NCBI GenBank assembly: GCA_964571295.1
Contig: CAZNAO010000001.1
Coordinates: 3,749-67,748 of the forward strand
DNA length: 64,000 bases
Origin: an uncultured Gammaproteobacteria bacterium
GTDB taxonomy: Bacteria; Patescibacteriota; Patescibacteriia; Magasanikbacterales; UBA922
Direction of reading: 5' to 3'
This document shows positions 1 to 64,000 of this stretch, one piece after another. The number at the start of each line of letters is the position of its first letter. Within the stretch, counting starts at the first letter, position 1. Made by a program: the position numbers and the translations under genes. The notes below the pieces were generated by a model. That model was given only the letters and a program-made list of their open reading frames with translations, made no database searches and had not been told where the DNA came from.

Positions 1-198
1 ACCAAATCAGTCACTCCACACACCCTTCGACACTCTTATGCCACTGATTTGCTCCAAAACGGGGCCGACATACGCAGCGTACAGTCCATGCTCGGACATG
101 CTTCAATTACGACGACCCAGATCTATACGCATATTACTGACCGGGAATTGCTTAATATACATAAAAAATTTCATGATAAAAAACGAAAGAATGATTGA
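1..198 (+). CDS. tyrosine recombinase (XerC/XerD/phage-integrase family), C-terminal fragment; 5' end lies outside the window
   Basis: Frame-1 translation from nt 1 reads ...[46 protein letters not shown]..., the conserved C-terminal catalytic region (HxxR...LGH...Y) of tyrosine recombinases. Stop TGA at 196-198. It is absent from the ORF track because it has no in-window start. Confidence 0.7.
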
Positions 199-283
199 CA
201 AAAAGAATCAAAAGTCGTACAGTGGAAAGCCGAAAGTCCGATTTTGACTTTATGTTACCACTTTCCCGACTTTTGACTCACAT

Positions 284-355
284 GAGCCCATAGTTCAATG
301 GATAGAACACTAGCCTTCTAAGCTGGATATGCAGGTTCGATTCCTGCTGGGCTCA
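284..355 (+). tRNA. tRNA-Arg (anticodon TCT)
   Basis: Cloverleaf folded by hand: acceptor GAGCCCA/TGGGCTC, D-stem GTTC/GAAC, anticodon stem CTAGC/GCTGG with loop CTTCTAA, T-arm GCAGG-TTCGATT-CCTGC, discriminator A. No CCA is encoded. Confidence 0.85.
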
Positions 356-362
356 CGCTAAA

Positions 363-391
363 CCCTGCACCGCTCTGGCGCAGGGTTTTTT
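363..391 (+). terminator. rho-independent terminator after tRNA-Arg
   Basis: CCCTGC...GCAGGG stem followed by TTTTTT. Confidence 0.55.
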
Positions 392-436
392 GACAAAAGA
401 AACTATATCCTGTAATTTCCCCAGTAAGGAGGTTTT

Positions 437-742
437 ATGAAAAAAAAGAAGAAGCCCACTCTCTACTGGTGTGCTCAGTGCGAACACCGGGAAACACCTA
501 CGGTCGGTGAGAAATGGTTTTTTCTCACCATAAAGAAAGAGTTGTGCTGCCCACGATGTCATGCAGATTCTTTCTACATCTTCGAAGACGAACCGTACGC
601 ATGCGTAATATGCGGCACCCCTTCTCCCTCGCGGGATGTCGCTCGATCCAGGAATGGTTCACCTTGCACGTATCGAAAATCCGGCAAGTGCCCCGGAGTA
701 TTTCGTCCCAAAAAACCTCGCACACCCTCATCTCTCCGATAA
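437..742 (+). CDS. hypothetical small Cys-rich (zinc-ribbon-like) protein
   Basis: ATG preceded by a strong SD (AAGGAGG, 426-432). The protein has CxxC...CCPRC...CVIC motifs and a Lys-rich N-terminus. No recognisable family. Confidence 0.5.
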   Translation: MKKKKKPTLYWCAQCEHRETPTVGEKWFFLTIKKELCCPRCHADSFYIFEDEPYACVICGTPSPSRDVARSRNGSPCTYRKSGKCPGVFRPKKPRTPSSLR

Positions 743-906
743 TCGCACGTCGTGGGAGCAATGAAGCAAGCCACCTCGACGTCATAAGTTTTGTATCCGA
801 CATACAAAGCTTATGACGGGTGACTTGCTTTTTGTTTACTCTTGCAATAATTCCCCTTTTACGCAATACTACTGATAACACACACTTATTCATTAATCAT
901 TATTAT

Positions 907-1635
907 ATGTGGGTGCTCGCGATCGTTATTGCTTTTATCCTACTGATCAGTATTCGCCAGGTGAATCAGTATGAGCGTGGAGTAAAGTTTCAACTTGGTA
1001 AGTTTACCAAATTGATTGAACCCGGCTGGAGATTGGTCGTACCAATTTTCCAAAGCATGCAAAAAGTAGATATCCGCACCAAGGCAGTAGATGTGCCATT
1101 TCAGGAAGCAATTACTAAAGATAATGTATCCGCAAAAATCAATGCCGTTATTTATTACCGGGTGATCGATGCTGGAAAAGCAGTGCTGGAAGTAGAAAAT
1201 TTCTGGTTTGCCGTATCGCAACTCGCCCAGACTACTATGCGTAATGTGATTGGACAGCTCGAGCTTGACGAGCTCCTTGCACGCCGGGAAGAGGCTGCAA
1301 AGAAAATCCGGGAAATCATCGATGTTGCGACTGATGTCTGGGGAATCAAGGTTGAAACCGTAGAATTGAAAGATATCACCCTCCCTGACGATATGCAGCG
1401 CGTTATTGCAAAACAAGCAGAAGCTGAGCGTGAGAAGCGGTCGGTTATCATCAAAGCGGAAGGCGAAATCGCGGCTGCAGAGAATATTGCACAGGCCGCA
1501 CGCATGCTTTCCGATGCTCCAGGAGCACTCCACCTCCGCACCCTGTCTACTATCAATGATGTAAGCTCTGACCAATCCAATACGATTATCTTCGCCGTAC
1601 CGCTTGAAGTACTCAGGTCATTTGAGAAAAAATAA
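907..1635 (+). CDS. SPFH/band-7 (stomatin/QmcA-like) membrane protein
   Basis: The track ORF 820..1635 starts with GTG; the in-frame ATG at 907 gives an N-terminal TM segment (MWVLAIVIAFILLI). The product then follows the stomatin pattern (...KAVDVPFQEAITKDNV...VIGQLELDELLARREE...WGIKVETVELKDITLP...AEAEREKRSVIIKAEGE...). Confidence 0.85.
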   Translation: MWVLAIVIAFILLISIRQVNQYERGVKFQLGKFTKLIEPGWRLVVPIFQSMQKVDIRTKAVDVPFQEAITKDNVSAKINAVIYYRVIDAGKAVLEVENFWFAVSQLAQTTMRNVIGQLELDELLARREEAAKKIREIIDVATDVWGIKVETVELKDITLPDDMQRVIAKQAEAEREKRSVIIKAEGEIAAAENIAQAARMLSDAPGALHLRTLSTINDVSSDQSNTIIFAVPLEVLRSFEKK

Positions 1636-1653
1636 TAGCCCGCAATCTCACAA

Positions 1654-1727
1654 CGACACACGACTCACGTAACACGACCAGTACCGCTATCCTTGTGTCG
1701 TGCCATGCGCTCTCGTGTGTCGTTTTT
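1654..1727 (+). terminator. long hairpin plus T-run downstream of the stomatin gene
   Basis: CGACACACGA (1654-1663) pairs with TCGTGTGTCG (1713-1722), followed by TTTTT. Confidence 0.4.
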
Positions 1728-1736
1728 GATTTATGA

Positions 1737-1765
1737 TTGACAAAAAGCCTAAAAATGTATATACT
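1737..1765 (+). promoter_or_regulatory. sigma70-like promoter for tRNA-His
   Basis: TTGACA (1737-1742), a 17-nt spacer, then TATACT (1760-1765), about 40 nt upstream of the tRNA. Confidence 0.5.
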
Positions 1766-1803
1766 CGACTTTACAAATTAAGGTTCTCAGAGGTAAATCG
1801 AGG

Positions 1804-1875
1804 GGTGGCTATGGTGTAGTGGTAGCACAGGAGATTGTGGCTCTCCTAGTACGGGTTCAATTCCCGTTAGTCACC
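1804..1875 (+). tRNA. tRNA-His (anticodon GTG) with the extra 5' G(-1)
   Basis: Acceptor GTGGCTA/TAGTCAC, D-stem GTGT/GCAC, anticodon stem GGAGA/TCTCC with loop TTGTGGC, T-arm ACGGG-TTCAATT-CCCGT, discriminator C. G1804 would pair with C73 as the His-specific G-1. Confidence 0.85.
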
Positions 1876-1895
1876 CCTTGGTGTATCTCTTCTAT

Positions 1896-1920
1896 AAAAA
1901 AGCCTGAATAGGGCTTTTTT
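1896..1920 (+). terminator. rho-independent terminator after tRNA-His
   Basis: AGCC-tgaatag-GGCT hairpin flanked by an A-run and TTTTTT. Confidence 0.55.
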
Positions 1921-1989
1921 GCTTATAACCGCTTTCATTTTCACCCTTCCCGTGCTACCATACTTGGTATACCCACTATCTGATATCTT

Positions 1990-2406
1990 ATGAAATTTTC
2001 TACCCGCATTTTTCTTTTAATGCTCATTCTACTTGTTAGCGGATTTGGCTGCACCTCTCGCACCCCTGACACCCCCACTGAACCTACTGCAATGTTCTAC
2101 CCTGATTCATTCGACCCTACAATCCTGATCGGACGTTGGCATACTGAACTTGGAGACGGAGGAGGAATTGGTGGATACCGTGATTATACCTTCTACTCTG
2201 ACGGGACTTTTGCAGTCGAAGGTTACCCTGCATGGAATGAATATGGTACCTATGAAGTAACTGGATATGACAACAATCTAGTCACCGTCAGCTTCATAGG
2301 AACAACAGGTGAACAAGCGAGTGCGTACCAGGCGGTTCTCCAATTCGAACCAAATGGTACAGAATTTAATTCACCCACTCTTGGGAACTACACTCGCGCC
2401 GAGTAA
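1990..2406 (+). CDS. hypothetical secreted lipoprotein
   Basis: Signal peptide MKFSTRIFLLMLILLVSGFGC with lipobox-like SGFGC; the same lipobox recurs in the SBP at 9211. No family recognised. Confidence 0.55.
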   Translation: MKFSTRIFLLMLILLVSGFGCTSRTPDTPTEPTAMFYPDSFDPTILIGRWHTELGDGGGIGGYRDYTFYSDGTFAVEGYPAWNEYGTYEVTGYDNNLVTVSFIGTTGEQASAYQAVLQFEPNGTEFNSPTLGNYTRAE

Positions 2407-2439
2407 TTAGACCTTCTTCGACCATTGTTCGAGCGTCCT

Positions 2440-3561
2440 ATGTCTCACCTCAATCGACTACTTATTCTTTCTCTTTCTACTGGAGGTGGGCATATACAAG
2501 CTGCACGCGCACTTGAAAAGACTGTAGCGCGCGATTTTCCCCACATTGTCTGTCGGCACATTGATGTAGCTGATTTTATTACCCCTCTATTCAAAACTAC
2601 TACGATCGGAGGATACAGCTTCCTCATTTCACATTTACCACGTGTCTGGAAATCTCTATTTAAGCTTACCGACAATACACGTATCATGTCGGCATATCGC
2701 ACGCTCACCAACTATCTCAAAAAATTAAATTCATTCGATTTTTTACACGAAGTCGAAGCTTTTCGTCCGGATCACATTATTTGCACCCATTTCCTACCTG
2801 CGGAAATACTTGCCCATGCTCAAAAAAAGCAAATGAATAAAATTCCCCTTACTGAAATCATCACTGACTATGGAGTACATCCTGCATGGGTGATCGATGG
2901 CATTGACACCTATATCGTTGCGACACCTTCCATGAAACAATACTTAACAGACTCCTTTGCCATTCCTTCTTCAGCCATTCAAACTTTTGGTATACCCATC
3001 GACCCTGCATTTCAAAATTCGGAAGATCCCGTACATCTCAAATCTTCATATGGATTTTCTCCTACCAACCCACTTATTCTAGTTTTGGCAGGCGGGAGCG
3101 GATTAATCGATATAGTAGCCGTACTTGAACGGCTTTTCTCACATATCGCTTCTCCTGTAACGATCATTGCGGTTGCGGGAAACAATGAAGTTCTCCATAG
3201 ACGTATCACCAAGCTTACTCCTCCTTCATATATTACTTATCGTACCTACGGTTGGACTGACCGTATTCCTGAATTTATGCGTATGGCCTCGGTAGTCGTA
3301 AGTAAACCTGGGGGACTTACCACCACGGAATGTATGTCCCTTGGAGTACCCTTGATCGCAATTAACCCGATCCCTGGACAGGAGGAATTTAATGTTGGCT
3401 TCCTTTCAGAGGCCGGAAGAGGTGCATATGCACCAACCATTGAGGATATCTGTCCACTTCTCGATCGATATCTCTCAACAGACTATGTACCAAAAGACCG
3501 TGTTTCTTCACGGTCTGCTCACCAGATTATAGAATTTCTCGCTTCTCAGCCATTATCATAG
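2440..3561 (+). CDS. GT28-family glycosyltransferase (MGDG-synthase/UgtP-like diacylglycerol glycosyltransferase)
   Basis: Track ORF 2425 starts with TTG; the in-frame ATG is at 2440. N-terminal LILSLSTGGGHIQAARAL and C-terminal KPGGLTTTECMSLGVPLI...PGQEEFN are hallmarks of MurG/MGDG-synthase GT28 enzymes. Confidence 0.8.
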   Translation: MSHLNRLLILSLSTGGGHIQAARALEKTVARDFPHIVCRHIDVADFITPLFKTTTIGGYSFLISHLPRVWKSLFKLTDNTRIMSAYRTLTNYLKKLNSFDFLHEVEAFRPDHIICTHFLPAEILAHAQKKQMNKIPLTEIITDYGVHPAWVIDGIDTYIVATPSMKQYLTDSFAIPSSAIQTFGIPIDPAFQNSEDPVHLKSSYGFSPTNPLILVLAGGSGLIDIVAVLERLFSHIASPVTIIAVAGNNEVLHRRITKLTPPSYITYRTYGWTDRIPEFMRMASVVVSKPGGLTTTECMSLGVPLIAINPIPGQEEFNVGFLSEAGRGAYAPTIEDICPLLDRYLSTDYVPKDRVSSRSAHQIIEFLASQPLS

Positions 3562-4013
3562 AGATTGGGATCGTTGGGCGGAATATATGTGTCCGGATCT
3601 TGCCCTGGGGTCATCGGATTTTGTAGGCTGCTGTAGAGCCCGCTGTACACCGCATACACGATACTATATGCTCCCAAAATGATGACCAGTCCGATCACGC
3701 TATAGAGTAATATCTTTTTACCCCCTCCCATCTTTTCTTCATTACCGTTTGAGGTCATAATCATGAATCCCCCTGCTATCGCAAAGACTACGGCGATCGT
3801 ACCAATCACGCCCAGGGAAATTTTTATCAAGCTTGCCGCAATAACTCGAGGATCTCTTGATTCTCCTAAATTCGCACCTTTTTGTCCGGCAAATCCCTGG
3901 AGTTGCTGATTGATGTCTGCTTGAAGTCCCTGCGCATACGCATAGGAACTAATACCCAGTCCTAAAGCAATCACCACTGCACCTATCCATATTTTTTTTG
4001 TACGCCACGTCAT
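3546..4013 (-). CDS. TrbC/VirB2-type (T4SS-pilin-like) small membrane protein, paralog 1 of 11
   Basis: Track ORF starts with TTG at 4043; the ATG at 4013 sits 13 nt after the upstream gene's stop. It has a signal peptide, then ISLGVIGTIAVVFAIAGGFMIMTSNGNEEKMGGGKKILLYSVIGLVIILGAYSIV (two TM helices around a short charged loop), and a Pro/Asp-rich tail. Confidence 0.7.
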   Translation of the reverse strand: MTWRTKKIWIGAVVIALGLGISSYAYAQGLQADINQQLQGFAGQKGANLGESRDPRVIAASLIKISLGVIGTIAVVFAIAGGFMIMTSNGNEEKMGGGKKILLYSVIGLVIILGAYSIVYAVYSGLYSSLQNPMTPGQDPDTYIPPNDPNLYDNG

Positions 4014-4026
4014 ATTCTTACTCTCA

Positions 4027-4431
4027 TTACTTAAATCCTCCAACCTCAGAAGCGATTCTGGTTAACACAAAATTCGTAATGCTATACGCGCATAAAATGA
4101 TGATAAGACCGATTATCGCGTACTGAATGATTTTCTTAGCACCCCCCACCTTCTCATCATTCCCTGCCGCAGTAAACATGATAAAACCTGCATAAAAGAC
4201 TAGTAGTAAAAATATCGTTCCAAGAAGGGAAAGCACTATCTTTACCCCTTCGGCCACGGCAATTCTAGGATCCTTGGCTTCAGCGCCATATCCTGCCGCA
4301 CCAGACCCTGCATTCAATTGTCCCAATACATCCGGGCCCGTACCGATTACTTCTCGTACCGGTAGTGCACTGCCCAGACACACCAACCCGATCATCATCC
4401 CCACCACTGCACTGTTCCATTTTTTTTTCAT
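4027..4431 (-). CDS. TrbC/VirB2-type pilin-like membrane protein, paralog 2
   Basis: Signal peptide, then KIVLSLLGTIFLLLVFYAGFIMFTAAGNDEKVGGAKKIIQYAIIGLIIILCAYSITNFV. ATG confirmed at 4431. Confidence 0.75.
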   Translation of the reverse strand: MKKKWNSAVVGMMIGLVCLGSALPVREVIGTGPDVLGQLNAGSGAAGYGAEAKDPRIAVAEGVKIVLSLLGTIFLLLVFYAGFIMFTAAGNDEKVGGAKKIIQYAIIGLIIILCAYSITNFVLTRIASEVGGFK

Positions 4432-4440
4432 ATGATCGGA

Positions 4441-4839
4441 TTATGGTGAGGTACTTGTAGCAGTAAGCGCACCCTCCATCACTCGTGTTACCACAAAATT
4501 GGTAATACTATATGCCATGAGCAATATGATAAGACCAATAATTGACGTACTGATAATACTTTTTGCCTTCGTTACCGCCTCATCGTTCCCCGCCGCAGTC
4601 ATCCAGAGATATCCTGCGTAAATAATAAGTACCGTAAAAATAACCCCCAGAAGTGACAACAGAATCCTTATTGCTCGCCCCACATTCTCAGCAAATGTCG
4701 TCTCGGTTGCCGCAGCATATCCTGCCCGTCCCGCTGCCTGATCTACTCTTTCAGTACCCAAATCAATTGCGTAGACTCCCGGAACAAATACGAACACAAG
4801 CATGAGGGAGAGAAGGAACGTTTTGAGACGGAAATACAT
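4441..4839 (-). CDS. TrbC/VirB2-type pilin-like membrane protein, paralog 3
   Basis: Signal peptide, then IRILLSLLGVIFTVLIIYAGYLWMTAAGNDEAVTKAKSIISTSIIGLIILLMAYSITNFV. Confidence 0.75.
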   Translation of the reverse strand: MYFRLKTFLLSLMLVFVFVPGVYAIDLGTERVDQAAGRAGYAAATETTFAENVGRAIRILLSLLGVIFTVLIIYAGYLWMTAAGNDEAVTKAKSIISTSIIGLIILLMAYSITNFVVTRVMEGALTATSTSP

Positions 4840-4850
4840 AGTATTGAATT

Positions 4851-5237
4851 TTAATTCCCAAACTGTCGAGTTACGAATATTGTAATTGCGTATGCAGAAA
4901 CCACAATAAACAATCCCATGATTGAGGATTTAAAAATTTCTTTCGCTTTTGAAACCATTTCATCATTTCCTCGAGCAGTCATCCAGAGATATCCTGCGTA
5001 GACGGTAAGAATAAGAAATACCAACCCAATCATGCTTAATGCTACTTTGATTATATTTCCCACAATCACGCTGATATCACTTTCGACATTTCCACCGATC
5101 CCTTGTTGCACATTTTTGAGATTATCGTCCGCACTCCCCAATCCTTGTCCCCAGACATGAAAAGGGATCATACCCCACGTAAGCATTACCACGAAGAGAA
5201 GATGGTAGACTTTTTTACCTGTTTTCGATACTTGCAT
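4851..5237 (-). CDS. TrbC/VirB2-type pilin-like membrane protein, paralog 4
   Basis: Upstream Met codons of the track ORF overlap the neighbouring gene, so the start is taken at the ATG at 5237 (MQVSKTGKK...). Core: VALSMIGLVFLILTVYAGYLWMTARGNDEMVSKAKEIFKSSIMGLFIVVSAYAITIFV. Confidence 0.7.
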   Translation of the reverse strand: MQVSKTGKKVYHLLFVVMLTWGMIPFHVWGQGLGSADDNLKNVQQGIGGNVESDISVIVGNIIKVALSMIGLVFLILTVYAGYLWMTARGNDEMVSKAKEIFKSSIMGLFIVVSAYAITIFVTRQFGN

Positions 5238-5259
5238 ACGATAATCTGAAATTATGTTT

Positions 5260-5652
5260 TTATAGTCCGACAGCTCCGGTAACAAATGTCGAAATTGCAA
5301 ATCCCGAAACCGCAATCAAGAGCCCGATAATTGCAGCAATAATGGTTTTTTTCGCCTCGGCAATCTTTTCTTCCTCACCACGTGCGAGAAACCATATCAC
5401 TCCGGCATAGAGCATGAGCAGGAAAAATATGAGACCGGTGATTCCAAAAAACCACTGTGCCACTTCTCCCACATACGTTGCTACTTCGTTTTTTGGAAGT
5501 CCAGTTGGTGCTATGGCCTGATTCAGCATTCCCGGAGCATCTCCGATTTTCTTTGCCGCATTCGCGATTGTACTATGCATGCACGCTACCAACAGTCCAG
5601 TACCTAGTCCTGTATAAATACCCCACTGTTTCTTTGTTCTTTTGGAGAACAT
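5260..5652 (-). CDS. TrbC/VirB2-type pilin-like membrane protein, paralog 5
   Basis: Start taken at ATG 5652 (MFSKRTKK...), one nt after the upstream TAG stop. Core: FFGITGLIFFLLMLYAGVIWFLARGEEEKIAEAKKTIIAAIIGLLIAVSGFAISTFV. Confidence 0.7.
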   Translation of the reverse strand: MFSKRTKKQWGIYTGLGTGLLVACMHSTIANAAKKIGDAPGMLNQAIAPTGLPKNEVATYVGEVAQWFFGITGLIFFLLMLYAGVIWFLARGEEEKIAEAKKTIIAAIIGLLIAVSGFAISTFVTGAVGL

Positions 5653-5653
5653 A

Positions 5654-6286
5654 CTAAGAAGGTTGCCATCTACACTTTGTATCTCCATTGCAACCATCTT
5701 CATCATTATTCCACATTTCACATTTATGTCCTGAACTTGTTACCGCAACACAGGTGATTCCGTTTGCACCACCTGCCATACAATAACCCACACGATCATC
5801 GTCATTGGTGGTACTACAAATCACTCCTCCCTGCCCCTGAATTTGGGTACAATATTCTTGATCGACTACACAACGACCTTGCGCAGTCGGAGTTGGCGTT
5901 GGTGTCGTATTTCCTCCACCACCACCTGCATTTCCCCCCAGCTGGAATACGAAATTGGTCAAGGCATACGCTCCCATGACGATAATAATACCGATCGTCG
6001 CCCCGATAATCGTATTGAGTGCCTTTCCCGTCTGCTCACTGTTGCCTCGCGCGGTCATCCAGAGGATTCCTCCGTATAGTACTAACACAAAAAATAATAC
6101 CGAAATCATAGAAAGCAATGTTCCTATGATGTTTCCTGCAATGGTTGGGACACTATTGCCATAACCAGTGAGACCCGCGGCACCCGCCGTCTCATCCAAC
6201 CCGAAATTCGCTGCCATGACGGTCGGTACCATCACCATTGACACTGCAATACATAAGCCGGTAATAAATGGTGCGTATTTGCGCAT
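5654..6286 (-). CDS. TrbC/VirB2-type pilin-like protein with a C-terminal Gly/Thr/Pro linker and Cys-rich domain, paralog 6
   Basis: Signal peptide, the conserved core (LLSMISVLFFVLVLYGGILWMTARGNSEQTGKALNTIIGATIGIIIVMGAYALTNFV), then GGNAGGGGGNTTPTPTPTAQG and an ~70-aa module with 9 Cys. Confidence 0.7.
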   Translation of the reverse strand: MRKYAPFITGLCIAVSMVMVPTVMAANFGLDETAGAAGLTGYGNSVPTIAGNIIGTLLSMISVLFFVLVLYGGILWMTARGNSEQTGKALNTIIGATIGIIIVMGAYALTNFVFQLGGNAGGGGGNTTPTPTPTAQGRCVVDQEYCTQIQGQGGVICSTTNDDDRVGYCMAGGANGITCVAVTSSGHKCEMWNNDEDGCNGDTKCRWQPS

Positions 6287-6316
6287 ACGATAGAAAAAAT
6301 TATTATTCTATTTACG

Positions 6317-6733
6317 TTATCCAAAACTGGGTCCACACGAACCAGTTGTAGCGCATAGTGCCCGTATGATGTAGCTTGTAATCGCGTATGATGTGAAAAT
6401 AATGATAAGCCCGATCACCGCTGAAATCAACATTTTTTTTGCACTCCCTACTTTCTCATCATTCCCCCCTGCGGTCATCCAGGTGAAACCTGCATAGAGC
6501 ACGATACATACCGCAATAAGCCCAAGAAACGTGAGGACAAAATTGATAATTCTAATAGCTAAAATTCGAGGATCCTCTTTTGTCAACCCCGTACCTTCCC
6601 CACAATCGACCCCCAATATGTCATTTGGATTACTGCATCCCTGCGCGTACACCTGACTTCCCCATAGCAGTGCGAGCCCAAAAAACGCTGCGACTACCAG
6701 TAATGCACGAGTTTTTTGTATGTTCATATGCAT
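6317..6733 (-). CDS. TrbC/VirB2-type pilin-like membrane protein, paralog 7
   Basis: The N-terminal mature region has Cys pairs (QGCSNPNDILGVDCGEG). Core: VLTFLGLIAVCIVLYAGFTWMTAGGNDEKVGSAKKMLISAVIGLIIIFTSYAITSYI. Confidence 0.75.
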   Translation of the reverse strand: MHMNIQKTRALLVVAAFFGLALLWGSQVYAQGCSNPNDILGVDCGEGTGLTKEDPRILAIRIINFVLTFLGLIAVCIVLYAGFTWMTAGGNDEKVGSAKKMLISAVIGLIIIFTSYAITSYIIRALCATTGSCGPSFG

Positions 6734-6840
6734 GGATTGAATTACTCACAGTTTTCCCGGCTTATTGTAACATACTAAGTCAGGAAAACTGTGATACCAT
6801 ATACTGTTTGGCATATGGTTCACAATATTTGTTCTGAAAC

Positions 6841-7275
6841 TTACGGTGTAGTACCTTCGATAGCTGCACCGATATTTGAGACAAAGAACTGAGCGATTGC
6901 ATATGCAGAGAGAATGATCGCAAGACCAATCACTGATGCAATAATAATCTTCTTTGCTTCGCCTACCGCTTCGTCATTGCCACCTGCGGTCATCCATTTG
7001 AAACCTCCCCAGAGGATCAAAATCACTGCGATCAAACCAAGGAACGTCAACGCGAGATTGATCAATCTAATGATGACGATTCGTGCATCGGTTTCACCAG
7101 TAGTTACATTGATATTTTGTGCAACCGGATCCAAACCATAGTCCACGCCAGGATCTATCTGTGCGCTCGTTGTTGCCGGTGAGAGAGAGAACACGCTTAC
7201 CAAAGCAGCGACGCCTAATAGGAGCGCATTTCGATGCTTCAGTAATTTTGCTACTGTGTTATTCACACTTCTCAC
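6841..7275 (-). CDS. TrbC/VirB2-type pilin-like membrane protein, paralog 8
   Basis: GTG start with an AAAGGGGG SD-like element just upstream. Core: LALTFLGLIAVILILWGGFKWMTAGGNDEAVGEAKKIIIASVIGLAIILSAYAIAQFF. Confidence 0.7.
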   Translation of the reverse strand: MRSVNNTVAKLLKHRNALLLGVAALVSVFSLSPATTSAQIDPGVDYGLDPVAQNINVTTGETDARIVIIRLINLALTFLGLIAVILILWGGFKWMTAGGNDEAVGEAKKIIIASVIGLAIILSAYAIAQFFVSNIGAAIEGTTP

Positions 7276-7339
7276 CCCCTTTCAATGTATGATATTTTTT
7301 CATACGCGTCACGTATTTTACGTGATGTGTTATTTACAC

Positions 7340-7987
7340 TTAAGGTGCAGCCTGTAAAGTCTGCAAAATCAACGTAAGTATAGCATAGCTGCTGAAAACC
7401 ACAATAATACCTATCCCAGCCCACAACATTGCCTGCATTCCTTTTGCAATTTTTTCTGAATTTCCCGCGCTCGTAAGCCACTGAAATCCTCCATAGACAA
7501 ATACCACAAACGCAATCGTACCAATTATTCCTACCACCACTTTTACCGTATTACCGAGAATTATTTTGATATCAGTCTCACCAAGCGGATTTACCAACGA
7601 CACACAGTCTTGTCCAGTCGCACAGCTGCTCGGCGTGTTGACGCTTTCATTGCTTTCCCGCTGTATCTGAATCTGTCTATACTCCTCGCACGACTGTGGC
7701 GAAGGAAATTTTTGTCCTGCAGGACATGAAGCAATGTCGGTCTCTGACTGCGAACAAAGCTTAGTAGTTGTGATATAGCAACTTCCTATAGCACCAGGGA
7801 GGACGAGATTTGGATCTTGGCACGCTCCTTCTCCAGAACCGTCATCTGCACAAACCAAACCCTCAAGACATTGTTCATCTATTTCACACGGTTCACCATT
7901 ACCGGCCTGTGCCTTAACAGGCAGCGACTGTCCTACCCCCATTATTACGATGAGTAATGCGATACTGTTTTTTAGTACACTTTTCAT
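7340..7987 (-). CDS. TrbC/VirB2-type pilin-like protein with an N-terminal Cys-rich ectodomain, paralog 9
   Basis: Signal peptide, then an ~120-aa segment with about 12 Cys (PCEIDEQCLEGLVCADD..GACQDP...), then the conserved core VVGIIGTIAFVVFVYGGFQWLTSAGNSEKIAKGMQAMLWAGIGIIVVFSSYAIL. Confidence 0.7.
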   Translation of the reverse strand: MKSVLKNSIALLIVIMGVGQSLPVKAQAGNGEPCEIDEQCLEGLVCADDGSGEGACQDPNLVLPGAIGSCYITTTKLCSQSETDIASCPAGQKFPSPQSCEEYRQIQIQRESNESVNTPSSCATGQDCVSLVNPLGETDIKIILGNTVKVVVGIIGTIAFVVFVYGGFQWLTSAGNSEKIAKGMQAMLWAGIGIIVVFSSYAILTLILQTLQAAP

Positions 7988-7993
7988 ATGATT

Positions 7994-9202
7994 TTAAAAT
8001 GGAAGTAGACTCGACTGAATTCCAATCGCTTTTACCACAAATCCAATAAGGATATACGCAGAAAAAGTAATAATAAGTCCCAAGGTTGCCGCTACCAAGA
8101 TTTGCTTCCCCTGTCCCACTTTTTCCGCATTTCCAAATGACATGATCATGGTGATCCCGCCATACACGAAGAAGACAAAAGCGAGTCCTGCAATCACGGA
8201 GAAAAGCCACTCTGCCACCTTTACCCCCAACTCAACCAGGTCTTCTACATTTCGACATGACCCATCCCATGCACAGTCCGGAAGTGGACCATTGTAATTT
8301 GCAGGTTTTTGATGTGTACTTGATATCCACGCATCTATTGCCTCGGAAGTATTCACCTGCACGATCCTGTCTACACATTTTTCATTATCCCCTATCTTAC
8401 AGTGCAGCACTTTAGTACATGTATTTGGATCCAACTCACTACATTTGGTTGTATTATCTGACTTAGAGATGCATTTTGCACCTGTCTGCCACCACAGACA
8501 CGCCGCATCCGCATTACACTGCTCTACATTTGCTCCGTATTTACTTTGACAAGCTGTATTGGTCGGCGGATAATCATTGTTACCCGCTATTTTCATGAAA
8601 TAGACAAACACTTCATCCGGATTCTGGTCCAATTCACAAAACCAGTATCTGGTACGAAATAACTCGTCATCTCCCTCAATTGCGCTTTCTTGTGCAAAAT
8701 GATATTTGGTTACCAAATCATCTGGCTCATTGTCAGGATATGCACCGCTATTACAGCCGCGATCTGCGCTATTATTCCCTTCAAAAATCCACTCACCATT
8801 TTCTTCACCCGGACTCATTCTGAATTGTCTGATCACATCCTCATCACCCCATTCTGGACTTATGATTTTATTTCCCGTGACATTGACCCCATTGATGAGA
8901 TCTGTCCACTCCGCCCATGTTTTATCTTTTGCCACGGTTACACAAAAAAATTCACCTCGGTTATCTTTGGGATGGTGTGTCTGATAATCAAAATCCTCAT
9001 TAGTCTGATGACTTCCATTAAATTTTTCTCCATTTGGGCGAGTTATCTTAAAAATGGCAATTTGTTGATTTTCATTCGGTGCTACCGGACATTTGAATCC
9101 TTTTAAATCCACAGGATATTCAGCTGCTACGGCACTTCCTGTCCATGCACCAAATGCGAGAAGTAGTGCGATAATATATATGTTGACTTTTCTATATCTC
9201 AT
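7994..9202 (-). CDS. large TrbC/VirB2-type pilin-like fusion: unknown ~300-aa N-terminal ectodomain plus C-terminal pilin core, paralog 10
   Basis: Signal peptide and a long Cys-containing extracellular region, with C-terminal core WLFSVIAGLAFVFFVYGGITMIMSFGNAEKVGQGKQILVAATLGLIITFSAYILIGFV. The N-terminal domain is paralogous to that of 10695..11738 (YPVDLKGFKCPVAPNENQQIAIFK vs YTVNLGDFKCPQAPENNRKIAIFK). Confidence 0.7.
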   Translation of the reverse strand: MRYRKVNIYIIALLLAFGAWTGSAVAAEYPVDLKGFKCPVAPNENQQIAIFKITRPNGEKFNGSHQTNEDFDYQTHHPKDNRGEFFCVTVAKDKTWAEWTDLINGVNVTGNKIISPEWGDEDVIRQFRMSPGEENGEWIFEGNNSADRGCNSGAYPDNEPDDLVTKYHFAQESAIEGDDELFRTRYWFCELDQNPDEVFVYFMKIAGNNDYPPTNTACQSKYGANVEQCNADAACLWWQTGAKCISKSDNTTKCSELDPNTCTKVLHCKIGDNEKCVDRIVQVNTSEAIDAWISSTHQKPANYNGPLPDCAWDGSCRNVEDLVELGVKVAEWLFSVIAGLAFVFFVYGGITMIMSFGNAEKVGQGKQILVAATLGLIITFSAYILIGFVVKAIGIQSSLLPF

Positions 9203-9210
9203 ATATCAAA

Positions 9211-10596
9211 TCAATAGGTTTGCTGAATTTTTGCCGCCGTATTTATGATTACCGACTTATCTTTTCTCAGTGTTTCTTCCGGAGTATTTCCCTGTCTCAG
9301 AAACTCGGTTATCATATCTTTCAATGCAGTGGTCGCCACATCCACTTCTCGTCCTCGATACCAATTTTCTGCAAAGAGTGCCTGTGTCGCAAATGGACCC
9401 AGTGTTTCATTCTCCTGTTGTGCCGTAATCTGTTCCCGATACGGACTTGGCCTGAATGTGGCAGTCACGTATTGCTGCACTTTTTCTTTCGAGGTAATAA
9501 AATTCACGAAGCCCCATGCCTCATTCTGATTCTGGGATTTTTTCACGACTGATTCCACCCAATAATTGGCAACGTTTACCGGTGTTTCCGGATTGAGTTG
9601 TGGAATAGTTGCAATCTTGATCGCGAGCTGTGGAGCGCGCGCTTGCAATCTCGGATAATCATACGCGAATCCAAGGAAAAATGCCGTGCGACCTCTCACG
9701 AATTCGTCAAACGCATTTTGCATACGATCATTCCAGCTATACCGATCTGCGGTCGCTCGTGCGAAACCGGTATAGAAATCGAGCGCTCGGATGGTCGAGT
9801 GTGTCCGACTCTGATCTCGATCAACTCCAGAGGCAAATGCTACCGTATCCCCGTCTGTCACTTTTGACCCACTTTGAAGCATGAGTAGTGCAACAATGTC
9901 TGCAAAATTATCGATATTATTCGATGTGCCCATCGCGACTCCCGATTGGATTATATCGAGCGTAGCACTGAATTTCGTCGTCTGTTGCACCGCACGTACA
10001 AACTCATCCCAGGTCTTTGGAGCTTCCGCAATACCCGAGCGATCAAGAATCGTCTGATTGTAGAACAATGCAAGCGAATCAAGGGCCATCGGAAGGCCGA
10101 AAATACCTTCATTGATAATGATATCTTTTGCGACCGTCTGGACATACTGATTTCGAATGTCACGTTCCCGGGGAAGTGATACCGTATCCACCACCACTTC
10201 CTGCTCTTTGGTATATTGATTCTTGGTTATCAGACGTGGTAATTGTACCGATGCAGGTGCCGCAGCAAGTCTGCTTTCATTCTTCCTAAGCCACCGAACA
10301 TGCATCGATACGATATCCGGACCCACATCATCCGCAAGCGCATTGGTGAACAATGAATCGAATTCTTCATACCGTACTTGTCGAATATTGATCGTTACAT
10401 GCGGATAACGCGCTGAATACTCCACTGCATACGCTCGCAATTGTTCGACATCTCCGTAGACCGTCCAATAATTCAAAGTGATCGGACGGAGTGATGCCCG
10501 CTCTTCCTGATTCAATCCTTTACAACCAAAACCACTGAATATCAAAAGAACACTCAACACTCCCAAGGATAGTAGCGATGTAACTTTTTTCCTCAT
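9211..10596 (-). CDS. ABC-transporter extracellular solute-binding lipoprotein (family-1 SBP, sugar-type)
   Basis: Signal peptide with lipobox LIFSGFGC and a 461-aa periplasmic-binding-protein-like product. It lies between the two large pilin-fusion paralogs. Confidence 0.65.
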   Translation of the reverse strand: MRKKVTSLLSLGVLSVLLIFSGFGCKGLNQEERASLRPITLNYWTVYGDVEQLRAYAVEYSARYPHVTINIRQVRYEEFDSLFTNALADDVGPDIVSMHVRWLRKNESRLAAAPASVQLPRLITKNQYTKEQEVVVDTVSLPRERDIRNQYVQTVAKDIIINEGIFGLPMALDSLALFYNQTILDRSGIAEAPKTWDEFVRAVQQTTKFSATLDIIQSGVAMGTSNNIDNFADIVALLMLQSGSKVTDGDTVAFASGVDRDQSRTHSTIRALDFYTGFARATADRYSWNDRMQNAFDEFVRGRTAFFLGFAYDYPRLQARAPQLAIKIATIPQLNPETPVNVANYWVESVVKKSQNQNEAWGFVNFITSKEKVQQYVTATFRPSPYREQITAQQENETLGPFATQALFAENWYRGREVDVATTALKDMITEFLRQGNTPEETLRKDKSVIINTAAKIQQTY

Positions 10597-10611
10597 AACA
10601 TTCCATCTTAA

Positions 10612-10685
10612 GTCGAAAGTCTGTAAAGTCGAAAGTCTGTAAAGTAATTGGTGTTTTGGTTTATGGACTTTAAGACTTTACGGAC
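10612..10685. repeat. intergenic repeat: perfect tandem 16-mer GTCGAAAGTCTGTAAA x2 (10612-10643) plus the inverted, related GGACTTTAAGACTTTACGGAC (10665-10685)
   Basis: Read directly from the sequence. Related motifs occur at 12634-12694 and 31099-31170. Confidence 0.8.
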
Positions 10686-10694
10686 GTTATAGGC

Positions 10695-11738
10695 TCATTT
10701 AAATATTTCAAATATAAATCCTACCAGTGCGTAACTTGCAAAAATAAGCGCTACCCCCAGGGTCGCCCACACTATCGTATTTTGCGCTTTCGTCTGAGTT
10801 TCCGAATTTCCCCGGGCGGTCATCCACAATACTCCACCATAAATGATCATTATGAGTGCAATGGTACCGATTATCCCAAGCACCCCTCGAATGAGCATTC
10901 CCACAAACTGAGAAAGATCTGTCGTCTGAAGCAGATTCAATCTCCGGGCATATTCGGATAGATTACTTGTTCCACCCGTACTTGAACTCGTATTTCCTCC
11001 TGAATTTGAAGAAGGTGTCGAAGACGCGGAGGGGTCATCTGGCGCAGGATAGTCTTCTTTCTCCGCAATTTTCATAAAATACACAAAAGCCTGTTCAACC
11101 CCATGACCTTCATCACTGGGAATGCCGTAAAAATAAAATCTTACTCGCGGAGCAAGATTTGCCTCCTGCTCCGAAAGAGGTCCACACCCATACAAAAACG
11201 TAGGCAAACATGTTTGGGCAAAATGATACATTACATCGTTATCGTCCGGTTCATCATTGGCATCTGAGGATCCCATCACCTCGTTCCAACCATAACCAGT
11301 TCCGTCTGCTTGTCGTTCATCCTTCCACTCGTCGTCTACATAAAATTGTCTAATCACATCTTCATTTCCCCATTCAGTAGGAACTAGTTTTTGCCCCACA
11401 ATATCAACCCCCTGGGTCAGATCATTCCATGTCGCTGAGTTTCGATTCTTATCTACCGTTATGCAGAAAAATCGCCCGGAGTCGAGTTTCGGCTGATGTT
11501 CTACTGTATTATAATGCTCTGTCTCTTCTCCATCATCATCAAACTCTGTCGCACCATTGGCCACATCCGGGATAACCAATTTGAAAATCGCTATTTTTCT
11601 GTTGTTCTCCGGAGCCTGCGGACATTTAAAATCACCAAGATTGACTGTATACGGCTCTGTTGCGGCCACACTTCCCGTCCACGCACACCACAACATCATG
11701 GTTGCCGCGATATATGAATAAACTGCCGTTTTGGTCAT
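10695..11738 (-). CDS. large TrbC/VirB2-type pilin-like fusion with the shared N-terminal ectodomain, paralog 11
   Basis: Paralog of 7994..9202 across the N-terminal domain (GRFFCITVDKNRNSATWNDLTQGVDIVGQKLVPTEWGNEDVIRQF vs GEFFCVTVAKDKTWAEWTDLINGVNVTGNKIISPEWGDEDVIRQF). Ser/Thr/Gly-rich linker, then core VLGIIGTIALIMIIYGGVLWMTARGNSETQTKAQNTIVWATLGVALIFASYALVGFI. Confidence 0.7.
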   Translation of the reverse strand: MTKTAVYSYIAATMMLWCAWTGSVAATEPYTVNLGDFKCPQAPENNRKIAIFKLVIPDVANGATEFDDDGEETEHYNTVEHQPKLDSGRFFCITVDKNRNSATWNDLTQGVDIVGQKLVPTEWGNEDVIRQFYVDDEWKDERQADGTGYGWNEVMGSSDANDEPDDNDVMYHFAQTCLPTFLYGCGPLSEQEANLAPRVRFYFYGIPSDEGHGVEQAFVYFMKIAEKEDYPAPDDPSASSTPSSNSGGNTSSSTGGTSNLSEYARRLNLLQTTDLSQFVGMLIRGVLGIIGTIALIMIIYGGVLWMTARGNSETQTKAQNTIVWATLGVALIFASYALVGFIFEIFK

Positions 11739-11753
11739 ATGCGGTATTACAAC

Positions 11754-12596
11754 TTATAGTAGGCCTTCCTTTTTTGCAAAATGAATTGCAGTCTTCAATA
11801 ATGCCAGTTTGTTTCCGGTATCAAAATATTCCCCTTCGTATTCGTATGCGAAAAATTTCTTTTTCTTGGCGAGCGTGTGTGCCGCATCTGCAAGCCATAT
11901 TTCCCCATCTTTGCCCGTACCTTGCTCCTGCAAGATATTCCATATGTCCGAGGTCAAAATATAGCGCATCCCTCCCACAATAAGACCATATGGTGACACA
12001 TGTTCTAGAGCAGGTTTTTCTTTGAACTCAGTGACGCGATAGAGCCCGCCACCCAGAGGTTTTCCATACACATTTCCATATTTACGCATTTCCTCTTTGT
12101 TTCCTATTTTTTGCACTCCAATAATTGAAGCTTTTTTCTTGTAAAAGATGTCGAGAAGCTGAGCTATTACCGGAGTTTTCGCATCAATGATGCTATCTCC
12201 ATCTGAAAACGCAAACGGCTCATCGCCTATAAATTCTCTCGCACAAAGAAGCGCATGTCCATTCCCTAGCGGTTCTGGCTGTCTGGTGTAGAAAAATCGC
12301 ACTTTTTTATTTAATTCGATCAATGATTGAACTCGGTCGAGTTTTCCCTGCCGTTCTAGATATGCCTCATAATCAGGATCGCGATCAAAATGATCTTCGA
12401 TAGCACGTTTCTGAGAACTGGTCACAAAAATGATTTCCGTTATGCCGCTCGCCGCCATTTCTTCGACAATATACTGGACGACCGGCTTATCGAGTACTGG
12501 TAACATCTCTTTCGGCATGGCTTTGGTTGCTGGAAGAAAACGAGTTCCAAGCCCCGCGACAGTAATAACACCTTTTTTGACACGAATATTCTTCAT
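11754..12596 (-). CDS. galU: UTP--glucose-1-phosphate uridylyltransferase
   Basis: N-terminal VITVAGLGTRFLPATKAMPKEMLPVLDKPVVQYIVEE is the GalU nucleotide-binding signature. Confidence 0.85.
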   Translation of the reverse strand: MKNIRVKKGVITVAGLGTRFLPATKAMPKEMLPVLDKPVVQYIVEEMAASGITEIIFVTSSQKRAIEDHFDRDPDYEAYLERQGKLDRVQSLIELNKKVRFFYTRQPEPLGNGHALLCAREFIGDEPFAFSDGDSIIDAKTPVIAQLLDIFYKKKASIIGVQKIGNKEEMRKYGNVYGKPLGGGLYRVTEFKEKPALEHVSPYGLIVGGMRYILTSDIWNILQEQGTGKDGEIWLADAAHTLAKKKKFFAYEYEGEYFDTGNKLALLKTAIHFAKKEGLL

Positions 12597-12633
12597 AGAA
12601 ATGAATGTAATGGCGATAGTATAACATACCTTA

Positions 12634-12694
12634 GTCGAAAGTCATAACGTCCACAACGTCTAAAGTTCTGTCTATTGACTTTCTACTTTCGGCA
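12634..12694. repeat. intergenic motif cluster related to the 10612 and 31099 repeats (TAGTCGAAAGTCATAACGTCC ... GACTTTCTACTTTCGGC)
   Basis: Read directly. Shares the GTCGAAAGTC, ATAACGTCC and GACTTTC elements. Confidence 0.6.
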
Positions 12695-14101
12695 CTACTG
12701 TACCTCTTCCCAACTGATTAACTCATAGGTCGACCCTGTCGGAAATCCGGGTGGTGGATAATATTTCAAATTTCCATCATATACGTGATTTGTATAGACA
12801 TATCCTGCCACCACAACTCCTTGCGCAGTTACATATTTCCACCCTCCTCCTCGATAGGAAATCTGAGAACCGAAAAACGTAAGGGAATTTTTGAGTGCAA
12901 GTGATTGCCCCGAATAATTGTAGTTCGGCATGTAAATTTGGCCGGTTTGTGAAAGTGCCGCAGCATTGATTTCAAGATTGTTAGGAGCTTTATAGGGAAT
13001 AATAATATCACGCTGCGTGATGATACCTATCACATCATCACTTGATTTTTGATACTGGAGCAGGTTATTAGGTATAAAGACCTGATAATTACCTGCGATC
13101 GGGAAACTACCCGTACCGATCGTTACTCGACCATTTACTGTCCCTTCAACCCACAAGTTTTCTTCGACGAAAATCACGCCATTTGCAGGTAAAGAAAATG
13201 TGCTATTTGACGCATTACCTGAATTGAGTAAACTTTTTGACTTGATATCATAACAACGTCTACGCCATCGTGAATCATCATAGTCATAGAGGTAAAAACA
13301 ATCGGTCGCCGTGACCCGATATACGGTATATTGCGTATTATTGAATATGATTTGATAGCCCTCATCATTACCGAGTGGAGGGAAATACTTTCCCCCAGTT
13401 TGTGCCGCGGTGCGCAGTTCAGAAAGATCTGCAGAGACTGAGCCAAAATCTGCCGCAGGTACCGGAAACTTCCAATAATATTGTGGTCCGCCGTTTCCCC
13501 ATACACCCGGCTTTACCTGTCCATTGTAGTTGTATGTCGTCTTAGCACTTTTTACCCACGAATCAGTAGTACCATCAAATTTAATTCCACCATTTGACAT
13601 CACTTCTCCAAACACTTGTGTCGTGGCACTAAATGACATATCAGCATTTTCAATAAACGCACTATCCGTAAAAGATGGGAAGCCCAATCGAACACGGAGT
13701 GTGCGGTCACTAATACCATTCAACATGGAACCTTGGGATGCTACGGCGATTACCGATGAATTGGGCAAGGGTGAAGAAATAGTGAGAGCGAATGCGCCGA
13801 TCGTGTTATCGTTCTTATCAGAAAAATCATGTATATACGGACCGGGGGAACCGGTACCATCGGTAAAATCAGAGGTATTGTGAGCCAAATGCCATCGATA
13901 ATAATTAATCCCCGCCTCAGCAATATGAAACGCAGCATCTCTTCGATACACAGTCATCGACGTACGATGCTCGAACAATGCATACGCAAGCAATCCTAAT
14001 ACCATCAATACAAATGCAATTGACCCGAATACCATGACGATAAGGAGGGTAGTTCCTCGACTTCGTCGAGAAAGTCTAAAATTTGAAAGTCGTAACATCA
14101 T
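12695..14101 (-). CDS. PilX-like type IV pilus minor pilin/assembly protein (large, single N-terminal TM)
   Basis: Track ORF begins with TTG at 14116; the ATG is at 14101. N-terminus RSRGTTLLIVMVFGSIAFVLMVLGLLAYAL resembles PilX N-domains, with a large C-terminal extracellular part. Lies in the same operon as the prepilin-like genes upstream. Confidence 0.45.
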   Translation of the reverse strand: MMLRLSNFRLSRRSRGTTLLIVMVFGSIAFVLMVLGLLAYALFEHRTSMTVYRRDAAFHIAEAGINYYRWHLAHNTSDFTDGTGSPGPYIHDFSDKNDNTIGAFALTISSPLPNSSVIAVASQGSMLNGISDRTLRVRLGFPSFTDSAFIENADMSFSATTQVFGEVMSNGGIKFDGTTDSWVKSAKTTYNYNGQVKPGVWGNGGPQYYWKFPVPAADFGSVSADLSELRTAAQTGGKYFPPLGNDEGYQIIFNNTQYTVYRVTATDCFYLYDYDDSRWRRRCYDIKSKSLLNSGNASNSTFSLPANGVIFVEENLWVEGTVNGRVTIGTGSFPIAGNYQVFIPNNLLQYQKSSDDVIGIITQRDIIIPYKAPNNLEINAAALSQTGQIYMPNYNYSGQSLALKNSLTFFGSQISYRGGGWKYVTAQGVVVAGYVYTNHVYDGNLKYYPPPGFPTGSTYELISWEEVQ

Positions 14102-14184
14102 AAAAGTAGCACACAAAATTCAGCCGGATTCATTTCAAAATTTTTGTATATTTTTCCATATATATTGTATCTTACACTTTCGGC

Positions 14185-14802
14185 TTAATTGGTTTTTAAG
14201 TTTCGTATCTGCGTAATTGATTCTACGCGAATTGGCACTGGACTCTTACTCTGATCTTTCTCAATCTGAACCATTACCTTTACCATGCGAATATTCGGAA
14301 TGGTAATCGGTGACACCATGGGCGAGCCGGTTCCTGTATATGATTCAGTAAAATACTGAAACGTATCGATTCCTTTTACTGCATTTTCCACATTGTGTAC
14401 GAGCACCGTTACTTGTTCGGTACCTGTATACGCAAGTGGGTTGCCACTTGGTTTCAAAATTCCGCGCCGAAGTTCAGAGCCTTGTATCCAATAGCGTACA
14501 CGCTCTCGGAGCGAATCCTCATCTATATTCGCATATACCGTGAGTGTCGAGGTGGTCGCAGTTGCAATCGGGTATGAACCCACACTTGAACTTTCTGCAG
14601 TACGAACGACATTCGTGATTTCAGTTACGATACGCCTTGCTTCACGTTGCCCATAAAGCTGATCATCAAGAATTTTCTGATCCTTGAAACTGAGCGCAAT
14701 AAACGTTCCTGCGCCCATCAAAATAATCAAGGTAATCCCGATTACAACCGACACTTCAAGCAGTGACATGCCACGGATGCTGTGTCCAACATAGTATTTC
14801 AT
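14185..14802 (-). CDS. type IV prepilin-like protein (minor pilin candidate)
   Basis: N-terminal RG|MSLLEVSVVIGITLIIL is a class III signal with Glu at +5 and Met in place of Phe at +1. Overlaps the upstream gene by 4 nt. Confidence 0.55.
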   Translation of the reverse strand: MKYYVGHSIRGMSLLEVSVVIGITLIILMGAGTFIALSFKDQKILDDQLYGQREARRIVTEITNVVRTAESSSVGSYPIATATTSTLTVYANIDEDSLRERVRYWIQGSELRRGILKPSGNPLAYTGTEQVTVLVHNVENAVKGIDTFQYFTESYTGTGSPMVSPITIPNIRMVKVMVQIEKDQSKSPVPIRVESITQIRNLKTN

Positions 14803-16565
14803 AGTGACATAAGATCAGCAGTGAGTACATGATCTCCCGTAATCTCCAATTCATCTTGAAAAGTTTCGAACCCTTCCGCCTCAATCGTTATCATATATGT
14901 CCCACCAACAAGCCCCCCCACATAGGTCTGCCCCGGCGGTGTACATTCATTCGTATAGATAAACGATATATCAGATACAAGCGGCGTTACTAATGGATTT
15001 GTCGTATCCAGATACACACGATACCTCATGAATTGTTCATCATCATGTATCGATGAAATTGTAATCATGTTATCCGTATAGAACGTCGCTCCTGTCCCGT
15101 CTGGTCCCACAAAATTCCATTCTGCATTACTTGAGGTAGCAGTAGCAATTTGCAATCTGACCGTGGTTGACGCGGGCTGAGTCATTGGATCCCATGACCA
15201 CTGGATATAGCGTGCACGTTCACCAACTTCAATCGTCGATGATTCGAGATATCCACTACTTACATATTGAGTTCCATTTTTCACCAAAGACAAATTACCT
15301 GGACTACTGTAGACATCAATACCTGATCCCGCGCCATATCCGTTTCCACCACCGAAAATTTCGTACCCTTCTCCAAGCGACCAGTCGGTCTGCACAACAC
15401 TTCCCACACCCGTCATTTTTTCAGAAAAAAAATTTTCAGGTCCGGTAATGATCACAGAGGCTCCAGCAATGGGTGCTCCTTGATGACGCGCAAGCACGAT
15501 CAAAGATCGAGGAGTATCCGGACCTACAATTAGGGTTGCATTTTGTGATGAACCAGGTAAAAGCGATATTGGTACATCAGGAATAGTTCCTATGAGATCA
15601 TACCCCGTGACACCCATGCCATATTTATCCCACGACAATGGTAGCGAAAGCACACCTCCAGCACCTGTGCTGTACGTTTCATTTACCAAATATATGTCAG
15701 GATTGGTTCCGATTACTCGAGTCCCTTTAATTGCGAGCTCCACATTCGGGACCTCCACACATTGAACATTTTCTGAAGTAATCTGGAGTGAAGATGTACG
15801 GTCAATTGTCAGGGTCAAATTACTTACCTCTTGCTTCAATACTGAGACAAACGGTGTCACCGGATTCGGATTTGCAGGTGTTGATGAACGTGTATGATCA
15901 AATGTATATCCTGACTTAGTCGCTTCGATCACATATTTTGCGGTACTTGTTGCCAAATCATAGATACGAAGATACCCCTCATTATCGGTCGTATCGAAAA
16001 AATCATATGCAGGGTTGGTAGTTGTATTCACTACATGTACCACCGCCTCTGGTACAGGATCGCCGTATGCATTTATCACACGTACGAACAATGCGCCATT
16101 ATTTGAATTCCCTTCTAGATATTTAGGAGCTACGTAGGTGTACATCGAAAGTTCTTCAACTTGTCCGCATGAAATGCAGCGTACGTCTACCTGCACAAAC
16201 TTATAATCCGCAGGGGCAGTATCTGATGGAGTTCCACCAACCACCCCATCATACGGGTCATCAATATTTCTAATAGTATGTGTTACCTCGAATATCATTC
16301 CGTTCCGATTGGTCGATGTCACTCGATCGAATACACCAACCGGACTCCCATTCTTAATACCCACATTTTCAAATGATGTATTGCGAATGATTTCTATACG
16401 CTCATTTAAAAGAGCGGTTCCAATAATCCGTATACGAGATTGATACACCAGAGAAAAACTGAGTTGCACACTTCCATAAATTCCAACGACAAAGATTACA
16501 AACACGCCGAGTGCCACCACTGCCTCGACCAAGGTAAATCCTCGTGTTCGAATAGGGTTTTTCAT
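14799..16565 (-). CDS. large type IV prepilin-like protein (588 aa)
   Basis: Canonical prepilin leader MKNPIRTRG|FTLVEAVVALGVFVIFVV, followed by a ~550-aa beta-rich extracellular region. Confidence 0.7.
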   Translation of the reverse strand: MKNPIRTRGFTLVEAVVALGVFVIFVVGIYGSVQLSFSLVYQSRIRIIGTALLNERIEIIRNTSFENVGIKNGSPVGVFDRVTSTNRNGMIFEVTHTIRNIDDPYDGVVGGTPSDTAPADYKFVQVDVRCISCGQVEELSMYTYVAPKYLEGNSNNGALFVRVINAYGDPVPEAVVHVVNTTTNPAYDFFDTTDNEGYLRIYDLATSTAKYVIEATKSGYTFDHTRSSTPANPNPVTPFVSVLKQEVSNLTLTIDRTSSLQITSENVQCVEVPNVELAIKGTRVIGTNPDIYLVNETYSTGAGGVLSLPLSWDKYGMGVTGYDLIGTIPDVPISLLPGSSQNATLIVGPDTPRSLIVLARHQGAPIAGASVIITGPENFFSEKMTGVGSVVQTDWSLGEGYEIFGGGNGYGAGSGIDVYSSPGNLSLVKNGTQYVSSGYLESSTIEVGERARYIQWSWDPMTQPASTTVRLQIATATSSNAEWNFVGPDGTGATFYTDNMITISSIHDDEQFMRYRVYLDTTNPLVTPLVSDISFIYTNECTPPGQTYVGGLVGGTYMITIEAEGFETFQDELEITGDHVLTADLMSL

Positions 16566-16574
16566 GTATCAACA

Positions 16575-17051
16575 TTATACGCGACCCGCTAATACGTTCT
16601 CTACTTCGGTAAGTAAATTTTCTACTTGTTTTTGTGTGGTTTTGCGATCACGCCTCTTTTCTTCTTCTCTTTTTAGCATTGAACGTATTTCATCGCTCAT
16701 CGTGGAAAGTTCGTGTTGGTATTCGGTGATTTTTTGAGTCAATCTCTCCACTCGTTTTCTATCCTCGACAATCGATGCCGGATCTACTACCACAGTCTTC
16801 AATTCCAAATCAGCACGCAATTGTGCCAAGGTCACCAGTACCTGTTGCATGTGTACCATAATATTCTGTATTTGCTGATTTCCCTGTTTCACTTCTTTCA
16901 CCAAATATTCCGCTCGCTCCCGTGCTGCAGCCATTTTTACTTCTTCAGTCATTTCTCCATCTTCTTTGGTTTCAACTGATCGTTCGTGTTCATGGTGTGT
17001 AATTTTTTTTCTTGTTCCATATATCGGGATGCATTTTTTGAAGTATAGCAT
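16575..17051 (-). CDS. hypothetical coiled-coil protein
   Basis: Charged, heptad-like sequence (EEVKMAAARERAEYLVKEVKQ...). Start ambiguous (17051 or ATG 16952). No family recognised. Confidence 0.4.
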   Translation of the reverse strand: MLYFKKCIPIYGTRKKITHHEHERSVETKEDGEMTEEVKMAAARERAEYLVKEVKQGNQQIQNIMVHMQQVLVTLAQLRADLELKTVVVDPASIVEDRKRVERLTQKITEYQHELSTMSDEIRSMLKREEEKRRDRKTTQKQVENLLTEVENVLAGRV

Positions 17052-17210
17052 GAATTACATCAAAAGTGGAACATTATAATGTTTAGAAAACAATACAAAA
17101 TACATGGATCAAGATACAAGAGATACACATGATGATCTTTTGTATTTTTCTTTATGGCTCCAATCAAAACAAAAACACCCGGTTTCCCGAGTGTTTTTGT
17201 TTTGATTTTT

Positions 17211-17444
17211 TTATTTCGGAACGAATGCGAGCAAACCTGCAATACGTGCCTGCTTGATTGCGCGCGCGATTTGTCTCTGGTGCTTTGCGCACAATCCGCT
17301 TCGTTTACGAGGTTGTATCTTCATATATGAAGAAGTAAACCGTCGCAATCCTTCGTTGTCTTTGTAATCAATCTGCTTTTCTTTATTGATGCAGAAATGA
17401 CACTGTTTACGCTTTTTATGAGTTTTTTCTTTCGTTGATTTCAT
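17211..17444 (-). CDS. rpsR: 30S ribosomal protein S18
   Basis: CHFC...IDYKD...LRRF...RKRSGLCAKHQRQIARAIKQAR is the bS18 signature. Confidence 0.9.
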   Translation of the reverse strand: MKSTKEKTHKKRKQCHFCINKEKQIDYKDNEGLRRFTSSYMKIQPRKRSGLCAKHQRQIARAIKQARIAGLLAFVPK

Positions 17445-17459
17445 ACACTAATTCGTGAA

Positions 17460-17900
17460 TTAAAACGGAATGTCTTCTACTTTGATCTCATCATCGCCCA
17501 CTGCCTGTGGAGGCTCTGACCGGCTATCTTCTTTATTTCCACCGAACACTTCTCCAGATGGAGCTCCGCCTCGCGGCGCATCCAACATGATCAAATTTTC
17601 CGCTATGATTTCAGTACGGTATCGTTTGACCCCATCTTGACCTGTCCAATCACGGGTTTCAAGACGTCCTTCGAGGTATACCCGCCGTCCTTTGCCGAGA
17701 TACTGACCGGCGATATCCGCAAGCTTTCCCCACAATACCACATTATGATATTCCGGACGTTCCTGACGCGTTCCTGATGCATCTTTCCATACCCTACTCG
17801 TCGCAACACCGATATTTGCGACACTTTGCCCAGAGGGCGTGCTTTTGACTTCTGGGTCACGGGTGAGGCGACCGAGAATAGTAGCTCGATTCAGATCCAT
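17460..17900 (-). CDS. ssb: single-stranded DNA-binding protein
   Basis: OB-fold N-terminus (MDLNRATILGRLTRDPEV...VVLWGKLA), a Gly-rich tail and an acidic C-terminal DIPF. Confidence 0.9.
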   Translation of the reverse strand: MDLNRATILGRLTRDPEVKSTPSGQSVANIGVATSRVWKDASGTRQERPEYHNVVLWGKLADIAGQYLGKGRRVYLEGRLETRDWTGQDGVKRYRTEIIAENLIMLDAPRGGAPSGEVFGGNKEDSRSEPPQAVGDDEIKVEDIPF

Positions 17901-17971
17901 ATAGAGATCTATTTAGTAAATAAGTGCCGAACCCTCCTTGGATTAGGGAACGACGTTTTTCTTATTTGCTA

Positions 17972-18481
17972 TTATACATTATCAATATCTTTCTGCAACA
18001 TTTCATCGAGTTTTGCGTCGATATTCTCAAGGTTGAGTCTTGACTCTGCTTTTTCTACAGCCTTCTCCTCTACAACTGCTTCTTTTACAATTGTCTCCCT
18101 CTTGGCTTCATTTCGAAAACTCCGAGGAGTCTCTTCCTTTGGAGGAGCGGAAAGTGCAGTTGGATCTGATGCGAGTGTAATCGTTGCCTTTTGCTTTGGA
18201 TTGTGCACCTGGATACTCACTCGGAGGATCCCGCCCAGCAGACGAACATTTCTCTCAAGCACCTGTACTTTTACAGACTCAAGATTGAAAGTAAACAGTT
18301 CAAAATACCCATATCTGATATGTTTGACTGGGTACGCAAGCCTGCTTTTCCCAAGATCGAGGATCGTTGTTTCTTCAGCACCCTGTGCTTTGAGTTGCTC
18401 CTGGATTTGTGCCACCATTGGAGCCACCTCATTTTCAGCAAGGGTTCCCGGGAGGACACAAAGCATCTCGTATTTTTTCAT
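17972..18481 (-). CDS. rpsF: 30S ribosomal protein S6 with an extended acidic/Lys-rich C-terminus
   Basis: MKKYEMLCVL... N-terminus typical of bS6. Sits in the conserved rpsF-ssb-rpsR order. Confidence 0.8.
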   Translation of the reverse strand: MKKYEMLCVLPGTLAENEVAPMVAQIQEQLKAQGAEETTILDLGKSRLAYPVKHIRYGYFELFTFNLESVKVQVLERNVRLLGGILRVSIQVHNPKQKATITLASDPTALSAPPKEETPRSFRNEAKRETIVKEAVVEEKAVEKAESRLNLENIDAKLDEMLQKDIDNV

Positions 18482-18735
18482 AGTTTTTCTCCTAGAAAAT
18501 CATGGTAAATAAAATGTGTAGATACAAAAAACACCTTTGTTTGATCACACCAACCGTAATCTCGGTTTTTAACGTCTGGAAAGCGTTATCTTGTGTGATC
18601 TGCGACCGGGCGTACTATAGCAAGGAACGAAGTTCTTGTCAATACAGCGATTTTGTCTACATTCAAAGTTTAAAACTCAAACCTCAAAACTGGAACTAAA
18701 CATTACTAACCTTTTGAAAGATCTAAGCTATAATT

Positions 18736-20532
18736 TTGAAATTTAAGTTGGATGAGATCATTTATCAAAAATATGATATACTATCTCCGTACATTGGATT
18801 TCATTCCATTTTTCTTATGTTACCCTTGGACGAACTCAAGCTTCTCTTGACCAAAAAATTCAAATTAAGCACGGGAGATATTACTACCTACCTTGAAGAA
18901 GCGAAGAGTCGAGGAAAGGATCTTGAAACATATCTTATTGAGAAAAATATACTCAAAGAGGACGTTCTTTACGATACGATTGCCGAGGTTTTTGGTTTTT
19001 CCCGAATCACCTTAAAAGGCAAAGATATCCCCCCTGAAGTCTTACACGAACTACCTGAAGCATTTGCTGAGGCACATACCATTATCGCATTCGAGAAAAC
19101 CGACCACATTCTTCGTGTTGCGCTTACCGATCCTACTGACATCCAAACTATCGAATTCATCAAGCGCAAGACACGAAAAGACGTGGAGGTGTTTGTTGCA
19201 ACCTCGCGAGATATCCGTGAAGCGCTTCGGAAATATCGGCTGGATCTGAAACAGGAGTTGAGTCAACCACTGTCCCATAATGATTCGACTGATCTCAAAA
19301 AAGCCGCTGAGGAGCTGCCTATTATCAATATCGTTAAAACTATTCTCGAGCATTCAGTATTTGAAAATTCAAGTGATATCCATATTGAACCGACCGAGGG
19401 TGACGTAGTCGTTCGATTTAGAATCGACGGCATTCTTCGGGAGATGATGCATTTACCAAAACCGGTACAAAATGGCATTGTCGCACGCATTAAAATTCTT
19501 TCAAACCTGAAGATTGACGAGCACATGATTCCACAAGATGGACGTTTCAAAATTTCAGTCCAGGGCGAAACATTATCGTTTCGCGTGTCGATCATTCCGG
19601 TCTATGACGGCGAAAAGATTGTCATGCGTCTTCTCCACGAAGGACAAAAACCTCTTACACTCGATGAACTCGGATTTTTACCCGGTATCAAAGAACTGGT
19701 GGAGGAGTCGATCGAGAAACCGCACGGCATGGTTCTCGTCACTGGTCCGACCGGATCTGGAAAAACAACCACACTCTATTCTCTTCTCGGCATGCTCAAT
19801 CAGCCAGATGTAAATATCTGCACTATCGAAGACCCGATCGAGTATCATGTGGGTGGTATTAATCAAAGCCAGATCAATCCTAAAGCCGGATTTACGTTTG
19901 CCTCAGGACTTCGCGCATTCCTCAGACAAGACCCAGATATTATTATGGTCGGAGAAATTCGTGACAAAGAAACTGCAGAAATTGCGATCCATGCCGCGAT
20001 GACTGGACACCTCGTACTTTCAACCCTCCACACCAACGACGCTCCGACCACGCTTCCACGCTTACTCGACATGGATATTCCACCGTTTTTAGTGGCATTC
20101 ACTTCAAATATCATTATTGCTCAGCGATTGGTCAGAAAAATTTGCCCGAATTGTAAAGAATCCTTCAAATTGAGTGGCAAAGAATTGAAGCAAATTCACA
20201 CACTTATTGACCGATCTACCATGACCTCGTTATTCAAACAATATAAAATTCCGTTTTCCGCAAAAGAAAAAACTTTGGAATCCATGACGTTTTACCGAGG
20301 TAAAGGGTGTAAGAAATGCAGTAATTCAGGATATAAAGGTCGTATTGGTATTTACGAAGTCATGGTAATTGACGAAGGACTCCAAAAAATTATCAATACG
20401 AATGCCACAGCGACCGATATCAAAACACACGCACTAAAACACGGTATGATTACCCTCTTTCAGGATGGATTTCTCAAGGCAAAACAAGGAATCACCACGA
20501 TTGAAGAAATCTTACGCGCAACCAAAGACTAG
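18736..20532 (+). CDS. pilB: type IV pilus assembly ATPase PilB (GspE family)
   Basis: GspE-N domains, Walker A VLVTGPTGSGKTTTLYS, Asp box, and a CxxC...CxxC zinc motif (CPNC...CKKC). The first codon is TTG; the alternative ATG is at 18817. Confidence 0.85.
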   Translation: MKFKLDEIIYQKYDILSPYIGFHSIFLMLPLDELKLLLTKKFKLSTGDITTYLEEAKSRGKDLETYLIEKNILKEDVLYDTIAEVFGFSRITLKGKDIPPEVLHELPEAFAEAHTIIAFEKTDHILRVALTDPTDIQTIEFIKRKTRKDVEVFVATSRDIREALRKYRLDLKQELSQPLSHNDSTDLKKAAEELPIINIVKTILEHSVFENSSDIHIEPTEGDVVVRFRIDGILREMMHLPKPVQNGIVARIKILSNLKIDEHMIPQDGRFKISVQGETLSFRVSIIPVYDGEKIVMRLLHEGQKPLTLDELGFLPGIKELVEESIEKPHGMVLVTGPTGSGKTTTLYSLLGMLNQPDVNICTIEDPIEYHVGGINQSQINPKAGFTFASGLRAFLRQDPDIIMVGEIRDKETAEIAIHAAMTGHLVLSTLHTNDAPTTLPRLLDMDIPPFLVAFTSNIIIAQRLVRKICPNCKESFKLSGKELKQIHTLIDRSTMTSLFKQYKIPFSAKEKTLESMTFYRGKGCKKCSNSGYKGRIGIYEVMVIDEGLQKIINTNATATDIKTHALKHGMITLFQDGFLKAKQGITTIEEILRATKD

Positions 20533-20538
20533 TATAGT

Positions 20539-21660
20539 ATGGCAGACGCTTATTCATTTGCACAACCTACTTCCCAACCACGAGGCCTCAATGCGTTTAT
20601 GCTGGAGCACGTTACTCGCGTTCCATTGGTCGATCGTATTTTTTTTCTTGACCATCTACGTACCATGATTCATGCCGGTCTTTCCCTGGTCGAAGGACTT
20701 CATGTCTTGAGCAAAGAAACACAAAACAAAAAATTATTACATATCGTCGGAGACATTACTGCATACGTAGAAAAAGGGAATCAGTTGAGCGATGCCTTGA
20801 AACGATATCCTAAAATTTTTCCCGATCTTCAGACTACGATGATCGCTTCAGGTGAGATTGCTGGACAACTTGAAGAATCTTTGGAGCAGGTGGTCACACA
20901 AATGAAAAAAAGTCATGCTCTGACTTCGAGTATTAAAGGTGCCATGATTTACCCTGCAGTCGTGGTTTCTGCGATTGTGGTTATTGGTATTCTCATGGTC
21001 ACACTGGTATTGCCCAAGATCATCTCTCTATTCGATGAATTTGACGCTGAACTCCCACTTGCTACGCGCATCCTTATTGCCGTTACCAATTTTCTCTCAA
21101 AACCACTCAATTTGATTCTTATTTTTGCAGGAATTCTTGGTTTAATTACCTTATTTGTCTCCCTGCTTAAATCAAACATCTCGTTCAGGCGATCCGTGCA
21201 CACGCTTATCCTCAAACTTCCCATTGTTGGTCCTATTTCAAAAAAAATTAATCTTGCTCGTTTCTCAATCACACTTGCCTCTCTCCTCAAAAGCACCATT
21301 CCAATCGTGGATGCACTCCATATTTCTGCACAAACTTGTAAAAACATGCTTTACCGAGAAGCACTCGAGGCGGCAACACAAACGTTATCAAAAGGAGAGC
21401 AACTTTCTGACATTCTTTCGCAAAAACCCGAGCTGTTTCCTCCCATGGTTACTGAGATGGTCATGGTCGGTGAAAAAACCGGAGAAATCGATCACCTGCT
21501 TCAAGAATTATCTTCGTTCTATTCTGATGAAGTTGATAAAATTATGAAGAATTTCGCGACTATTATTGAACCTGTCGTAATTATTCTTCTCGGTCTTGGA
21601 GTTGCCGGAATTGCAGTTGCAGTCGTCATGCCAATGATGTCGTTAACCCAAAGTTTCTAA
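20539..21660 (+). CDS. pilC: type IV pilus platform protein PilC (GspF family)
   Basis: Two GspF repeats and three TM segments (e.g. MIYPAVVVSAIVVIGILMVTLVLP). Confidence 0.8.
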   Translation: MADAYSFAQPTSQPRGLNAFMLEHVTRVPLVDRIFFLDHLRTMIHAGLSLVEGLHVLSKETQNKKLLHIVGDITAYVEKGNQLSDALKRYPKIFPDLQTTMIASGEIAGQLEESLEQVVTQMKKSHALTSSIKGAMIYPAVVVSAIVVIGILMVTLVLPKIISLFDEFDAELPLATRILIAVTNFLSKPLNLILIFAGILGLITLFVSLLKSNISFRRSVHTLILKLPIVGPISKKINLARFSITLASLLKSTIPIVDALHISAQTCKNMLYREALEAATQTLSKGEQLSDILSQKPELFPPMVTEMVMVGEKTGEIDHLLQELSSFYSDEVDKIMKNFATIIEPVVIILLGLGVAGIAVAVVMPMMSLTQSF

Positions 21661-21664
21661 TCAC

Positions 21665-22774
21665 ATGCTCATACACTTATTCCCGCACGCATTCGGAATT
21701 GATATCGGAGACCGATCTGTAAAACTGGTCCAGCTTAGAAATAGTCCCAAACTCAGAACCACAGCATTTGAACCGGTCGCGATGCGTATGTGCCCCCTAG
21801 CACCCGGATTGATAGTCAATGGTATTATCGAGCAACCTGAACTTGTACGACGAGAAATCGCCAAACTGCTCCACGGGATGCGAAAAGGCGAACGTCCAAT
21901 CAAAAGTCCCTGGGTAGTTGCCTCGGTTCCGGAAAATCATAGTTTTCTTAAACTCATCTCCATACCCGGAATGCAGCTTGAAAATGTGGACACATTTGAC
22001 CCTGCGCCATATGTTTCAACCTATTTACCGGTTGACGATCTCGACAGCTACACCCTTGATTGGCACGTAGTGCACCAAGAAGAACCCACGTCAGACGTGC
22101 AAGTTTTGGTGGGCGCTATTCCGAAACGTATCGCAGACAGCTACACGTATCTACTGGAAAGTCTGGGGCTGGGGGTTATGGCACTCGAGATCGAAGAAGT
22201 CGCAATTGCGCGATCCATGGTGACCGCACGAAAACAATACAATGAGGAAGCACGTGCCATTGTCGACATCGGATCCACACGCACGCAGGTTATCATTTAT
22301 GATCACGATATTATTCAATTCTCTACCGTACTCCCCTTTTCTGGGGAGATGCTTACTCGTATAGTCATGGACGCAACCAAGCTCGGAGCAGAACAAGCGG
22401 AGCAAGCAAAAAAAGAAGTCGGTCTTGATATTTCAAAAGACAAAAAAATTTCAGCTGCACTCCTCAAAGCAGTAAAAGAATTTAGAAAATCTCTGACACA
22501 CACCCTATCTTCATATTATGGTCATAATACCATATCCGCGAATCGAATCACTCGAATTGTGCTCTGTGGCGGCGCCGGCAATTTACCACATCTTGACGTA
22601 TTCCTCGCCGAAGAACTGGGAATTGAATGTGTCCATGGTAACGTATGGAAAAATTTGAGTATTGACCCGAAACACGCCCCGGTTGACAACGCAACAGCGC
22701 TCTCATACGCAACAGCAATCGGCCTGGCACTCAGAGCCGCAGACAATCCTTTTAACACGAGAGATACCATTTAG
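21665..22774 (+). CDS. pilM: type IV pilus assembly protein PilM (actin-like ATPase)
   Basis: FGIDIGDRSVKLVQL and ...VDIGSTRTQVIIY... actin-fold motifs. Confidence 0.75.
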   Translation: MLIHLFPHAFGIDIGDRSVKLVQLRNSPKLRTTAFEPVAMRMCPLAPGLIVNGIIEQPELVRREIAKLLHGMRKGERPIKSPWVVASVPENHSFLKLISIPGMQLENVDTFDPAPYVSTYLPVDDLDSYTLDWHVVHQEEPTSDVQVLVGAIPKRIADSYTYLLESLGLGVMALEIEEVAIARSMVTARKQYNEEARAIVDIGSTRTQVIIYDHDIIQFSTVLPFSGEMLTRIVMDATKLGAEQAEQAKKEVGLDISKDKKISAALLKAVKEFRKSLTHTLSSYYGHNTISANRITRIVLCGGAGNLPHLDVFLAEELGIECVHGNVWKNLSIDPKHAPVDNATALSYATAIGLALRAADNPFNTRDTI

Positions 22775-22777
22775 CAT

Positions 22778-23308
22778 ATGATGTTCCCGATTCGCATCAA
22801 CGTATTGTCCGCATCGAAAAAGAGACATCTTCGACATCTTACCTTGTTTACGTACATCAAAAGTGCATGTGCAGTCGTGTTTTCACTTCTTGGTATTCTC
22901 GCTGCTCTACTTCTGGTCGTACAAAATTTTTTTATTGATTACCAGAACGCACTTTCGTATACTGCATTCGGAGCACCCCCATCACACCATGAAGATACCA
23001 AAAAAGTCGATAATGCAAATAAAAATCTCAAGCGTATTGGTGCGGTACAACAAGGATTTATACTATGGTCACCTCGTATCGATACAATACTTCGTGCATT
23101 GCCTCGGGGTGTTACCGTACACTCGGTTTCATTTGACCATGAGCTCAATCAATTTTCATTGGCCGGCATTGCTGATACCCGCCAAACCCTAGAAGCAACG
23201 GAAGCAGCGCTCACATCACTTTCGATTCTCGAATCAGTGACTATTCCACCCGGTGATCTAACCCAGCGCGAACTGATTTCATTTACCGTCGAAGCGGCAC
23301 TCAAATAG
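22778..23308 (+). CDS. pilN: PilN-like bitopic pilus assembly protein
   Basis: Single TM segment (AVVFSLLGILAALLLVV) followed by a periplasmic domain; sits immediately after pilM. Confidence 0.6.
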   Translation: MMFPIRINVLSASKKRHLRHLTLFTYIKSACAVVFSLLGILAALLLVVQNFFIDYQNALSYTAFGAPPSHHEDTKKVDNANKNLKRIGAVQQGFILWSPRIDTILRALPRGVTVHSVSFDHELNQFSLAGIADTRQTLEATEAALTSLSILESVTIPPGDLTQRELISFTVEAALK

Positions 23309-23316
23309 TATACCCT

Positions 23317-23868
23317 ATGCGATTTACGATCACTCAAAAACTTACACTCACGATACTCCTCTTTGTCTCAGCAGGCACGGCTATTGTCCTTCTGCTTATT
23401 CTTCCTGCAATGTCTTCAATACAAAAAACCACTGAGTCAATGGTGGCTCAGATGGCTTCTGAGGATAAAGAACTGGAAAGACTCAGACTCCTTCGTCGGT
23501 CATTGACCGAGATCGACCAGATCGACCAGGATATTTCAAAGATTGATGCTATTTCGATCAGTCGAGCCGATGAACACGATATTATCGAGCGCCTTGAAAC
23601 TCTCGCCCAGGAACATGGGGTCGACCAGCAGTTGTCGGTTTCGTACACTGCCGAGGGAGGATCTCCTGAATTTTCAGGGTATTATCTTTTTCATTTCTCC
23701 ACACGAGGAACCTTTGCACAGGTACGCTCCTACCTTGCAGACCTTGAACAACTTCCATACTACTTCATTATTCCCAAAATCACGGTTGAAAAAAATAATG
23801 ATTCCGCCTCTACCGATTCGACGGTCCTCATTCAATTCAGCGCTATCCTTAATAGCACTTCATCATAA
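23317..23868 (+). CDS. pilO: PilO-like bitopic pilus assembly protein
   Basis: Single TM segment (LTLTILLFVSAGTAIVLLLILP), then a coiled-coil plus globular domain; sits after pilN. Confidence 0.55.
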   Translation: MRFTITQKLTLTILLFVSAGTAIVLLLILPAMSSIQKTTESMVAQMASEDKELERLRLLRRSLTEIDQIDQDISKIDAISISRADEHDIIERLETLAQEHGVDQQLSVSYTAEGGSPEFSGYYLFHFSTRGTFAQVRSYLADLEQLPYYFIIPKITVEKNNDSASTDSTVLIQFSAILNSTSS

Positions 23869-23872
23869 TCGT

Positions 23873-24253
23873 ATGCGCTTCACTTCCGCCCAATCCGCAC
23901 GAACCCCCACCTCTCCCGAGTACGCAAATGTGCACATACTTAAATGGATTAGTGTTCTTGTGGGATGTACCTGTCTCGCAATTGCAGCGTATGCCACATG
24001 GAAAATCTACACTCTCTCAAATCGTATTGGAATGAATGAAATTTCTCTTGAAGTCGCAAGTCTTTCGAGCCGGGTATCACCGATCAATTTCGGACTACTT
24101 GAGGAAGTGCTTACCATTGACAAAGAAAAAAAAACGTTTATGCTTCCCCCCATTGACTGGGATATGTTTTACTCGACTTCAACCCCTTCATCCATACTAA
24201 CCTCGACCCCTTCTTCATCCGTAACATCCAGCTCAACTTCAACTCCGCTATGA
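23873..24253 (+). CDS. hypothetical membrane protein with a Ser/Thr/Pro-rich tail (last gene of the pil operon)
   Basis: ATG at 23873, chosen because the upstream part of the track ORF overlaps pilO. TM segment ILKWISVLVGCTCLAIAAYATW; C-terminus TSTPSSILTSTPSSSVTSSSTSTPL. Confidence 0.45.
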   Translation: MRFTSAQSARTPTSPEYANVHILKWISVLVGCTCLAIAAYATWKIYTLSNRIGMNEISLEVASLSSRVSPINFGLLEEVLTIDKEKKTFMLPPIDWDMFYSTSTPSSILTSTPSSSVTSSSTSTPL

Positions 24254-25377
24254 ACACATACGCATTTGAACTCGGACACCAGCCACACATTTCTCAAGCT
24301 GAAATTATCTCGGTATTGAAACGACTCTCGATTTCTACCACACTCGTATCATCAAACGATACTTTTTGTATCATTGAGACCGAAAACCCGCTAAAGGTGA
24401 CACAGCTCATGTATATTCTCGGAGGAACTATTCGCATCGCGCGACGAATTGAATCACAAGGTTCTGAACAAAAGACATTACTTGCACATCTGGAACATAC
24501 TACTGAGGGAAAAATTCAATTTTCACTTTCCGGAGCCAATGCGAAATCACTGGCACTTACTCTTAAAAAAGAATTGCAATCACGCGGACGATCAGTCCGC
24601 TACATCGAAGCGAAGAATACTGCAACCGTTATTCATAACAATTTGATCGAAAAACAAGGAGATTTGATCAAAATCGGACATGAGTGGTTTGTCACTGAAG
24701 CTGTTCAAGATATCGCTGATTTTACTAAAAGAGATTATGAACGCCCTCGGACGGATAGCAAAAGTGGTATGCTCCCACCCAAACTCGCACGTATGATGGT
24801 CAATCTTGCGGAGGTGCCACTTGATGCGCATATTCTTGATCCATTTTGTGGTTCAGGGACGATACTAATTGAAGCTTTGTCGCTTGGCTACTCACAGGTC
24901 TCAGGGTCGGATACTTCTGAAAAAGCAGTAGAGGATTCGACAGCAAATATCAGCTGGTTTCGAAAAGAACATCCCAAACTAGTAGCACAAACTACGGTAC
25001 ACCTCGCATCTGCGACCGCATTGTCAAAGGTGTTCGCACCGTCTTCGGTCGATGCGATTGTTTCTGAGCCGTATATGGGCAAACCCCTCCGCGGACATGA
25101 GAGTAAGCCCGCACTTGAAGCCCAGGCACAAGAATTGAAGACACTGTTCATCGATAGTTTTCAATCAATGAGGAAGATCCTTTCAGATAACGGTATCGTT
25201 ATTTTTATCATCCCTATTTTCAAACACGACAATGAGTGGATTCGCACTCGTGCACATCTCGATATCGAAAAACTCGGGTTTACAATCGTCCCATTTTCTC
25301 CCGAACACGATTCGCTTCTCTATTCCCGCGGCGACCAGTTTGTCGGCCGGGAAATCTGGAAATTCAGGAAAGCTTGA
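24250..25377 (+). CDS. class I SAM-dependent RNA methyltransferase (UPF0020/Trm14-like, putative tRNA m2G methyltransferase)
   Basis: Motif I ILDPFCGSGTILIEA and motif IV-like IVSEPYMGKP. ATGA start/stop overlap with the previous gene. Confidence 0.65.
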   Translation: MNTYAFELGHQPHISQAEIISVLKRLSISTTLVSSNDTFCIIETENPLKVTQLMYILGGTIRIARRIESQGSEQKTLLAHLEHTTEGKIQFSLSGANAKSLALTLKKELQSRGRSVRYIEAKNTATVIHNNLIEKQGDLIKIGHEWFVTEAVQDIADFTKRDYERPRTDSKSGMLPPKLARMMVNLAEVPLDAHILDPFCGSGTILIEALSLGYSQVSGSDTSEKAVEDSTANISWFRKEHPKLVAQTTVHLASATALSKVFAPSSVDAIVSEPYMGKPLRGHESKPALEAQAQELKTLFIDSFQSMRKILSDNGIVIFIIPIFKHDNEWIRTRAHLDIEKLGFTIVPFSPEHDSLLYSRGDQFVGREIWKFRKA

Positions 25378-25443
25378 CACGCTGCCACGTTTTTGAGATT
25401 AATAGACACAGTGTTCGCTCTTTTTCTCAACCCGGAGGACCAC

Positions 25444-25839
25444 ATGGATCCCTTACTCTATGTTAAGGACGTCGAACGACGTCTCACGTGTGTGCACTCG
25501 AAATACACCCGACTCAAATGGTACTTCCTCATCCTGGTTTGCTTCGCCCTCGGCGTCGCAGTTGCAGGTGTGGTGCACGTAAGCTTGAACGCGCGACTCA
25601 AGGACGAAATCCAGACACGGCCGGTCAGCGGATTCGTGATCCGCAAAGACCGCAGTGCGGTGTACTTCATCACCGACGACCACAAGGCGATGTTCTTCAC
25701 CGGATGTCCCGGTATCCAGAACTATACCTTCCGATACGGTGAACGGATCGTCGTCTACGGCGACCATGACCACACCTGCCTCAAGTGGCTTGCGCCGGAG
25801 AATCCTACCCACCATGACCAGACCTTCTCGAAGCGATAA
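25444..25839 (+). CDS. hypothetical membrane-anchored protein (high-GC island)
   Basis: GGAGGA SD 4 nt before ATG 25444 and a TM segment WYFLILVCFALGVAVAGVV. G+C is visibly higher than in the flanks. Confidence 0.5.
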   Translation: MDPLLYVKDVERRLTCVHSKYTRLKWYFLILVCFALGVAVAGVVHVSLNARLKDEIQTRPVSGFVIRKDRSAVYFITDDHKAMFFTGCPGIQNYTFRYGERIVVYGDHDHTCLKWLAPENPTHHDQTFSKR

Positions 25840-25884
25840 CGGGCGCTCGAAGCCCTGGTGCATGCCGTCGGTTGACACCACACG

Positions 25885-25947
25885 AACACCTTTACACCGT
25901 CCGCATGCCTTTGCTATTCCGAATACGTTCGGAATAGCACAGGAGCC
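25885..25947. terminator. two-level bidirectional terminator hairpin
   Basis: CACCGTCCGC/GCGGACGGTG outer stem enclosing CTATTCCGAA-tacg-TTCGGAATAG, followed by TTTT. Confidence 0.6.
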
Positions 25948-25963
25948 GCGGACGGTGTTTTAG

Positions 25964-26182
25964 TTATTGTAATTCCACTATCTTTCTCTTACTGGTTTTA
26001 CCTTTTACGATCGTAATTCGCGATTTAGGAATATCAAAATATTCGCTCAAGATTTTGATCAGTTGTTCGTTTGCTTCCCCGTCGATTGGCGAAGCGGTCA
26101 GTTTCACCTGATAGTCGATTTCGGAAATCTTAACCACTTCTTTTTTTGCTGAGCGAGGTTTTACGGTAATATGTATTTTCAT
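25964..26182 (-). CDS. DUF167 (YggU) family protein
   Basis: 72 aa with the ...KVKLTASPIDGEANEQLIKILSEYFDIPKSRITIVKGKTSKRK... pattern of UPF0235/YggU. Confidence 0.75.
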   Translation of the reverse strand: MKIHITVKPRSAKKEVVKISEIDYQVKLTASPIDGEANEQLIKILSEYFDIPKSRITIVKGKTSKRKIVELQ

Positions 26183-26238
26183 AGTATCGGTAAGTATACA
26201 AAAAACAGATAGCTCTCGCCATCTGTTTTTTCTTTCAA

Positions 26239-27540
26239 TTAATGTTTATGCTCAGGGCGCCCGGTCAAGACTTTTTCTTTCAAAAATTCAATCACCTTAC
26301 GATTCACCATATAGGTTCTGACTGAATCCTGCACTTCTGCCTTCGTCAGATTCTCCAGATACTCCGGATGATCCTTATATTCTTTTCGCATTCGCTCAAT
26401 TTCGGCCTTCAATTCATCTTCTCCGACCGTAAGATTTTCGTTCTTTGCAATCTGGCGAGAGATGAGCGCTGCCTTTGCACGCTTGGTTGCTTGCTCAGTG
26501 AAGTCTTTCTGAATATCTTCTTCGCTTTTCTTCAAGTCCGCAAGATATTGTTCGATCGATACTCCATTGCGCTCAAGGTCACGCTGCAATTCATAGAACA
26601 TTTTCTTTCGTTCTGCATCGACCAAGACCTCAGGAATTTCTTCAAATTTCGATTTGTCGATAAGCGCGTCAAACATTTCGATTTCTGCCACTTCATCCGC
26701 TTTGTGGAATGCTTCATGTTCAAGATTGTGCTGGAGAAGTTCCCGGAGTTTTGCCACACTATCTTGCCCGACCGTTTTTGCAAACTCGTCAGTTATATCA
26801 GGAAATTGTCGTTCGTATACCTCCTTTACTTTTACCTTGAATGTTCCTTCTTTTCCTGCAAGGGTTTTGTTGTAATAGTCTTTGGGAAACGGAACCGTGA
26901 ATTCTTTTTCTTCCTCTTTTGACACTCCGACCAAATGATCATTGAATCCTGGAATATGCTGATTTTCAGAGAGATACACCTGATAATCTTTTGCTTGTCC
27001 GCCTTCGATCGGTACGTTATCGACGAATAGATTCATGTCGATCACCACTTTATCTTCTTTGGTAGATTTTCCAGCCTTTACCACTTCTTTCGCCTGCATT
27101 TTGGTGAGGTTGGTAATCACGTCATCAATATCAGTCTCAGTCACCGGTTTTGCCTTATGTTCAACTTTGATTTTGTCGAGTTTCGGAAGAGTTACGGCAG
27201 GAAGCAGTGAAACCACGGCTTTGTATACGAGGTCATTGCCCGGAGCCATTTTTTCCATGTTGATTTTCGGCATGCCGATCGTTTCAAGCCCTTCCTCGGT
27301 TACCGCCTTGTAGAAGGTTTCCTGGAGAATACCCTCAAGCGCTTCATTCATGATATGCATTTCGCCGATCTCACGTTTAACGATATCGTAAGGTGCGTGC
27401 CCTTTGCGGAAACCCTTGATCGCCGTGCGATTTGCAATCGCTTCAGCCGCTTTTTTCAGATGTTTTTCGTATTCAGCGGGAGTGACGGTAATTGTCAACT
27501 CCATCTCAGAACCTTTGAGTTTTTTACTAGTATGTTCCAT
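26239..27540 (-). CDS. tig: trigger factor
   Basis: Ribosome-binding motif IKGFRKGHAP near the N-terminus, an FKBP-like middle region, and a 433-aa length. Confidence 0.85.
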   Translation of the reverse strand: MEHTSKKLKGSEMELTITVTPAEYEKHLKKAAEAIANRTAIKGFRKGHAPYDIVKREIGEMHIMNEALEGILQETFYKAVTEEGLETIGMPKINMEKMAPGNDLVYKAVVSLLPAVTLPKLDKIKVEHKAKPVTETDIDDVITNLTKMQAKEVVKAGKSTKEDKVVIDMNLFVDNVPIEGGQAKDYQVYLSENQHIPGFNDHLVGVSKEEEKEFTVPFPKDYYNKTLAGKEGTFKVKVKEVYERQFPDITDEFAKTVGQDSVAKLRELLQHNLEHEAFHKADEVAEIEMFDALIDKSKFEEIPEVLVDAERKKMFYELQRDLERNGVSIEQYLADLKKSEEDIQKDFTEQATKRAKAALISRQIAKNENLTVGEDELKAEIERMRKEYKDHPEYLENLTKAEVQDSVRTYMVNRKVIEFLKEKVLTGRPEHKH

Positions 27541-27662
27541 AGAAAAAGTTTAGCCTATAAAAGTCTGCTGATTATAGCGAAAATGGGTGAAATTGTCAAA
27601 GGTAAAAAATCCCTATAAAAAAACAATTGACCCTGCTATACTACCCCCAACCTATTACTTCT

Positions 27663-30359
27663 ATGCCCAAAACCACCAAAACAGCCGTTATTATCGATGG
27701 GAACGCTATAATACATCGTGCCTATCACGCCCTTCCTCCACTTACGGCCCCAGACGGTACTCTCGTAAATGCCGTCTACGGATTTGCTTCCATGCTCTTG
27801 AAAGTCATTGCCGACCTTAAGCCAGAATATATCTTGGTTACCTTTGATGTCGCAGGTGGTAGTTTCCGTGATGAAATTTACACTGAATACAAGGCTACTC
27901 GGGTCAAGGCTGACCAGACGCTCTATGACCAGATCCCGCTGGTACATCAGCTAGTTGAAGCATTTAATATTCCGATATTTACCAAAACCGGTTTTGAGGC
28001 AGATGACCTGATAGGAACACTTGCAAAAAAAATTACAAAGACACATACAGACATTACCTGCATTGTCGTGACAGGAGACAAAGATTTACTCCAGCTCGTT
28101 GACGATAACAAAGTTGAAGTATATTTGCTGAAAAAAGGTATGTCTGATTTTGAATTATTCAATGAGACACATGTAACAGAAGTTTTTGCGTTTTCTCCCA
28201 AACAACTGATCGATTACAAAGCGCTTCGAGGGGATACTTCTGATAATATTCCCGGAGTCAAAGGAATTGGAGAAAAAACCGCAACTGACTTGATTGTGAA
28301 ATTCTCTTCACTTGAAGGAGTGTATGAAGCACTCAAAAAAGAAAACCCAGGAATTACCGCAAGTGTGGCAAAAAAATTAACTGAAGGACACGACAATGCA
28401 ATCATGAGTAAAAAACTCGCAACGATTGACACACAGGTTCCTGATATTTCTTATTCACTCGACCAAATTCACACAGAAACCTTCAGTCGAGAAAAAGTAA
28501 TTGAAATTTTTAAAAAGTTTGGTTTTTATTCTCTCGTAAAACGAGTTGCCGGAGCGGCAGAAGTTGCGGAAGAAAAAACAGATGGGAAAAAATCACAGAA
28601 AAGCAAAAAAGAAAAGAAAATTAAAATTCCTGAGGTTATTACCCTTGATACCAAAAATATTGCGGAATTTAATGAGCTTATTACAAAGCACAAAGTTATC
28701 GCATGTCGCCCGTGTTTTCAAAAAGAGAACGGAAATATTTTGACCTCGCTTTGTGACGGAATTATATGTGTAGTCCACAAAACCGCGTGGATGATTCCGA
28801 CTTCATTACTTCTAAAAACCGTAATTAATTCAAAGGATGTTATTGTTGTGGGGCATGATGTAAAACAGTTTGTAAAGTTTTACACACATAGTGGCGTTGA
28901 ATTTAAGGCACGTTTATTCGATGTCATGATTGCATCATATCTCCTCAATTCCAGCACTCGTGCACATGACATGGAATCCATTGCGATTCGGGAGCTGGGT
29001 GTTGAGCTACCCAATAATGATCAATCATCTCTCTTTGGAATTGATCCGAAACTCATTGCTAATGAGCTCATGGTCATGCTGCAAGTGCATGGAAAATATG
29101 AAGAACAGTTGACTACCAATGGTGAAAAAGGATTGTTTGATGACGTGGAAATGGCGCTTATTCCTGTACTCGCACACATGGAATTAACAGGGGTTGAAAT
29201 CGACATACCGTTACTCAATAGACTCTCAGAAAAAATTGCAAAAACGATCAAAGAACTTGAACAAAAAATCTGGGAAGAGGCGGGAAAAGAATTCAATGTA
29301 TCGTCTTCAAGCCAGCTTCGAGATATTTTGTTTGACACACTGCAATTACCAACTGAAATGATCAAGAAAGGGAAAACGGGATATTCAACCGCAGCGAGCG
29401 AGCTTGAAAAACTACGAGAAACTCATGCAATTATTCCCTATATTGAAGAATATCGAGAAGTGGAAAAACTCCGAAATACCTATATCGATGTATTACCCAC
29501 ACTTATTAATCCAAAGACTGGTAGAATTCATACTACATTTAATCAAGCAATTGCCGCAACCGGTCGGCTCTCAAGTATTGATCCTAATTTACAAAATATT
29601 CCTATTCGCACCGAGCTTGGTAAAGATGTGCGAAAAGCTTTTATTGCTAAAAAAGGAAACAAGCTTATCTCAGCTGATTATTCTCAAATTGAACTTCGTA
29701 TTGTCGCGTCTCTTGCTGAAGACAAACGTATGATTGAAATTTTCAACAATGGTGAGGACATTCATACGGCAACTGCCGCAGCAATCCACAATATTCCACT
29801 TGAAAAAGTTACCAAAGACATTCGTAGATCAGCAAAAGAAGTTAACTTTGGTGTGTTATATGGTATGGGAGCATTCGGACTATCTTCTCGAACCGGTATT
29901 AGTCAGTGGGAAGCAAAAGAGTTTATCAAAAAATATTTTGAAGCGTTCTCAGGAGTAAAAAACTATCTTGACAGAACACTTGAGAGAGCGAAAGAAACGG
30001 GATATGTAGAAACACTGTTCGGACGTAAGCGCTATATACCCGAACTCAACTCTCCCAATCGTCAGATTGTTGCGGCTGGAGAACGTATGGCAATTAACAT
30101 GCCGATCCAGGGAACAGCAGCTGATCTCATGAAGATGGCCATGATTGCAGTGTATCACGCCCTGAAACAAGAAAAACTTCTTGGTACTCATGTGTGGATG
30201 ACCCTGCAAATTCACGATGAACTGGTTCTTGAGGTAGAAGAAAAATACGCAAAACAAGTTGCACACATTGTCAAAGAACAAATGGAAGTCATTGCCACAC
30301 TCAAAGTACCTATTGAAGTTGGAGTAGAAATTGGAGACCGATGGGGAGACATGAAGTGA
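27663..30359 (+). CDS. polA: DNA polymerase I
   Basis: The track ORF begins at a TTG (27627); the ATG at 27663 gives MPKTTKTAVIIDGNAIIHRAYHA (5'-3' exonuclease). Pol A motifs RRSAKEVNFGVLYGMGAFGLS and LQIHDELVLEV near the C-terminus. Confidence 0.9.
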   Translation: MPKTTKTAVIIDGNAIIHRAYHALPPLTAPDGTLVNAVYGFASMLLKVIADLKPEYILVTFDVAGGSFRDEIYTEYKATRVKADQTLYDQIPLVHQLVEAFNIPIFTKTGFEADDLIGTLAKKITKTHTDITCIVVTGDKDLLQLVDDNKVEVYLLKKGMSDFELFNETHVTEVFAFSPKQLIDYKALRGDTSDNIPGVKGIGEKTATDLIVKFSSLEGVYEALKKENPGITASVAKKLTEGHDNAIMSKKLATIDTQVPDISYSLDQIHTETFSREKVIEIFKKFGFYSLVKRVAGAAEVAEEKTDGKKSQKSKKEKKIKIPEVITLDTKNIAEFNELITKHKVIACRPCFQKENGNILTSLCDGIICVVHKTAWMIPTSLLLKTVINSKDVIVVGHDVKQFVKFYTHSGVEFKARLFDVMIASYLLNSSTRAHDMESIAIRELGVELPNNDQSSLFGIDPKLIANELMVMLQVHGKYEEQLTTNGEKGLFDDVEMALIPVLAHMELTGVEIDIPLLNRLSEKIAKTIKELEQKIWEEAGKEFNVSSSSQLRDILFDTLQLPTEMIKKGKTGYSTAASELEKLRETHAIIPYIEEYREVEKLRNTYIDVLPTLINPKTGRIHTTFNQAIAATGRLSSIDPNLQNIPIRTELGKDVRKAFIAKKGNKLISADYSQIELRIVASLAEDKRMIEIFNNGEDIHTATAAAIHNIPLEKVTKDIRRSAKEVNFGVLYGMGAFGLSSRTGISQWEAKEFIKKYFEAFSGVKNYLDRTLERAKETGYVETLFGRKRYIPELNSPNRQIVAAGERMAINMPIQGTAADLMKMAMIAVYHALKQEKLLGTHVWMTLQIHDELVLEVEEKYAKQVAHIVKEQMEVIATLKVPIEVGVEIGDRWGDMK

Positions 30360-30494
30360 TCGCTCGTCAGTCTGGTGCAAATTTTGACCTCAAAAAAATA
30401 CGCGAGTTCGTTCGCGTATTTTTTGTATTTTTGATGAAGACCGGGAATACCTGCGGAAGCTCGTGCTTCTACAGGCATCCCGGCGGCAGATGAT

Positions 30495-30935
30495 CTATGC
30501 CACGGCCATGGCGTACTTCCGTACGATGTTCTGGAAGAACGTTTCCCCATACCGGTCGTCGACTTCGATCACCGCGACTGCGAGCCCTGCGAGCTCGCTT
30601 TGCTCCTTTTCCCGACCGTACCGGTCGAGTTGTCTGAAGTTGGTCACCACCTTGACCCCTCCACGTCCGCTTCGTCTGCCGACGATCCAGTCGAGAAGGA
30701 AACGCGAATCTGCTCTGGTGCACCATTCTCCCACTTCGGAAACGAGGACGTAGACCACGTCTGCGGCGACCAGATCATTCGGTTCGATACTCCGGTACAG
30801 TGGGGCAAGCACTTCGTCGCCCCACGGATCCCGAGTCTTACCTCCGAGTGAGTTGACCACCAGTTTGTGGTTGTGTCTGTTGTAGACCTTGCGCCCGACC
30901 GGAACTTCCGGCACAGGACCGAACGTAATGATCAT
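30495..30935 (-). CDS. hypothetical protein (high-GC island)
   Basis: Longest ORF in a G+C-rich block (about 30360-30950); ATG at 30935 (MIITFGPVPEV...). No family recognised; strand choice is tentative. Confidence 0.35.
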   Translation of the reverse strand: MIITFGPVPEVPVGRKVYNRHNHKLVVNSLGGKTRDPWGDEVLAPLYRSIEPNDLVAADVVYVLVSEVGEWCTRADSRFLLDWIVGRRSGRGGVKVVTNFRQLDRYGREKEQSELAGLAVAVIEVDDRYGETFFQNIVRKYAMAVA

Positions 30936-31098
30936 CTCAAACAAAGTTTTATCCCTTTGCCGACATCGATGCTGCGGAAGCTACCTGCGTGTCCGGGATG
31001 TGTTCCCCCGAACCAACCCGTATCCACAAACATGATACCAGCCTATGCCCGCTCCTCCTTTATCGCGGACTGTATTGTGACTATAACATATTTTAGTT

Positions 31099-31170
31099 GG
31101 AAGTCATAAAGTCCATAACATCGAAAGAAAATCCAAATTACAATAAAGTCCTCGGTTTCCCAAGGACTTT
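31099..31170. repeat. intergenic motif cluster (GGAAGTCATAAAGTCCATAACATCGAAAG) plus a perfect hairpin AAAGTCCT-10 nt-AGGACTTT
   Basis: Read directly; related to the motifs at 10612-10685 and 12634-12694. Confidence 0.6.
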
Positions 31171-31192
31171 GTGACTGTTACTCGTACAGATG

Positions 31193-32446
31193 CTACAGAT
31201 GTTTGATATTCGATTTTTGATTCTTTTCTATCAAAATAAAATGCCCAAATCCGAAGCTGTGCACCGTCCAATCAATCATGATTCGAAGCTTACGCAATAC
31301 CCCTGGCATATACATGAGATATACCGTGCGGCGTAACCACCACGCAAACCAACCATAGAAGGTAAAGGAATTGAATATTGCAACTCCATACCAATCCCCA
31401 ACCGGCATGAGTTGCCCTTTTGATTTGAACACGAATTTCTCATAACTTCTTCCGGCAAGTGTCGCCGCAAGATGACGCCCGACATAGTGTCCGGCTTTGT
31501 GCGCCGCCTCTGCCAACTGTACGTACGGTTTTCCGGTAACCCCGTCCAATGCACACGCAATGTCACCGATCGCATAACATGACTCCTGGCCAGTCACCCG
31601 CAAATATTCATCCACTTTGATCCTACCTCGATCACAGCGCTCTTTGCCGACTAACTCTTCCCCCAGATTTGCAAATCCCGCGGACCACACCGTGATATCG
31701 CTTTCTAGTCTCTCGCCATTTTTCAGAACCACCGCATCTTTTGTGACTTCGATAACCGAAGTATTAAATCTGAATTCCACACCAAGTTTTTCTAGACGTT
31801 CATGGACATGCTTCTGTACCCCAGGCTTGAGAGAACCTAAAATAGTTGAGTTCGGTTCGATCACCCGAACAATCAGTTTCTTATGCGGATAGAGTTTTTT
31901 CAAATCACCGTTTTTGAGCATGCCATATTGCCCTGCGATTTCGACCCCCACGAATCCACCTCCTACGATCGTGATTATGCATTCTTCTTTCTCGTCATGC
32001 TCCATCTCTTCGACTAGTGCATATTTGAGATCGAGCGCGTCTTCAAGTGTGCGTACCTGATGCGTGTATTCCCGAGCACCTGGCACTCCATAAAAATTCA
32101 CCTCACTCCCAAGTGCGATAATACAATACTTGAATTCAATAATTCCGCGCGATGTACGTACTTGCTTTTTCTCATGATCAACACGTTCAACCGAAGCATT
32201 GATGAAGGTGTGGGGTGTATTGTACACCAGTTCACGAAGTGGAATTGAGGCGTGCGTTGGTTCTACTGAACCCGTTGCAACTTCATGTAACAGTGGAATA
32301 AACGTGAAATAATTATTTTGATCCACAATCGTAATATGCGCGTCCACTGCCACCTGTTTGAGTTGTTTCTTCAGTGTTCGGTATGCTTCATACCCACCGA
32401 TTCCGGCACCCAGGATCACAATATCTGTTTTGAACGATTCATGCAT
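31193..32446 (-). CDS. ndh: type II NADH dehydrogenase (NDH-2) / FAD-dependent pyridine nucleotide-disulfide oxidoreductase
   Basis: ATG at 32446 gives MHESFKTDIVILGAGIGGYEA (FAD Rossmann motif). A second GxGxxG is at IVGGGFVGVEIAG. The track start at 32491 is GTG. Confidence 0.8.
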   Translation of the reverse strand: MHESFKTDIVILGAGIGGYEAYRTLKKQLKQVAVDAHITIVDQNNYFTFIPLLHEVATGSVEPTHASIPLRELVYNTPHTFINASVERVDHEKKQVRTSRGIIEFKYCIIALGSEVNFYGVPGAREYTHQVRTLEDALDLKYALVEEMEHDEKEECIITIVGGGFVGVEIAGQYGMLKNGDLKKLYPHKKLIVRVIEPNSTILGSLKPGVQKHVHERLEKLGVEFRFNTSVIEVTKDAVVLKNGERLESDITVWSAGFANLGEELVGKERCDRGRIKVDEYLRVTGQESCYAIGDIACALDGVTGKPYVQLAEAAHKAGHYVGRHLAATLAGRSYEKFVFKSKGQLMPVGDWYGVAIFNSFTFYGWFAWWLRRTVYLMYMPGVLRKLRIMIDWTVHSFGFGHFILIEKNQKSNIKHL

Positions 32447-32568
32447 AGATGAGTTCCTAAAAATAACGTTTTCAATTATAGCAACGTGCACGGCCTGTGA
32501 CCAGAGGGGTGCACATGTATACTACACCAAACCAAAGTCCGCTCTTTCAAGCGGACTTTTAGGTATGG

Positions 32569-33039
32569 TTATGTTTTTTTCTCTTCTTCATGATCACAAT
32601 CACATTCACATGTGTTACTTTCACTACACCCCCATCCGCACACATTTGCTTTCTTTCCCACGACCGAACATTTTCCTGGACCAGTCGTATGAAGGGCAAG
32701 TAGGGCACCGAGAAGCACGATAGGAAGCTCGGTTGCGCCGCCATACGGCATCTTGGTATGCACTGCGAGAAGTGCTACCACCATATCGATTGCGAGAAGT
32801 GCCGTTACGATCCGATTGAAGAGTCCTGCGATAATCGCGATACCGCCGACAAATTCAAGAAGTGCCACGAGCCAAGCCCAAAAAGCCGGTATCGGCAGAC
32901 CGATTCCTTGCATCATCCCCACGGTCATGTCCATACTCGTCAATTTCATCCAGCCATGATAGACAAAGACCACTCCAACCGCCACACGAAGTGCCAATAA
33001 TCCCCAATTAGCACACTTATTTGAAGCATTCCAATTCAT
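32569..33039 (-). CDS. DoxX-family membrane protein with a Cys-rich C-terminal tail
   Basis: DoxX-like TM pattern (LRVAVGVVFVYHGWMKL...) plus the tail CSVVGKKANVCGWGCSESNTCECDCDHEEEKK. Confidence 0.65.
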   Translation of the reverse strand: MNWNASNKCANWGLLALRVAVGVVFVYHGWMKLTSMDMTVGMMQGIGLPIPAFWAWLVALLEFVGGIAIIAGLFNRIVTALLAIDMVVALLAVHTKMPYGGATELPIVLLGALLALHTTGPGKCSVVGKKANVCGWGCSESNTCECDCDHEEEKKT

Positions 33040-33123
33040 ACTATCAGATACATATTAAAAATAATTCCTATGCATCATCAGTGTATATGATTACCTGTTT
33101 TATTTCAAGTTTGCGGCATAGTA

Positions 33124-33537
33124 CTATTTACGCACAAGAAGTTGATCGAGTTTTTTCTGAATTTCTTCAATTTCACCCTGAATTTCTTCAATTTCATGCT
33201 CAGCTTTTCGATTGATTGCTAGATCGTATTTTGCCTGTATACGATCTCGATTATTCTGACGATTCTGGCTCATCATAATAATCGGCGCCTGCATTGCAGC
33301 AAGACAGGATAATGCCAGATTGAGTAAAATAAACGGATACTCATCCCACCTGAGCCACAGTGCAAATACATTCAGAAGAATCCACAACAATAAAAAAAAG
33401 CTGAAGCTGATGATAAATTTCCAACTCCCCAAAAATTCAGTCATCACATCTGCGGCACGCTCGCCTATCGTCCTTCTCTTCCTTTTGATAAGTTCATAAT
33501 GGCGCTCAATATCTTTTTGCTCTTCAGGGGTATGCAT
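33124..33537 (-). CDS. DUF1003-family membrane protein
   Basis: LGSWKFIISFSFFLLLWILLN...EYPFILLNLALSCLAAMQAPIIMMSQNRQ matches the DUF1003 pattern. Contains an in-frame 21-nt tandem duplication (EIEEIQG x2, about 33160-33200). Confidence 0.7.
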   Translation of the reverse strand: MHTPEEQKDIERHYELIKRKRRTIGERAADVMTEFLGSWKFIISFSFFLLLWILLNVFALWLRWDEYPFILLNLALSCLAAMQAPIIMMSQNRQNNRDRIQAKYDLAINRKAEHEIEEIQGEIEEIQKKLDQLLVRK

Positions 33538-33629
33538 ATACCAAAAAATAAAAATATGCACGTAGTATATCATTTCAATTGAAAAATTGAATAACCGATA
33601 AAAACGCGGTACAATGCTACCCGCACGAT

Positions 33630-34622
33630 TTGTACCAATATCATACTATGCTTATCTTTCTTTACGGAAAAGACACCTTTCGCAGTCGCGAGTCACTGCA
33701 TAAAATGATTACCAAATTTAAAGCCGACCGTGATCCTGCGGGCTATAACGTAGTCCGACTTGACGCACTTACTGACAAACCCGGGGCTATTTTGACGGAA
33801 TTGCACGGCACACCATTTCTTGCCGAGAAACGCATGGTGATTATCGAGCATGCGGTAGAATCAAAACACTCGGAATTGCACGAAAAAATAACCGCGATGC
33901 TTGATAATGATAGCGCAATTCCCTCAACCACAATCTGTGTACTATTCGAACGCATTGATACACACAAGGCAAAAACTCAAAAAGAACTATTGAAAAAACT
34001 GAGCAAAACCAAATATGCGCAGCGCTTTGACATTCTCGAAGGCGCTGAGTTGAAAAATTGGATCACGGAATATGCAGACCAGCACTCACTCAATCTTGAT
34101 CGCACGAGTCTTGAGTATATTATGCTCCACTCGAGAGGTGATACCTGGTTCCTACACTCACTCATCGAACAGCTTGCGCAGTATTCTGCTGGAACACCCT
34201 GTACTCTTGCAACTGTAAGGCTCTTTCTTGATGAAACCGCTGACGATAACATCTTTAATCTTATCGATGCGATTGTAGCCAAAAAACCAGAGCGAGCATA
34301 CGCCATGATCCGCGAACAATACGAAAAAGGTGAGGACGCGCACTATATCTTTGCCATGCTCATCCGGCAATTCCGTATCATGCTTGAACTGAAGGATATA
34401 CTTGCGAGACAACCAGCAACACCTCCCGACAACCTCGCACAATCGCTCGGACTCCATCCGTTTGTGGTCAAAAAAACGATACCATTACTCCGCTCACACT
34501 CTCTTACATCCCTGAAGGATTTTTATGAGCAATTACTCACTATCGACTATGAAACAAAGACCGGCAAGGGATCCATGCCGGTCGCAATTGATGTGTTGGT
34601 TGGAAGAATTTGTATTACCTAG
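33630..34622 (+). CDS. holA: DNA polymerase III delta subunit
   Basis: N-terminus LIFLYGKDTFRSRESL..., a central region, and C-terminal helical domain typical of HolA. Start ambiguous (33630 or 33648). Confidence 0.65.
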   Translation: MYQYHTMLIFLYGKDTFRSRESLHKMITKFKADRDPAGYNVVRLDALTDKPGAILTELHGTPFLAEKRMVIIEHAVESKHSELHEKITAMLDNDSAIPSTTICVLFERIDTHKAKTQKELLKKLSKTKYAQRFDILEGAELKNWITEYADQHSLNLDRTSLEYIMLHSRGDTWFLHSLIEQLAQYSAGTPCTLATVRLFLDETADDNIFNLIDAIVAKKPERAYAMIREQYEKGEDAHYIFAMLIRQFRIMLELKDILARQPATPPDNLAQSLGLHPFVVKKTIPLLRSHSLTSLKDFYEQLLTIDYETKTGKGSMPVAIDVLVGRICIT

Positions 34623-34624
34623 CC

Positions 34625-35695
34625 CTATTCGATACCACGATCTTTCAAGATCTGTTGCATTTCACCTCTCTGTATCATTCTCGTTATCTCCGCCATTTGT
34701 GGGATTGATAGTTCTGCTTCAAATTCCCGCTTCAGTCCTCTGACCTTATTGGAAATTTGCCACTCTTCTTCCGGATATTCTGCTTTTACTTCTTCTATCT
34801 TCTCGTATGCAACAACACGCTTCGATGAATCAACTTTTGTACCTCTCATCTGCAGTAAGATATCAAGTGATTTCGATACTTCGGCCGCCTGATCAGCACG
34901 GTCTCGTGCGGTCGCAAAATCTACTGCTCCCACATCTTCCACTCTCACTTCTACAAATCCGGTACTGACCTCCTGCCTGCCCGCAATCGGGCGATCAGGA
35001 TCATCCTGAGCACGTGTCAGAATTCGTTCCACAATTTCATGAGCTTTCCCATTCTCCGCATGAACTTTTAACAAGATTCCAAATTCATCACCACTATAGT
35101 GCGCAATCGCATCTTCGGGACGAGGAGCTTTGAGAAGTGATATTCCGAATGACCGAAGCACCTTGTCGCCGGTTTCATGACCAAGCATGTCATTTATCTT
35201 CTTAAACCCATCAAGATCGAGGGATGCCAATATCAATTTTTCTTCCTTGCTCATTCTCTCCAACAAGCTTCCAAATGCATCGCCCATGTTTTTTCTCGTC
35301 TTTAGTTCAGGAATGAGCCGGTCCTCCTTATCCGGACTATTACTATTGGTAATTGCACTTTCAACCAAATTCTTCAGCATTTCCACTTTTGCTGAATAGA
35401 GCGACCCTTTTGCATCTGACACGTCATATCCTTGATCTCCGTGCTTCTCTTTGGCAATAGTACGAAGTCCACGCACAATCGCTCGCTCAAACTGTATTTT
35501 GATATTTGCAACCACTTCGGGCTTGAGTTTTGTTGCCGCTTCGGCAAAAATTCTTTCCACTGTTTCCTGCAATTTTTCCGAACCGACAATTTTTTCATCC
35601 ACAAAAATTTTAGTTTTCCCCTCAACCACCCGGTTTCCACTGCGCGGTTTTTTCTCTGCAGCATCTTCCGGAGGGCGCGGTCCACGTTCTCCCAT
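34625..35695 (-). CDS. GGDEF-domain protein (diguanylate cyclase-like, SGDEF variant)
   Basis: C-terminal LASLDLDGFKKINDMLGHETGD...IAHYSGDEFGILL. The N-terminal half has no recognisable domain. Confidence 0.7.
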   Translation of the reverse strand: MGERGPRPPEDAAEKKPRSGNRVVEGKTKIFVDEKIVGSEKLQETVERIFAEAATKLKPEVVANIKIQFERAIVRGLRTIAKEKHGDQGYDVSDAKGSLYSAKVEMLKNLVESAITNSNSPDKEDRLIPELKTRKNMGDAFGSLLERMSKEEKLILASLDLDGFKKINDMLGHETGDKVLRSFGISLLKAPRPEDAIAHYSGDEFGILLKVHAENGKAHEIVERILTRAQDDPDRPIAGRQEVSTGFVEVRVEDVGAVDFATARDRADQAAEVSKSLDILLQMRGTKVDSSKRVVAYEKIEEVKAEYPEEEWQISNKVRGLKREFEAELSIPQMAEITRMIQRGEMQQILKDRGIE

Positions 35696-35717
35696 ATATT
35701 TTAAGATAAAAAATAAA

Positions 35718-35740
35718 CCCCGTACCAGAACGGTACGGGG
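35718..35740. terminator. terminator hairpin after rpsT
   Basis: CCCCGTACC-agaac-GGTACGGGG, a perfect 9-bp stem. Confidence 0.55.
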
Positions 35741-35752
35741 AGTATATTTCTT

Positions 35753-36022
35753 TTACGCTTTCTTTACAAGTTTATGTGCTTTCGCAGTCATGCGTGAGAG
35801 GTATCGTGATGCGGTGTTCTGCTTCAAGACTCCCTTCTTTACTGCTTTATCAAGTTTTTTCTGTGCAATCTTAATTTTCTCGGTTACGTCAGTTGCCCCT
35901 TTTTCGACTGCGGTTCGCGCATTCTTCAAGGCTTCTTTGTACGCTTTCTTGAAAACTAGGTTTTCAGCTTCGCGTCGTTTTGACTGGCGAAGTGCTTTCT
36001 TCGCATTTCTCAAAATTGGCAT
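35753..36022 (-). CDS. rpsT: 30S ribosomal protein S20
   Basis: MPILRNAKKALRQSKRREAEN... basic helical protein matching bS20. Confidence 0.85.
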   Translation of the reverse strand: MPILRNAKKALRQSKRREAENLVFKKAYKEALKNARTAVEKGATDVTEKIKIAQKKLDKAVKKGVLKQNTASRYLSRMTAKAHKLVKKA

Positions 36023-36092
36023 AGTCTACAAGGTAATACTTCGGATTTTTTAAATAAACTGTGAGAGTGGGGAAAGTATAGCTTAACCCAGC

Positions 36093-37193
36093 CTAATTGT
36101 CAAGCTGCGGCTTATCGAGAACCTCCGGCGCGACGCTCTTTTCGGTCGTACCGGTAATCCGGACCACATCTTTATCGATTTTTCCGAGTTCTTTATAGGC
36201 CGTATTGAAATGATTCACGGTCGTCGACATGCTTGCGCCGAGCTTCTTCATATATTCCTCATATGCCTGGATATGCTTGCCGAGCATCTCCACATTCTTC
36301 TTGATCACCTTGGCGCCTTCTTCGATCTTCAGAGCCCGGAGACCCTGCAACACGGTCTGCAGATATGCGGCGAACGTAGTTGGTGACACGATGATCACTT
36401 TCCGTTCGTTGAATGCATAGTCGATCAGATTGCGCGTATTTACTTTCACAGCACCCACTTCATTAATCAGAAGATCGTAATAAATTGCTTCAGAAGGAAT
36501 AAACATGAACGCGAATTCGAGCGTACCCGCATTCGGTTTGATATATTTGCTCGTCTCATCAATTCGTTTCTTCAAATCGTTCTTGAACTCTTTCTCAAGC
36601 ACATCACGGTTCGGTCCTTCTGGTTCATGGATCAGTCGCTCATAGTTATCAAGAGAAAATTTGGCGTCGACCGGAATCAGTCCGTCCTTGGTAAATATGG
36701 CGGCGTCAACCGTATCCCCGTCTTCGAATTGATATTGCAATTTGAACGCGGTCGGCGGAAGCATATTCTCAAGAACCAGATTCAATCCTGCTTCACCCAG
36801 ATTCCCACGCTGCTTCTGATGCTTCAATACTTTTTCGAGATTACTCAATTGTGCTGAGAACCCGATCACTTGCTGATTGGTCTTGTCGAGGGTTGTCAGC
36901 TTTTCGGTAATATCTGTAATGATCTTTGAACTCTGTGCAAATTGCGTCTGAATCGTCTGGTGCAGATGCTGCTGCCCGTCGCCGACGATTTTATAGGTTT
37001 CGGAAATTTTTACATCGATCGTTTTTTGGAGATCCTGCAGCTGTTGCTGGAACATGAGAAAAATTGCTTTTTCTTCTTCGGGATTTTCCTTCTTTGCTTG
37101 CGCAGCATCATTCATTTTTTTATACAGCATAAGTAGGGCACCAAACATTGCGATAAGTAGCACGGCAAATAACATCAACAATCCTGTTTGCAT
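36093..37193 (-). CDS. rmuC: DNA recombination protein RmuC
   Basis: N-terminal TM segment and coiled coil, then the conserved KQRGNLGEAGLNLVLE motif of RmuC. Confidence 0.8.
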   Translation of the reverse strand: MQTGLLMLFAVLLIAMFGALLMLYKKMNDAAQAKKENPEEEKAIFLMFQQQLQDLQKTIDVKISETYKIVGDGQQHLHQTIQTQFAQSSKIITDITEKLTTLDKTNQQVIGFSAQLSNLEKVLKHQKQRGNLGEAGLNLVLENMLPPTAFKLQYQFEDGDTVDAAIFTKDGLIPVDAKFSLDNYERLIHEPEGPNRDVLEKEFKNDLKKRIDETSKYIKPNAGTLEFAFMFIPSEAIYYDLLINEVGAVKVNTRNLIDYAFNERKVIIVSPTTFAAYLQTVLQGLRALKIEEGAKVIKKNVEMLGKHIQAYEEYMKKLGASMSTTVNHFNTAYKELGKIDKDVVRITGTTEKSVAPEVLDKPQLDN

Positions 37194-37204
37194 AGGTACA
37201 TGTA

Positions 37205-37333
37205 TTAATCTTCGTTGGTGAATTCAGTATTCTTTTTTTCTTTGCCTTTTCCGAACCGGCCAAACAAAAAAGCTACCGCAGCCCCGCCCGCAACCCCCAC
37301 AATGGCAATAAGTATTGATAACATGATATCCAT
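37205..37333 (-). CDS. unannotated small membrane protein (42 aa; alternative start at 37345)
   Basis: Hand translation of the minus strand gives MDIMLSILIAIVGVAGGAAVAFLFGRFGKGKEKKNTEFTNED: one TM helix plus a charged tail. It is below the ORF-track size cut-off. Confidence 0.35.
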   Translation of the reverse strand: MDIMLSILIAIVGVAGGAAVAFLFGRFGKGKEKKNTEFTNED

Positions 37334-37520
37334 AGTATTTTCCATAGTATCACAAATTCTTCATTATGTCATTCCCGCGCATGCGGGAATCCAGATAGAA
37401 TTTAAAACAAAAAGACACCACAGCTGTGATGTACTCTTGATTTGGGCGGAGTTGTTAGGCGACAACTCCGCGATGATGTTCTGTTTTACTTCCCTGCCAA
37501 GGAGAAGGAGCATAAATTGC

Positions 37521-38000
37521 TCAGATGTAGATGATCTTCCGCTTGCTACCGTTCACCCAGTACAGTAGCGGTCGTTCCTTATCACTGGGAATCTCCCAGC
37601 GCCCGACGAATTCGGGCGGAAGCGGTACCGTCGCCGCATAGTCCGACAAGAAACGAACTTTCGCATCTTCGTGCCCGACGCGGAATGCAACGAGCTCACC
37701 GCCTCGAAACGTCTTTCCGAGGAGTGCGAGGCGCTGTCCGGTATAGACATCGAAGGCGATACGCACCTCACCCTGGTAGATCTCCGGGATCTGCATGCAG
37801 ACCCAGGTCTTCCATGATCCACGCCGATGCTTTCCGGCACGGACGTTTTTGTTTCCCTCGTACCACAGCGCGTTTGAGACACCACGGAACCGAGGGTCCG
37901 GTCGACGGATGAAGCACCACCCGCTCGTAAAGAGACGCATGAGCGCCTGCACGAACAGAGTCGAGAGCACCCACTGAAAGAATCGATTCTTCGTCATCAT
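37521..38000 (-). CDS. hypothetical protein (high-GC island)
   Basis: ATG-ATG start preceded by AAAGGAGA. The protein is Trp/Arg-rich; no family recognised. Together with the next gene it forms a G+C-rich block at 37500-38720. Confidence 0.5.
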   Translation of the reverse strand: MMTKNRFFQWVLSTLFVQALMRLFTSGWCFIRRPDPRFRGVSNALWYEGNKNVRAGKHRRGSWKTWVCMQIPEIYQGEVRIAFDVYTGQRLALLGKTFRGGELVAFRVGHEDAKVRFLSDYAATVPLPPEFVGRWEIPSDKERPLLYWVNGSKRKIIYI

Positions 38001-38042
38001 TTCTCCTTTTATCTAGAGCACCTCATGAAGGTTGCTGCGGTT

Positions 38043-38642
38043 TCAGTCTCGATGTGAGATTCTCGCCAGAGCACGATCGTCTCTCCTGTCCATTGAAGTG
38101 CGCCACCGCCGATACTTCGACGAGAGCGCAATCGCGAGGAGTAGAAAGACAATCCAGAGTGCGAGCATGATCAGATGTCCTTTCAATGCTCCGGCCCACC
38201 AAGCAAGAGCGATTGAGAGTACCCAGCCGATGGTGTAATCGAGCGGCACGCGACCGATCCACTTGACCGTCTGGTGCCACCAGATGTTCTCCTTCCGGAA
38301 CCTACCCACTCCGTACGCCGGATTGAGCACGAACCAGAGGAAGTCCCACACTGGACACCACGCGAAGTACATCGCGAGCGTCCTGAGTTCGGCTTCGAGC
38401 GACCACTCGACCATGCCCGCGAACGGGAGATGAAAAAGTGTGGGCACGAAGACAAACATGAGCGCGTGGTAGCCAGTCAGCGGTCGGCCACCCATGAGCA
38501 TACCGTAAAACTTTGCCGAGAAGCCACGGGTACGATACCACGTGGGCAATTTCTCCGCCCAGCCGTACCGACCCTCGACCTCGATTTCGATCATAGCGAT
38601 CAAAACCGCCAGAATGAAATAAAACACTGCGGTCCCGAACAT
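38043..38642 (-). CDS. hypothetical polytopic membrane protein (high-GC island)
   Basis: Start taken at ATG 38642 (MFGTAVFYFILAVLIAMIEIEV...) with SD AAGGAGGG 5 nt upstream. Five to six hydrophobic segments. Confidence 0.55.
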   Translation of the reverse strand: MFGTAVFYFILAVLIAMIEIEVEGRYGWAEKLPTWYRTRGFSAKFYGMLMGGRPLTGYHALMFVFVPTLFHLPFAGMVEWSLEAELRTLAMYFAWCPVWDFLWFVLNPAYGVGRFRKENIWWHQTVKWIGRVPLDYTIGWVLSIALAWWAGALKGHLIMLALWIVFLLLAIALSSKYRRWRTSMDRRDDRALARISHRD

Positions 38643-38736
38643 ACACCCTCCTTGATTGGGACCACATACTATACCACAATATACAGAAAAAGTCAATCCA
38701 CCCTTCGGCATCTGTCTATCCTGACTTAATCATGTT

Positions 38737-38808
38737 GTAAATTTAAATTTACTATGTTATACTCTATTTATGCTTAAAAAATATCTATTGTAAATATAAA
38801 TTTACAAT
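38737..38808. promoter_or_regulatory. two palindromic operator-like sites upstream of the TrmB-like regulator gene
   Basis: GTAAATTTAAATTTAC (38737-38752, a perfect 16-bp palindrome) and ATTGTAAAT-ATAA-ATTTACAAT (38787-38808), ending 2 nt before the ATG. Confidence 0.5.
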
Positions 38809-38809
38809 T

Positions 38810-39556
38810 ATGGTTGAAGTGAGTGAACTCAAAGCGCTCGGGCTCAGTGAAACTGAAGCGAAGACCTATCTCGCACTTCTTGAACTCGGTTCTGGATCTG
38901 TTGCTTCGATTACCCACCGCGCCGAGATCACTCGCACCCTTGGGTATCACTCACTTGATCGGCTGATCGAACTAGGGCTCGTTGGGCAAAAAAGTAATAC
39001 ACATCCTGCAGAGTTTCACGTGAAACATCCGAAAAAAATATTTGATTACCTTGAAAAAGAGAAAACAACCTGGATAACGCGTATTGAGTACGCTAGAAAT
39101 CTCTTGCCAAAACTTGAGTCCTCATATACAATGCTCCAGCACCCTTTTCTTTCACAACACATTGGAAAAGACCGGGTTTTGGAATTGTATAGAACATTGT
39201 ATACAAATAATACTTCACTGATTTCTCTCTTTAACCCGACCTTCAGTGACCCCGAGCTCCTTGGTGAGCTTTCTGAAATCAAAACAATCGGGTACAAAGA
39301 TACACACTTCTGCTGCGTCTTTGACACGCCAGAAGCCCGACAAGCAGTTTCTACTATTCAAAATCAGATGCTTTTCCATTGGATAAACACTTCAAATGTA
39401 CACATAGATGTATACAAAAGTATTGAAACGATAGTTGCAAACGACACGCTCTACACACTTAGTACCAAAAACGGTGAGTTATACATGGATTGCATTACTC
39501 ATGAAGCTACGGTAAGCGGAATGTACAGACTATTGTATACATTAATACATATATAA
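38810..39556 (+). CDS. TrmB-family transcriptional regulator
   Basis: N-terminal LGLSETEAKTYLALLELGSGSVASI is the TrmB winged-helix signature. Followed by a terminator hairpin, CCTGTTTC-atgt-GAAACAGG, at 39559-39578. Confidence 0.75.
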   Translation: MVEVSELKALGLSETEAKTYLALLELGSGSVASITHRAEITRTLGYHSLDRLIELGLVGQKSNTHPAEFHVKHPKKIFDYLEKEKTTWITRIEYARNLLPKLESSYTMLQHPFLSQHIGKDRVLELYRTLYTNNTSLISLFNPTFSDPELLGELSEIKTIGYKDTHFCCVFDTPEARQAVSTIQNQMLFHWINTSNVHIDVYKSIETIVANDTLYTLSTKNGELYMDCITHEATVSGMYRLLYTLIHI

Positions 39557-39597
39557 AACCTGTTTCATGTGAAACAGGGTGAAAAAACTTTTATTGA

Positions 39598-39669
39598 GTC
39601 CCCGTAGTTCAATGGATAGAATAGGACACTCCTAACGTCCTGATACAGGTTCGATTCCTGTCGGGGATA
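39598..39669 (+). tRNA. tRNA-Arg (anticodon CCT)
   Basis: Acceptor GTCCCCG/CGGGGAT (G1-U72 wobble), D-arm as in the first tRNA-Arg, anticodon stem GGACA/CGTCC (A31-C39 mismatch) with loop CTCCTAA, T-arm ACAGG-TTCGATT-CCTGT, discriminator A. Followed by a terminator hairpin at 39708-39731. Confidence 0.75.
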
Positions 39670-40170
39670 CATAGTAGGGCACTGGTTGGATAATTAACAG
39701 ACTTAAAAATCCCTTACTAAGGGATTTTATTTGTACTTAATGCACTTGGTTTATTAGTGATTCCTACCTTTAACCAAGGCATGCACACGTAAATAAATAT
39801 TGTACGACGCTTATTTTTATTTTAAACTAGCAAATTTTATAACATAGGGGGAGTTTGATCTCCCCCGTTGCCCTAGTCTACCCTTCCTTGCACCCGTTCC
39901 TGGGCTTCCTTCTCCTCACAGGGTTTGCACACCTCCACTTCGCGATCTTCGAGTGGTCGCTTCTCATGAAGCGTACTCGCCCTGCATTCAGGACACCACT
40001 TCCATGTTCCTTTGCCGTGCACCATGTCACACTCTCCTTGTCACCCGACCCCTTTCGGGCATTGTTTCGGGTATAGAGTATCATTTTTACTGGGCCCAAA
40101 CAATCTTTCCACCCAGACATTGATTTTATCTGGTTTTTCTGATACACTCTGCTACACATTATTGCGTACT

Positions 40171-41244
40171 ATGCTCTCAATCGGAATTGTCGGACTCCCT
40201 AATGTCGGGAAATCGACCCTTTTCAATGCGCTGACCAAAAGCAAGCAAGCAGAGGCTGCGAATTATCCCTTCTGCACCATCGAACCCAATGTCGGTGTCG
40301 TTGAGGTACCTGATCCGCGTCTCGCTCCGCTATCTACCACCTCAAAGTCACAAAAGATCATCCCGGCTGCAATCCAATTTGTGGATATTGCCGGTATTGT
40401 CAAAGGAGCGTCAGAAGGAGAAGGATTGGGAAATAAATTTCTCACTCATATCCGTGAAGCTGATGCGATCGTACAAGTTGTCCGCGCATTTGAAGACGGC
40501 AATATTATTCATGTGGCAGGGCGTGTGGATCCCAAAGACGATAGTGATGTAATCAATCTCGAACTTGCACTGGCCGATCTTGCGACTGTCTCAAAACGAT
40601 TGGAAAAAACCAAACGGGATGCAAAAGGAGCTGCTGCCAAAGGAAAAGAAATTGAGATTTCAGTACTTGAACGATTGAACAGTCAGCTAAGTTCCGGAAA
40701 AGCAACTCGCGAGCTCGAATTCAATGACGAGGAAAAACTGATTGTACGCGATTTGCACCTACTCACCATGAAACCGATGATGTACGTAGTAAACGTAGCA
40801 GAATCATTGATAGGAAAAACTGATTTCACTCCTATCTTTGGATCAATTCCTTATGTAGAAATCAGTGCAAAAATCGAAGCGGAAATTGCGGAACTTTCTC
40901 CTGAAGACGCCAAGATGTTTATGGAAGATTTGGGAATAACAGAAACTGGACTCGATCGATTGATTGTTGCTGGTTACAAATTGCTCAACCTTATCACCTA
41001 CTTTACTTCAGGTGAACAAGAAACCCGAGCATGGACCGTAACCAAAGGCACCCTCGGTCCAGAAGCCGCAGGAGTCATTCACACTGATTTTATCAAAGGA
41101 TATATCAAGGCTGATGTGGCGAGCGTCGCCGACTTCGTCGAACTTGGCGGCTGGCCTGGAGTCAAGGAAAAAGGAAAGATGCAATTGGTCGGAAAAGACT
41201 ATGAAGTGAAGGATGGCGACGTATGTTATTTTCATATTGCATAA
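40171..41244 (+). CDS. ychF: ribosome-binding ATPase YchF (Obg-family GTPase)
   Basis: ATG at 40171 gives [23 protein letters not shown]...[14 protein letters not shown]...[20 protein letters not shown]..., the YchF/Ola1 signature. The track ORF is extended upstream through non-coding sequence. Confidence 0.9.
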
Positions 41245-41525
41245 CTTCCTCCGTGATTCCCGCACCTGCTTACGCGAGTGCAGACTCCAACGGGAATCTG
41301 AAGTTGTAGATAAAAAAATCCCCGCCCCCCGATCATGTCGAGAACAAATTTCACGGGGATGACGAAATAAAAATCCGCCTTATGGCGGTTTTATGTTACC
41401 TTTCGCTCTCTTTACACTACACTTTCAGAGCTCATCAGTACCGATTATATCGGCAGAGGTACGCCGTTGTTGAGAGGTACGGCTAACCTCTCTCCATTTT
41501 ACGAAACGGAGACAAAACTTCACTT

Positions 41526-41876
41526 TCAGCCCACCTGCTCCTGCGCCTCCTTGATGACCTTGTCCAGGTTCAGCTGATCTTGATACTGCCGCGCAACCTC
41601 TCTGAGGAGGTCAGGCAGCTGGTCGAGCATGAGGACGAGATCCCGGATATCTTCCTCCGAGAGCGGCTTCACCGAGCGATGAATACCGCGCCCCTCGGAA
41701 TACTTCACGTATCCCGCTTCTTCGCTCCCGACCTGGACCTCCCAGGCTAGACCAGGGCACTTGTCCCTGATCGTCTCAGAGAGATGCGCGATCTTCTCGA
41801 CCAAGTATGCTTTTTTGTCTTTCTTTCCTTCCACGCCCATTCTCCTTCGCGGTTCATAATCCGCGTTGTCATGCAC
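41526..41876 (-). CDS. hypothetical protein (high-GC island)
   Basis: Acidic, helical 116-aa product. G+C is higher than in the flanks. No family recognised. Confidence 0.4.
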   Translation of the reverse strand: MHDNADYEPRRRMGVEGKKDKKAYLVEKIAHLSETIRDKCPGLAWEVQVGSEEAGYVKYSEGRGIHRSVKPLSEEDIRDLVLMLDQLPDLLREVARQYQDQLNLDKVIKEAQEQVG

Positions 41877-41976
41877 ACCAGTGTATATACTATGGATACT
41901 AATAGCCGCACTGGCATGTATGACAAAATAACTTGTTCAAAAGAACAAGTTATTTAATACTATTTTCCTCTTCCTG

Positions 41977-42237
41977 TCAAGGCATGTCTATTCCGCCTTT
42001 TGACCACGGATTACACCGCATTATCCGCCATATCATCTTCGGAACACCGCGGATCACCCCGTATTTTTCAACTACCTGATACCCATATTCACTACATGTG
42101 GGATGAAATCTGCAATATCCGTATGGAAATTTCGCTTTCAGGGGACCATGATCCGGCGACACGGTTTTTTGATATACCCGGATAATAAAGAGTATTGTTT
42201 TCTTGGGAATAGAAACAAGAAGGCGAATAAATTGCAT
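41977..42237 (-). CDS. yidD: membrane protein insertion efficiency factor YidD
   Basis: ...IRVYQKTVSP...CRFHPTCSEYG...HG...RIMRCNPWSKGGID matches the YidD pattern. Confidence 0.85.
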   Translation of the reverse strand: MQFIRLLVSIPKKTILFIIRVYQKTVSPDHGPLKAKFPYGYCRFHPTCSEYGYQVVEKYGVIRGVPKMIWRIMRCNPWSKGGIDMP

Positions 42238-42267
42238 ATTATCGCTTGGTTGAAAGAAAAAATAACA

Positions 42268-42645
42268 TTATACCAATAAGCGTGCTTTTTTGAGTATTGA
42301 TTCAATATCTGCACTAATTGTAGCAAAATCTGCACTGAATAGTTTTGGAGTGGAGAGGAATGCAATAACATGTCCCTCACGAATCCGCCCATCTTTAAGA
42401 AGCAGTCGTACCACTTCACGCATCTGCCGCTTCACCCGATTGCGCCCTACGGCCTTCTTTTCATGTTTTACGCTCGCGACAAACCCGATCTTCAGATCAG
42501 TGTCCGTGTACCCTCGTTTGGGATACTTATCAGGATCGATCTTCCAGATTTTTGCATTTACTACTTTGCCTACAATAAAACGCCCTTCGGCAAAGAGGAT
42601 TTCAAAATCTTTCATTCGGGTCAATCTGAATTCATGTGGAAGCAT
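42268..42645 (-). CDS. rnpA: ribonuclease P protein component
   Basis: ATG at 42645 (MLPHEFRLTRMKDFE...). Basic protein with VGRNRVKRQMRE, the RnpA motif. Position downstream of rpmH. Confidence 0.8.
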   Translation of the reverse strand: MLPHEFRLTRMKDFEILFAEGRFIVGKVVNAKIWKIDPDKYPKRGYTDTDLKIGFVASVKHEKKAVGRNRVKRQMREVVRLLLKDGRIREGHVIAFLSTPKLFSADFATISADIESILKKARLLV

Positions 42646-42742
42646 ACATTGCTTGAGGGGACTGATCACGACGGATCAGCCCCCTTTCGTATTGCGTATG
42701 CTCCTCCTTTGCAGCACACGCATTTCATAGTATAAACAACAA

Positions 42743-42766
42743 CCCCGCTCTTAGGGAAGAGCGGGG
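42743..42766. terminator. hairpin (attenuator/terminator) between rpmH and rnpA
   Basis: CCCCGCTCTT-aggg-AAGAGCGGGG, a perfect 10-bp stem. Confidence 0.55.
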
Positions 42767-42773
42767 TTTATTT

Positions 42774-42950
42774 TTATCGGGTTTTTCTGGTTCGCTTTCC
42801 GCGTTTCTCATCGCTTACGGTCAGGCGTTTGCGACCCTTGTTTCGTCGACGCTTCAATACGTCGCGGCCATTTTTGGTTTTCATTTTTTTTCTAAAACCA
42901 TGAGTTTTTGCTCGTTTTCGTTTTTTTGGCTGATATTTGCGCTTAGGCAT
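42774..42950 (-). CDS. rpmH: 50S ribosomal protein L34 with a 14-aa basic C-terminal extension
   Basis: Hand translation: [58 protein letters not shown] (58 aa, below the track cut-off). The first 44 aa match bL34. Confidence 0.8.
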
Positions 42951-43119
42951 ATAACAAATGCTCCTTTAGAGGTTACTAATATAGATACTATACACTATTT
43001 TATGCGTTTTGTCAAGAAAAAACAGTAATTTTAGTGAATTTGGAAGACCTCGCACCACCAACTTCCTTTCTTTACAAAGGAAGAGTTGATGCGAGATCTT
43101 CAGTGCAGATGTAGCAGGT

Positions 43120-43407
43120 TCAGCCGATGTGGCTGTACCCGTAGCGGTCCTGCGGGTTGCCGTCCTTCAGGTGGAAGTGCAGCACGCCGTGGGAACGCGG
43201 ATCGATCCTGATCGCGTGGTGCGGGATGATCATCTCACCCTCGACCTTACCGAAGACCATCTGCTTGGTCCTCGACTTGTTGAAGACAGTGCACTTGCCG
43301 CTCGCGTCGACACGGCACTCGATCTGCCCACTCACGTGAACGACCTGCTTGGTACGCTTGCTGCCCCCCCGACGAGGTGGGAACTTGATCTTCTGCGGTT
43401 GCGTCAT
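43120..43407 (-). CDS. hypothetical protein (high-GC island; strand uncertain)
   Basis: G+C-rich block at 43100-43500 with overlapping ORFs on both strands (43120..43407 minus, 43129..43497 plus). No family recognised. Confidence 0.25.
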   Translation of the reverse strand: MTQPQKIKFPPRRGGSKRTKQVVHVSGQIECRVDASGKCTVFNKSRTKQMVFGKVEGEMIIPHHAIRIDPRSHGVLHFHLKDGNPQDRYGYSHIG

Positions 43408-43539
43408 GACGGTTTTCCTCGCTATTCTGCAGTGCGCATCTATGGAACCACCCGGCTCACACAGAGGTGCACACTAGTAAACATGAAAATCGCCTAGTTG
43501 TCAATAATACTTGTTTGCAAAGATTCTGTTTTTCCTTTA

Positions 43540-43570
43540 TTATCCACACCATCCACAGGTAATCCACACT
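43540..43570. promoter_or_regulatory. DnaA-box cluster upstream of dnaA
   Basis: TTATCCACA (43540-43548), then ATCCACAG and AATCCACAC in tandem, in an AT-rich context. Confidence 0.6.
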
Positions 43571-43647
43571 CTGTACACTTCTTACCTGCCCTCATGAATA
43601 TTTACCATATTCAAACTGTGTTACAATGTACCCCATAACCGAACTCT

Positions 43648-45036
43648 ATGACCAACTACGAGATTTGGCAGGCAGTGCTTGCCGAATTTGAACTCACTCT
43701 CTCGAAAGCGAATTTCACCACCTGGTTCAAAAATACCGGTATTGCTAACTATGAGAATGGGAATGTTGTAGTCTGTGTCCCCAATGCATTCACCAAAAGC
43801 TGGCTGGAAAAGAAATATCACGCCACCATTGTCAAAATACTTGAACGCGTCACTGGTAAACCGGTCAAAAAAATCGATTATACGGTCGACAATGTACGCA
43901 ATATCAAAGAGCAGGAGTGTACTCCTCTTTCGGTCGAAGCTCCTAAAGCTCCGATTATTCATGCCCCAATCACCCCGTTACCCAAGAAAGCCTTGTTGGT
44001 GCAACAATTCGGACTCAACCCCAAATACGTATTTGAAACCTTTGTCGTCGGAAAAGGAAACGAGCTTGCTCACGCCGCGGCACAAGCTGTCGCCTCACGT
44101 CCGGGAGATGCGTATAATCCTTTGTTTATCTACGGAGGAGTCGGACTGGGCAAAACCCACCTGATCCAGGCTATCGGGCACACCATGCTTGTCGCAAATC
44201 CCAATGTAAAGATTCTCTACGTAAGTTCTGAGAAATTCACCAATGAATTTGTCGCTTCGGTCAAAGAAGGACGTGCAAAAGAATTCAAAGACCGCTACCG
44301 CAATGTCGATCTTCTTCTGATTGACGATATCCAGTTTATCGGCGGGAAAGAACAAACCCAGGAAGAATTTTTCCACACGTTTAATGAGCTCCACCAGCAA
44401 GGTAAGCAAGTGGTCATGACGAGCGACCGGCCACCCAAAGCTATTCCAGCTCTTGAGGACCGTCTTCGCAGCCGCTTTGAATGGGGGATGATTGCGGATA
44501 TCTCGGCCCCTGACCTTGAAACCCGAATGGCGATCATCCAGAAGAAAGCTCAGGAACGCCAATTTCCAATCCCTCCTGATATCCAAACGCTCATCGCAAC
44601 GAATGTACAGAGTAATATCCGTGAACTTGAGGGCGCTCTTAATAAGATTATCGCATTCCATGAACTCAAAAATACGGTTCCGACTGATGAATCCATCCGT
44701 CACATTCTCTCTAGCTTCCAGGAACAGAACATGCGTCGCTCGCTTACCCCGAAGAACCTGATTGAGGAAGTAATTAAGTTTTACGATCTCAAATTGGAAG
44801 ATATTGTGGGGAAAAGCCGGGAAAAACGCTTTGCTTTCCCGCGACAAGTCATCATGTATCTCATGAGAGAGGAATTGAAACTGTCTTACCCGAGCATTGG
44901 TGAGGAACTTGGCGGACGGGACCATACCACTGCCATGCATGCACACACCAAAATCACTCTGGAAGTTGATAATGATCTCAAACTTAAGCAGGATCTTGAG
45001 CTTATCAAACAGCGTTTATACACAAATAAAATTTAA
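43648..45036 (+). CDS. dnaA: chromosomal replication initiator protein DnaA
   Basis: N-terminal MTNYEIWQAVLAEFE..., AAA+ Walker A GGVGLGKTHL, and C-terminal DNA-binding helix ...LGGRDHTTAMHAHTKI. Confidence 0.95.
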   Translation: MTNYEIWQAVLAEFELTLSKANFTTWFKNTGIANYENGNVVVCVPNAFTKSWLEKKYHATIVKILERVTGKPVKKIDYTVDNVRNIKEQECTPLSVEAPKAPIIHAPITPLPKKALLVQQFGLNPKYVFETFVVGKGNELAHAAAQAVASRPGDAYNPLFIYGGVGLGKTHLIQAIGHTMLVANPNVKILYVSSEKFTNEFVASVKEGRAKEFKDRYRNVDLLLIDDIQFIGGKEQTQEEFFHTFNELHQQGKQVVMTSDRPPKAIPALEDRLRSRFEWGMIADISAPDLETRMAIIQKKAQERQFPIPPDIQTLIATNVQSNIRELEGALNKIIAFHELKNTVPTDESIRHILSSFQEQNMRRSLTPKNLIEEVIKFYDLKLEDIVGKSREKRFAFPRQVIMYLMREELKLSYPSIGEELGGRDHTTAMHAHTKITLEVDNDLKLKQDLELIKQRLYTNKI

Positions 45037-45282
45037 ATTCTGTGCATAACTGAGGGAAAAATATGCATTTTAACTGGGGACGATGATGTGGGTAAGTAAA
45101 AGTTTTCCACACCCATGGTGGATAGTCCAAAATATACACACGCTTTGTTCAACCTTTGTTCTCCATTTATCCCCACACAAAAATGAAATATTTTGCTAAA
45201 ATAAGCCACTAAATTGAATTATCTACCGTATCCACAGCCTCTATTATTATCTTCTAGATTATATAAATAAAAAGAAAGAAAT
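45037..45282. other. candidate oriC (dnaA-dnaN intergenic region)
   Basis: At least four DnaA-box-like 9-mers (TTTTCCACA 45103, TGGATAGTC-rc 45118, TTATCCCCA 45167, TATCCACAG 45229) plus an AT-rich stretch TATTATTATCTTCTAGATTATATAAATAAAAAG just before dnaN. Confidence 0.6.
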
Positions 45283-46410
45283 ATGAAATTAACATCCACA
45301 CGAGAAAATTTATTGTATAGTCTTGAGATAGCGAATTCATTTGCAGGTAAGCATGCTAACTTACCGATATTACAGAATGTATTACTTCGGGCACATGAGT
45401 CAGGAGTTGAAATCAGTGCAACCAATCTCGAAGTTTCTATTAAAACGCATATACGTGCAAAAGTAGAAGAACCAGGAACTTTTACTGTTCCCGCCCGTAC
45501 GCTTACCGAATATGTGCGTCTCCTTACAAACGACCAGGTAGAACTTTCTCTTGAAGGGTCAGAACTTATCGTACGTTCGGCTGGCTCGGAAACCAAAATA
45601 AAAGGATTTCCTGCCGATGAATATCCGGTTATTCCGGGTATTGAAGAAGGGCATACGTATCTGATCAAGGCGGAATCATTTCGTGAGGCGATTGGGCGTG
45701 TCGTGGTGTCATGTGCAAAGAACGAAATACGGCCTGAATTTTCCGGCGTATTTTGCCGTTTCAATAGCGAGCGTTACTCAGGTCTTCTTATGGCAGCAAC
45801 CGACTCGTATCGCTTGTCTGAAACCCGTATTCCTTTGGCACAGGGTGAGGATCCTGAGGTTACGTGTATCATTCCTGGGCGTGTCATGTACGAGATCGCG
45901 CGCCTGATACAATTGGGCCGGGGACATGAAGGGGAAGAAAACGTCAGGTTGACCGTGAGTACTAATCAGGTGGCGGTCAGATATGATACATTTGAGATGG
46001 TTAGCCGATTGATCGACGGGCGTTATCCGGATTATACACAGATTATCCCTACTTCGTTTAAGACACATGGAACATTTTCCGTGAGTGAGATGATAAACAA
46101 GATCAAGGCAGCGAGTTTGTTTTCAACTGCCGGAGTGAATGCGATTTCGTTCAGCTTTGATGCTGAAAAAAAACAGATAGCCGTTGCGTCAAACAGCACT
46201 CAGACGGGTGAGCATGTTTCATATATCGATACTGCCGTAGAAGGGGATACACAGTCAGTACTTCTCAATCATCGGTACGTACTTGATGGATTGCAACAGA
46301 TCGAAGCGGATGAGGCAGAGATCGAATTAACAACGCCAGACGCACCCTGCCTCATTCGGGTCAAGGGAAATGAGACATTCCAGTATATCGTGATGCCGAT
46401 CAGACAATAA
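45283..46410 (+). CDS. dnaN: DNA polymerase III beta sliding clamp
   Basis: MKLTSTRENLLYSLEIANSF...LPILQNVLL... typical DnaN N-terminus, three-domain length, and position after dnaA. Confidence 0.9.
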   Translation: MKLTSTRENLLYSLEIANSFAGKHANLPILQNVLLRAHESGVEISATNLEVSIKTHIRAKVEEPGTFTVPARTLTEYVRLLTNDQVELSLEGSELIVRSAGSETKIKGFPADEYPVIPGIEEGHTYLIKAESFREAIGRVVVSCAKNEIRPEFSGVFCRFNSERYSGLLMAATDSYRLSETRIPLAQGEDPEVTCIIPGRVMYEIARLIQLGRGHEGEENVRLTVSTNQVAVRYDTFEMVSRLIDGRYPDYTQIIPTSFKTHGTFSVSEMINKIKAASLFSTAGVNAISFSFDAEKKQIAVASNSTQTGEHVSYIDTAVEGDTQSVLLNHRYVLDGLQQIEADEAEIELTTPDAPCLIRVKGNETFQYIVMPIRQ

Positions 46411-46472
46411 TAATCAGAGGAAATAAAAAAAGATGCCAGGTACGGCGTCTTTTTTTATACTACGTTTATATA

Positions 46473-49088
46473 TCACTGGTTAGTTGAAGTTGCTCCTGGT
46501 AAAAGTGGTTCAACATTTAAGGTAAATGGAATATTTTCTTCAATTCGATTTCCAATATCATCTTCCACAATGACCGTAAGGGTGTGTTCTCCCTGGTCAA
46601 AAGGTTCAGCGTAGTACGACAGGTTGAACGGGTGTTGGGTAATAACTCCAACATATACTTCATCGATTTTGTATCTGACTCGTGACACACCTCGGGGTGC
46701 TGATACATTGATCGCAGCTTCTACGAGCCTTGAGTTGAGTACTGTTCCTGGTTTTGGGAATATTACCTCAAGTGTTGGTATCAATTCGAGCGAATATGCA
46801 TCATCATATTCCGTGGGGGGTTCTCCGAAGTTTGGATTCCAGTCCGGGTCTTCAGTGCGCTTCCTCTCAATCCACTCTTGGATACCTTTTTCCCATGATT
46901 CATATTGTGGATCTTGTTCAGGGTGTTCAGGGGCTGGTCCGCGTGGATTGTTTTTGTCGAGATAGTGGAGTATCTCGTGTGGTTGTAGATAGGTTCTTTC
47001 TTCAATGAGGTTTGGTGGGGTTGAACTTGAAACCAATTTTCCGGTGATTTTGTTTACTTGCACTTTTACGGATCCGCCTGAAGATCCTTTCAGTACCGGC
47101 TTGTCCGCGGTGTTTGGTGGAAGAGGTGGAAATGATTCGATAGGCATGCTTTTCACTGCTTCACGCATGAAACGTCCCCAAAGTTGTGCTGCCAGCATAC
47201 TTCCGCTTGAACCTGATTTCATAGAGGTGTTGTCTGTATTTCCAGTCCAAATGCCGACTGCGAGGCTAGGGGTGTACCCGACGGTCCACGCGTCAATATA
47301 ATTGTTCGTAGTACCTGTTTTTGCGGCTACGGAGCGTCCTGGAAGTGTAAGTATTCCTCCGGCACCGAAAATAAATGAACGTGCGCTATCGTCACTTAAA
47401 ACACTAGTAATGGTTGCAGCGACTTCTGGTGCGAGTGCGGTCGTTCCTTTTTCTTTTTTCCATTCTTCAAGTACTTTGCCGGTGTTGTCCTCCACTTTCA
47501 AGATACTTACCGGATCATAATGTACCCCATTATTTGCAAGGGTGGCGTAGGCGTTGGTGTGTTCGAGCACGGTCACTCCTCCGCATCCAAGTACGAGTGC
47601 AAGTCCACAGTCTTCGGTAGTGTCGAGTGTGGTATATCCGAGACGTTTTGCAAAATCAATGCCGTTTTTGGCTCCACCGATCAGATATAGTGTTTTAACT
47701 GCAGGGATGTTAAGCGAGCCGGCAAGGGCCTGGCGCATGGTTAAAGGACCGTATTCTTTAAGGGTGTAGTTGGTTGGTATGTACGGCTTCGTCCCACCTG
47801 GGTTGAAATTGGTTAGCACATCATACAGAATCGTGTCCGGGGTGTACCCCTTTTCGAAAGCTGCGGTATAAATAATAGGCTTGAATGACGAGCCAGGCTG
47901 TCGTTTTCCGAGTGTTGCCACATTGAATTGCCCGTCAATTTCTTCATCATAAAAATCCCGTGACCCGACCATGGCAAGAACTTGTCCTGTTTTTGGATCA
48001 ATAGCAACAAGTGAGGCATTGTTGGCATCTGCGTCTGCTAATGTTTTTGCACCATCTTCACCGCTGATGACATTCTCAGCAATTTGTTGCTTGTCCCAGT
48101 CAAGTGTTGTGATTACCTTTAACCCCCCACGTTCCGTCAGTGCTTCACCATATTTGTCTACCAGTAATTGTTTTACGTAAAGCACGAAATGCGGAGCTTG
48201 GATATTGTACGCTGTGGGTTTGATGGCTAATTCTTCTGCTTGCGCCTGGTTTTTTTCTTCCTCAGTGATGTGTCCGTCGCGATACATTTCTTCCAAGACT
48301 AAATTCCGTCGGTTTTTGAATGCCTCAAGATTATTGAGGTATCGGGTAGGTAGTTGCGGCAGACCGGCGAGTGCTGCTGATTCTGCGAGTGTCAGATCTT
48401 TTACGTTTTTGCCAAAATAGCTTTGTGCTGCTGACTGTACACCGTAGTTCGTTGATCCATACGGAATCTCATTGAAATAAATCTGAAGAATTTGGTCCTT
48501 GGTATATTTCTGTTCCAATCGGATTGAGAGTATCCATTCTTTGACTTTTCGCATGATCGACCGGTCATTAGTAAGGATAGCATTTTTTACCAGCTGCTGG
48601 GTGAGTGTTGATGCTCCTCTGGTTCTCTCCGTGCTTAGAACACCTTGAATTACCACTTTGATGATACTGAGCGGTCGGATACCCTTATGCTGGTAAAAGG
48701 TCTTATCTTCGATCGAGATTACCCCGTTAATTAAATCTTCAGGGATATCTTCGAGTTTTATTAGTGTGCGTTTTTCGTCGGCAAAGATTTCATAGAGCAG
48801 GTGTTCCCCGGTCCGATCATAAATTTTGGTACTTTGCGCCACTTCCCGATCTGTAAGTCGGTTTGGATCAGGGAGATCTTTGCTTGCCCAAGCAACAAGG
48901 ATGGTCGTGCTTACAAAACCGACTACGGCACATGTAAAAAATGCCAGTAACACGTTTCGTTTGCTCAAGAATCGTCTTTTTTTCTTGTTTCGACGATCAT
49001 CCCTCCTATTGTTATTCGGAGGCAGTCTCGAAAAGTCTCGTCCGGTAAGATAGCCGTAACTTCTAGTTTTTAGGCTTGGAATAGGCAT
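46473..49088 (-). CDS. class A penicillin-binding protein (PBP1A-type transglycosylase/transpeptidase)
   Basis: N-terminal TM, GT51 motifs (ISIEDKTFYQHKGI..., RGASTLTQQLVKN), SxxK/SxN/KTG transpeptidase region, and a long C-terminal extension. Confidence 0.85.
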   Translation of the reverse strand: MPIPSLKTRSYGYLTGRDFSRLPPNNNRRDDRRNKKKRRFLSKRNVLLAFFTCAVVGFVSTTILVAWASKDLPDPNRLTDREVAQSTKIYDRTGEHLLYEIFADEKRTLIKLEDIPEDLINGVISIEDKTFYQHKGIRPLSIIKVVIQGVLSTERTRGASTLTQQLVKNAILTNDRSIMRKVKEWILSIRLEQKYTKDQILQIYFNEIPYGSTNYGVQSAAQSYFGKNVKDLTLAESAALAGLPQLPTRYLNNLEAFKNRRNLVLEEMYRDGHITEEEKNQAQAEELAIKPTAYNIQAPHFVLYVKQLLVDKYGEALTERGGLKVITTLDWDKQQIAENVISGEDGAKTLADADANNASLVAIDPKTGQVLAMVGSRDFYDEEIDGQFNVATLGKRQPGSSFKPIIYTAAFEKGYTPDTILYDVLTNFNPGGTKPYIPTNYTLKEYGPLTMRQALAGSLNIPAVKTLYLIGGAKNGIDFAKRLGYTTLDTTEDCGLALVLGCGGVTVLEHTNAYATLANNGVHYDPVSILKVEDNTGKVLEEWKKEKGTTALAPEVAATITSVLSDDSARSFIFGAGGILTLPGRSVAAKTGTTNNYIDAWTVGYTPSLAVGIWTGNTDNTSMKSGSSGSMLAAQLWGRFMREAVKSMPIESFPPLPPNTADKPVLKGSSGGSVKVQVNKITGKLVSSSTPPNLIEERTYLQPHEILHYLDKNNPRGPAPEHPEQDPQYESWEKGIQEWIERKRTEDPDWNPNFGEPPTEYDDAYSLELIPTLEVIFPKPGTVLNSRLVEAAINVSAPRGVSRVRYKIDEVYVGVITQHPFNLSYYAEPFDQGEHTLTVIVEDDIGNRIEENIPFTLNVEPLLPGATSTNQ

Positions 49089-49129
49089 AACTTTTTTCGC
49101 TTAAATAAGCCTTTATTTAGGTTAAACCC

Positions 49130-49158
49130 TTGACAAAAGAGTGAATTTATGGTACTAT
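49130..49158 (+). promoter_or_regulatory. sigma70-like promoter followed by a hairpin plus T-run leader, upstream of the 3D-domain gene
   Basis: TTGACA-17-TACTAT, then AGATACTG-tactc-CAGTATCT-TTTTT at about 49170-49200. Confidence 0.45.
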
Positions 49159-49258
49159 AGCCCGTTCCCAAACGCAAGATACTGTACTCCAGTATCTTTT
49201 TGATTACACGATTTTGGGATCCTTCAGAGGAGAATCTGAGGGTAAGTATACGACATTT

Positions 49259-49798
49259 ATGGGTAAAATAACATATACTGTACGAAAGACGATGCTTGTG
49301 GCTGTACTCAGTGCCGTGCTTATGGCGCCAGTGCTTGCGCCGGCTCCCGTACATGCACAGACTGGACTAGTGAGCTCTGCTCTTAAGGGAATTGTAAGCC
49401 TTTTCTCTTCAGACGAGGTCAAAGCTGATGAGATTGTTCCGAATGTATTCCCTGAGATGAACGACCGCAAGCCCACTCGGGTCATTACTGCGGTTATGAC
49501 TGCCTATTCGAGTGAGGTCGCACAGACCGATGACAGTCCTTGTATTCCTGCTGACTGGAAGTATAATCTCTGTGAGCATTATGAGAAGTATGGTGAGCAG
49601 GATACGATTGCGGCAAACTTTTTACCACTTGGTACTAAAGTACGCTTCCCTGATCTCTATGGAGATAAAGTTTTCACGGTACGTGACCGCATGAATGCGC
49701 GTTATGGTCAGGGGCGAGGTGATATCTGGATGCCAACCCGGGACGAGGCGAAACAATTTGGTGTCAAGAAAGTTACCATGGAAATCTTCACTAGATAA
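49259..49798 (+). CDS. 3D-domain (MltA/RlpA-like) cell-wall-binding protein
   Basis: ATG 49259 gives a signal peptide; the C-terminal part has the 3D-domain pattern (...TAYSSEVAQTDDSPC...LPLGTKVRFPDLYGDKVFTVRDRM...GDIWMPT). Confidence 0.6.
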   Translation: MGKITYTVRKTMLVAVLSAVLMAPVLAPAPVHAQTGLVSSALKGIVSLFSSDEVKADEIVPNVFPEMNDRKPTRVITAVMTAYSSEVAQTDDSPCIPADWKYNLCEHYEKYGEQDTIAANFLPLGTKVRFPDLYGDKVFTVRDRMNARYGQGRGDIWMPTRDEAKQFGVKKVTMEIFTR

Positions 49799-49807
49799 TA
49801 CGTAACT

Positions 49808-49838
49808 AAAAAACTCTTCTGGCAACAGAAGAGTTTTT
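49808..49838. terminator. bidirectional terminator
   Basis: A-run, CTCTTCTG-gcaa-CAGAAGAG, then T-run. Confidence 0.6.
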
Positions 49839-49850
49839 GTATATATTTTG

Positions 49851-49922
<72 letters not shown>

Positions 49923-50032
49923 ACTTTTCTCCAGAGAACATCACCAGAGTACCATAATAACCACTACTTTTCAAGGGTTTTCTTGATGGTTGAAAAAAGA
50001 GGGTTTTTGAGGTAGTATAGGGAGTACTGTAT

Positions 50033-51427
50033 ATGCGTATCAATTGGTACAATTTTTTGTTAGTACTCATGCGGGCGGTCATGTATGTGAAGCGTTTTAT
50101 TTTTTGGGTACTCGGTTTTGTGTGGGCGATGATACTCTCCATCAATCGTGCATATTTGCGCACCCTTGGTTTTCATATTTATCGTGTCATTGACCGAATT
50201 TCGAAGAAATTTCAGAAGTTTTCGTGGAAAAAACAACAAGGTATACTCAATGTATTTGGACGCCGGGGTTTTTTACAGCTCTTATTGTTTATTGTGGCGC
50301 TGTGTATCATGTATCCACATAGTAGACTATATACAAAAAGTTACGATGAAATAGCAGGGCGAAATACGATTTTATATACATTAGTAGGTCCGGGAGATCA
50401 GGCATATACGCTCGATGAAATTATAAGTGGTACTGATTCACTTATGATTACGTCTAATGAATCTTGGAAACAGGTTGCAATATATGGGGGTGACAACTCG
50501 GGATTGACTTCACGTCGCCCGACTGAGTTTACCAGTGTAGCTGCAGGAGGAAGCGCTTTGACTAAGCCGATACTTATGCCTGGGGTTGATTATGGATTAA
50601 CTGATCCAGAAGATGCCACAGTATCTCCTGGATCCCAGCATGAAGTGTTGTATTATGAAGTACAAGAGGGAGATGTGCTTGGGACTATTGCTGCGCGATT
50701 TGGTATCAAAGCTGAAACTATTCTTTCAGCTAATAATTTGACCACACGATCGTACATACGACCGGGGCAGAAGCTGTTGATTTTGCCGGTGGATGGAGTG
50801 GTGCATACGGTCGTGCGAGGTGACACCTTGTCAAAAATTGCGCGTACGTATAGTGGAGCTATCGACACCATTGTACAGTACAACGAGCTTGAAGAGAGCG
50901 GGTCTACACTGAAAGTGGGGAGTCAGATTATTGTTCCTGACGGTATCAAACCCCAGGTGGTAGCCAAGCCCGTAGTGCCGAAGACAACGGTGTTATTGGG
51001 TTCTCCTGAAGCGATCGATAAGGTGACTTCGCCACCACCTTCGGCTGAAGCTCCAGCAGGCAGTGGGTATATTTGGCCGACCGAAGCGACTATTATCACT
51101 CAATACTTCGGTTTGCGTCATACGGGAGTTGATATAGCTGGGAAACAAGGTCTTGCGATTTATGCTACCAAGGCAGGAACCGTTATTACTTCGCAATGCG
51201 GGTGGAATGGTGGATATGGATGTTATATCAAAATTGATCATGGTGGGGGTGTTGTATCATGGTATGGGCACGCATCAAAAATGTTTGTCGAGGTGGGGGA
51301 TGTGGTCGCGCAGGGACAAACCATCGCATTGGTTGGAAATACAGGACGCTCGACTGGACCTCATTTACACTTTGAAATTCGTGTGAACAATAAATATCAG
51401 AATCCCTTGTCATATGTACGAAAATAA
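50033..51427 (+). CDS. M23-family peptidase with two LysM domains
   Basis: N-terminal TM, LysM repeats (YEVQEGDVLGTIAARFGI; HTVVRGDTLSKIARTY), and an M23 core (HTGVDIAG...IKIDHGGG...GHAS...VGNTGRSTGPHLHFEIR). Confidence 0.85.
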   Translation: MRINWYNFLLVLMRAVMYVKRFIFWVLGFVWAMILSINRAYLRTLGFHIYRVIDRISKKFQKFSWKKQQGILNVFGRRGFLQLLLFIVALCIMYPHSRLYTKSYDEIAGRNTILYTLVGPGDQAYTLDEIISGTDSLMITSNESWKQVAIYGGDNSGLTSRRPTEFTSVAAGGSALTKPILMPGVDYGLTDPEDATVSPGSQHEVLYYEVQEGDVLGTIAARFGIKAETILSANNLTTRSYIRPGQKLLILPVDGVVHTVVRGDTLSKIARTYSGAIDTIVQYNELEESGSTLKVGSQIIVPDGIKPQVVAKPVVPKTTVLLGSPEAIDKVTSPPPSAEAPAGSGYIWPTEATIITQYFGLRHTGVDIAGKQGLAIYATKAGTVITSQCGWNGGYGCYIKIDHGGGVVSWYGHASKMFVEVGDVVAQGQTIALVGNTGRSTGPHLHFEIRVNNKYQNPLSYVRK

Positions 51428-51440
51428 GGTTTTTTGTACA

Positions 51441-52958
51441 TCACATTTTGGTACGGAATTGTAGTGCTTCTGCAATGTGCTCTGTCCCAATCATGTCTAC
51501 GTCTGCCAGATCCGCAATCGTACGGGCAACTTTGAGTAATCGGTGGAAACTGCGGGCAGAAAGATTCATGTGCGATACGGCCTGCCGCATGAGCTCAAGC
51601 GATGTATTATTTAATTTGCAAAATTCTTTCAACTCTCTGTTTTTCATCTCAGCGTTAGTTTCAATAGGGAGATTGATAAAACGCCATGTTTGTCGTTGTC
51701 GCGCTTTTTCTATTCGATTCCTGATTGATTCTGATGATTCACTGGTTTCATCTCCTGATAGTTTTTCAAACTCCACGCGCGGAACCTCTACATGCAAGTC
51801 AATCCGGTCAAGCAGGGGGCCACTTATTTTTTTCTTATATCTTTCAATTTGTATCGGTGTACACGTGCATATATGCGCCGAATCGGTTGCGTACCCACAG
51901 GGACATGGATTCTGACTTGCGACCAGCGAGAAACGGGCAGGGAACGAAAGCGTTCCTTGTGCGCGTGAGATGGTGATTATCCCGTCTTCGAGCGGTTGTC
52001 GCAGGTTTTCAAGTACGATTCGCGGAAATTCTGGAAACTCGTCGAGAAATAAAACACCCCGATGTGCTAGTGAAATTTCTCCTGGCTTTGGAAATTTTCC
52101 TCCACCAACTAAGGCAACACCGGAAGCACTGTGGTGGGGTGATCTAAACGGACGTGTTGAAATAATCGGGCGATCGGTCGGCAGTAATCCTGCAACTGAA
52201 TAAATTTTGGTAACCTCAATTATCTCGGCGACGGTCATTCTCGGGAGTATTGAAGGAAGTGTTCGTGCAAGTAGCGTCTTTCCTGAACCAGGAGGTCCAT
52301 TTAGAATAATATTGTGCGCTCCAGCTGCTGCAATTTCGAGTCCACGCTTTGTGAACTCTTGTCCTTTGATTAAAGACATGTCGAGATCGTGCGCATAAGT
52401 ATGTGCCCATTGAGTGACATCTGCAGGTGGTTGTGGTGCGATTCGTTTGGTACCAGTGACATGTGCGATTAATTCAGCAAATGAGGTAACCGGATAGATC
52501 GTAATATTCGGAACGATTGATGCTTCTTCAGCGTTTACTTTTGGTACAAATATCGAGGGTATGTGATGTGTTTGCGCAAAGATGGCAAGTGGAAGAATTC
52601 CGGTCGTGTGGCGCAGAGTTCCGTCGAGTGCGAGTTCGCCAACAAACAGCGACTGAGATATATCACATGCAATTTTTTCTGCAGACAAAAACATCCCAAG
52701 TGCAATTGGGAGGTCATACGCAGATCCTTCTTTTCGCACGTCCGCAGGTGCGAGATTCACGATGATTCTGCTGTTTGCCGGAAACGGAAGATTGGTATTT
52801 TTCCACGCAGTTCTGATGCGCTCACGCGCTTCTTGTATTGCCGTATCAGGCAAACCGACAATGGTGAATCCGGGCCAGGTGCCGGATATGTCAACTTCAA
52901 TCGTGATGGGCGCGCACTCAAGACCGAGCACAGCGGCCGATGGAACGGTAGTAAACAT
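51441..52958 (-). CDS. comM: YifB/ComM-family Mg-chelatase-like AAA+ ATPase
   Basis: SD AAGGAGGG before the ATG. Lon-like N-domain, Walker A NGPPGSGKT, and a C-terminal ChlI/ComM helical domain. Confidence 0.8.
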   Translation of the reverse strand: MFTTVPSAAVLGLECAPITIEVDISGTWPGFTIVGLPDTAIQEARERIRTAWKNTNLPFPANSRIIVNLAPADVRKEGSAYDLPIALGMFLSAEKIACDISQSLFVGELALDGTLRHTTGILPLAIFAQTHHIPSIFVPKVNAEEASIVPNITIYPVTSFAELIAHVTGTKRIAPQPPADVTQWAHTYAHDLDMSLIKGQEFTKRGLEIAAAGAHNIILNGPPGSGKTLLARTLPSILPRMTVAEIIEVTKIYSVAGLLPTDRPIISTRPFRSPHHSASGVALVGGGKFPKPGEISLAHRGVLFLDEFPEFPRIVLENLRQPLEDGIITISRAQGTLSFPARFSLVASQNPCPCGYATDSAHICTCTPIQIERYKKKISGPLLDRIDLHVEVPRVEFEKLSGDETSESSESIRNRIEKARQRQTWRFINLPIETNAEMKNRELKEFCKLNNTSLELMRQAVSHMNLSARSFHRLLKVARTIADLADVDMIGTEHIAEALQFRTKM

Positions 52959-53035
52959 AATCCCTCCTTAAAAATTATGTGATAGAGGGAGTATAGCACA
53001 ATTCAGAGTTAGGAGGAAAATAATTTTAATTGGAA

Positions 53036-53494
53036 TTATTTTTTTTGTTTTTTCAGTAACAATAAAACTCCTACTATAACCATCACGTCTGCAAGATTGA
53101 TGATCGATGTTATGATGCGGATATAGTCGATGGTAAAACCGAATGTGATCCGGTCGATCAGGTTTGAGAGTGCTCCTGCAATAATAAGCGACGCCGCAAA
53201 CAAACGCACGGAGTCTGTTTTTGATTTTTTGACGTAATATATTCCTGCACTAATAATTACGACTGTGAGTGGAATTACGATTATATGTGGAATCGGAATA
53301 CCAAAGGCAATGCCGGTATTTTCGAAATATTCCCACCCGAGCATTCGCTCAATTACATAGTGTCTACTTTCCGGATTGGTTCTCGCGCCATATTTCAGTA
53401 GTTGATCGAGGACTATACCAAAAACGCCACTGAGTATGAGTACCCTTTGGCGTTTGAGCGACGGCTGTAGGCTTGTAAAAAAGTTATACTTCAT
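53036..53494 (-). CDS. lspA: lipoprotein signal peptidase II
   Basis: ATG at 53494 (MKYNFFTSLQ...) overlaps the upstream gene's end by 10 nt. Motifs NTGIAFGI and ...LIIAGALSNLIDR...FNLADVMVIVGVLLLL. Confidence 0.75.
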   Translation of the reverse strand: MKYNFFTSLQPSLKRQRVLILSGVFGIVLDQLLKYGARTNPESRHYVIERMLGWEYFENTGIAFGIPIPHIIVIPLTVVIISAGIYYVKKSKTDSVRLFAASLIIAGALSNLIDRITFGFTIDYIRIITSIINLADVMVIVGVLLLLKKQKK

Positions 53495-53903
53495 CAGTAA
53501 GGAATTTTTTTGCCTCAACCGTACTATTCGAAGTCGGGCGGGCACGAAGACGTTTTTCCCCGATTGGTTTATTGGTAAATTTGCAAATACCGTAGGTTCC
53601 CGCATCGATTCGTTTGAGTGCTGATTCCACATCGCGTAGTTGTTTTTCAAGCACTCCTTCAAGAGATTTATTAGTGATAAAATCTTCCACCTCATGCGCA
53701 TTGTCTTCGGGCTCGGTGCCGTATTTGGGAAATATCGCATTAGTATCTCCTGCGATGCGAGGATTTTTTACGGTAAACGTCCCCAATTCTTCTTCGAGCT
53801 TTCGTTTCTGTTCTAGCAGGGCTTGCTGCATTTCTCGTACAAACTCAGGCGTAAGCCCGGAATCAGGATGTACTTTGATACCAGGGGTGTTTTTCTTTGG
53901 CAT
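53484..53903 (-). CDS. DksA/TraR-family protein with a degenerate zinc finger
   Basis: Coiled-coil N-part; C-terminal GTYGICKFTNKPIGEKRLRARPTSNSTVEAKK retains one Cys of the usual C4 finger. Confidence 0.55.
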   Translation of the reverse strand: MPKKNTPGIKVHPDSGLTPEFVREMQQALLEQKRKLEEELGTFTVKNPRIAGDTNAIFPKYGTEPEDNAHEVEDFITNKSLEGVLEKQLRDVESALKRIDAGTYGICKFTNKPIGEKRLRARPTSNSTVEAKKFLTDEV

Positions 53904-54428
53904 ACGTCATGGGTTAATTGATCTTGGTGGGTAGTATAGCAGAAGGGCTTTAAAAGACGCAAGATTTTTGGAAATAAAAAAACGGCCATCCGTAGGCCCG
54001 TAGTGATGATACTATGTGGCTGGAGGCCGTTAGTTTTCAAGGGTTGGGTCTTTCTCAAGCACTCTCAATCGTTAGGGCATAACGACTCAGATAGCTTGAG
54101 AAAAGCCAGCGATTCCCTGAAAATGTATAACCTGATTGACCACTCAAAGGGTGTTGAATCGGCATTACTGCCATACTCAGACCGTATTTGTTTTTGTTGT
54201 TGGTGTTTATTCCGACGAATCGGAACGGTGAGTAGTCTAATCGGTATATGGTGTGTTCGAGGCGCGAGGCCGAACATCACGTTATCAAAGATCAACAAAT
54301 ACAGTATAGCATATTTTGAATATATGGTCAAGGATTTTAGATAAACCCGTTTTATTTCGCTTTATTGAGCAAAAAAATGTGTATTTTTGTAAAAATCATT
54401 TGTCTATACCAGTGTATACAAATACACA

Positions 54429-54520
54429 CTTATCCCCATATATGTGTACTTTTCCACACACTTATCCCCAATGTCTAGAGTATTGTATACAATTTTATAA
54501 TTTTTTGGGTGGATATCCTG
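54429..54520. promoter_or_regulatory. second cluster of DnaA-box-like motifs in a ~700-nt ORF-poor region
   Basis: TTATCCCCA (54430), TTTTCCACA (54450), TTATCCCCA (54462), and GGTGGATATCC (54509; rc TATCCACC). The same TTATCCCCA variant occurs in the dnaA-dnaN intergenic region. Confidence 0.35.
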
Positions 54521-54751
54521 TGTGTATGATGAAAATGCTTAGTAGAATATTGAAGACGTCTGTCTATTAGGAAGAGAGATCTGTGATTGTTATAAAAAAT
54601 TGCTACATTGAGCTAAAATATCGCCTAAAAGGATTGACAAAATCTTTGGTGTGTACTATACTTGCTCGTTACCAATGTTGGTGACAGTGTTCCTTACAAA
54701 AACGTAGGCACCTATGCCTGAGCTCTGTGCTCGAAAATAGGAGGAGTTCTC

Positions 54752-55540
54752 ATGTTCAGCAAAAACTTCGTTTTCATGATCATCATCCTTCTCGGTGCGT
54801 GTGATGCGGACTACTACGTCGAAGACAGTGATCCGCAACATGGGATCGTCGAGGTCTCCCGGTGCATCGACAGCTTCACCTGTCCCGCGGGGTACGAGTG
54901 TGGTTTTGATCATCGGTGTGTTTTGGTCGAGAGTCAGGAAGAACAAAAAGTGCTTCTCGATCCTGAGTGCAGCGACGAGATCGATTACGTCGTCCGATCT
55001 GTATATCCTCGCACGCCTGATTCTGTCGGGTATGGGGTGGTGGTGAAACTCTCTGACATGGAGAGTGTCCAGGATGTCGAGCTTCTTGAGTTCGAGATCA
55101 GCGCCTGTCGGTACATCACCTTCGACCATCCTTCTGTGTGGATCGAATCGTATGGAGTTTCCGTAGACGAGGAAAATCAGAACGCTGCTGACCCTGAAGG
55201 TGTTATCCTTCCGGACTGGTCGACGAGGTTTTACGACTTTACCATCACTGAAGATGGCGAGGTTGTGTACTACGAAGAGGTTCCTCATGAGATGACTGTT
55301 GCAGATACTAACTGTAGCGCCCAGTTCCATCAGGGTTCTCCTCGAGCGATGGTACCTGGTGAGACGGTAGTATTCACGTTCAGTGCCTCGATCCGTTCGG
55401 AGTTTCCTACCTCGTCCTCGTTCACTGTGGGTGAGCCTCGCTTAGGTTTCAGCATGCCACCGAGTCCGAACCCGTTCGATCGACGTGTTCCGTGGGGTAC
55501 GCACATCACGTATCCACAGATGGTCTTGATCGTTCCTTAG
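54752..55540 (+). CDS. hypothetical acidic lipoprotein (higher G+C)
   Basis: AGGAGG SD 6 nt upstream. Signal plus lipobox MIIILLGAC. Cys-containing acidic product; no family recognised. Terminator hairpin at 55571-55600. Confidence 0.65.
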   Translation: MFSKNFVFMIIILLGACDADYYVEDSDPQHGIVEVSRCIDSFTCPAGYECGFDHRCVLVESQEEQKVLLDPECSDEIDYVVRSVYPRTPDSVGYGVVVKLSDMESVQDVELLEFEISACRYITFDHPSVWIESYGVSVDEENQNAADPEGVILPDWSTRFYDFTITEDGEVVYYEEVPHEMTVADTNCSAQFHQGSPRAMVPGETVVFTFSASIRSEFPTSSSFTVGEPRLGFSMPPSPNPFDRRVPWGTHITYPQMVLIVP

Positions 55541-55598
55541 TTGTCCAGCAATTCGGCCGGACAGCACTAGCCCTGTACTTCGGTGCAGGGTCTTGTTT

Positions 55599-55627
55599 TT
55601 GTGAATACTTTTCGTGTGTGCTATACT
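55599..55627 (+). promoter_or_regulatory. sigma70-like promoter of the lamin-tail-domain protein gene
   Basis: TTGTGA-17-TATACT, then SD GGAGGGG and ATG at 55666. Confidence 0.5.
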
Positions 55628-55665
55628 AATTTTATTAACAATTTATTTCTAACATACGGAGGGGT

Positions 55666-58600
55666 ATGAAAGAACAATGGAGGGAAGTGGTACTTATTGT
55701 TTTTCTTGTTGCGATAAGTATTTTTTTGTTTTCAAAACAGGCTGTGACTGTCTCTGAGTCAATTATCATTACTGAAATTTGTCCGAGCGGATGCGCTCTT
55801 ACTGATCACCAATGGATAGAGATATATAACAAAAGTTCGGAGCCGATTGACTTAGCTGGCTGGAAATTCTGGGAAGGTGGGGTAAACCATGGGCTTACCC
55901 TGAGTCCGAGTAGTACCGTAACTTCCACTATTCTCTCATCGGGCGCATATGCAGTTATTACTCAGAATGATCGCATATTTTTTGGAGACCATCCTAGTGT
56001 TACCTCAACGGTGTTTGATAGCGCATGGACTACACTTACTAAAACCGGTGAGGAGATCGGGATTAAAAAGGGAAATGGAATTGATGATTTTGTAGAACAA
56101 TTTGTCTACGCCAGTGTAGACAAATATTCACTTGAGCGCATACATCCGAATGGAGATCCTGCAAGTATGCTTGAATGGAAAGAACATCCTGACGCTTCTA
56201 CCCCTGGATCGGAAAATTATTGGTGGGTGCAGAGTGGGGAAGGATCTGTAAACCGTATTCCGTATGCACAGTTTACTCTACCCACCTCAACCCTTGTTGG
56301 TGAGACTGTTATATTCGATGCATTCGCTTCGAGTGATTTTGAGGGGTTTATTGAACGATATGTGTGGATGATTGAGGGGCTGGAATATGAAGGGGTGAGT
56401 GTGGAGTATGTGTTCACTGCAACCGGGACGAAACATATTTCACTTACCGTATATGATACAGCATCTGCTTCAAGCACGATTTCGCGAGATATTGAAGTGG
56501 TATCTCTCACTGATGATGAAGAAATTATCCAACGTCCGCCTCCAAGAATTTTTATTAATGAATTTCTTAGTGATCCACATAGTGGAGAAAAAGAATGGAT
56601 TGAATTATACAATTCGGAAGATGGAGATGTGGTGCTTGGTGGATATACTCTCTATGATGGTGTCGGGAAAATTGCGAACGTGACCGGAACTATTGAAGCA
56701 TTCGGATTCCGAACCGCGTATCTCACTTCGAGTAAATTGAATCAGACCGGAGACCGAATCGTGCTTATGGATCCTACGGGAGATGTGGTTGATAGTGTGT
56801 CTTATGGAAATTGGGAGGATGGAGACATCACCGATAACGCGGGCGCGCCTAAGAAAGGCTATTCGACCGCACGAAACAGTGATGGGGAGGATACGGATAT
56901 CGATCAATCCGATTTTTCGTATACGATCACTCCAACACCAAATTTTCCGAATAATATTACCGCAGATCCAGTACCCGTGCCGCCTCAAGTCGTGAATTCT
57001 CCGATCGTCTATTCTCAAGAGGCCACACAGACAAAACTGACATTTCCTGATGGTAGTGTTGTAGTCAGTGAGTTCGTATCAGCTCCGTCTACCGGAGTAG
57101 TTGAATTTGTAGAATTGTATAACACGACTTCTGATTCAATTTCACTTGAAGGATGGATACTTCGTGATGGAAGCGGAGCGAATACCACACTCGTGGGTAC
57201 GATATCAGCATGGGGATTTTTCGTGATCGACAAACCGAAAGGAAGTCTGAATAACGCAGGAGACCTAATTATGCTTCTTGATCCAAGCGGAAAAGAGATT
57301 GACCGCGTGGTGTATGGAAATTGGAATGGTGAAGATAGTGCTGTTGCGGCACCAAGCAAAGGGCAGTCCGCGGCACGGACAGACAGCGTTTTTGATTTTC
57401 GAATTACCGATCTCATTACGAAAGGTTCGATAAACCAGATTGTCCAAAATTCTGTGTCGGGTGGTGATAGGGTGAATACTTCAACATCTTCGACACTTTC
57501 GTCTTCCGACAGTGATTTGTCTATTGATTTGTTTTCTCCTGAGTTTCTTCCGATCATTACTGAAGTGCTTCCTAATCCGCTTGGTGCCGACACACAGAAT
57601 GAATATGTCGAATTGTACAATCCGTTTGATCGCGATATTTCGCTTGCTGGATTATTTCTTGATGATATTGAAGGTGGGTCAAAACCGTATGCGTTTAGTG
57701 CGGATTCTATGCTTCGGTCACATGAATACCGGGTTTGGTATTCCAAAGATACTAAACTTTCTTTTGCTAATACGTCTGACAGTGTGCGAATTTTGGATTC
57801 TGAACACACGGTTTTACAAGAAGTGGAATATTTCGGGGCAAAAGAGAATAAGTCCTATACCTCTGGGGCCGATATGTGGTTCTGGACCTCTGAATTGAGT
57901 CCAAACACGGAAAATCCGTTGGCCCCTCTTCCTGATGTTGTCTCAGATACCAGAGCTAAAACAACTGCTGCAAAAACAGCCGTCAAAACGACGCTTGCGC
58001 AAGTGCGTAATTTTGATGTTGGTACACCGGTGACAATGGACGGCGTTGTGTTGGTGCCGCCTGGAGTACTCAGTACGCAATATGTGTATGTGGGTAGTGA
58101 ATCCGGTATTGGGATTCAAGTGTATTCGTATAAAAAAGAATTTCCTGAAATCGCTTCGGGAGATAAGGTGGTCATATCAGGTGAACTTTCTGAAGTGTCC
58201 GGTGAGATGAGGGTAAAGCTTGCCAGTCTTGGTGATGTAGAGCTTGTTCACTCTGCCACGACCACGCTTATTGCCCCATATCCAGTCGCAGTGGTGGATG
58301 TTGGGGAATCGTATGAGGGTGGTTTGGTAGAGGTTACGGGAGAAATTACCGGTGTTAAGGGATCATATATTTATCTTGATGATGGGACTGACGAGGTCAA
58401 GCTATATATCCGTGGAGGATCAGGAATTGACAAGAACATGTTTGTCGAAGGTGCTCGTGCGCGGGTTGCTGGCATCGTGCAAGAAACTAAGAGCGGCTAT
58501 CATATTTCACCGCGAGATCAGTCTGATGTGGTTGTTGAAAATAATGAAGTCCGAGGAGAAAAGATTGAAGCAGAAAATTCTCTGGAACCCTCGTATTCCT

Positions 58601-58725
58601 CAACACAGCTGGTTCGTGTCGCTATTATACTTTTTGCGGGATTCGCACTTGTGCTTGGGAGCAGGTTGTATGGGGTGAAGATGATCGAGTTCATACGATC
58701 GAGAATACACAAGCGTGAGCACTGA
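55666..58725 (+). CDS. giant surface protein with about four lamin-tail domains, a PKD-like domain, an OB-fold-like region and a C-terminal TM anchor
   Basis: Repeated LTD signature (ITEICPSGC..WIEIYN..DLAGWKF; INEFLSDPHSGEKEWIELYN; VSEFVSAPSTGVVEFVELYN...LEGWILRDGSG; ITEVLPNPLGADTQNEYVELYNP). PKD-like LTVYDTASASST. C-terminal TM VRVAIILFAGFALVLG. Confidence 0.7.
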   Translation: MKEQWREVVLIVFLVAISIFLFSKQAVTVSESIIITEICPSGCALTDHQWIEIYNKSSEPIDLAGWKFWEGGVNHGLTLSPSSTVTSTILSSGAYAVITQNDRIFFGDHPSVTSTVFDSAWTTLTKTGEEIGIKKGNGIDDFVEQFVYASVDKYSLERIHPNGDPASMLEWKEHPDASTPGSENYWWVQSGEGSVNRIPYAQFTLPTSTLVGETVIFDAFASSDFEGFIERYVWMIEGLEYEGVSVEYVFTATGTKHISLTVYDTASASSTISRDIEVVSLTDDEEIIQRPPPRIFINEFLSDPHSGEKEWIELYNSEDGDVVLGGYTLYDGVGKIANVTGTIEAFGFRTAYLTSSKLNQTGDRIVLMDPTGDVVDSVSYGNWEDGDITDNAGAPKKGYSTARNSDGEDTDIDQSDFSYTITPTPNFPNNITADPVPVPPQVVNSPIVYSQEATQTKLTFPDGSVVVSEFVSAPSTGVVEFVELYNTTSDSISLEGWILRDGSGANTTLVGTISAWGFFVIDKPKGSLNNAGDLIMLLDPSGKEIDRVVYGNWNGEDSAVAAPSKGQSAARTDSVFDFRITDLITKGSINQIVQNSVSGGDRVNTSTSSTLSSSDSDLSIDLFSPEFLPIITEVLPNPLGADTQNEYVELYNPFDRDISLAGLFLDDIEGGSKPYAFSADSMLRSHEYRVWYSKDTKLSFANTSDSVRILDSEHTVLQEVEYFGAKENKSYTSGADMWFWTSELSPNTENPLAPLPDVVSDTRAKTTAAKTAVKTTLAQVRNFDVGTPVTMDGVVLVPPGVLSTQYVYVGSESGIGIQVYSYKKEFPEIASGDKVVISGELSEVSGEMRVKLASLGDVELVHSATTTLIAPYPVAVVDVGESYEGGLVEVTGEITGVKGSYIYLDDGTDEVKLYIRGGSGIDKNMFVEGARARVAGIVQETKSGYHISPRDQSDVVVENNEVRGEKIEAENSLEPSYSSTQLVRVAIILFAGFALVLGSRLYGVKMIEFIRSRIHKREH

Positions 58726-58727
58726 GA

Positions 58728-59507
58728 TTATACTTCAGTACCAGAAGTAATAGAGAGTTTTTTCGCAGCAGATCCTCCTTGCACTACAATTTCTATGAAT
58801 CGTTTATCTCCGAATCCTGAGCTTCCTCTCACTGCTGCAAGTTCATGGTCTGGTACATCGGTCAGTCGGGTGAAGAGCTGCAACACTCCCCACGGAGTAT
58901 CAATGGTTTTTTGGGTGGCACCTGCAATGATCGTGGTTTTACAATTACCAAAGCAATCTACCCACCATACTTGATTTTTTTTCCGAGAAAAATGTTCTTC
59001 GAGTGAGAGGGTGTTCGTCTGAAATAAATGTCCCTCGGTGAGCCATGCTGCAATGCGCGGCAAAAATTCAAAACTCCTGAATTGCGTGTTCGTGATGTGT
59101 GTTGCTTTGTCATGAGTCAGTAGTTGTTTTTGTTCAGCTTCTGCTGCGACTGTCGGTATGTCGAGCACTTCAACTGATTTGGTAATACCAAGCTCGTATA
59201 CCAGGCGCAACGTCTCTCCTGCGATTGATGCACATACGATTGTTTCTCCAACCTGGAAATATCCGAATGGTGTACCATTTTCCCATTTGTTTTTGGTTTT
59301 TTCGCGCGGGGCAACATTGACGAGAATAACACTTTTTTGTCCCAGTGATGCGTCAAGAATATCGACGAGCATGCCGCCTGCCTCAATATCGTTTGCAACT
59401 CCCACTGTTGTTACCGGGCATGAGAGTAGCGAACCTACTCGAGCCGCCTGTCTGCCGAATGCATTTGCGTCCCGGCAATCGTTGATTATCGTCGCGAACA
59501 TATACAT
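58728..59507 (-). CDS. SAM hydroxide adenosyltransferase family protein (DUF62)
   Basis: C-terminal ...VWWVDCFGNCKTTI...DHELAAVRGSSGFGDKRFIEIVVQGGSAAKKLSITSGTEV parallels the DUF62 C-domain. Confidence 0.5.
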   Translation of the reverse strand: MYMFATIINDCRDANAFGRQAARVGSLLSCPVTTVGVANDIEAGGMLVDILDASLGQKSVILVNVAPREKTKNKWENGTPFGYFQVGETIVCASIAGETLRLVYELGITKSVEVLDIPTVAAEAEQKQLLTHDKATHITNTQFRSFEFLPRIAAWLTEGHLFQTNTLSLEEHFSRKKNQVWWVDCFGNCKTTIIAGATQKTIDTPWGVLQLFTRLTDVPDHELAAVRGSSGFGDKRFIEIVVQGGSAAKKLSITSGTEV

Positions 59508-59711
59508 TTGTGTATGTTATAAAATAAAATGACCCTCGGATGGCGAAGGTCAGGTGTATTACTTTTTGATAAAACTACAATACCGGCCTTCGGGGGAGCG
59601 AGGTCATCATAGCCATCATCATGTGCTGTGATTTGGTAGTGTAGTTCATACAGGTACTAACGGTACTCTTTCCCTGTAGATATGTCAACTCCTGCTCTGG
59701 TGGTTGGGTTC

Positions 59712-59740
59712 TTGACTTTTACCTGCCATGTTGATATACT
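59712..59740 (+). promoter_or_regulatory. sigma70-like promoter of the tRNA-Ala/Phe/Pro operon
   Basis: TTGACT (59712-59717), a 17-nt spacer, then TATACT (59735-59740), about 25 nt before tRNA-Ala. Confidence 0.6.
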
Positions 59741-59765
59741 TGTTTTCGATTTTACAAACATGTAA

Positions 59766-59838
59766 TGGGCCAGTAGCTCATCTGGTAGAGCGCCTCGTTT
59801 GCACCGAGGAGGTGGGGGGTTCGAGTCCTCTCTGGTCC
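59766..59838 (+). tRNA. tRNA-Ala (anticodon TGC)
   Basis: Acceptor GGGCCAG/CTGGTCC with the Ala-identity G3-U70 wobble, D-arm GCTC/GAGC, anticodon stem CCTCG/CGAGG with loop TTTGCAC, T-loop TTCGAGT, discriminator A. Confidence 0.85.
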
Positions 59839-59924
59839 ACAAGAGACAGTTAGCAGATAACGATTAACAATTGACCGAAGTGCAACGTTAATTGTTGAAG
59901 GTTACTTGTTAACTGTTTTTTTAC

Positions 59925-59996
59925 GCCGAGGTAGCTCAGTGGTAGAGCAGAGGCCTGAAGAGCCTTGTGTCGCCAGTTCGATCCTGGCTCTCGGCA
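59925..59996 (+). tRNA. tRNA-Phe (anticodon GAA)
   Basis: Acceptor GCCGAGG/TCTCGGC, D-arm GCTC-AGTGGTA-GAGC, anticodon stem GAGGC/GCCTT with loop CTGAAGA, T-arm GCCAG-TTCGATC-CTGGC, discriminator A. Coordinates may be off by 1 nt. Confidence 0.8.
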
Positions 59997-60005
59997 CTGT
60001 GTAAA

Positions 60006-60079
60006 CGGAGTGTAGCTCAGTTGGCTAGAGCATCTGGTTTGGGACCAGAGGGTCGTAGGTTCAAGTCCTATCACTCCGA
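60006..60079 (+). tRNA. tRNA-Pro (anticodon TGG)
   Basis: Acceptor CGGAGTG/CACTCCG, anticodon stem TCTGG/CCAGA with loop TTTGGGA, T-arm GTAGG-TTCAAGT-CCTAT, discriminator A. A terminator hairpin plus T-run follows at 60084-60116. Confidence 0.85.
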
Positions 60080-60313
60080 CGACAAAACAGTCTCAACAGA
60101 GTCTGTTTTTTGTTTACTTGATTTAGCAAATTTATTGAACTATACTGTTTTTAACTTTTTTTACTATGCTTCGCAATCACTACATACAAACATGGTCTGG
60201 TTTCATGTATAACACTCTTCTGTATCGGTAGGGTTCGATTGTTTTTTGTTTATACAATCCGCCCTATCGGCGGTTTTTTGTTTATATGTTTTTCTATTTT
60301 AAAAATTACCATT

Positions 60314-60958
60314 ATGATTAAACTCACTGAACACTCGTTCAAAAAATTATTCATCACTCTCGCAGTGTATCTCACGTCTCTCTTTGCAGCAAATACTCTT
60401 GGGCTTAAAATAATGCCATTCATTTTTGGTTCACATTTGTCGGTTGGAGTGTTTTCTTTTCCGATTGTGTTTCTCATGACCGATATTGTTGGAGAGATAT
60501 ATGGCAAACGTATTGCGAAGCTTTTCGTTCTGACTGGGTTTGTTTCCACTGCATTATTTATTGCGTATTCGTTTTTATCGCTTGCTATGCCATGGTCTCC
60601 TGATGGTGAATGGGCACGTACGGGGTACAATCAAATCTTTGGCATTTCAGTGCGAATGGCGTTCGCATCTCTTGTTGCTTTCCTTGTTGCACAATATCAG
60701 GACGTGCTCTCGTTTTTCTTTTTTAGAGAAAAATTAGGGATAAAAGTTTTTTGGCTTCGATCGATTCTCTCGAATCTTTGGTCGCAGTTGCTTGATACCA
60801 CAATCTTCATGACCATTGCTTTTGCAGGTATTTATTCAACTCATACGCTTGTGAGTATTATTATCACGTGGTGGCTTTACAAGGTGGCAATGGGTACATT
60901 GTACACACCACTATCTTATTTCGGTATGCATCTTTTGCGAGACAAAGATGTAAAATAA
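60314..60958 (+). CDS. yhhQ: YhhQ/QueT-family (VUT) queuosine-precursor transporter
   Basis: ATG at 60314 (MIKLTEHSFKK...). Multi-TM protein with GVFSFPIVFLMTDIVGEIYG, the DUF165/YhhQ signature. Terminator at 60973-61008 (15-bp stem). Confidence 0.7.
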   Translation: MIKLTEHSFKKLFITLAVYLTSLFAANTLGLKIMPFIFGSHLSVGVFSFPIVFLMTDIVGEIYGKRIAKLFVLTGFVSTALFIAYSFLSLAMPWSPDGEWARTGYNQIFGISVRMAFASLVAFLVAQYQDVLSFFFFREKLGIKVFWLRSILSNLWSQLLDTTIFMTIAFAGIYSTHTLVSIIITWWLYKVAMGTLYTPLSYFGMHLLRDKDVK

Positions 60959-61093
60959 TATCTCATAACTAAAACACAACATCCACCCTTTCAGGTGGAT
61001 GTTGTGTTGACCATACAGTAAGGGACAATTTCTAATCCCATGTGTATGTCTGATATGTTACCATACCAAACGTGAATTGTAAACAATTCACTG

Positions 61094-61167
61094 AGCGGTA
61101 AACCAGATTCGAACTGGCGACCTTCTCCTTGGCAAGGAGACGCTCTAACCAACTGAGCTACTACCGC
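61094..61167 (-). tRNA. tRNA-Gly (anticodon GCC)
   Basis: Reverse complement folds as acceptor GCGGTAG/TTACCGC, D-arm GCTC-AGTTGGTTA-GAGC, anticodon stem TCTCC/GGAGA with loop TTGCCAA, T-arm GCCAG-TTCGAAT-CTGGT, discriminator U. Confidence 0.85.
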
Positions 61168-61190
61168 ATTCTAAATTGTGGAATCCTTTG

Positions 61191-61264
61191 TTGCGGGGGA
61201 GGGATTTGAACCCCCGACCTTCGGGTTATGGGCCCGACGAGCTGCCTGGCTGCTCTACCCCGCG
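61191..61264 (-). tRNA. initiator tRNA-fMet (anticodon CAT) with C at position 33
   Basis: Reverse complement folds with a C1·A72 mismatch (5' CGCGGGG / 3' CCCCGCA), D-arm GAGC-AGCCAGGCA-GCTC, anticodon stem TCGGG/CCCGA with three consecutive G-C pairs, loop CCCATAA, T-arm GGGGG-TTCAAAT-CCCTC. Confidence 0.8.
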
Positions 61265-61480
61265 ATATGTGCTTGTGTATTTTACTTTCTTTGTGTGATT
61301 TTTACCAGACCCTGAGCAGGGCGGGAGTCTCACTCATCGATATGCTCTTTTTTGAAAACCCTCGGGTTTTCAAAACTTTCCTTAGTATGTGAAACCTTAC
61401 GGTTTCACCCTTCCCTTGTTCGACGTATCAGGATAGGTACTGAAGAATTAAAATTTTTGTGATCTTGTGTCAAGATCCTG

Positions 61481-61552
61481 AGCGGGTAGCGGGAGTCGAA
61501 CCCGCGTCATCAGTTTGGAAAACTGAGATAATAGCCGTTATACGATACCCGC
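61481..61552 (-). tRNA. tRNA-Gly (anticodon TCC)
   Basis: Reverse complement folds as acceptor GCGGGTA/TACCCGC, anticodon stem TCAGT/ACTGA with loop TTTCCAA, T-arm GCGGG-TTCGACT-CCCGC, discriminator U. Confidence 0.8.
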
Positions 61553-61680
61553 TTGTTTTGTGTAGGCCTTATACTACGCGATTTTCAATCTGTTGTCAAC
61601 ATTTTATCACCTGAAACGTGCTATACTTGATAGGTTTTATGATTGACAAACGGTATATTTTACTCTATCCTCACGCCACT

Positions 61681-62718
61681 ATGACACGTCATGCCGGTTC
61701 CCATATTCATCATATCACCACACATAAGACTATTCTTGATGCACGCTATGAAGTTCTTCGTGCAATTCGCGAATATTTTTGGTCGGAAGGGCTGGTCGAG
61801 ATCGAAGTTCCGACGATCGTAGCAACTCCCGGACAGGAGCCGAATATTGACATTGTGGAAATTGCATTGCATGACGATCGAAAACAGAAGTTTTGTGGCG
61901 TGTTGCATACCTCGCCCGAATACACGATGAAGAAAATGCTTGCTTCCGGGTTTAGGCAGATTTTTTATCTCGGAAAAGTGTTCCGTGATTATGAGAGTAT
62001 GCAGGATACGCACCATCCCGAGTTCACTATGGCGGAATGGTATCGTGCCGGCGCAACCCTCGACACTATCATGGATGACACCGAATGTGTATGCCGTGCT
62101 GCGGCTGAGCGAGTTATACGATTGTATCCTGACTTTCGAAGATTTGCAGAACGATTTGTAACTGAATCATGGAAACGCATCAGTATGCGCGAATTGTGGC
62201 TTGATACGGTCGGTATCGACCTTGATACTACTGCAACCAGGGAAGATTTTATATTACGGGCTCGGGAGAAAGGTTTTGTGGTTTCCGATACGGACCAGTA
62301 TGAAGAAATGTTTTATCGTATATTTTTGACTGAAATAGAGCCCAAGCTTGCCGGCATGGGGCTTGTCATGATTTATGACTACCCTTCAGTCATGGCATCA
62401 TTGTCCCGTCTCAGTCCTGACGGGAAGTATGGACGGCGGGTGGAAGCGTATGTCGATGGGGTCGAATTGACCAATGGGTTTGAGGAACTGACCGATGCCG
62501 AGGAACAGCAAGCGCGTTTTGTGTCTGAACAAAATGAACGTCGAGCGTATGGAAAATCAGTTTATCCTATCGACCATGAGTTTATTGAGGCGCTTCGTCA
62601 TATGCCCGAATCGTCAGGTATTTCCTTGGGTGTCGACCGGTTGGTCATGGCCCTTACGGGTTGCAAAAATATTGAGGACGTGTTAGTATTGCCCATGCGA
62701 AAAATGTTTATTGATTAG
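61681..62718 (+). CDS. epmA: EF-P--(R)-beta-lysine ligase (EpmA/PoxA, truncated class II lysyl-tRNA-synthetase paralog)
   Basis: Class II aaRS core without an anticodon-binding domain: LVEIEVPTIV...LHTSPEYTMKKMLASGFRQIFYLGKVFRDYE...HHPEFTMAEWYRA...GVELTNGFEELTDAEEQ...GISLGVDRLVMAL. Start ambiguous (GTG 61618, ATG 61639 or ATG 61681). Adjacent to efp. Confidence 0.75.
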   Translation: MTRHAGSHIHHITTHKTILDARYEVLRAIREYFWSEGLVEIEVPTIVATPGQEPNIDIVEIALHDDRKQKFCGVLHTSPEYTMKKMLASGFRQIFYLGKVFRDYESMQDTHHPEFTMAEWYRAGATLDTIMDDTECVCRAAAERVIRLYPDFRRFAERFVTESWKRISMRELWLDTVGIDLDTTATREDFILRAREKGFVVSDTDQYEEMFYRIFLTEIEPKLAGMGLVMIYDYPSVMASLSRLSPDGKYGRRVEAYVDGVELTNGFEELTDAEEQQARFVSEQNERRAYGKSVYPIDHEFIEALRHMPESSGISLGVDRLVMALTGCKNIEDVLVLPMRKMFID

Positions 62719-62744
62719 CCAGCTTACTTATATTTATTATTATT

Positions 62745-63311
62745 ATGGCAGACACTTCAGAAATTAAAAAAGGAGCAGTCATACGCCACAACGGCACTCT
62801 CTATGTGGTGACCACGTTCCAGTTTGTAAACCCTGGAAAAGGTCAGGCATTTACCAAGACGAAGCTCAAGTCCATTGATGGTGCTAAGGGAACTGAAATG
62901 ACGTTTAAGAGTGGGGAAAATGTCGACATTGTCGATGTGTTTCATGAAAATTTGCAATATTTGTATCAGAACGGCGATTTTTATTCTTTCATGAATAAAG
63001 AGTCATACGAAACGGTTGATGTATCCGCATCAGTTGTCGGAGACGATGCGCCGTATCTGAAAGAAGGGCTCGAAGTTGTGGCTTCACTCCACGACGGGGC
63101 AGTCGTTGCAATTCAGCTTCCTAAGAAAGTCAGCTATATCGTCAAGACCTCACCTCCTGCAGTAAAAGGGGACAGTACGAGTGGGAACGTAACCAAGGAG
63201 ATCGAGCTCGATAACGGACTCAAGATCCAGGCTCCGATTTTTATCAAAGAGGGTGAAGAGATTACGGTAAACACTGAAACTGGAGAATACGGCGGACGAG
63301 TAGTTGAGTAA
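62745..63311 (+). CDS. efp: translation elongation factor P
   Basis: FQFVNPGKGQAFTKTKLKS carries the conserved modified-Lys loop. Three-domain length of 188 aa. Confidence 0.9.
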   Translation: MADTSEIKKGAVIRHNGTLYVVTTFQFVNPGKGQAFTKTKLKSIDGAKGTEMTFKSGENVDIVDVFHENLQYLYQNGDFYSFMNKESYETVDVSASVVGDDAPYLKEGLEVVASLHDGAVVAIQLPKKVSYIVKTSPPAVKGDSTSGNVTKEIELDNGLKIQAPIFIKEGEEITVNTETGEYGGRVVE

Positions 63312-63351
63312 GATATTTTGTTAAAAACACCCGTGTCCGGGTGTTTTTTGT

Positions 63352-63654
63352 TTACCTGAATAGAGTATTTGTTGCTGTCGCGTAGTGGTATACCACCCAC
63401 ACTATGAGCAGGGCTTGCAGTAATATAATGACGAAGAATGGCAATTGGAACGATATTTTTTTTGTCTTATGCCGAAACATATTCATGCCGACTAATGCAC
63501 CTATCGTGCCTCCAACAAGGGTGAGAAGTAGTAAGGTTTTTTCAGAGATTCTCCTTCGTCCACCCAGTGACTGTGATTTATCAAATGCAAATGTGAGCCA
63601 GGTAAGGAGGTTTAATACTGCAAGGTATGCGATGAGAAATGTTGTGGTATACAC
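63352..63654 (-). CDS. DUF1294-family membrane protein
   Basis: FDKSQSLGGRRRISEKTLLLLTLVGGTIGALVGMNMFRHKTKKISF matches the DUF1294 pattern. Confidence 0.65.
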   Translation of the reverse strand: MYTTTFLIAYLAVLNLLTWLTFAFDKSQSLGGRRRISEKTLLLLTLVGGTIGALVGMNMFRHKTKKISFQLPFFVIILLQALLIVWVVYHYATATNTLFR

Positions 63655-63659
63655 ACTAT

Positions 63660-64000
63660 TTAGGGATTCTTGTTGACTGGGGTATTGTGGTATTTTCTAT
63701 CTTCATCTGCAAGATGGATCAATTCTTCACGAATTTTTTCCGGATTAGGAATTTGTCGGAATACGATATTGGTGGTAACCGATGCAGTCTTAATCGTTAC
63801 GTCTCCGTATTTGAAAAATGTTCCCAATATTCCAGTTGTCTGCGATGTTACATCTTGGATGTTGTGGAGTTCAAGCTCGGTAGTCGTATGGTGGAACAGA
63901 CCGTGCTGTTCATTGTCGATAATGCGATCATTGGTCACGATCCAGAGGTCGAGGTAAAAATCGATGAAGTGCGCATAGAAAAAAAGATAGATTGAAAGAT
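63660..64000 (-). CDS. hypothetical protein, possibly bacterial PH-domain-like; 5' end outside the window
   Basis: The reading frame stays open to the window edge; the track start at 63938 is a GTG. C-terminal ...FFKYGDVTIKTASVTTNIVFRQIPNPEKIREEL... Confidence 0.35.
   Translation of the reverse strand, partial: LSIYLFFYAHFIDFYLDLWIVTNDRIIDNEQHGLFHHTTTELELHNIQDVTSQTTGILGTFFKYGDVTIKTASVTTNIVFRQIPNPEKIREELIHLADEDRKYHNTPVNKNP

Follow-up and report, generated by a model that had tools for sequence, protein, structure and literature searches.

The GACTTT sites of the window, by which is meant the whole 64-kb stretch of DNA analysed here, belong to a real repeat family, which looks less like a new regulatory switch than like punctuation at the ends and starts of genes. 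The best explanation found, one whose chances we regard as evenly balanced, is that the sites are a REP-like dispersed family of transcript-boundary hairpins that grows by unit slippage and overlaps the next promoter. The ordinary parts are two predicted intrinsic terminators and two predicted extended -10 promoters. What is not ordinary is that those signals, together with a promoterless copy (A), are built of one 7-9-nt unit in inverted arrays with conserved ends. Judged from the comparison of sequences, the arrays also come and go at different gene boundaries among close relatives.

The window has a G+C content of 44%, ten tRNAs and a replication origin with dnaA and dnaN, and it belongs to a tiny uncultured bacterium resembling Candidatus Magasanikbacteria (Patescibacteria, CPR), the name borne by the best homologues of its galU and oxidoreductase genes. 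The conserved cluster around the GACTTT sites contains type IV pilus genes, rpsF-ssb-rpsR, pseudopilin-like genes and galU, and also a T4SS_pilin-like gene (10695-11738, minus strand), the gene of a lipoprotein solute-binding protein (SBP; 9211-10596, minus strand) and about ten T4SS_pilin paralogues; the genes near the arrays are mostly cell-surface or type IV pilus related. The start codon of the SBP gene is secure because the lipoprotein signal peptide opens there. Searches of the unannotated neighbouring proteins with NCBIfam and PADLOC gave no matches, and no transposase, RAYT or integrase is encoded in the 64 kb. One transcription factor alone was detected in the window, a member of the TrmB family with different palindromes of its own, and no candidate regulator adjoining the GACTTT sites was found there.

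The first-pass annotation had singled out three intergenic regions with related short motifs (copies A, B and C below), and every motif that it quoted is present where it was placed. Further members lie at 205-279, 14070-14091 and 32534-32559. The members and their parts are as follows.

10597-10694, no strand assigned: copy A, a 98-nt imperfect palindrome filling the whole gap between the T4SS_pilin-like and SBP genes, with pairs that reach the SBP start codon
10610-10645, plus strand: A-rich arm of copy A, with four AAAGTC units at spacings of 7/9/7/9 nt and, within them, a perfect tandem duplication of 16 nt
10662-10685, plus strand: T-rich arm of copy A, TATGGACTTTAAGACTTTACGGAC, bearing the family 17-mer on the plus strand
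12597-12694, minus strand: copy B, a weak palindrome in the gap between the gene of a 473-aa pseudopilin-like protein and galU
12618-12645, minus strand: predicted galU promoter, ATGACT, 16-nt spacer and TATACT with a TG extension (promoter scan)
31145-31170, minus strand: terminator of copy C, AAAGTCCTTGGGAAACCGAGGACTTT then ATTGTAATTT, the predicted intrinsic terminator of the oxidoreductase gene (terminator scan)
31080-31127, minus strand: promoter module of copy C, units GATGTTATGGACTTTATGACTTCCAACTAA and then ATGACT-16-TGTTATAGT, 40 nt beyond the terminator
32534-32559, minus strand: second predicted terminator, 3' of the DoxX gene (32569-33039), whose stem base AAAGTCC...GGACTTT is that of the first (terminator scan)
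205-279, plus strand: tRNA-Arg palindrome, nested, with three AAAG(T/C)C units per arm
14070-14091, minus strand: two GACTTTC units at the 5' end of the gene of the 473-aa protein; the equivalent in L004 is a full 4+4-unit palindrome (8383-8495)

The suspicion that such hexamers might be no more frequent in intergenic DNA than expected is not borne out by the k-mer count. Half of the AAAGTC/GACTTT copies in the window (19 of 38) fall in its 6.6 kb of intergenic DNA, which makes up 10% of the window, against 5.0 expected (P ~1e-6). With this fourfold enrichment it is the second most enriched intergenic hexamer of the window, level with the -10 hexamer TATACT. Matches to GTCGAAAGTC with at most one mismatch number 11, against 4.3 +/- 1.8 expected, a count reached in none of 100 shuffles; three tandem GACTTT units were likewise seen in none of 100 shuffles. 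The alignment of B with C ranks first among 2450 intergenic pair comparisons (26, with 16 for the next best and 12 at the 99th percentile). That the three original sites are related is upheld; that they are one shared operator is not. At least six sites in the window carry GACTTT units, and the six listed are all intergenic or at gene edges; like REP sequences, they are intergenic imperfect palindromes with a common sequence at several unlinked sites. They also contain tandem direct copies beyond chance, as long simple-sequence repeats do, with TRF reporting periods of 7, 9 and 16 at 10610-10645. A DNA uptake sequence was considered and rejected, the hexamer's count over the whole window being 38 against about 31 expected, with the excess confined to intergenic DNA. 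CRISPR or TIGR-type arrays were also rejected, the units being 7-16 nt long, in at most 4-5 copies, without spacers and without associated genes.

Each arm of a family member is a short array of 7-9-nt units with the core AAAGTC in the 5' arm and GACTTT in the 3' arm. Units are spaced 7, 8, 9 or 11 nt apart across sites, with a variable register to the -10 element; whole elements are about 45 to 110 nt long, with loops of 12-33 nt. The position of the module relative to genes recurs: the A-rich arm starts a few nucleotides past the upstream stop codon and the T-rich arm reaches the next start codon or promoter. Conservation extends to the outer ends, with (T)TTAGTCGAAAGTC at the left and GACTTTCGACTAA at the right, in copies A and B of the window and in L004, L126, L137 and L143. 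The exact 13-mer (GACTTTCGACTAA) has three occurrences in the roughly 210 kb examined, where about 0.006 are expected, and is common to copy B, L004 and L126. In each it lies 19-20 nt upstream of a -10-like hexamer, at galU (window), pilB (L126) and the gene of a 460-aa pseudopilin-like protein (L004), and L137 provides a fourth case. The conserved 13-mer gives the family an element-like identity, which slippage alone does not explain. The arrays are identical in two other samples of the same strain and are therefore not hypervariable.

Copy A shows the array in its plainest form. The perfect tandem 16-mer that had been reported near 10612 is there (GTCGAAAGTCTGTAAA; TRF 10610-10645, period 16, 2.2 copies, 100% matches), and so is the inverted related copy, at 10662-10685; a repeat search pairs the arms 10616-10630 and 10674-10688 with 87% complementarity. 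The perfect 16-nt duplication is confined to one arm and has no match in the other. Read in gene direction (minus strand), the array starts 9 nt past the stop codon of the pilin-like gene and stops 13 nt before the SBP start, and runs GTCCGTAAAGTCTTAAAGTCC, about 30 nt, then (TTTACAGACTTTCGAC)x2. The family terminus is present at its outer ends in the form TTAAGTCG. The three sites do not share one orientation: the 17-mer TATGGACTTTAWGACTT lies on the plus strand in A and on the minus strand in B and C, and A is therefore inverted relative to B and C. Copy A has no -10 element between its arms and so no extended -10 promoter. As RNA it folds better on the plus (antisense) strand, at -35.9 kcal/mol (z -6.5), than on the sense strand, at -18.5 kcal/mol (z -2.5), because three wobble pairs fall on the antisense strand; as DNA it folds with z -4.9. 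It has no counterpart in L003, L004, L127 and L129, all of which retain the locus, and the gap in L005 and L128 holds unrelated sequence, which in L005 contains a terminator-like hairpin. The ends of A (CTATAAC ... GTTATGA) are, judged by eye, only loosely like the core sites of integron attC, where RYYYAAC ... GTTRRRY bracket an imperfect palindrome between promoterless cassettes close to intI; the genes flanking A are syntenic in relatives without it, and no integrase is encoded in the window.

Copies B and C combine the same units with ordinary signals. If an extended -10 promoter is taken to be TAnnnT with TG one base upstream and a -35-like hexamer 16-18 nt away, then ATGACT-16-TATACT (12645-12618) and ATGACT-16-TATAGT (31107-31080) are such promoters, both with TG, and their -35-like ATGACT is close to the TTGACA/TTGACT of other promoters in the window. 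In copy B, where GTCGAAAGTC recurs at 12634 and GACTTTC lies at 12677 as had been described, the A-rich arm CCGAAAGTAGAAAGTC begins 5 nt past the upstream stop codon. Its GAC-containing units run ...GACGTTGTGGACGTTATGACTTTCGACTAA and end in GACTTTCGACTAA, with GGTATGTTATACT after them, and the last unit of the T-rich arm provides the -35-like hexamer of the predicted galU promoter (ATGACT-16-TGTTATACT). The hairpin of B is weak (z -0.7), not better than shuffled sequence. The promoter module of C matches copy B (12620-12665) at 38 of 46 nt (83%), spacer included, and similarity between A and C extends over 18 nt only. The predicted C promoter would give a leader of about 140 nt before a 146-aa ORF (30935-30495). 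The first-pass annotation had set all sites 10-100 nt upstream of a start codon, which does not hold for C, at 164-235 nt upstream of the ATG at 30935.

If an intrinsic terminator is taken to be a GC-containing stem of at least 5 bp with a loop of 3-8 nt and a T-rich tail, just past a stop codon, two are predicted among the family members. Both 31170-31145 and 32559-32534 (minus strand) have 11 pairs, five of them GC, a loop of 4 and a T-rich tail. The first contains the perfect hairpin already noted in copy C (AAAGTCCT/AGGACTTT, paired at 31145-31170), serves the pyridine-nucleotide oxidoreductase gene (31193-32446) and folds at -29.2 kcal/mol on the sense strand; the second is conserved in L142. 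The terminator scan found no terminator-like site in copies A (10597-10694) and B (12597-12694), which have loops of 19-33 nt and no T-run after them. The tRNA-Arg palindrome spans the -10 (TACAGT, 218-223) and the leader of tRNA-Arg(TCT) (284-356). It folds as RNA with z -4.6 and -4.9 and as DNA with z -4.2, and its left arm, lying in the promoter spacer, would not be transcribed.

The folds of A, of the tRNA-Arg palindrome and of the arrays in L004, L059 and L143 have z scores of -4.2 to -7.9 against shuffles. The antisense strand gives the better fold in copy A, in the tRNA-Arg palindrome and in the L004 array at 8383, which thus show no sign of mRNA-strand selection; no strand is consistently favoured over all instances, so folding alone cannot demonstrate action in mRNA. 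Strand asymmetry of folding was rejected as a test of an RNA role.

The comparison with relatives covered seven genomes at the galU locus and two at the oxidoreductase locus. Protein identities divide the genomes into two clades, one with the window, L126/L142 and L003 and the other with L004, L005 and, more loosely, L127-L129. At galU all eight genomes keep the TATACT -10 and the leader, but the sequence upstream of the -10 turns over completely. Found there are a large palindrome of AAAGTC x4 / GACTTT x5 in L004, units of CTTTTAC type in L005, the near-twin of L004, units of GTTTTGAA in L003 and L128, a simple hairpin (GAAAGTCAAAAC-12 nt-GTTTTGACT) in L127, and an unrelated inverted repeat in L129. 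Each relative has some inverted repeat past the upstream stop codon at this site, differing in sequence. The GAC of the units lies anywhere from -25 to -34 relative to the -10 at the galU promoters, and a fixed -35 register was rejected. So was the idea that tandem T-rich units precede every extended -10 in the clade, since among 40 predicted promoters at 10 loci few are periodic, mainly those of galU. Where the window has site C, L142 shows a terminator with a T-tract that leads into a plain promoter, TTGACT-17-GATAGT, and in L143 a CTTTTAA x3 array and TGTGTTATAGT come after a terminator; both terminators are canonical and unrelated in sequence to that of the window.

GACTTT arrays are found elsewhere in the same relatives. 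L126 has one in the pilB/rpsF divergent region, with GACTTTCGACTAA 19 nt upstream of the pilB TATACT, and L004 has one upstream of the gene of the 460-aa protein. L143 has one in a convergent gap, starting 3 nt past the polA stop codon, which folds as RNA at -30 to -35 kcal/mol (z about -7). The convergent position makes a promoter or operator role implausible there. In the orthologous gap of the window stands a canonical bidirectional terminator (30393-30424), and no other single finding speaks as strongly for a transcript-end role as this equivalence of position between array and terminator. The GACTTT hexamer heads the list of intergenic hexamers in L126 and L004, is near the top in the window, and is nearly absent from the intergenic DNA of L003, L005 and L127-L129. 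The array sites are non-orthologous (A in the window, the pilB/rpsF gap in L126, the end of polA in L143), and their distribution over the tree is patchy. L004 and L005 have 92-98% protein identity, yet another array palindrome has longer arms on both sides in L004 than in L005, and other gaps of these two genomes hold arrays of quite different units (TTGAAGA, TTAACAA, TTAGAATAA).

From these observations we infer the following mode of action. Once transcribed, the palindrome would fold into a stem-loop close to or at the 3' terminus of the message from the upstream gene, where it could serve as a terminator or attenuator or, much like REP elements, hold back 3' exonucleases. If a promoter comes next, as in B and C, the last TnGACTTT unit may double as the -35-like hexamer of the extended -10 promoter. 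The arms would grow and shrink through slipped-strand duplication of units, for example in the 16-nt duplication of A and the two-armed lengthening in L004 relative to L005, and copies would emerge at new gaps; the family would therefore be patchy in close relatives and not tied to one set of genes. Several findings fit this model poorly. Copies A and B lack the features of intrinsic terminators and the hairpin of B is no better than shuffles; the left arm of the tRNA-Arg palindrome would not be transcribed, and that palindrome, A and the L004 8383 array fold better antisense. The 13-mer at 19-20 nt from a -10-like hexamer at three non-orthologous genes and the 46-nt match of B with C hint at sequence-specific constraint in addition to structure, and the window encodes no RAYT-type or other transposase.

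Similar arrays occur in further phyla. When species-representative genomes were scanned for three GACTTT units in tandem, there were at least 120 matches, to be read as examples and not as a census. Dominant among the matches listed are Cyanobacteria, with heptamer arrays of GACTTTT, and Bacteroidota, with numerous arrays; others are found in Acidobacteriota, Verrucomicrobiota and about ten CPR genomes. The full inverted architecture is present at at least 10 loci among the matches listed, 10 of 10 of them intergenic, and where an ORF flanks closely the array ends 8-21 nt from it. These loci include several in Flavobacterium (with an orthologous pair, L026/L046) and the Patescibacteria contig L059, which folds as DNA with z -7.9; gaps between co-directional genes are occupied by such arrays in Flavobacterium and also in other phyla. 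The same ...TTTCGACTA closes several of the Flavobacterium arrays and that of a Flavobacteria-like metH-metF gap (L136), a likeness of termini across phyla that may in part be an effect of the search pattern. A metagenome scan for GACTTTCGACTAA with an extended -10 returned 12 loci, mostly chance, with L137 as a clear new member and L136 as a Flavobacteria-like array. Rfam at its gathering score found only tRNAs in the whole window, and a permissive search (E up to 1-5) of the three sites gave nothing credible; on the array-bearing loci of other phyla Rfam had no match at the arrays, with unrelated SAM and Flavo-1 elsewhere. ARAGORN found no tmRNA or tRNA at the sites, and blastn of copy A against phage and plasmid collections found no match.

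A bolder and improbable reading of the distribution is an undescribed class of non-coding palindromic elements in several phyla (Patescibacteria, Bacteroidota, perhaps Acidobacteriota and Verrucomicrobiota), with tandem heptamer-like arms and TTAGTCGAAAGTC termini, spread to new intergenic sites by an enzyme or by templated hairpin expansion and acting as portable terminator-plus-promoter punctuation of compact genomes. If such a self-propagating class, also present in Bacteroidota, were real, it would show how promoters and transcript-end hairpins are made and reshuffled in very small genomes.

The arrays may instead be a non-functional by-product, in which slippage produces heptamers in AT-rich intergenic DNA, template switching makes the palindromes, -35-like TTGACTTT or terminator stems act as seeds, and the likeness of copies comes from the seed and not from function. 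The unmatched duplication in one arm of A, the fast turnover between genomes of 92-98% protein identity, the quite different units in gaps of L004 and L005 and the wide occurrence, among the matches listed, of GACTTTT heptamer arrays in Cyanobacteria and Bacteroidota are all as this reading would have them. PMC4679880 summarises a report (Mrazek 2007) that in many bacteria no long simple repeats are commoner than heptanucleotides, which are put down to slippage. The by-product reading is nevertheless unlikely: the conserved 13-nt termini recur in five genomes and even in Flavobacteria, the arms mirror each other's unit spacing and fold far better than shuffles, the arrays start a few nucleotides past stops and finish just before starts or -10 elements, and the identity of arrays in two other samples of the strain does not suggest hypervariability.

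Of the two readings offered by the first-pass annotation, the dispersed repeat fits best, given the non-orthologous recurrence, the patchy presence and the copy in a convergent gap, and a shared operator is not favoured. In the latter, a DNA-binding protein would read GACTTT units as operator or activator arrays at promoters and co-regulate galU, SBP, pseudopilin, pilB and tRNA-Arg. Such a protein could account for a unit found at six or more intergenic sites in 64 kb, for the near-constant distance of GACTTTCGACTAA from -10-like hexamers at three or four unrelated genes, for the 38 of 46 nt, spacer included, common to B and C, for a palindrome (205-279) that extends over the -10 and into the tRNA-Arg leader, and for neighbours that are mostly cell-surface or type IV pilus genes. 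It is quite unlikely all the same, because the orthologous promoters of galU and the 146-aa gene in sister genomes carry GTTTTGAA, CTTTTAA, plain TTGACT or unrelated hairpins in place of the array, unit spacing varies from 7 to 11 nt and GAC from -25 to -34 relative to the -10, copy A is inverted and without a promoter, and part of C is merely an intrinsic terminator. The L143 copy in a convergent gap and the presence of the same arrays in Flavobacteria between genes that are unrelated, metH and metF for instance, also argue against it, as do the lack of an adjacent candidate regulator in the window and the different palindromes of its TrmB-family protein.

Very unlikely is a true MITE or REPIN with terminal inverted repeats, mobilised in trans by a transposase elsewhere and with Correia-like outward promoter or terminator activity: the arms do resemble terminal inverted repeats with conserved ends (AGTCGAAAGTC / GACTTTCGACT), presence varies at otherwise syntenic sites, A is inverted relative to B and C and the -35-like end abuts -10 elements, but interiors are unconserved (46 nt in the best pair, B-C, and 18 nt in A-C, with lengths of about 45 to 110 nt), inspection by eye showed no target-site duplication, the genuine MITE-like element of L004, with two near-identical 140-bp copies, looks quite different, and with full-length similarity between copies lacking, as well as any phage or plasmid match or a transposase, RAYT or integrase in the 64-kb window, the proposed terminal repeat of a known IS or MITE was rejected.

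The finding is modest, real and partly explained by ordinary features. Gene-expression signals of the CPR are almost uncharted and the organisms are hard to grow, and the case separates ordinary signals (extended -10 promoters and intrinsic terminators) from a real repeat family at gene boundaries. It should aid the annotation of CPR genomes, and warns against over-calling regulons from common intergenic motifs. The remaining puzzle is the recurrence of the unit and terminus within some genomes and apparently across phyla.

Among known systems, the REP/BIME sequences of enterobacteria are proposed stabilisers of mRNA 3' ends or weak terminators; in the classic example the gene upstream is malE, for a solute-binding protein, and the one downstream malF. 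REP, BIME and REPIN sequences and the GACTTT arrays are alike in being short imperfect intergenic palindromes at gene 3' ends and between co-directional genes of operons, and REP/BIME are likewise a dispersed family with conserved sequence and variation between relatives. Unlike REP, the GACTTT arms are tandem 7-9-nt arrays of variable copy number with loops of 12-33 nt, some copies are fused to a promoter, and no RAYT gene is found in the 64-kb window. The Correia elements of Neisseria are MITEs with promoter, terminator and RNase III-site activity, and have a conserved body of 100-155 bp, 26-bp terminal repeats and a TA duplication. They share with the arrays a small size, intergenic inverted repeats, ends able to create -35 and -10 elements, hairpin transcripts and differences in presence or absence; however, the GACTTT elements have only the units and ends of about 13 nt in common. 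Intrinsic terminators, including bidirectional ones with paired A- and T-tracts, fit 31145-31170 and 32534-32559, and the L143 array stands at the position of a canonical terminator, but in A, B and the large arrays the stems are AU-rich and interrupted, the loops are long and a T-run at the end is lacking.

Two kinds of short-unit array were also compared. The omega-type ribbon-helix-helix repressors of plasmids bind heptad arrays, and Fur boxes are hexamer arrays; their units are contiguous, with a fixed period of 7 bp (or 6 bp), and conserved at orthologous promoters. The GACTTT arrays resemble them in repeating short non-palindromic units, direct and inverted, at promoters, but the window sites do not have contiguous units of fixed period conserved at orthologous promoters, spacing and register being variable and orthologous sites unconserved. 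The TAACTGA repeats of Beggiatoaceae, Cyanobacteria and Bacteroidetes are intergenic direct repeats of a heptamer with a sporadic distribution, for which slippage was proposed as the origin, and comprise 169 direct sets against one inverted (PMC4679880). Both these and the cyanobacterial STRR, like the GACTTT arrays, consist of intergenic tandem units of about 7 nt that often end a few nucleotides before a start codon and occur sporadically across phyla; the heptamer repeats are almost all direct copies of one exact unit, whereas the GACTTT arrays are inverted pairs of degenerate units with variable spacing. With no match in Rfam or among phages and plasmids and no transposase, RAYT or integrase in the window, the arrays are therefore taken as a variation on what is known from REP-like palindromes, simple-sequence heptamer arrays and the punctuation by terminators and promoters, and not as a categorically new system.

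Genes lying immediately 3' of the GACTTT modules, the intergenic inverted arrays of 7-9-nt AAAGTC/GACTTT units, lack a clear Shine-Dalgarno sequence; these are galU, the lipoprotein solute-binding protein (SBP) gene and, in L004, a galU-locus sequence from a related genome, the pseudopilin-like 460-aa gene. Strong AGGAGG-type sites are found at many other genes of the window. The sequences at the three genes, together with two lone copies of GACTTT at promoters, are as follows.

12596, minus strand: start of galU, CATTCATTTCTATG
10596, minus strand: start of the SBP gene, GATGGAATGTTATG
L004 8496: the 460-aa gene, AATCCTCTTATG
1766-1772: lone GACTTT at the tRNA-His promoter, TATACTCGACTTT, directly 3' of the -10
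27560-27565: lone GACTTT at the trigger-factor promoter, TATAATCAGCAGACTTTT, directly 3' of the -10

Both lone copies are probably incidental, because the one at the tRNA-His promoter is not conserved in L004.

The 146-aa ORF (30935-30495) is preceded by a leader that in the window is GC-rich and about 140 nt long, and a stem-loop within this leader is kept in relatives.

31040-31074, minus strand: leader stem-loop, ACAGTCCGC-GATAAAGGAGGA-GCGGGC

The stem-loop lies immediately 3' of the -10, its loop exposes the Shine-Dalgarno-like AAGGAGGA, and counterparts are present at the oxidoreductase locus of two relatives, L142 (~7300-7340) and L143 (~7345-7385), the latter having a CCTACT/AGTGGG stem in which the changes are apparently compensatory. 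An Rfam search with the leader gave no match; the structure may be a cis-regulatory RNA.

Array palindromes of this clade seem to expand symmetrically, since the two insertions that distinguish the TTGAAGA/TCTTCAA array palindrome of L004 (14747-14954) from that of L005 (14624-14779), another galU-locus relative with proteins 92-98% identical to those of L004, lengthen both arms. L004 also carries a palindromic MITE-like element, gtgtcattccgag...ctcggaatgacac, some 140 bp long; its two copies (~5330-5470 and ~19775-19890) are near-identical and lie less than 20 kb apart, and one of them occupies a site that is empty in L005. A related fragment is present in L143, and the element was not seen in the parts of the window read.

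Further palindromes and repeats occur in the window.

6746-6794: 19-nt inverted repeat, TCACAGTTTTCCCGGCTTA / TAAGTCAGGAAAACTGTGA, upstream of a T4SS_pilin-like gene
38735-38807: mutually related palindromes, TTGTAAATTTAAATTTAC and TTGTAAATATAAATTTACAA, in a divergent gap
33157-33196: 21-nt unit, CTGAATTTCTTCAATTTCACC, perfectly duplicated in tandem (1.9 copies) within a DUF1003 gene

About ten T4SS_pilin (PF18895) paralogues stand in a row (3546-9202 and 10695-11738) with the SBP gene embedded among them, an arrangement shared by every relative fetched, and hairpins resembling the 19-nt repeat ('cagagttttc..ggc..') occupy the orthologous gaps in L003, L004 and L005, all from the galU locus. 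The palindrome pair adjoins a TrmB-family regulator gene (38810-39556) and probably represents that regulator's own operators. The duplication in the DUF1003 gene keeps the frame, its length being seven codons.

The chromosomal replication origin is at 43498-43647 and 45037-45282, around dnaA.

43648-45036: dnaA
45283-46410: dnaN

Both intervals flanking dnaA contain clusters of DnaA-box-like sequences (TTATCCACA/ATCCACA), and the cumulative GC-skew of the window reaches its minimum at ~44 kb.

Follow-up and report, generated by a model that had tools for sequence, protein, structure and literature searches.

Seven short patches in a 64-kb stretch of DNA from Candidatus Magasanikbacteria (Patescibacteria/CPR), here called the window, are richer in G and C than the sequence around them, which raises the question of whether they hold foreign genes, native genes with unusual silent sites, or simply proteins of unusual composition. 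The earlier note on this DNA had placed the patches in the mid-50s % G+C against roughly 40% elsewhere. Our measurements confirmed the first figure, with patches ranging from 52.2% to 57.9%, and corrected the second, the whole window having a G+C content of 44.3%. The windowed comparison yielded a significant deviation for the patches (z, 2.5 to 6.1; Table 1). For six of the seven, not a single same-length null window matches the observed G+C content, and for the shortest, island 4, 0.17% of such windows do. The GC-normalised dinucleotide signature of the seven concatenated stretches deviates from the native one as well (delta* x1000 = 131, compared with 38 +/- 13 and a maximum of 83 for random native sets). 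One further GC-rich candidate, at 17486-17898, was rejected: it is the SSB gene seen in a wrong reading frame, and since its G+C content results from the amino-acid composition of SSB, it is not an island.

Eight genuine genes between housekeeping genes

The seven stretches carry eight protein-coding genes of 50 to 262 aa, referred to here as islet genes, which occupy spacers between conserved housekeeping genes around the replication origin. All eight are genuine coding genes. Each has a 3-periodic composition, and in seven of them the substitutions that separate the window from its relatives are concentrated at third codon positions, with 60 at position 3 versus 14 and 7 in p199, 36 versus 10 and 10 in p159, 41 versus 17 and 14 in p116, and 12 versus 5 and 5 in p95; the eighth gene, p149, is too diverged for nucleotide alignment. 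The dN/dS ratio, estimated for six islet genes, is 0.08 to 0.23 in five of them (0.18 in p116) and 0.40 in p149. Because six of the eight have a clear ribosome-binding site and strong hairpins lie 3' of all except p199, which abuts p159, each islet gene apparently forms its own unit. The strong hairpins noticed earlier at the patches are thus located 3' of the genes, with a clear T-run after p149 (two hairpins, one of them with the T-run) and after p262, which also has a Shine-Dalgarno sequence. Judged by their sequence, these two resemble intrinsic terminators.

Table 1. Position and composition of the GC-rich islands, their genes and neighboring features in the window. z (GC) compares each island with same-length windows outside the claimed stretches.
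Feature	Position	Strand	GC (%)	z (GC)	GC3	z (GC3)	Description
Island 1	25380-25960		55.2	4.1			
p148/p131	25444..25839	+			about 0.70		131 aa, membrane-anchored; predicted N-terminal transmembrane helix and small C-terminal beta-barrel
Hypervariable tract	25647-25963						3' half of p148 plus terminator
Hairpin 3' of p148	25840..25963	+	58				Probable terminator; nested hairpins, -67.7 kcal/mol (160-nt stretch folded)
Island 2	30360-30950		54.7	4.0			
p149	30495..30944	-			0.68	+7.0	149 aa, predicted soluble
Island 3	37500-38720		55.3	6.1			
p159	37521..38000	-			0.70	+7.3	159 aa, Trp/Arg-rich, hydrophobic N-terminus
p199	38043..38642	-			0.66		199 aa, predicted polytopic membrane protein; wide unannotated family
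tRNA-Arg	39598-39670						
Hairpin of p50	39848-39868						Terminator hairpin
Island 4	39870-40100		54.1	2.5			231 bp
p50	39873..40025	-	56		0.59		50 aa, predicted zinc ribbon (CPEC...CKPC; CxxC...CxxC)
Island 5	41520-41880		56.2	3.6			
p116	41526..41876	-			0.71	+7.2	About 104-116 aa (start uncertain), acidic, predicted soluble
Island 6	43100-43500		57.9	4.3			
p95	43120..43407	-			0.86	+9.6	95 aa, basic; between rpmH and the DnaA boxes upstream of dnaA
DnaA boxes	43540-43568						
Island 7	54750-55540		52.2	3.5			
p262	54752..55540	+			0.59	+6.1	262 aa, acidic, Cys-rich, predicted lipoprotein

Two of the predicted products are membrane-anchored, one with a beta-barrel and the other rich in Trp and Arg; the rest are a polytopic membrane protein, a lipoprotein, a zinc ribbon and three small soluble proteins. 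The earlier note had counted one or two ORFs of unknown function per stretch, and this description holds: searches of Pfam, PHROGs, NCBIfam and PADLOC returned no match for any of them. The family of p199 has 293 homologues, none with a Pfam domain, and its AF2 model (pLDDT, 93) had neither a sequence match nor a fold match in the PDB, while a fold search with the p148 model returned only generic OB-like matches. The share of envelope proteins, together with the hypervariable outer domain of p148, suggests surface or host-contact roles.

Public gene callers often choose the wrong strand at the islet genes, and in four assemblies the annotated "hypothetical protein" is an antisense shadow ORF. 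Since the annotated ORF is the antisense one, the real islet proteins are absent from protein databases, and homology searches understate their spread. In islands 1 and 3, the codon-position pattern of substitutions showed that the antisense ORFs are not the true genes. By the same pattern, the longer plus-strand ORF at 43129-43497, previously taken for the gene of island 6, gave way to the minus-strand gene p95. Island 4 had been read as empty; third-position substitutions place the zinc-ribbon gene p50 there, as the differences between the window and a relative (L087) within 39850-40080 number 16, 4 and 6 by frame, the 16 being p50 third positions. A structured RNA was also considered for this island, for which Rfam gave nothing at E <= 1; what lies there instead is the 50-aa gene. 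The tRNA-Arg gene is about 200 bp away from the island, and no repeat was found there. At island 1, the membrane-anchored ORF described before is indeed a gene, with its start placed at M18.

A synonymous GC excess that ends at the gene limits

The GC3 of the islet genes is 0.59 to 0.86 (z, +6.1 to +9.6), compared with 0.41 in bulk genes, and about 0.41 is also what their amino acids would give under bulk codon usage. The fallback offered in the earlier note, ORFs of unusual amino-acid composition, does not explain the patches, as this composition predicts a G+C content of 0.44 to 0.48 under bulk codon usage and 0.52 to 0.61 is observed. The excess is synonymous. G/C-ending codons are raised across every codon family, and the amino acids are shifted as well, with Arg, Val and Trp up and Lys, Asn and Ile down. 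The codon-boundary signature rho(3|1) of the islets correlates with that of bulk genes at r = 0.38, below all 200 of 200 native subsets (mean, 0.76). The silent sites, and to a lesser degree the choice of amino acids, look like those of a genome whose G+C content is roughly 55-60% or higher.

Like codon-optimised, highly expressed genes, the islet genes strongly prefer C-ending Phe, Tyr and Ile codons, a preference that the organism's own ribosomal-type genes show weakly. The ribosomal-type set (S6, S18, S20, L34, SSB and Tig) has a GC3 of 0.43, however, and raises only four codons, TTC, TAC, ATC and CAG, whereas the islet genes, with all codon families raised, additionally favor AAC, GAC, AAG, GAG, GCS and TCS. 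Since these are codons that ribosomal-type genes do not raise, the shift is a general rise in GC3, and islet codon usage is not expression-driven.

The GC excess ends abruptly at the ORF limits. Spacers flanking the islets have 29-48% GC, with the exception of the 58% GC hairpin 3' of p148, and among core genes GC3 does not change with the distance to an islet (rho = -0.01, p = 0.17), the 150-500 bp bins being at background.

Conservation, slot turnover and allele exchange among relatives

In the nearest sequenced relative, GCA_964457885.1, whose core dS to the window is about 0.5, seven of the eight islet genes have orthologues at the same positions and with similarly high GC3. Among the orthologues recovered from loci of relatives (L numbers), that of p159 is 90% identical (L087/L001; GC3, 0.77), p95 88% (L173; GC3, 0.86), p50 86% (L087; GC3, 0.62) and p116 80% (L173; GC3, 0.63-0.68). 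In four of the five islet genes common at 76-91% amino-acid identity, dS is no higher than in the flanks (0.22-0.61); that of p116 is higher, at 0.80. The eighth gene, p262, lies in the interval from LspA to a 1019-aa gene, a region outside the coverage of all relatives' contigs. The earlier note had held that orthologues of the same composition throughout the lineage would speak against import, and this describes the nearest lineage, where seven of eight are found, but not two further relatives, L175 and L182, in which the slots differ.

These data bear on the idea that this genome gained the genes very recently from a high-GC organism, for instance its host, a reading that we regard as highly improbable. 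CPR bacteria are thought to be episymbionts, and islet codon usage is matched better by genomes with a GC3 of 0.67-0.75 than by the native bulk. However, a relative with a core dS of about 0.5 already has seven of the eight genes in the same slots and just as rich in GC3, and two of them are also present at near-saturated dS, so that recent acquisition is contradicted for these seven, p262 standing apart. Nothing points to the host donor that the earlier note had thought possible. For the island-1 protein p148, HMMER searched 1.84 billion representative proteins and found no true homologue, and none outside the lineage. For p199, the nearest named homologues outside the lineage are Patescibacteria. 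Viral contigs scanned with p199, p262 and p149 yielded no close relatives; a profile scan of them returned six distant p199 homologues, which are on AT-rich contigs and have background GC3.

The p199/p159 pair can be followed farther. Its p199 orthologues have a GC3 of 0.71-0.74 in L001, L002 and L003, among neighbors of 0.25-0.57, mostly near 0.45. The L003 copy (GC3, 0.74) belongs to another Patescibacteria genome, where it has an unrelated context and 52% amino-acid identity. The p159 orthologue in L002 is about 55-60% identical (GC3, 0.58-0.66) and has one frameshift. At four-fold sites, p199 in the window and in L002 are 33% identical, with GC4 values of 0.72 and 0.71, respectively, and the flanks of the pair are 39-58% identical, with a GC4 of 0.29-0.61. 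Amelioration toward host composition is thus not seen in p199, and we calculate that neutral amelioration to a GC3 of about 0.4 would require an ancestral GC3 of at least 1.0. As the G+C content has been kept in L002 despite near-saturation, either alleles have been re-imported or G+C has been maintained.

The second of these options corresponds to a scenario of in-place maintenance, in which the islet genes are native and restricted to the lineage, and a gene-specific force keeps their silent sites rich in G/C; their foreign look would be the product of this force. A candidate force would be selection on synonymous sites, e.g., a separate translational or mRNA-stability regime for conditionally expressed envelope and accessory genes. 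The persistence of a GC3 of 0.58-0.74 in p199 and p159 across the window, L087 and L002 with four-fold sites near saturation agrees with this scenario, as do the GC3-rich p199 of L003 in its unrelated context, the Patescibacterial affiliation of the nearest named p199 homologues, the dS values at or below those of the flanks, the end of the excess at ORF limits between spacers of mostly native G+C content and the lack of p148 homologues outside the lineage. Third-position changes in p148, the sole gene with a usable triplet for a polarised count, are balanced (3 GC>AT versus 3 AT>GC), in line with maintenance, and too few to decide. Furthermore, even in L113, a GC-richer relative (56% GC; DnaA, 77% identical), there are ORFs whose GC3 exceeds that of the surrounding genome.

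Several observations fit maintenance poorly. All codon families are enriched, in a pattern that is neither tRNA-specific nor of the expression type, the amino-acid composition is shifted too, and the codon-boundary signature is non-native. The p199 family itself does not need high GC3, since its distant members on AT-rich contigs are at background. We also know of no mechanism that acts on such a mixed set of proteins. Finally, L175 and L182 have either nothing or unrelated genes in these slots. In L175, the slots RmuC|TrmB, TrmB|YchF, YchF|YidD and L34|DnaA contain other GC3-rich ORFs, of 157, 94, 237 and 91 aa, in which tblastn with the window's island proteins found no match. For p116, the corresponding slot of L175 contains no homologue, and the sampled part of that of L182 gave none either; the p95 slot (L34|DnaA) holds the unrelated 91-aa ORF in L175 and is empty in L182, where the spacer is 206 bp and a low-GC3 gene follows YidD. 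Taking both sides together, we judge in-place maintenance to be unlikely, though the main rival to the history proposed below.

Turnover extends to other loci. An extra GC3-rich lipoprotein gene is present between polA and tig in L089; the product, a 273-aa collagen-repeat lipoprotein, is weakly similar (E = 2.6e-4) to the N-terminus of p262, which occupies a different slot. The only p262 homologue detected is P0151 (436 aa), 42% identical over 215 aa, and the 237-aa protein of L175 does not match p262. A "p262 family" that might move between slots is thereby weakly supported. ORFs with a GC3 of 0.74-0.84 also occur in 35-43% GC backgrounds of other Magasanikbacteria-like metagenome loci; rRNA was rejected as the cause of these islands, since the ORFs are not rRNA. 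YchF proved too conserved for finding relatives by a contig scan: most of the 80 taxa that it gave are unrelated, and none is a close relative.

Allele exchange is evident from the sequences at islands 1 and 2. The L092 strain is 99.56% identical to the window, and 22 of the 45 differences fall into the 3' half of p148 and its terminator, six of them within the hairpin region; across the same tract, three alleles are equidistant. As the variable tract also spans a non-coding terminator, it would fit a recombination tract better than the target of a diversity-generating retroelement. At island 2, the positional orthologue of p149 (L087:9977-10411; GC3, 0.64) has 42% amino-acid identity in a slot between PolA (98%) and a pyridine nucleotide-disulphide oxidoreductase gene (90%). 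With a dS of 1.39 and a dN of 0.56, p149 is a fast-diverging or replaced allele, and, with a dS of 1.24 in the adjoining oxidoreductase gene, the two genes constitute a replaced or recombined block.

Exchange of this kind opens the way for GC-biased gene conversion at recombination hot spots, where imported alleles would often be fixed and heteroduplex repair would be biased to G/C. The clustering of differences between near-identical strains in island 1, the mosaic of dS along the comparison with GCA_964457885.1 (0.2 to 2.7), the p149 block, and the saturated dS and moderately raised GC3 of RmuC and DnaA in the window (0.53 and 0.50) are consistent with this idea. Lassalle et al. 2015 (PMC4450053) link recombination to GC3 in bacteria, and the islet genes resemble genes raised in this way by their high GC3 at loci with allele exchange between strains. 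They differ by a large shift with sharp, ORF-limited boundaries and neighbors without a gradient; moreover, dS in most islet genes is no higher than in the flanks, and other recombined core genes (DnaN, penicillin-binding protein and YggU) are not GC3-rich. A GC3 shift of +0.3 or more also seems large for gene conversion, given bacterial values. We therefore consider it improbable that biased conversion accounts for the islets.

A proposed history and its implications

Real genes, a synonymous excess, a non-native signature, in-place orthologues and slot turnover are demonstrated by our data. To account for them, we tentatively lean toward a history, held at a little less than even confidence, in which small accessory genes from a GC-richer pool have long been resident in this lineage, with slot turnover and allele exchange. 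First, the lineage would have received the genes from a gene pool of higher G+C content. This might be that of GC-rich relatives in the same radiation, or of their mobile elements; GC-rich relatives do exist, as shown by L113 and L165 (64% GC). The transfers would have been ORF-sized and would predate the split from the nearest sequenced relative. Since then, the genes would have been under purifying selection, with slots turning over in the long term and alleles swapped by recombination. The direction and source of transfer are inferred.

This history retains part of the piecemeal acquisition from a high-GC donor that the earlier note had advanced. The foreign-like composition stands, as seen in GC3, rho(3|1), sharp edges and variable slots, and neither the recent import nor the donor does. 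With seven of eight orthologues in GCA_964457885.1 and p199 and p159 kept near saturation, the islets were not gained by this genome piece by piece in recent times. A donor search by within-class codon preferences, codon-model likelihood and rho(3|1) ranking singled out no source. An all-against-all comparison of 160-bp flanks revealed no common element among the islets, whose downstream hairpins are unrelated in sequence, and the neighboring genes scanned, which are housekeeping genes, encode no integrase or transposase domains.

Acquired genes are usually AT-richer than their host. Systems with some likeness to our islets have been described: a report on the AT-rich Lawsonia intracellularis (PMC2671203) presents unusually GC-rich putative alien genes, and for Patescibacteria there is a report of genomic islands and of gene transfer that occurs mostly within this group (PMC12455944). 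Both the alien genes or genomic islets of these reports and the islet genes studied here have deviant GC3 and signature amid housekeeping genes and are small, functionally unassigned and apparently patchy among more distant relatives. In contrast, our islets consist of one gene each and lack integrases, tRNA-linked ends and repeats; they exceed the host genome in G+C content and are conserved in place in close relatives, and the composition of p199 and p159 is undecayed despite near-saturated silent divergence. The hallmarks of a classical genomic island or integrative element, i.e., integrase, tRNA insertion and direct repeats, were likewise not found among the neighbors and islet flanks examined. 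In having a single small, promoterless or self-contained ORF per unit and variable content at fixed positions, the islets are reminiscent of integron cassettes and of the "morons" of mobile elements. Unlike cassettes, they lack a common attC-like repeat or integrase and are dispersed among housekeeping genes instead of forming an array, and, regarding morons, viral contigs gave only distant homologues of one islet family.

A more far-reaching alternative, which we think unlikely, is that CPR bacteria of the Magasanikbacteria type possess a distinct class of small accessory genes, many of them envelope genes, with a GC3 of 0.6-0.86 against a background of 0.2-0.45, held by a gene-specific force rather than stemming from recent transfer. 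Such a class would amount to a second stable codon-usage regime within a streamlined genome, largely hidden by the antisense calls of bulk-trained gene callers.

Whichever history applies, antisense annotation hides real islet proteins from the databases. If the islet genes came from a GC-rich pool, as in the history that we lean toward, they would trace gene flow between CPR lineages of very different base composition. If they are instead maintained in place, the silent sites of a reduced, symbiont-type genome would be an unusual case of strong selection, or biased repair, that acts on particular genes. The islet genes would then also delimit a group of uncharacterised envelope genes, linked by regulation or by function, with a possible role in host contact.

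Coding content of the GC-rich stretches

The seven stretches singled out in the earlier note as GC-rich (islets 1 to 7) do depart from their surroundings, with 52.2 to 57.9% GC against 44.3% for the whole window. Their z-scores are 2.5 to 6.1 relative to same-length windows elsewhere in the window, none of which matched a stretch except for the shortest one (0.17% of windows). The GC-normalized dinucleotide signature of the concatenated stretches is likewise deviant (delta* x1000 = 131 versus 38 +/- 13); what did not stand is the background of roughly 40%, which is in fact 44%. A further GC-rich patch at 17.5 to 17.9 kb was rejected as an additional island, being the SSB gene.

A gene map with GC resolved by codon position gives a third-position GC content (GC3) of 0.59 to 0.86 for the ORFs of these patches versus 0.34 to 0.47 in bulk genes. 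Strand and frame were assigned by the codon-position pattern of substitutions relative to related contigs. Third-position concentration is reported for seven of the eight ORFs, with 26 substitutions at position 3 versus 7 and 5 at positions 1 and 2 for p148, 36 versus 10 and 10 for p159, 60 versus 14 and 7 for p199, 41 versus 17 and 14 for p116, and 12 versus 5 and 5 for p95. In islet 4, the substitutions number 16 versus 4 and 6 by frame, and this periodicity led to the recognition of the p50 ORF, a 50-residue CxxC...CxxC zinc ribbon. The gene for p149 was left out of the nucleotide alignment because its divergence is too high, and p262 lies outside all the relatives' contigs.

Public gene calls have taken an antisense shadow ORF for p148 (related contigs L089 and L092), p95 (L173/L174), and p159 (L002), while the substitution pattern by codon position places the coding sequence on the opposite strand. 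The real islet proteins are therefore absent from protein databases, consistent with the lack of even a self-match for p148 among 1.84e9 representative proteins.

Islet genes, their counterparts in the nearest relative (GCA_964457885.1), and antisense shadow ORFs
Feature	Position	Strand	Islet	aa identity in relative	GC3 in relative
p148	25444 (true start)	+	1	91%	0.69
p149	30495-30944	-	2	42%	0.64-0.65
p159	37521-38000	-	3	90%	0.77
p199	38043-38642	-	3	90%	0.72
p50	39873-40025	-	4	86%	0.62
p116	41526-41876	-	5	80%	0.68
p95	43120-43407	-	6	88%	0.86
p262	54752-55540	+	7		
Shadow ORF call	L089:4947-5333	+			
Shadow ORF call	L092:9549-9959	-			
Shadow ORF call	L173:2077-2508	+			
Shadow ORF call	L002:3612-4070	-			
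Shadow ORF, window equivalent	25453-25881	-			
Shadow ORF, window equivalent	43129-43497	+			

Six of the eight genes have a clear Shine-Dalgarno sequence, and strong hairpins lie 3' of all of them but p199, which abuts p159; no flank is common to the islets. None of the eight proteins matched Pfam, PHROGs, NCBIfam, or PADLOC. The p199 protein belongs to a large unannotated membrane-protein family (293 matches; AF2 pLDDT of 93) that matches the PDB neither in sequence nor in fold, and p148 is tentatively modeled, from its single sequence, as a transmembrane helix followed by a small OB-like barrel (pLDDT of 72).

Nature and setting of the GC excess

From their own amino acids and bulk codon usage, the islet genes would be expected to have a GC content of 0.44 to 0.48, versus 0.52 to 0.61 observed. 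The excess is thus synonymous, which refutes the earlier suggestion that these are simply ORFs of unusual amino acid composition. All codon families show more G- or C-ending codons, and third-position A drops from 0.28 to 0.12. Since the ribosomal proteins, Tig, and SSB (GC3 of 0.43) are raised only in TTC, TAC, ATC, and CAG, islet usage differs from the local expression-linked bias. The codon-boundary dinucleotide signatures of islet and native genes correlate at an r of 0.38, lower than in all 200 same-size native gene subsets (mean, 0.76).

The spacers around the islets have 29 to 48% GC, the hairpin after p148 excepted, so that the excess ends with the ORFs, and core-gene GC3 does not change systematically with distance from the islets. 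Such sharp edges speak against GC-biased conversion as the source of the excess, an explanation that we consider improbable.

The neighbors of the islets are housekeeping genes, encoding a methyltransferase, YggU, trigger factor, PolA, an oxidoreductase, DoxX, RmuC, TrmB, YchF, YidD, RnpA, L34, DnaA, DnaN, and LspA. The names attached to members of the 90% DnaA cluster assign the lineage to Candidatus Magasanikbacteria. The replication origin lies at about 43.5 to 45.2 kb, as indicated by the GC-skew minimum and by DnaA-box clusters, the main ones at 43540-43568 and 45016-45236. About 9 kb from these, in the 30% GC spacer upstream of p262, three DnaA-box-like 9-mers with one mismatch each fall inside 40 bp (54430-54470). 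Separately, the 135 bp upstream of ychF (40021-40155), which form the 5' flank of p50, are 100% identical to related contig L087, whereas the compared stretch (39557-40155) is only about 84% identical overall; this segment, which had no Rfam match, is a candidate for a conserved promoter or leader, or for a structured element. The window also encodes a series of small pilin-like paralogs with a type IV pilus set (T2SSE ATPase, T2SSF, PilM) at 3546-11738 and 18736-23308. GC3 is normal throughout these genes, so a high GC3 is not a general property of fast-evolving surface genes.

Conservation and turnover among relatives

Three contigs of GCA_964457885.1 (L087, L089, and L173/L174) are syntenic with about 16 to 54 kb of the window, at a core dS of mostly 0.45 to 0.8, with mosaic blocks reaching 2.7. 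Of the eight islet genes, seven occur in this genome at the corresponding slots with an equally high GC3, which excludes, for these seven, recent acquisition by the window genome; a recent or host-derived origin, the latter having been raised in the earlier note, is very improbable. The islet genes show a dS of 0.22 to 0.80, not above that of their flanks, and a dN/dS of 0.08 to 0.23, except for p149, which forms a more divergent block with the adjoining oxidoreductase gene (dS of 1.39 and 1.24).

RmuC (36093-37193) and DnaA (43648-45036) have moderately raised GC3 (0.53 and 0.50; z of 5.2 and 4.4) and a saturated or high dS relative to GCA_964457885.1 (2.7 and 1.2, versus about 0.5 in their neighbors); both resemble alleles brought in by recombination, perhaps from a GC-richer relative. 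In its polA-tig interval, this relative encodes an extra lipoprotein with a collagen-like repeat (L089:2234-3055; GC3 of 0.64), its N terminus weakly similar to p262 (E = 2.6e-4), where the window has a mere 86-bp spacer (27541-27626).

Strain L092 and the window share 99.56% identity over 10.1 kb, and 22 of the 45 differences fall in 25647-25963, a segment that takes in the 3' half of p148 plus the terminator. Within it, the three alleles (those of the window, L092, and L089) lie about equally far from one another; it represents a recombination tract or, alternatively, a hypervariable surface domain.

At a greater distance, L002 (YchF 91% identical; flank four-fold sites 39 to 58% identical) keeps p199 (GC3 of 0.73) and p159 (0.58 to 0.66) in place. 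Between L002 and the window, p199 retains identity at only 33% of its four-fold sites, with their GC still at 0.71 and 0.72, respectively. A single frameshift in the L002 p159 ortholog (L002:3557-4070) marks it as a pseudogene or else stems from misassembly of this Logan contig. At a similar distance, L175 has four of the same slots filled by different GC3-rich ORFs, and in L182 the L34-DnaA slot is empty and YidD is followed by a gene of low GC3. In another patescibacterial genome, L003, p199 (52% amino acid identity) occurs in a different gene context with a GC3 of 0.74, most neighbor genes being near 0.45; distant homologs on AT-rich IMG/VR contigs have background GC3.

Other Magasanikbacteria-like metagenome loci carry ORFs with a GC3 of 0.74 to 0.84 against 35 to 43% GC backgrounds. 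None is rRNA, and most have no Pfam match, apart from one PAP2 protein and one with a LeuA-dimer domain. The extremes (L093:4489-5283 and 7174-7884, and L098:5391-6422) reach 0.83 to 0.84, with background long ORFs at 0.21 to 0.27; two are predicted to be secreted, and none matches Pfam.

Origin of the islet genes

We tentatively favor a scenario in which the islet genes were imported from a GC-richer pool before the nearest relatives split and were then retained, with slots turning over at longer distances and alleles being exchanged. This would account for the nonnative signature, the across-the-board change in GC3 and amino acid composition, the sharp edges limited to ORFs, and the slot turnover and allele exchange, and GC-rich relatives do exist (L113 at 56% GC and L165 at 64%). 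Comparisons of codon preference, codon models, and signatures identified no donor. A rather less likely explanation is maintenance in place, a gene-specific force holding GC3 high. It draws support from p199 and p159, which show no decay although silent divergence is near saturation; assuming some 0.55 substitutions at each silent site in each lineage and a GC3 equilibrium near 0.4, decay from import would by our calculation demand an ancestral GC3 of at least 1.0. The low dS of islet genes also points this way, as does a full HMMER scan of 1.84e9 proteins, in which p148 had no homolog beyond its own lineage.

Integron cassettes, classical islands, and expression-optimized genes were all rejected as the identity of the islets. 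The closest known category is that of compositionally atypical, putatively transferred genes, among them GC-rich alien genes within AT-rich genomes (PMC2671203) and islands reported for Patescibacteria (PMC12455944). In contrast to that category, the islets, as seen in 64 kb of the window genome and short contigs of relatives, are single-gene units without mobility hallmarks in their flanks or in the neighboring genes scanned, GC-richer than their host and conserved in place among close relatives, and p199 and p159 show no amelioration of composition.

The islet genes are real, small, accessory, and foreign-like in composition. Membrane proteins and lipoproteins make up four of the eight products, and this envelope share, together with a hypervariable outer domain of p148, would fit surface or host-contact roles.

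Follow-up and report, generated by a model that had tools for sequence, protein, structure and literature searches.

A conserved unit of putative DnaA boxes, palindromes and a structured non-coding RNA gene of a family absent from Rfam 15 upstream of dksA in Candidatus Magasanikbacteria

In a genome of Candidatus Magasanikbacteria (Patescibacteria/CPR), the stretch that separates a dksA-like gene from a lipoprotein gene very probably holds one conserved unit, which comprises a control region of DnaA boxes and palindromes, a promoter with a non-coding RNA of ~322 nt, and a separate promoter for the dksA/lspA/comM operon. The RNA belongs to a family that is new with respect to Rfam 15 and conserved in Candidatus Magasanikbacteria, with members also in Uhrbacteria and related Patescibacteria. 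The first-pass annotation of the window (the whole 64-kb stretch of DNA analysed) had offered a structured hairpin and a cluster of DnaA boxes as alternative readings of this region; both turn out to be parts of one unit made up of control region, RNA gene and dksA. In these genomes, annotation pipelines currently leave 600-900 nt ahead of dksA blank. The locus and its neighbours are as follows.

53904-54751: intergenic spacer between the dksA-like gene and the lipoprotein gene
54303-54331, minus strand: promoter of the RNA gene, TTGACC, 17 nt, TATACT, with a TG upstream of the -10 hexamer; near-consensus sigma-70-type
53976-54297, minus strand: structured non-coding RNA gene of ~322 nt, recognised by fold, homologs and covariation, without a conserved ORF
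53933-53962, minus strand: own promoter of the dksA-like gene, TTGCGT, 18 nt, TG-n-TATACT, located after the RNA terminator and before the dksA start codon
53484-53903, minus strand: DksA/TraR-family gene, the conserved downstream neighbour (Pfam zf-dskA_traR, weak)
53036-53470: lspA, after the dksA-like gene (Pfam Peptidase_A8)
51441-52958: comM-like gene, after lspA (Pfam Mg_chelatase)

In the proposed arrangement, a control region at 54520-54335 would present three DnaA boxes of one orientation, bracketed by two TGTATACA palindromes and followed by an A/T-rich element. The sigma-70-type promoter would then drive an RNA that folds into a 5' hairpin pair, a multi-branch domain exposing an A-rich strand, a rod and a structured terminator, and the dksA-like/lspA/comM operon would be transcribed from its own, separate promoter. 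The transcript (about 54297-53976, minus strand) and its ends are predicted from sequence signals. The 5' end was placed 6-8 nt downstream of the -10 hexamer, as its likely position, and the 3' end in a U7 tract at 53982-53976. The RNA promoter scores 10/12 with its TG in a promoter consensus scan, and the pattern TTGAC-N17-TATA(C/A)T is present in every aligned relative, L013 and L014 included. The intrinsic terminator was read from sequence and fold, the terminator scan having listed none here; in all homologs a T-run follows the terminator helix. An own promoter, an intrinsic terminator and a covarying structure are thus found together with the absence of a conserved frame, which are the marks of a stand-alone bacterial non-coding RNA gene. 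Within the 64-kb window it is present in a single copy, as judged by model searches.

The region had earlier been called ORF-poor, and this description was borne out. A 113-aa plus-strand ORF (54003-54344) has no more than 41 stop-free codons left in the nearest other species, a Pfam search with it and with an 84-aa ORF gave no match, and no reading frame was found to be conserved among the homologs. The suggestion of a degraded gene falls with the same lack of a conserved frame, together with frame-shifting indels and covarying helices.

The RNA is conserved in related genomes. Homologs with the same fold were found in more than 20 named genomes and about 60 metagenome loci, with full-length copies upstream of dksA in 13 other species, and each homolog gives the same architecture when folded alone. 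Spacer identity across species is 70-83%, while flanking neutral sequence diverges. Two models, R1 and R2, match further loci that always lie directly upstream of dksA on the same strand; they miss the most divergent homologs (L024, L029-L031 and L035-L039), which were recognised by promoter, terminator, fold and position. The same architecture occurs in Uhrbacteria and other CPR, and the RNA ranges from 300 to 440 nt among homologs. Synteny of the RNA locus with the dksA-like, lspA and comM-like genes holds in relatives, and in metagenomes a dksA-like gene follows 59 of the 61 independent module matches at a median distance of 755 nt, the stretch in between having a median fold z of -6.5. The linkage is not obligatory: in L047 the RNA is kept although dksA is missing, and in L027 and L040 no copy of the RNA precedes dksA.

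The RNA folds into seven helices without a closing stem between its 5' and 3' ends, and this multi-domain form is seen in at least 20 homologs. Minus-strand folding of a 331-nt stretch gives z = -7.0 and plus-strand folding z = -4.3, with no shuffle matching either. The elements, all on the minus strand, are listed from 5' to 3'.

54281-54296: P0, 5'-terminal small hairpin (GUUGAUC/GAUAAC) of the MFE structure; weakest helix, outside the covariation tests
54251-54280: P1 hairpin, with compensatory changes GAUGUUC/GAACA, GAGAUUC/GAAUCUC and GAAGUUC/GAACUUC in the alignment
54130-54245: 5' domain closed by the long-range helix P2 and enclosing P3, an A/C-rich single strand and P4
54245-54229 paired with 54146-54130: P2, ACUACUCA/UGAGUGGU plus CCGAU/AUCGG
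54226-54209: P3 with a UUCG loop, inside P2
54208-54184: G-poor, A/C-rich single strand, AAC AAC AAA AAC AAA, between P3 and P4
54183-54150: P4, closed by GGU/ACC, inside P2
54034-54123: P5, long nested hairpin with outer helix UUUUCAGGG/CCCUUGAAAA and inner rod 54107-54047
53976-54031: P6, intrinsic-terminator helix (ACGGCC.UCC/GGA.UGGCCGU) with an inner hairpin, then U7

Helices in both domains are supported by paired substitutions. In the 5' domain, 83.4% of cells are paired in a MAFFT-only alignment, compared with at most 44% in slid controls, and 14 of 33 pairs are changed on both sides, a value reached by none of 500 shuffles, which ignore phylogeny. Model R2, for this domain, scores 136 bits at the window. 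In the 3' domain, paired cells amount to 91.9% (MAFFT alignment) or 94.2% (model-fitted alignment), with register-shifted controls at or below 57%; pairs changed on both sides number 20/44 and 29/44, respectively, and again none of 500 shuffles, which ignore phylogeny, matches. P5 contributes 24 pairs that are 95-96% paired, with compensatory changes in 10 (MAFFT alignment) to 15 (model-fitted alignment), and in P6 nine of ten stem pairs covary (for example CGGCC/GGCCG, GAGGGU/ACCCUC, AGGCAC/GUGCCU and AGGAGA/UCUCCU). Hairpin loops differ among homologs and may be UUCG, GNRA or U-rich. Distant homologs begin with a UGUUG...CAACA hairpin equivalent to P0, and the GYGGU strand and A-rich tract recur in them. 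Most subclades carry a single-stranded (ARN)5-7 tract; since one (L030, L035 and L038) lacks it, the tract is not the universal functional site. A pseudoknot of the 5' end with GGUCAA was considered and set aside, as it is not kept in L008 when judged by eye.

The motifs that the first-pass annotation had placed in this region all lie at the positions it gave, including GCTGG at 54019-54023 and CCAGC at 54106-54110. Its middle helix, TCTCAAGC (54053-54060) with GCTTGAGA (54094-54101), and its inner helix, TCGTTA (54069-54074) with TAACGA (54080-54085) and the loop GGGCA, are present and form part of P5. The outer GCUGG/CCAGC helix does not stand, with only 3/5 positions kept in 14 homologs and no compensation; in its place, the comparative structure has the base of the long hairpin formed by an invariant GG paired with CC. 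The idea of a structured RNA gene was sound in kind, while its strand is minus instead of plus, and a molecule of ~322 nt with seven helices replaces the three-helix hairpin.

Upstream of the RNA promoter lies the control part of the unit, a region of putative protein-binding sites. A DnaA box was counted at no more than one mismatch to TTATCCACA.

54507-54515, plus strand: degenerate fourth DnaA-box-like motif GGTGGATAT, with two mismatches and an orientation opposite to the other three
54471-54492, no strand: distal 22-nt imperfect palindrome of TGTATACA type, directly abutting box 1
54430-54470, plus strand: three putative DnaA boxes arrayed in the same direction, TTATCCCCA (54430-54438), TTTTCCACA (54450-54458) and TTATCCCCA (54462-54470)
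54400-54421, no strand: proximal 22-nt palindrome of TGTATACA type, between the box array and the RNA promoter
54346-54379, minus strand: conserved element rich in A/T, which contains a GCT...AGC motif and precedes the RNA start by ~45-80 nt

Four DnaA-box-like motifs had been reported here. Three of them, starting at 54430, 54450 and 54462, are retained as boxes, and the fourth is not, although its core TATCC(A/C)C is kept at the same position in relatives. Box starts are 12 and 20 nt apart, and this spacing is fixed in 77 unique metagenome variants, with offsets of +21, +33 and +53 nt from the palindrome start. The window's own boxes include the non-canonical TTATCCCCA, while relatives have the canonical TGTGGATAA at the same positions. 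With three boxes in 41 bp, conserved in relatives, the array qualifies by sequence as a DnaA-box cluster outside oriC. It is the only site in the window with at least three boxes within 50 bp, which none of 150 Markov simulations matches, and the sole other cluster (at least three boxes within 250 bp) is the dnaA-dnaN spacer. Among metagenome loci, box density is 7.9 per kb in the module and 0.3 per kb downstream. Relative to the RNA start, the array is at 134-174 nt upstream, a long distance for classical repression.

The palindromes are also conserved. The distal copy stands beside the first DnaA box in all loci, and the proximal copy is a perfect palindrome in L133 (TTTGTATAGACTAGTGTATACAAA) and in L035. 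Elements of this type have six matches in the window against 0.09 expected. Extra copies of the palindrome exist, and in 11 loci TrmB-family genes occur close to the module, L096 having one directly beside it in divergent orientation; this is no more than suggestive of a palindrome regulon. The A/T-rich stretch is a conserved block of the form TTTTTT-GCTnAAnnnAGC-AAATAAA.

The most serious alternative holds that the block of boxes and palindromes acts mainly on replication, as an origin-proximal titrating or modulating site or an auxiliary part of oriC, with the RNA gene merely adjacent. In the window, where dnaA occupies 43648-45036, the block and the dnaA-dnaN spacer are 9.4 kb apart, and dnaA is found within 10 kb of the unit in at least nine species despite rearranged gene orders. 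In L034 the block comes directly after rpmH-rnpA-yidD and beside dnaA, and in L133 the RNA unit precedes rpmH-rnpA-yidD. The boxes are also helically phased and distant from the RNA start, and in Bacillus subtilis DnaA-box clusters outside oriC are known to restrain initiation in a position-dependent manner, some of them also regulating neighbouring genes (Okumura et al. 2012, PMC3245932). Against this, the block travels with the RNA gene instead of with dnaA, as no dnaA occurs within 10 kb of it in L014/L025, L030, L033 and L039. Neither is the block the origin itself, since cumulative GC skew reaches its minimum at 44-45 kb, at dnaA-dnaN, where six boxes occur in 213 bp, and the skew changes sign at ~45 kb, not 54 kb, and is positive throughout 45-54 kb. 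Given also that titration and promoter control are mutually compatible, a mainly replicative role is a possibility that we regard as rather doubtful. The earlier proposal of a DnaA-titration or regulatory locus gains from the conserved array and its fixed spacing, with the sites being putative ones.

Comparison with characterized DnaA sites brings out likenesses and differences. In the core of an E. coli DARS, DnaA boxes I and II face each other head to head. An element of the DARS type was rejected here, as boxes 1-3 are all head-to-tail and only the degenerate motif is inverted, ~37 nt away. Like the B. subtilis clusters outside oriC and the E. coli datA and DARS sites, the array is a cluster of consensus boxes that is intergenic and near but outside the origin. 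Unlike them, it has three to four boxes, all but one co-oriented, at fixed 12- and 20-nt spacing, and the putative array is bracketed by two palindromic operators and coupled to the promoter of a non-coding RNA. DnaA can also regulate transcription from promoters that carry boxes upstream, such as those of B. subtilis sda and dnaA. The gidAB-parAB promoter within oriCII of Pseudomonas aeruginosa is reported as another such case (PMC13438810). As at gidAB-parAB, boxes stand ahead of an origin-proximal promoter, an arrangement from which replication-coupled transcription may be predicted; unlike at those promoters, the predicted target is a structured non-coding RNA gene, and its boxes are found 134-174 nt before the start.

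Since the RNA is located directly upstream of dksA in the same orientation, with a terminator that ends 70-150 nt before the dksA start codon in the homologs, it could instead be a long cis-acting leader of the dksA-lspA-comM operon whose terminator is a regulated switch. Riboswitches and attenuators typically occupy the 5' UTR of the gene they regulate and rely on mutually exclusive terminator and antiterminator structures. Here, the terminator is followed by a separate promoter for dksA, whose extended -10 is conserved. Its CTTGC...TGnTATACT is conserved within an otherwise variable stretch in the alignment of relatives, equivalent promoters also follow the RNA terminator at distant loci, and its -35 hexamer is below the threshold of the promoter consensus scan. 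The terminator is a strong, long helix covarying in nine of ten pairs, and the covariation analysis of this helix turned up neither an alternative pairing nor a competing antiterminator. At 300-440 nt and seven helices, the RNA is also far above known riboswitch size, it has no Rfam match, and it is kept in L047 where dksA is missing. We consider a leader role improbable and retain the reading of a stand-alone gene.

The size, single copy, strong promoter, origin-proximal position and lineage-wide conservation of the RNA would fit a universal housekeeping RNA so divergent that current models miss it, whether RNase P RNA, tmRNA, SRP RNA or 6S RNA. RNase P RNA came into consideration because rnpA adjoins the unit in L034 and L133; moreover, the window carries rnpA, and Rfam searches found no RNase P RNA in the same 64 kb. 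The covariance-model check recommended by the first-pass annotation for tmRNA, RNase P, 6S and SRP matched no family. Rfam 15 at gathering thresholds returned only tRNAs in the whole window and seven relatives, and at E <= 10 the window region and five divergent homologs gave noise only. No RNase P, tmRNA, SRP or 6S model was found at E <= 10 in the window region and four of the five other homologs, and the noise match in L130 was RNaseP_arch with 7 bits, where the gathering score is 84.

Architecture points the same way. Bacterial and archaeal RNase P RNAs are marked by P4 pseudoknot strands, CR-I and CR-V, and the fold contains no P4-type pseudoknot strands. A tmRNA has a tRNA-like domain formed by its paired 5' and 3' ends and a tag reading frame; ARAGORN called 10 tRNAs and no tmRNA in the window, no Rfam tmRNA model matched, no tRNA-like domain is present and the 3' end is a terminator helix. 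The 6S and Ms1 RNAs are rods closed by end-to-end pairing with a large central bubble, and the fold shows neither a closing stem nor such a bubble, with no 6S family matching at E <= 10. SRP RNA, small or of Bacillus type, carries domain IV (helix 8) motifs with a conserved tetraloop; in the present family, hairpin loops vary, and no SRP family matched at E <= 10 in the window region and five homologs. A missed housekeeping RNA is accordingly very improbable, and an RNA outside the known families is preferred.

The sense strand is minus because, among helices of the homolog alignment, G-U pairs outnumber A-C pairs 105 to 41; the orientation of promoter and terminator and a model score at the window of 144.6 bits on the minus strand versus 42 bits on the plus strand further exclude plus as sense. 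Long inverted repeats can act in DNA and the region has weak ORFs, yet the same RNA-strand signature and strand bias, with a conserved promoter and terminator framing a structure that holds no conserved frame, make it extremely unlikely that no functional RNA is made and that the hairpins instead work as DNA, in a cruciform or a single-strand origin, or are left over from a decayed gene.

As to function, the RNA is predicted to be a stable trans-acting molecule, most likely serving as a protein-binding scaffold or sponge, with the conserved rod sequence and the A-rich (ARN)n tract as candidate contact surfaces. DnaA may occupy the box array and thereby couple RNA synthesis and, by titration, the amount of free DnaA to the replication cycle. 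A dimeric regulator would bind the palindromes, and a TrmB-family winged-helix protein, encoded in the window at 38810-39556, is the candidate for it. The 6S and Ms1 RNAs bind RNA polymerase, and CrcZ is an A-rich RNA that acts as a protein sponge. By speculative functional analogy, the present RNA is similarly an apparently abundant, stand-alone structured RNA with a single-stranded (ARN)5-7 tract in most subclades, and it neighbours a gene for an RNA-polymerase secondary-channel factor. It differs in having no rod-with-central-bubble shape, no Rfam match and an A-rich tract that is not universal. A 6S- or Ms1-like role for it beside the DksA-like RNA-polymerase factor is no more than a guess, and probably a wrong one.

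The RNA may also be compared with the orphan large structured bacterial non-coding RNAs, namely OLE, raiA-motif RNA and ROOL/GOLLD. As in those, the RNA is lineage-restricted and stand-alone, several hundred nucleotides in length, with many covarying helices, UNCG/GNRA-type loops and a conserved neighbourhood; unlike those, it has no sequence or structure match in Rfam 15 and occurs in Patescibacteria. We know of no DnaA-box/palindrome control region as a feature of OLE, raiA-motif or ROOL/GOLLD RNAs. Our search of the literature for a non-coding RNA of this kind in Patescibacteria or Magasanikbacteria, or for work on CPR DnaA boxes, found nothing.

Patescibacteria account for a large share of bacterial diversity and have tiny genomes; to our knowledge, almost nothing is known of their non-coding RNAs and cell-cycle control. 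In genomes of ~1 Mb, an RNA of 300-440 nt is probably not dispensable if Magasanikbacteria, Uhrbacteria and related CPR lineages all keep it with its promoter, terminator and control region. Time and again, large conserved structured RNAs have proved to be ribozymes or the cores of ribonucleoproteins. A model of the family can be made for use in annotation pipelines, and the box array offers a defined DNA target for studying the DnaA of an uncultivated lineage. The fixed array of DnaA boxes and palindromes before the RNA also provides a concrete, testable link between replication initiation and RNA regulation. A bolder proposal, which we advance tentatively and hold to be unlikely, is that an undescribed large structured RNA of CPR bacteria (Magasanikbacteria, Uhrbacteria and relatives) is transcribed from a promoter under DnaA control, so that DnaA directly sets the level of a housekeeping-type RNA. 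If this were true, the RNA might form the core of a new ribonucleoprotein or, alternatively, an RNA-polymerase-directed regulator that, with the adjacent DksA-like factor, would link the replication cycle to global transcription in minimal-genome bacteria.

The 848-nt spacer between the dksA-like gene and the lipoprotein gene holds an RNA gene and its control region. As the first-pass annotation had offered among its options, this is a structured non-coding RNA gene: it stands alone, is conserved and covarying, and has its own promoter and terminator. The window belongs to a Patescibacteria (CPR) genome of the Candidatus Magasanikbacteria group, the label borne by homologs of the flanking DksA-like protein and by their genome records. 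The features of the region and its surroundings are as follows.

Features of the RNA gene and its neighborhood (window positions)
43648-45036: dnaA, 9 kb left of the spacer
45283-46410: dnaN, 9 kb left of the spacer
53484-53903, minus strand: DksA/TraR-family gene, followed by lspA and then a comM-like gene
53962-53933, minus strand: dksA promoter, TTGCGT-18-TGcTATACT, between the RNA terminator and dksA
End at 53976, minus strand: RNA terminator, a helix followed by U7
Minus strand: RNA body, about 322 nt of structure
Within the RNA: P0 and P1, two 5' hairpins
Within the RNA: P2, long-range helix ACUACUCA/UGAGUGGU closing a multi-branch domain of P3, an A/C-rich single strand and P4
Within the RNA: P5, a long hairpin
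Within the RNA: P6, the terminator helix with an inner hairpin
54331-54303, minus strand: RNA promoter, TTGACC-17-TATACT with TG upstream
54752-55540, plus strand: lipoprotein gene

In all related loci, fetched by means of their DksA homologs, a gap of 600-1000 nt is kept upstream of dksA at 70-83% identity between species, and conserved blocks within it are the two promoters, of the RNA and of dksA, and the terminator. A profile search recovered full-length homologs of the RNA in 13 other species, each with the same architecture when folded alone. The sequence 53970-54300 folds much better than its shuffled versions, with z-scores of -7.0 for the minus and -4.3 for the plus strand. When the 3' domain is aligned by sequence only with MAFFT, 91.9% of cells are paired and 20 of 44 pairs have changed on both sides (best slid register 56%; no match in 500 shuffles, a control that ignores phylogeny and with which the slid-register controls and independent single-sequence folds agree). 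The 5' domain, treated likewise, has 83.4% of cells paired and 14 of 33 pairs changed on both sides (best slid register 44%; 0/500 shuffles). A model-fitted alignment of 19 sequences gives 94.2% and 29 of 44 pairs for the 3' domain (57%; 0/500), and nine of the ten pairs in the terminator stem covary. Because G-U pairs exceed A-C pairs (105 vs 41) and the model gives the minus strand 144.6 bits vs 42 for the plus strand, the functional molecule is the minus-strand transcript. Every motif listed by the first-pass annotation is present in its place; of its three nested helices, the middle and inner ones form the core of P5, while just three of five positions persist in the outer one, with no compensation.

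The layout upstream of the RNA promoter is shared by every relative. It consists of a palindrome, then three like-oriented DnaA boxes, another palindrome, an A/T-rich block and the -35 hexamer. The palindromes are 22-24 nt long and of the TGTATACA type, the A/T-rich block carries a GCT...AGC motif, and a degenerate inverted box lies farther upstream of the array. The suspected box cluster (54430, 54450 and 54462) proved to be the only one in the window with at least three boxes within 50 bp, and none of 150 simulations produced its like. Relatives carry the canonical TGTGGATAA at sites that read TGGGGATAA in the window. Boxes 1 and 3 (54430-54470) both have the latter form in the window, as they do in its two closest relatives, and the former in the rest (related loci L002, L015 and L005 compared); the variant also occurs once at oriC. 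In the window's species group the two boxes seem to have drifted jointly, perhaps along with the specificity of DnaA.

A metagenome scan for palindrome plus box, independent of dksA and the RNA, returned 89 loci. Of 77 unique variants, 29 have a second box exactly 12 nt past the first and 49 have a third box 32 nt past the first; box density is 7.9 per kb in the module vs 0.3 per kb downstream. Of the 61 loci with enough sequence, 59 have a same-strand DksA homolog after the module (median distance 755 nt). The intervening stretch ends in a T-run and has a median fold z of -6.5 (below -3 in 55/56 loci), and many of these loci are matched by R1, a model of the RNA. Linkage to dksA-lspA is strong but not absolute: L047 has kept the module and the RNA and lacks dksA, and the other exception is L117, where high-GC sequence follows the module and which may be a chimeric contig. 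Two Magasanikbacteria genomes, L027 and L040, have dksA with no RNA upstream.

Turning to the palindromes, the TGTATACA element has six matches in the window against 0.09 expected. Three 22-nt copies (39185-39206, 39396-39417 and 39521-39542; one without mismatch to the search pattern) lie within the coding sequence of a TrmB-family winged-helix regulator (38810-39556; Pfam TrmB, E = 6e-12), where they code for peptide repeats of the LYRTLYT type; the regulator might itself bind the palindromes on either side of the DnaA boxes. In 11 other loci a TrmB-family homolog is found no more than a few kb from the module (L096 1091-2209; L112 2305-4090; L119 4009-5850; L074, L122, L082, L028, L031, L032, L034 and L102). 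The L096 homolog and the RNA gene are divergently oriented, with the module in the spacer between them, and in L112 the element lies just upstream of the TrmB-like gene. An AT-rich spacer in L029 (4480-4860), about 4.5 kb from the RNA module, contains at least seven tandem 24-nt palindromes, TTTGTATACA-N4-TGTATACAAA, much as an operator array or a centromere-like site would; comparable clusters, each of four, occur in L112 and L119. In L068 (10021-10260, 9533-9630), the module of palindrome and three boxes occurs as two tandem copies about 150 nt apart, and one more palindrome lies directly against the -35 hexamer of the promoter for an 89-aa cysteine-rich (zinc-ribbon-like) protein. Since that copy adjoins another gene's promoter, the palindrome is predicted to control more than the RNA gene. 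The window also has a palindrome with three mismatches to the element, TTGTCTAC-GCCAGT-GTAGACAA (56102-56123), inside the gene for a large Lamin-tail-domain protein.

In more distant Magasanikbacteria the promoter, an RNA of 300-420 nt, its terminator and one or more boxes accompanied by palindromes persist; their sequences are too diverged for R1 or a second model, R2. The same arrangement and architecture are found in L130 (Uhrbacteria), in L133 (labelled Nomurabacteria; perfect palindromes and four boxes) and in L134 (another Patescibacteria), which has box-like motifs but no palindrome. Since dnaA is found no more than 10 kb from the unit of module, RNA gene and dksA in at least nine species, in differing arrangements, the unit is usually origin-proximal; in L034 the order is dnaN, dnaA, boxes, rpmH, rnpA, yidD, module, RNA, dksA. 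The unit moves with the RNA gene and not with dnaA. GC skew rules it out as the origin itself: the cumulative minimum, at 44-45 kb of the window, coincides with the dnaA-dnaN region, the probable oriC. Two to three DnaA boxes lie upstream of dnaA (43530-43570) and six within 213 bp between dnaA and dnaN (45016-45236), one being TTATCCCCA at 45167. The RNase P protein gene rnpA is nearby (42268-42669), and RNase P RNA was not detected anywhere in the 64-kb window.

That the boxes act in replication only is possible, if somewhat doubtful, and such a role is compatible with promoter control. For promoter control itself, DnaA would bind the predicted sites of the array and a dimeric regulator the palindromes as putative operators, and together they could link RNA synthesis to the replication cycle. 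Titration of DnaA near the origin is a further possible role of the array, by analogy with the DnaA-box clusters of B. subtilis (PMC3245932).

A role as a cis-acting leader of dksA is unlikely for the RNA, given the conserved promoter that intervenes between them. A divergent housekeeping RNA is slightly less likely again: Rfam 15, scanned for tmRNA, RNase P, 6S and SRP among others, gave nothing at gathering thresholds and only noise at E <= 10 for the window region and five divergent homologs, ARAGORN found no tmRNA, and the fold is without the defining features of RNase P RNA, tmRNA, SRP RNA and 6S RNA. A DNA-level hairpin or a gene remnant, the latter once entertained as a degraded gene, is highly improbable. 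The region is ORF-poor, as noted at first, and its ORFs neither match Pfam nor persist in relatives. Conservation of a reading frame is absent altogether: an antisense frame of 107 codons in the window is down to 41 in the nearest species.

As for the neighboring genes, the DksA/TraR-family protein (53484-53903) and its homologs have, in their alignment A3, one cysteine instead of a four-cysteine zinc finger, and the protein falls below the Pfam cut-off for this reason. In the window and the homologs lspA always follows, a pairing that resembles ylyA-lspA of Bacillus. Ahead of the lipoprotein gene lie a near-consensus promoter (TTGACA-17-TATACT, 54634-54662) and a leader of about 85 nt (within 54634-54751). 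The leader has one hairpin at 54668-54685 and another at 54706-54719; on the minus strand the latter resembles a terminator, and it is conserved in L002.

The RNA looks like a stable trans-acting molecule. Its likeliest protein-contact surfaces are the sequence-conserved P5 rod and a single-stranded (ARN)5-7 tract, which is missing in one subclade. From synteny alone, a role with the neighboring DksA-like RNA-polymerase factor is a guess. What emerges is a real and apparently undescribed family of structured RNAs, conserved in a major CPR lineage and coupled to a module of conserved DnaA boxes and putative operators.
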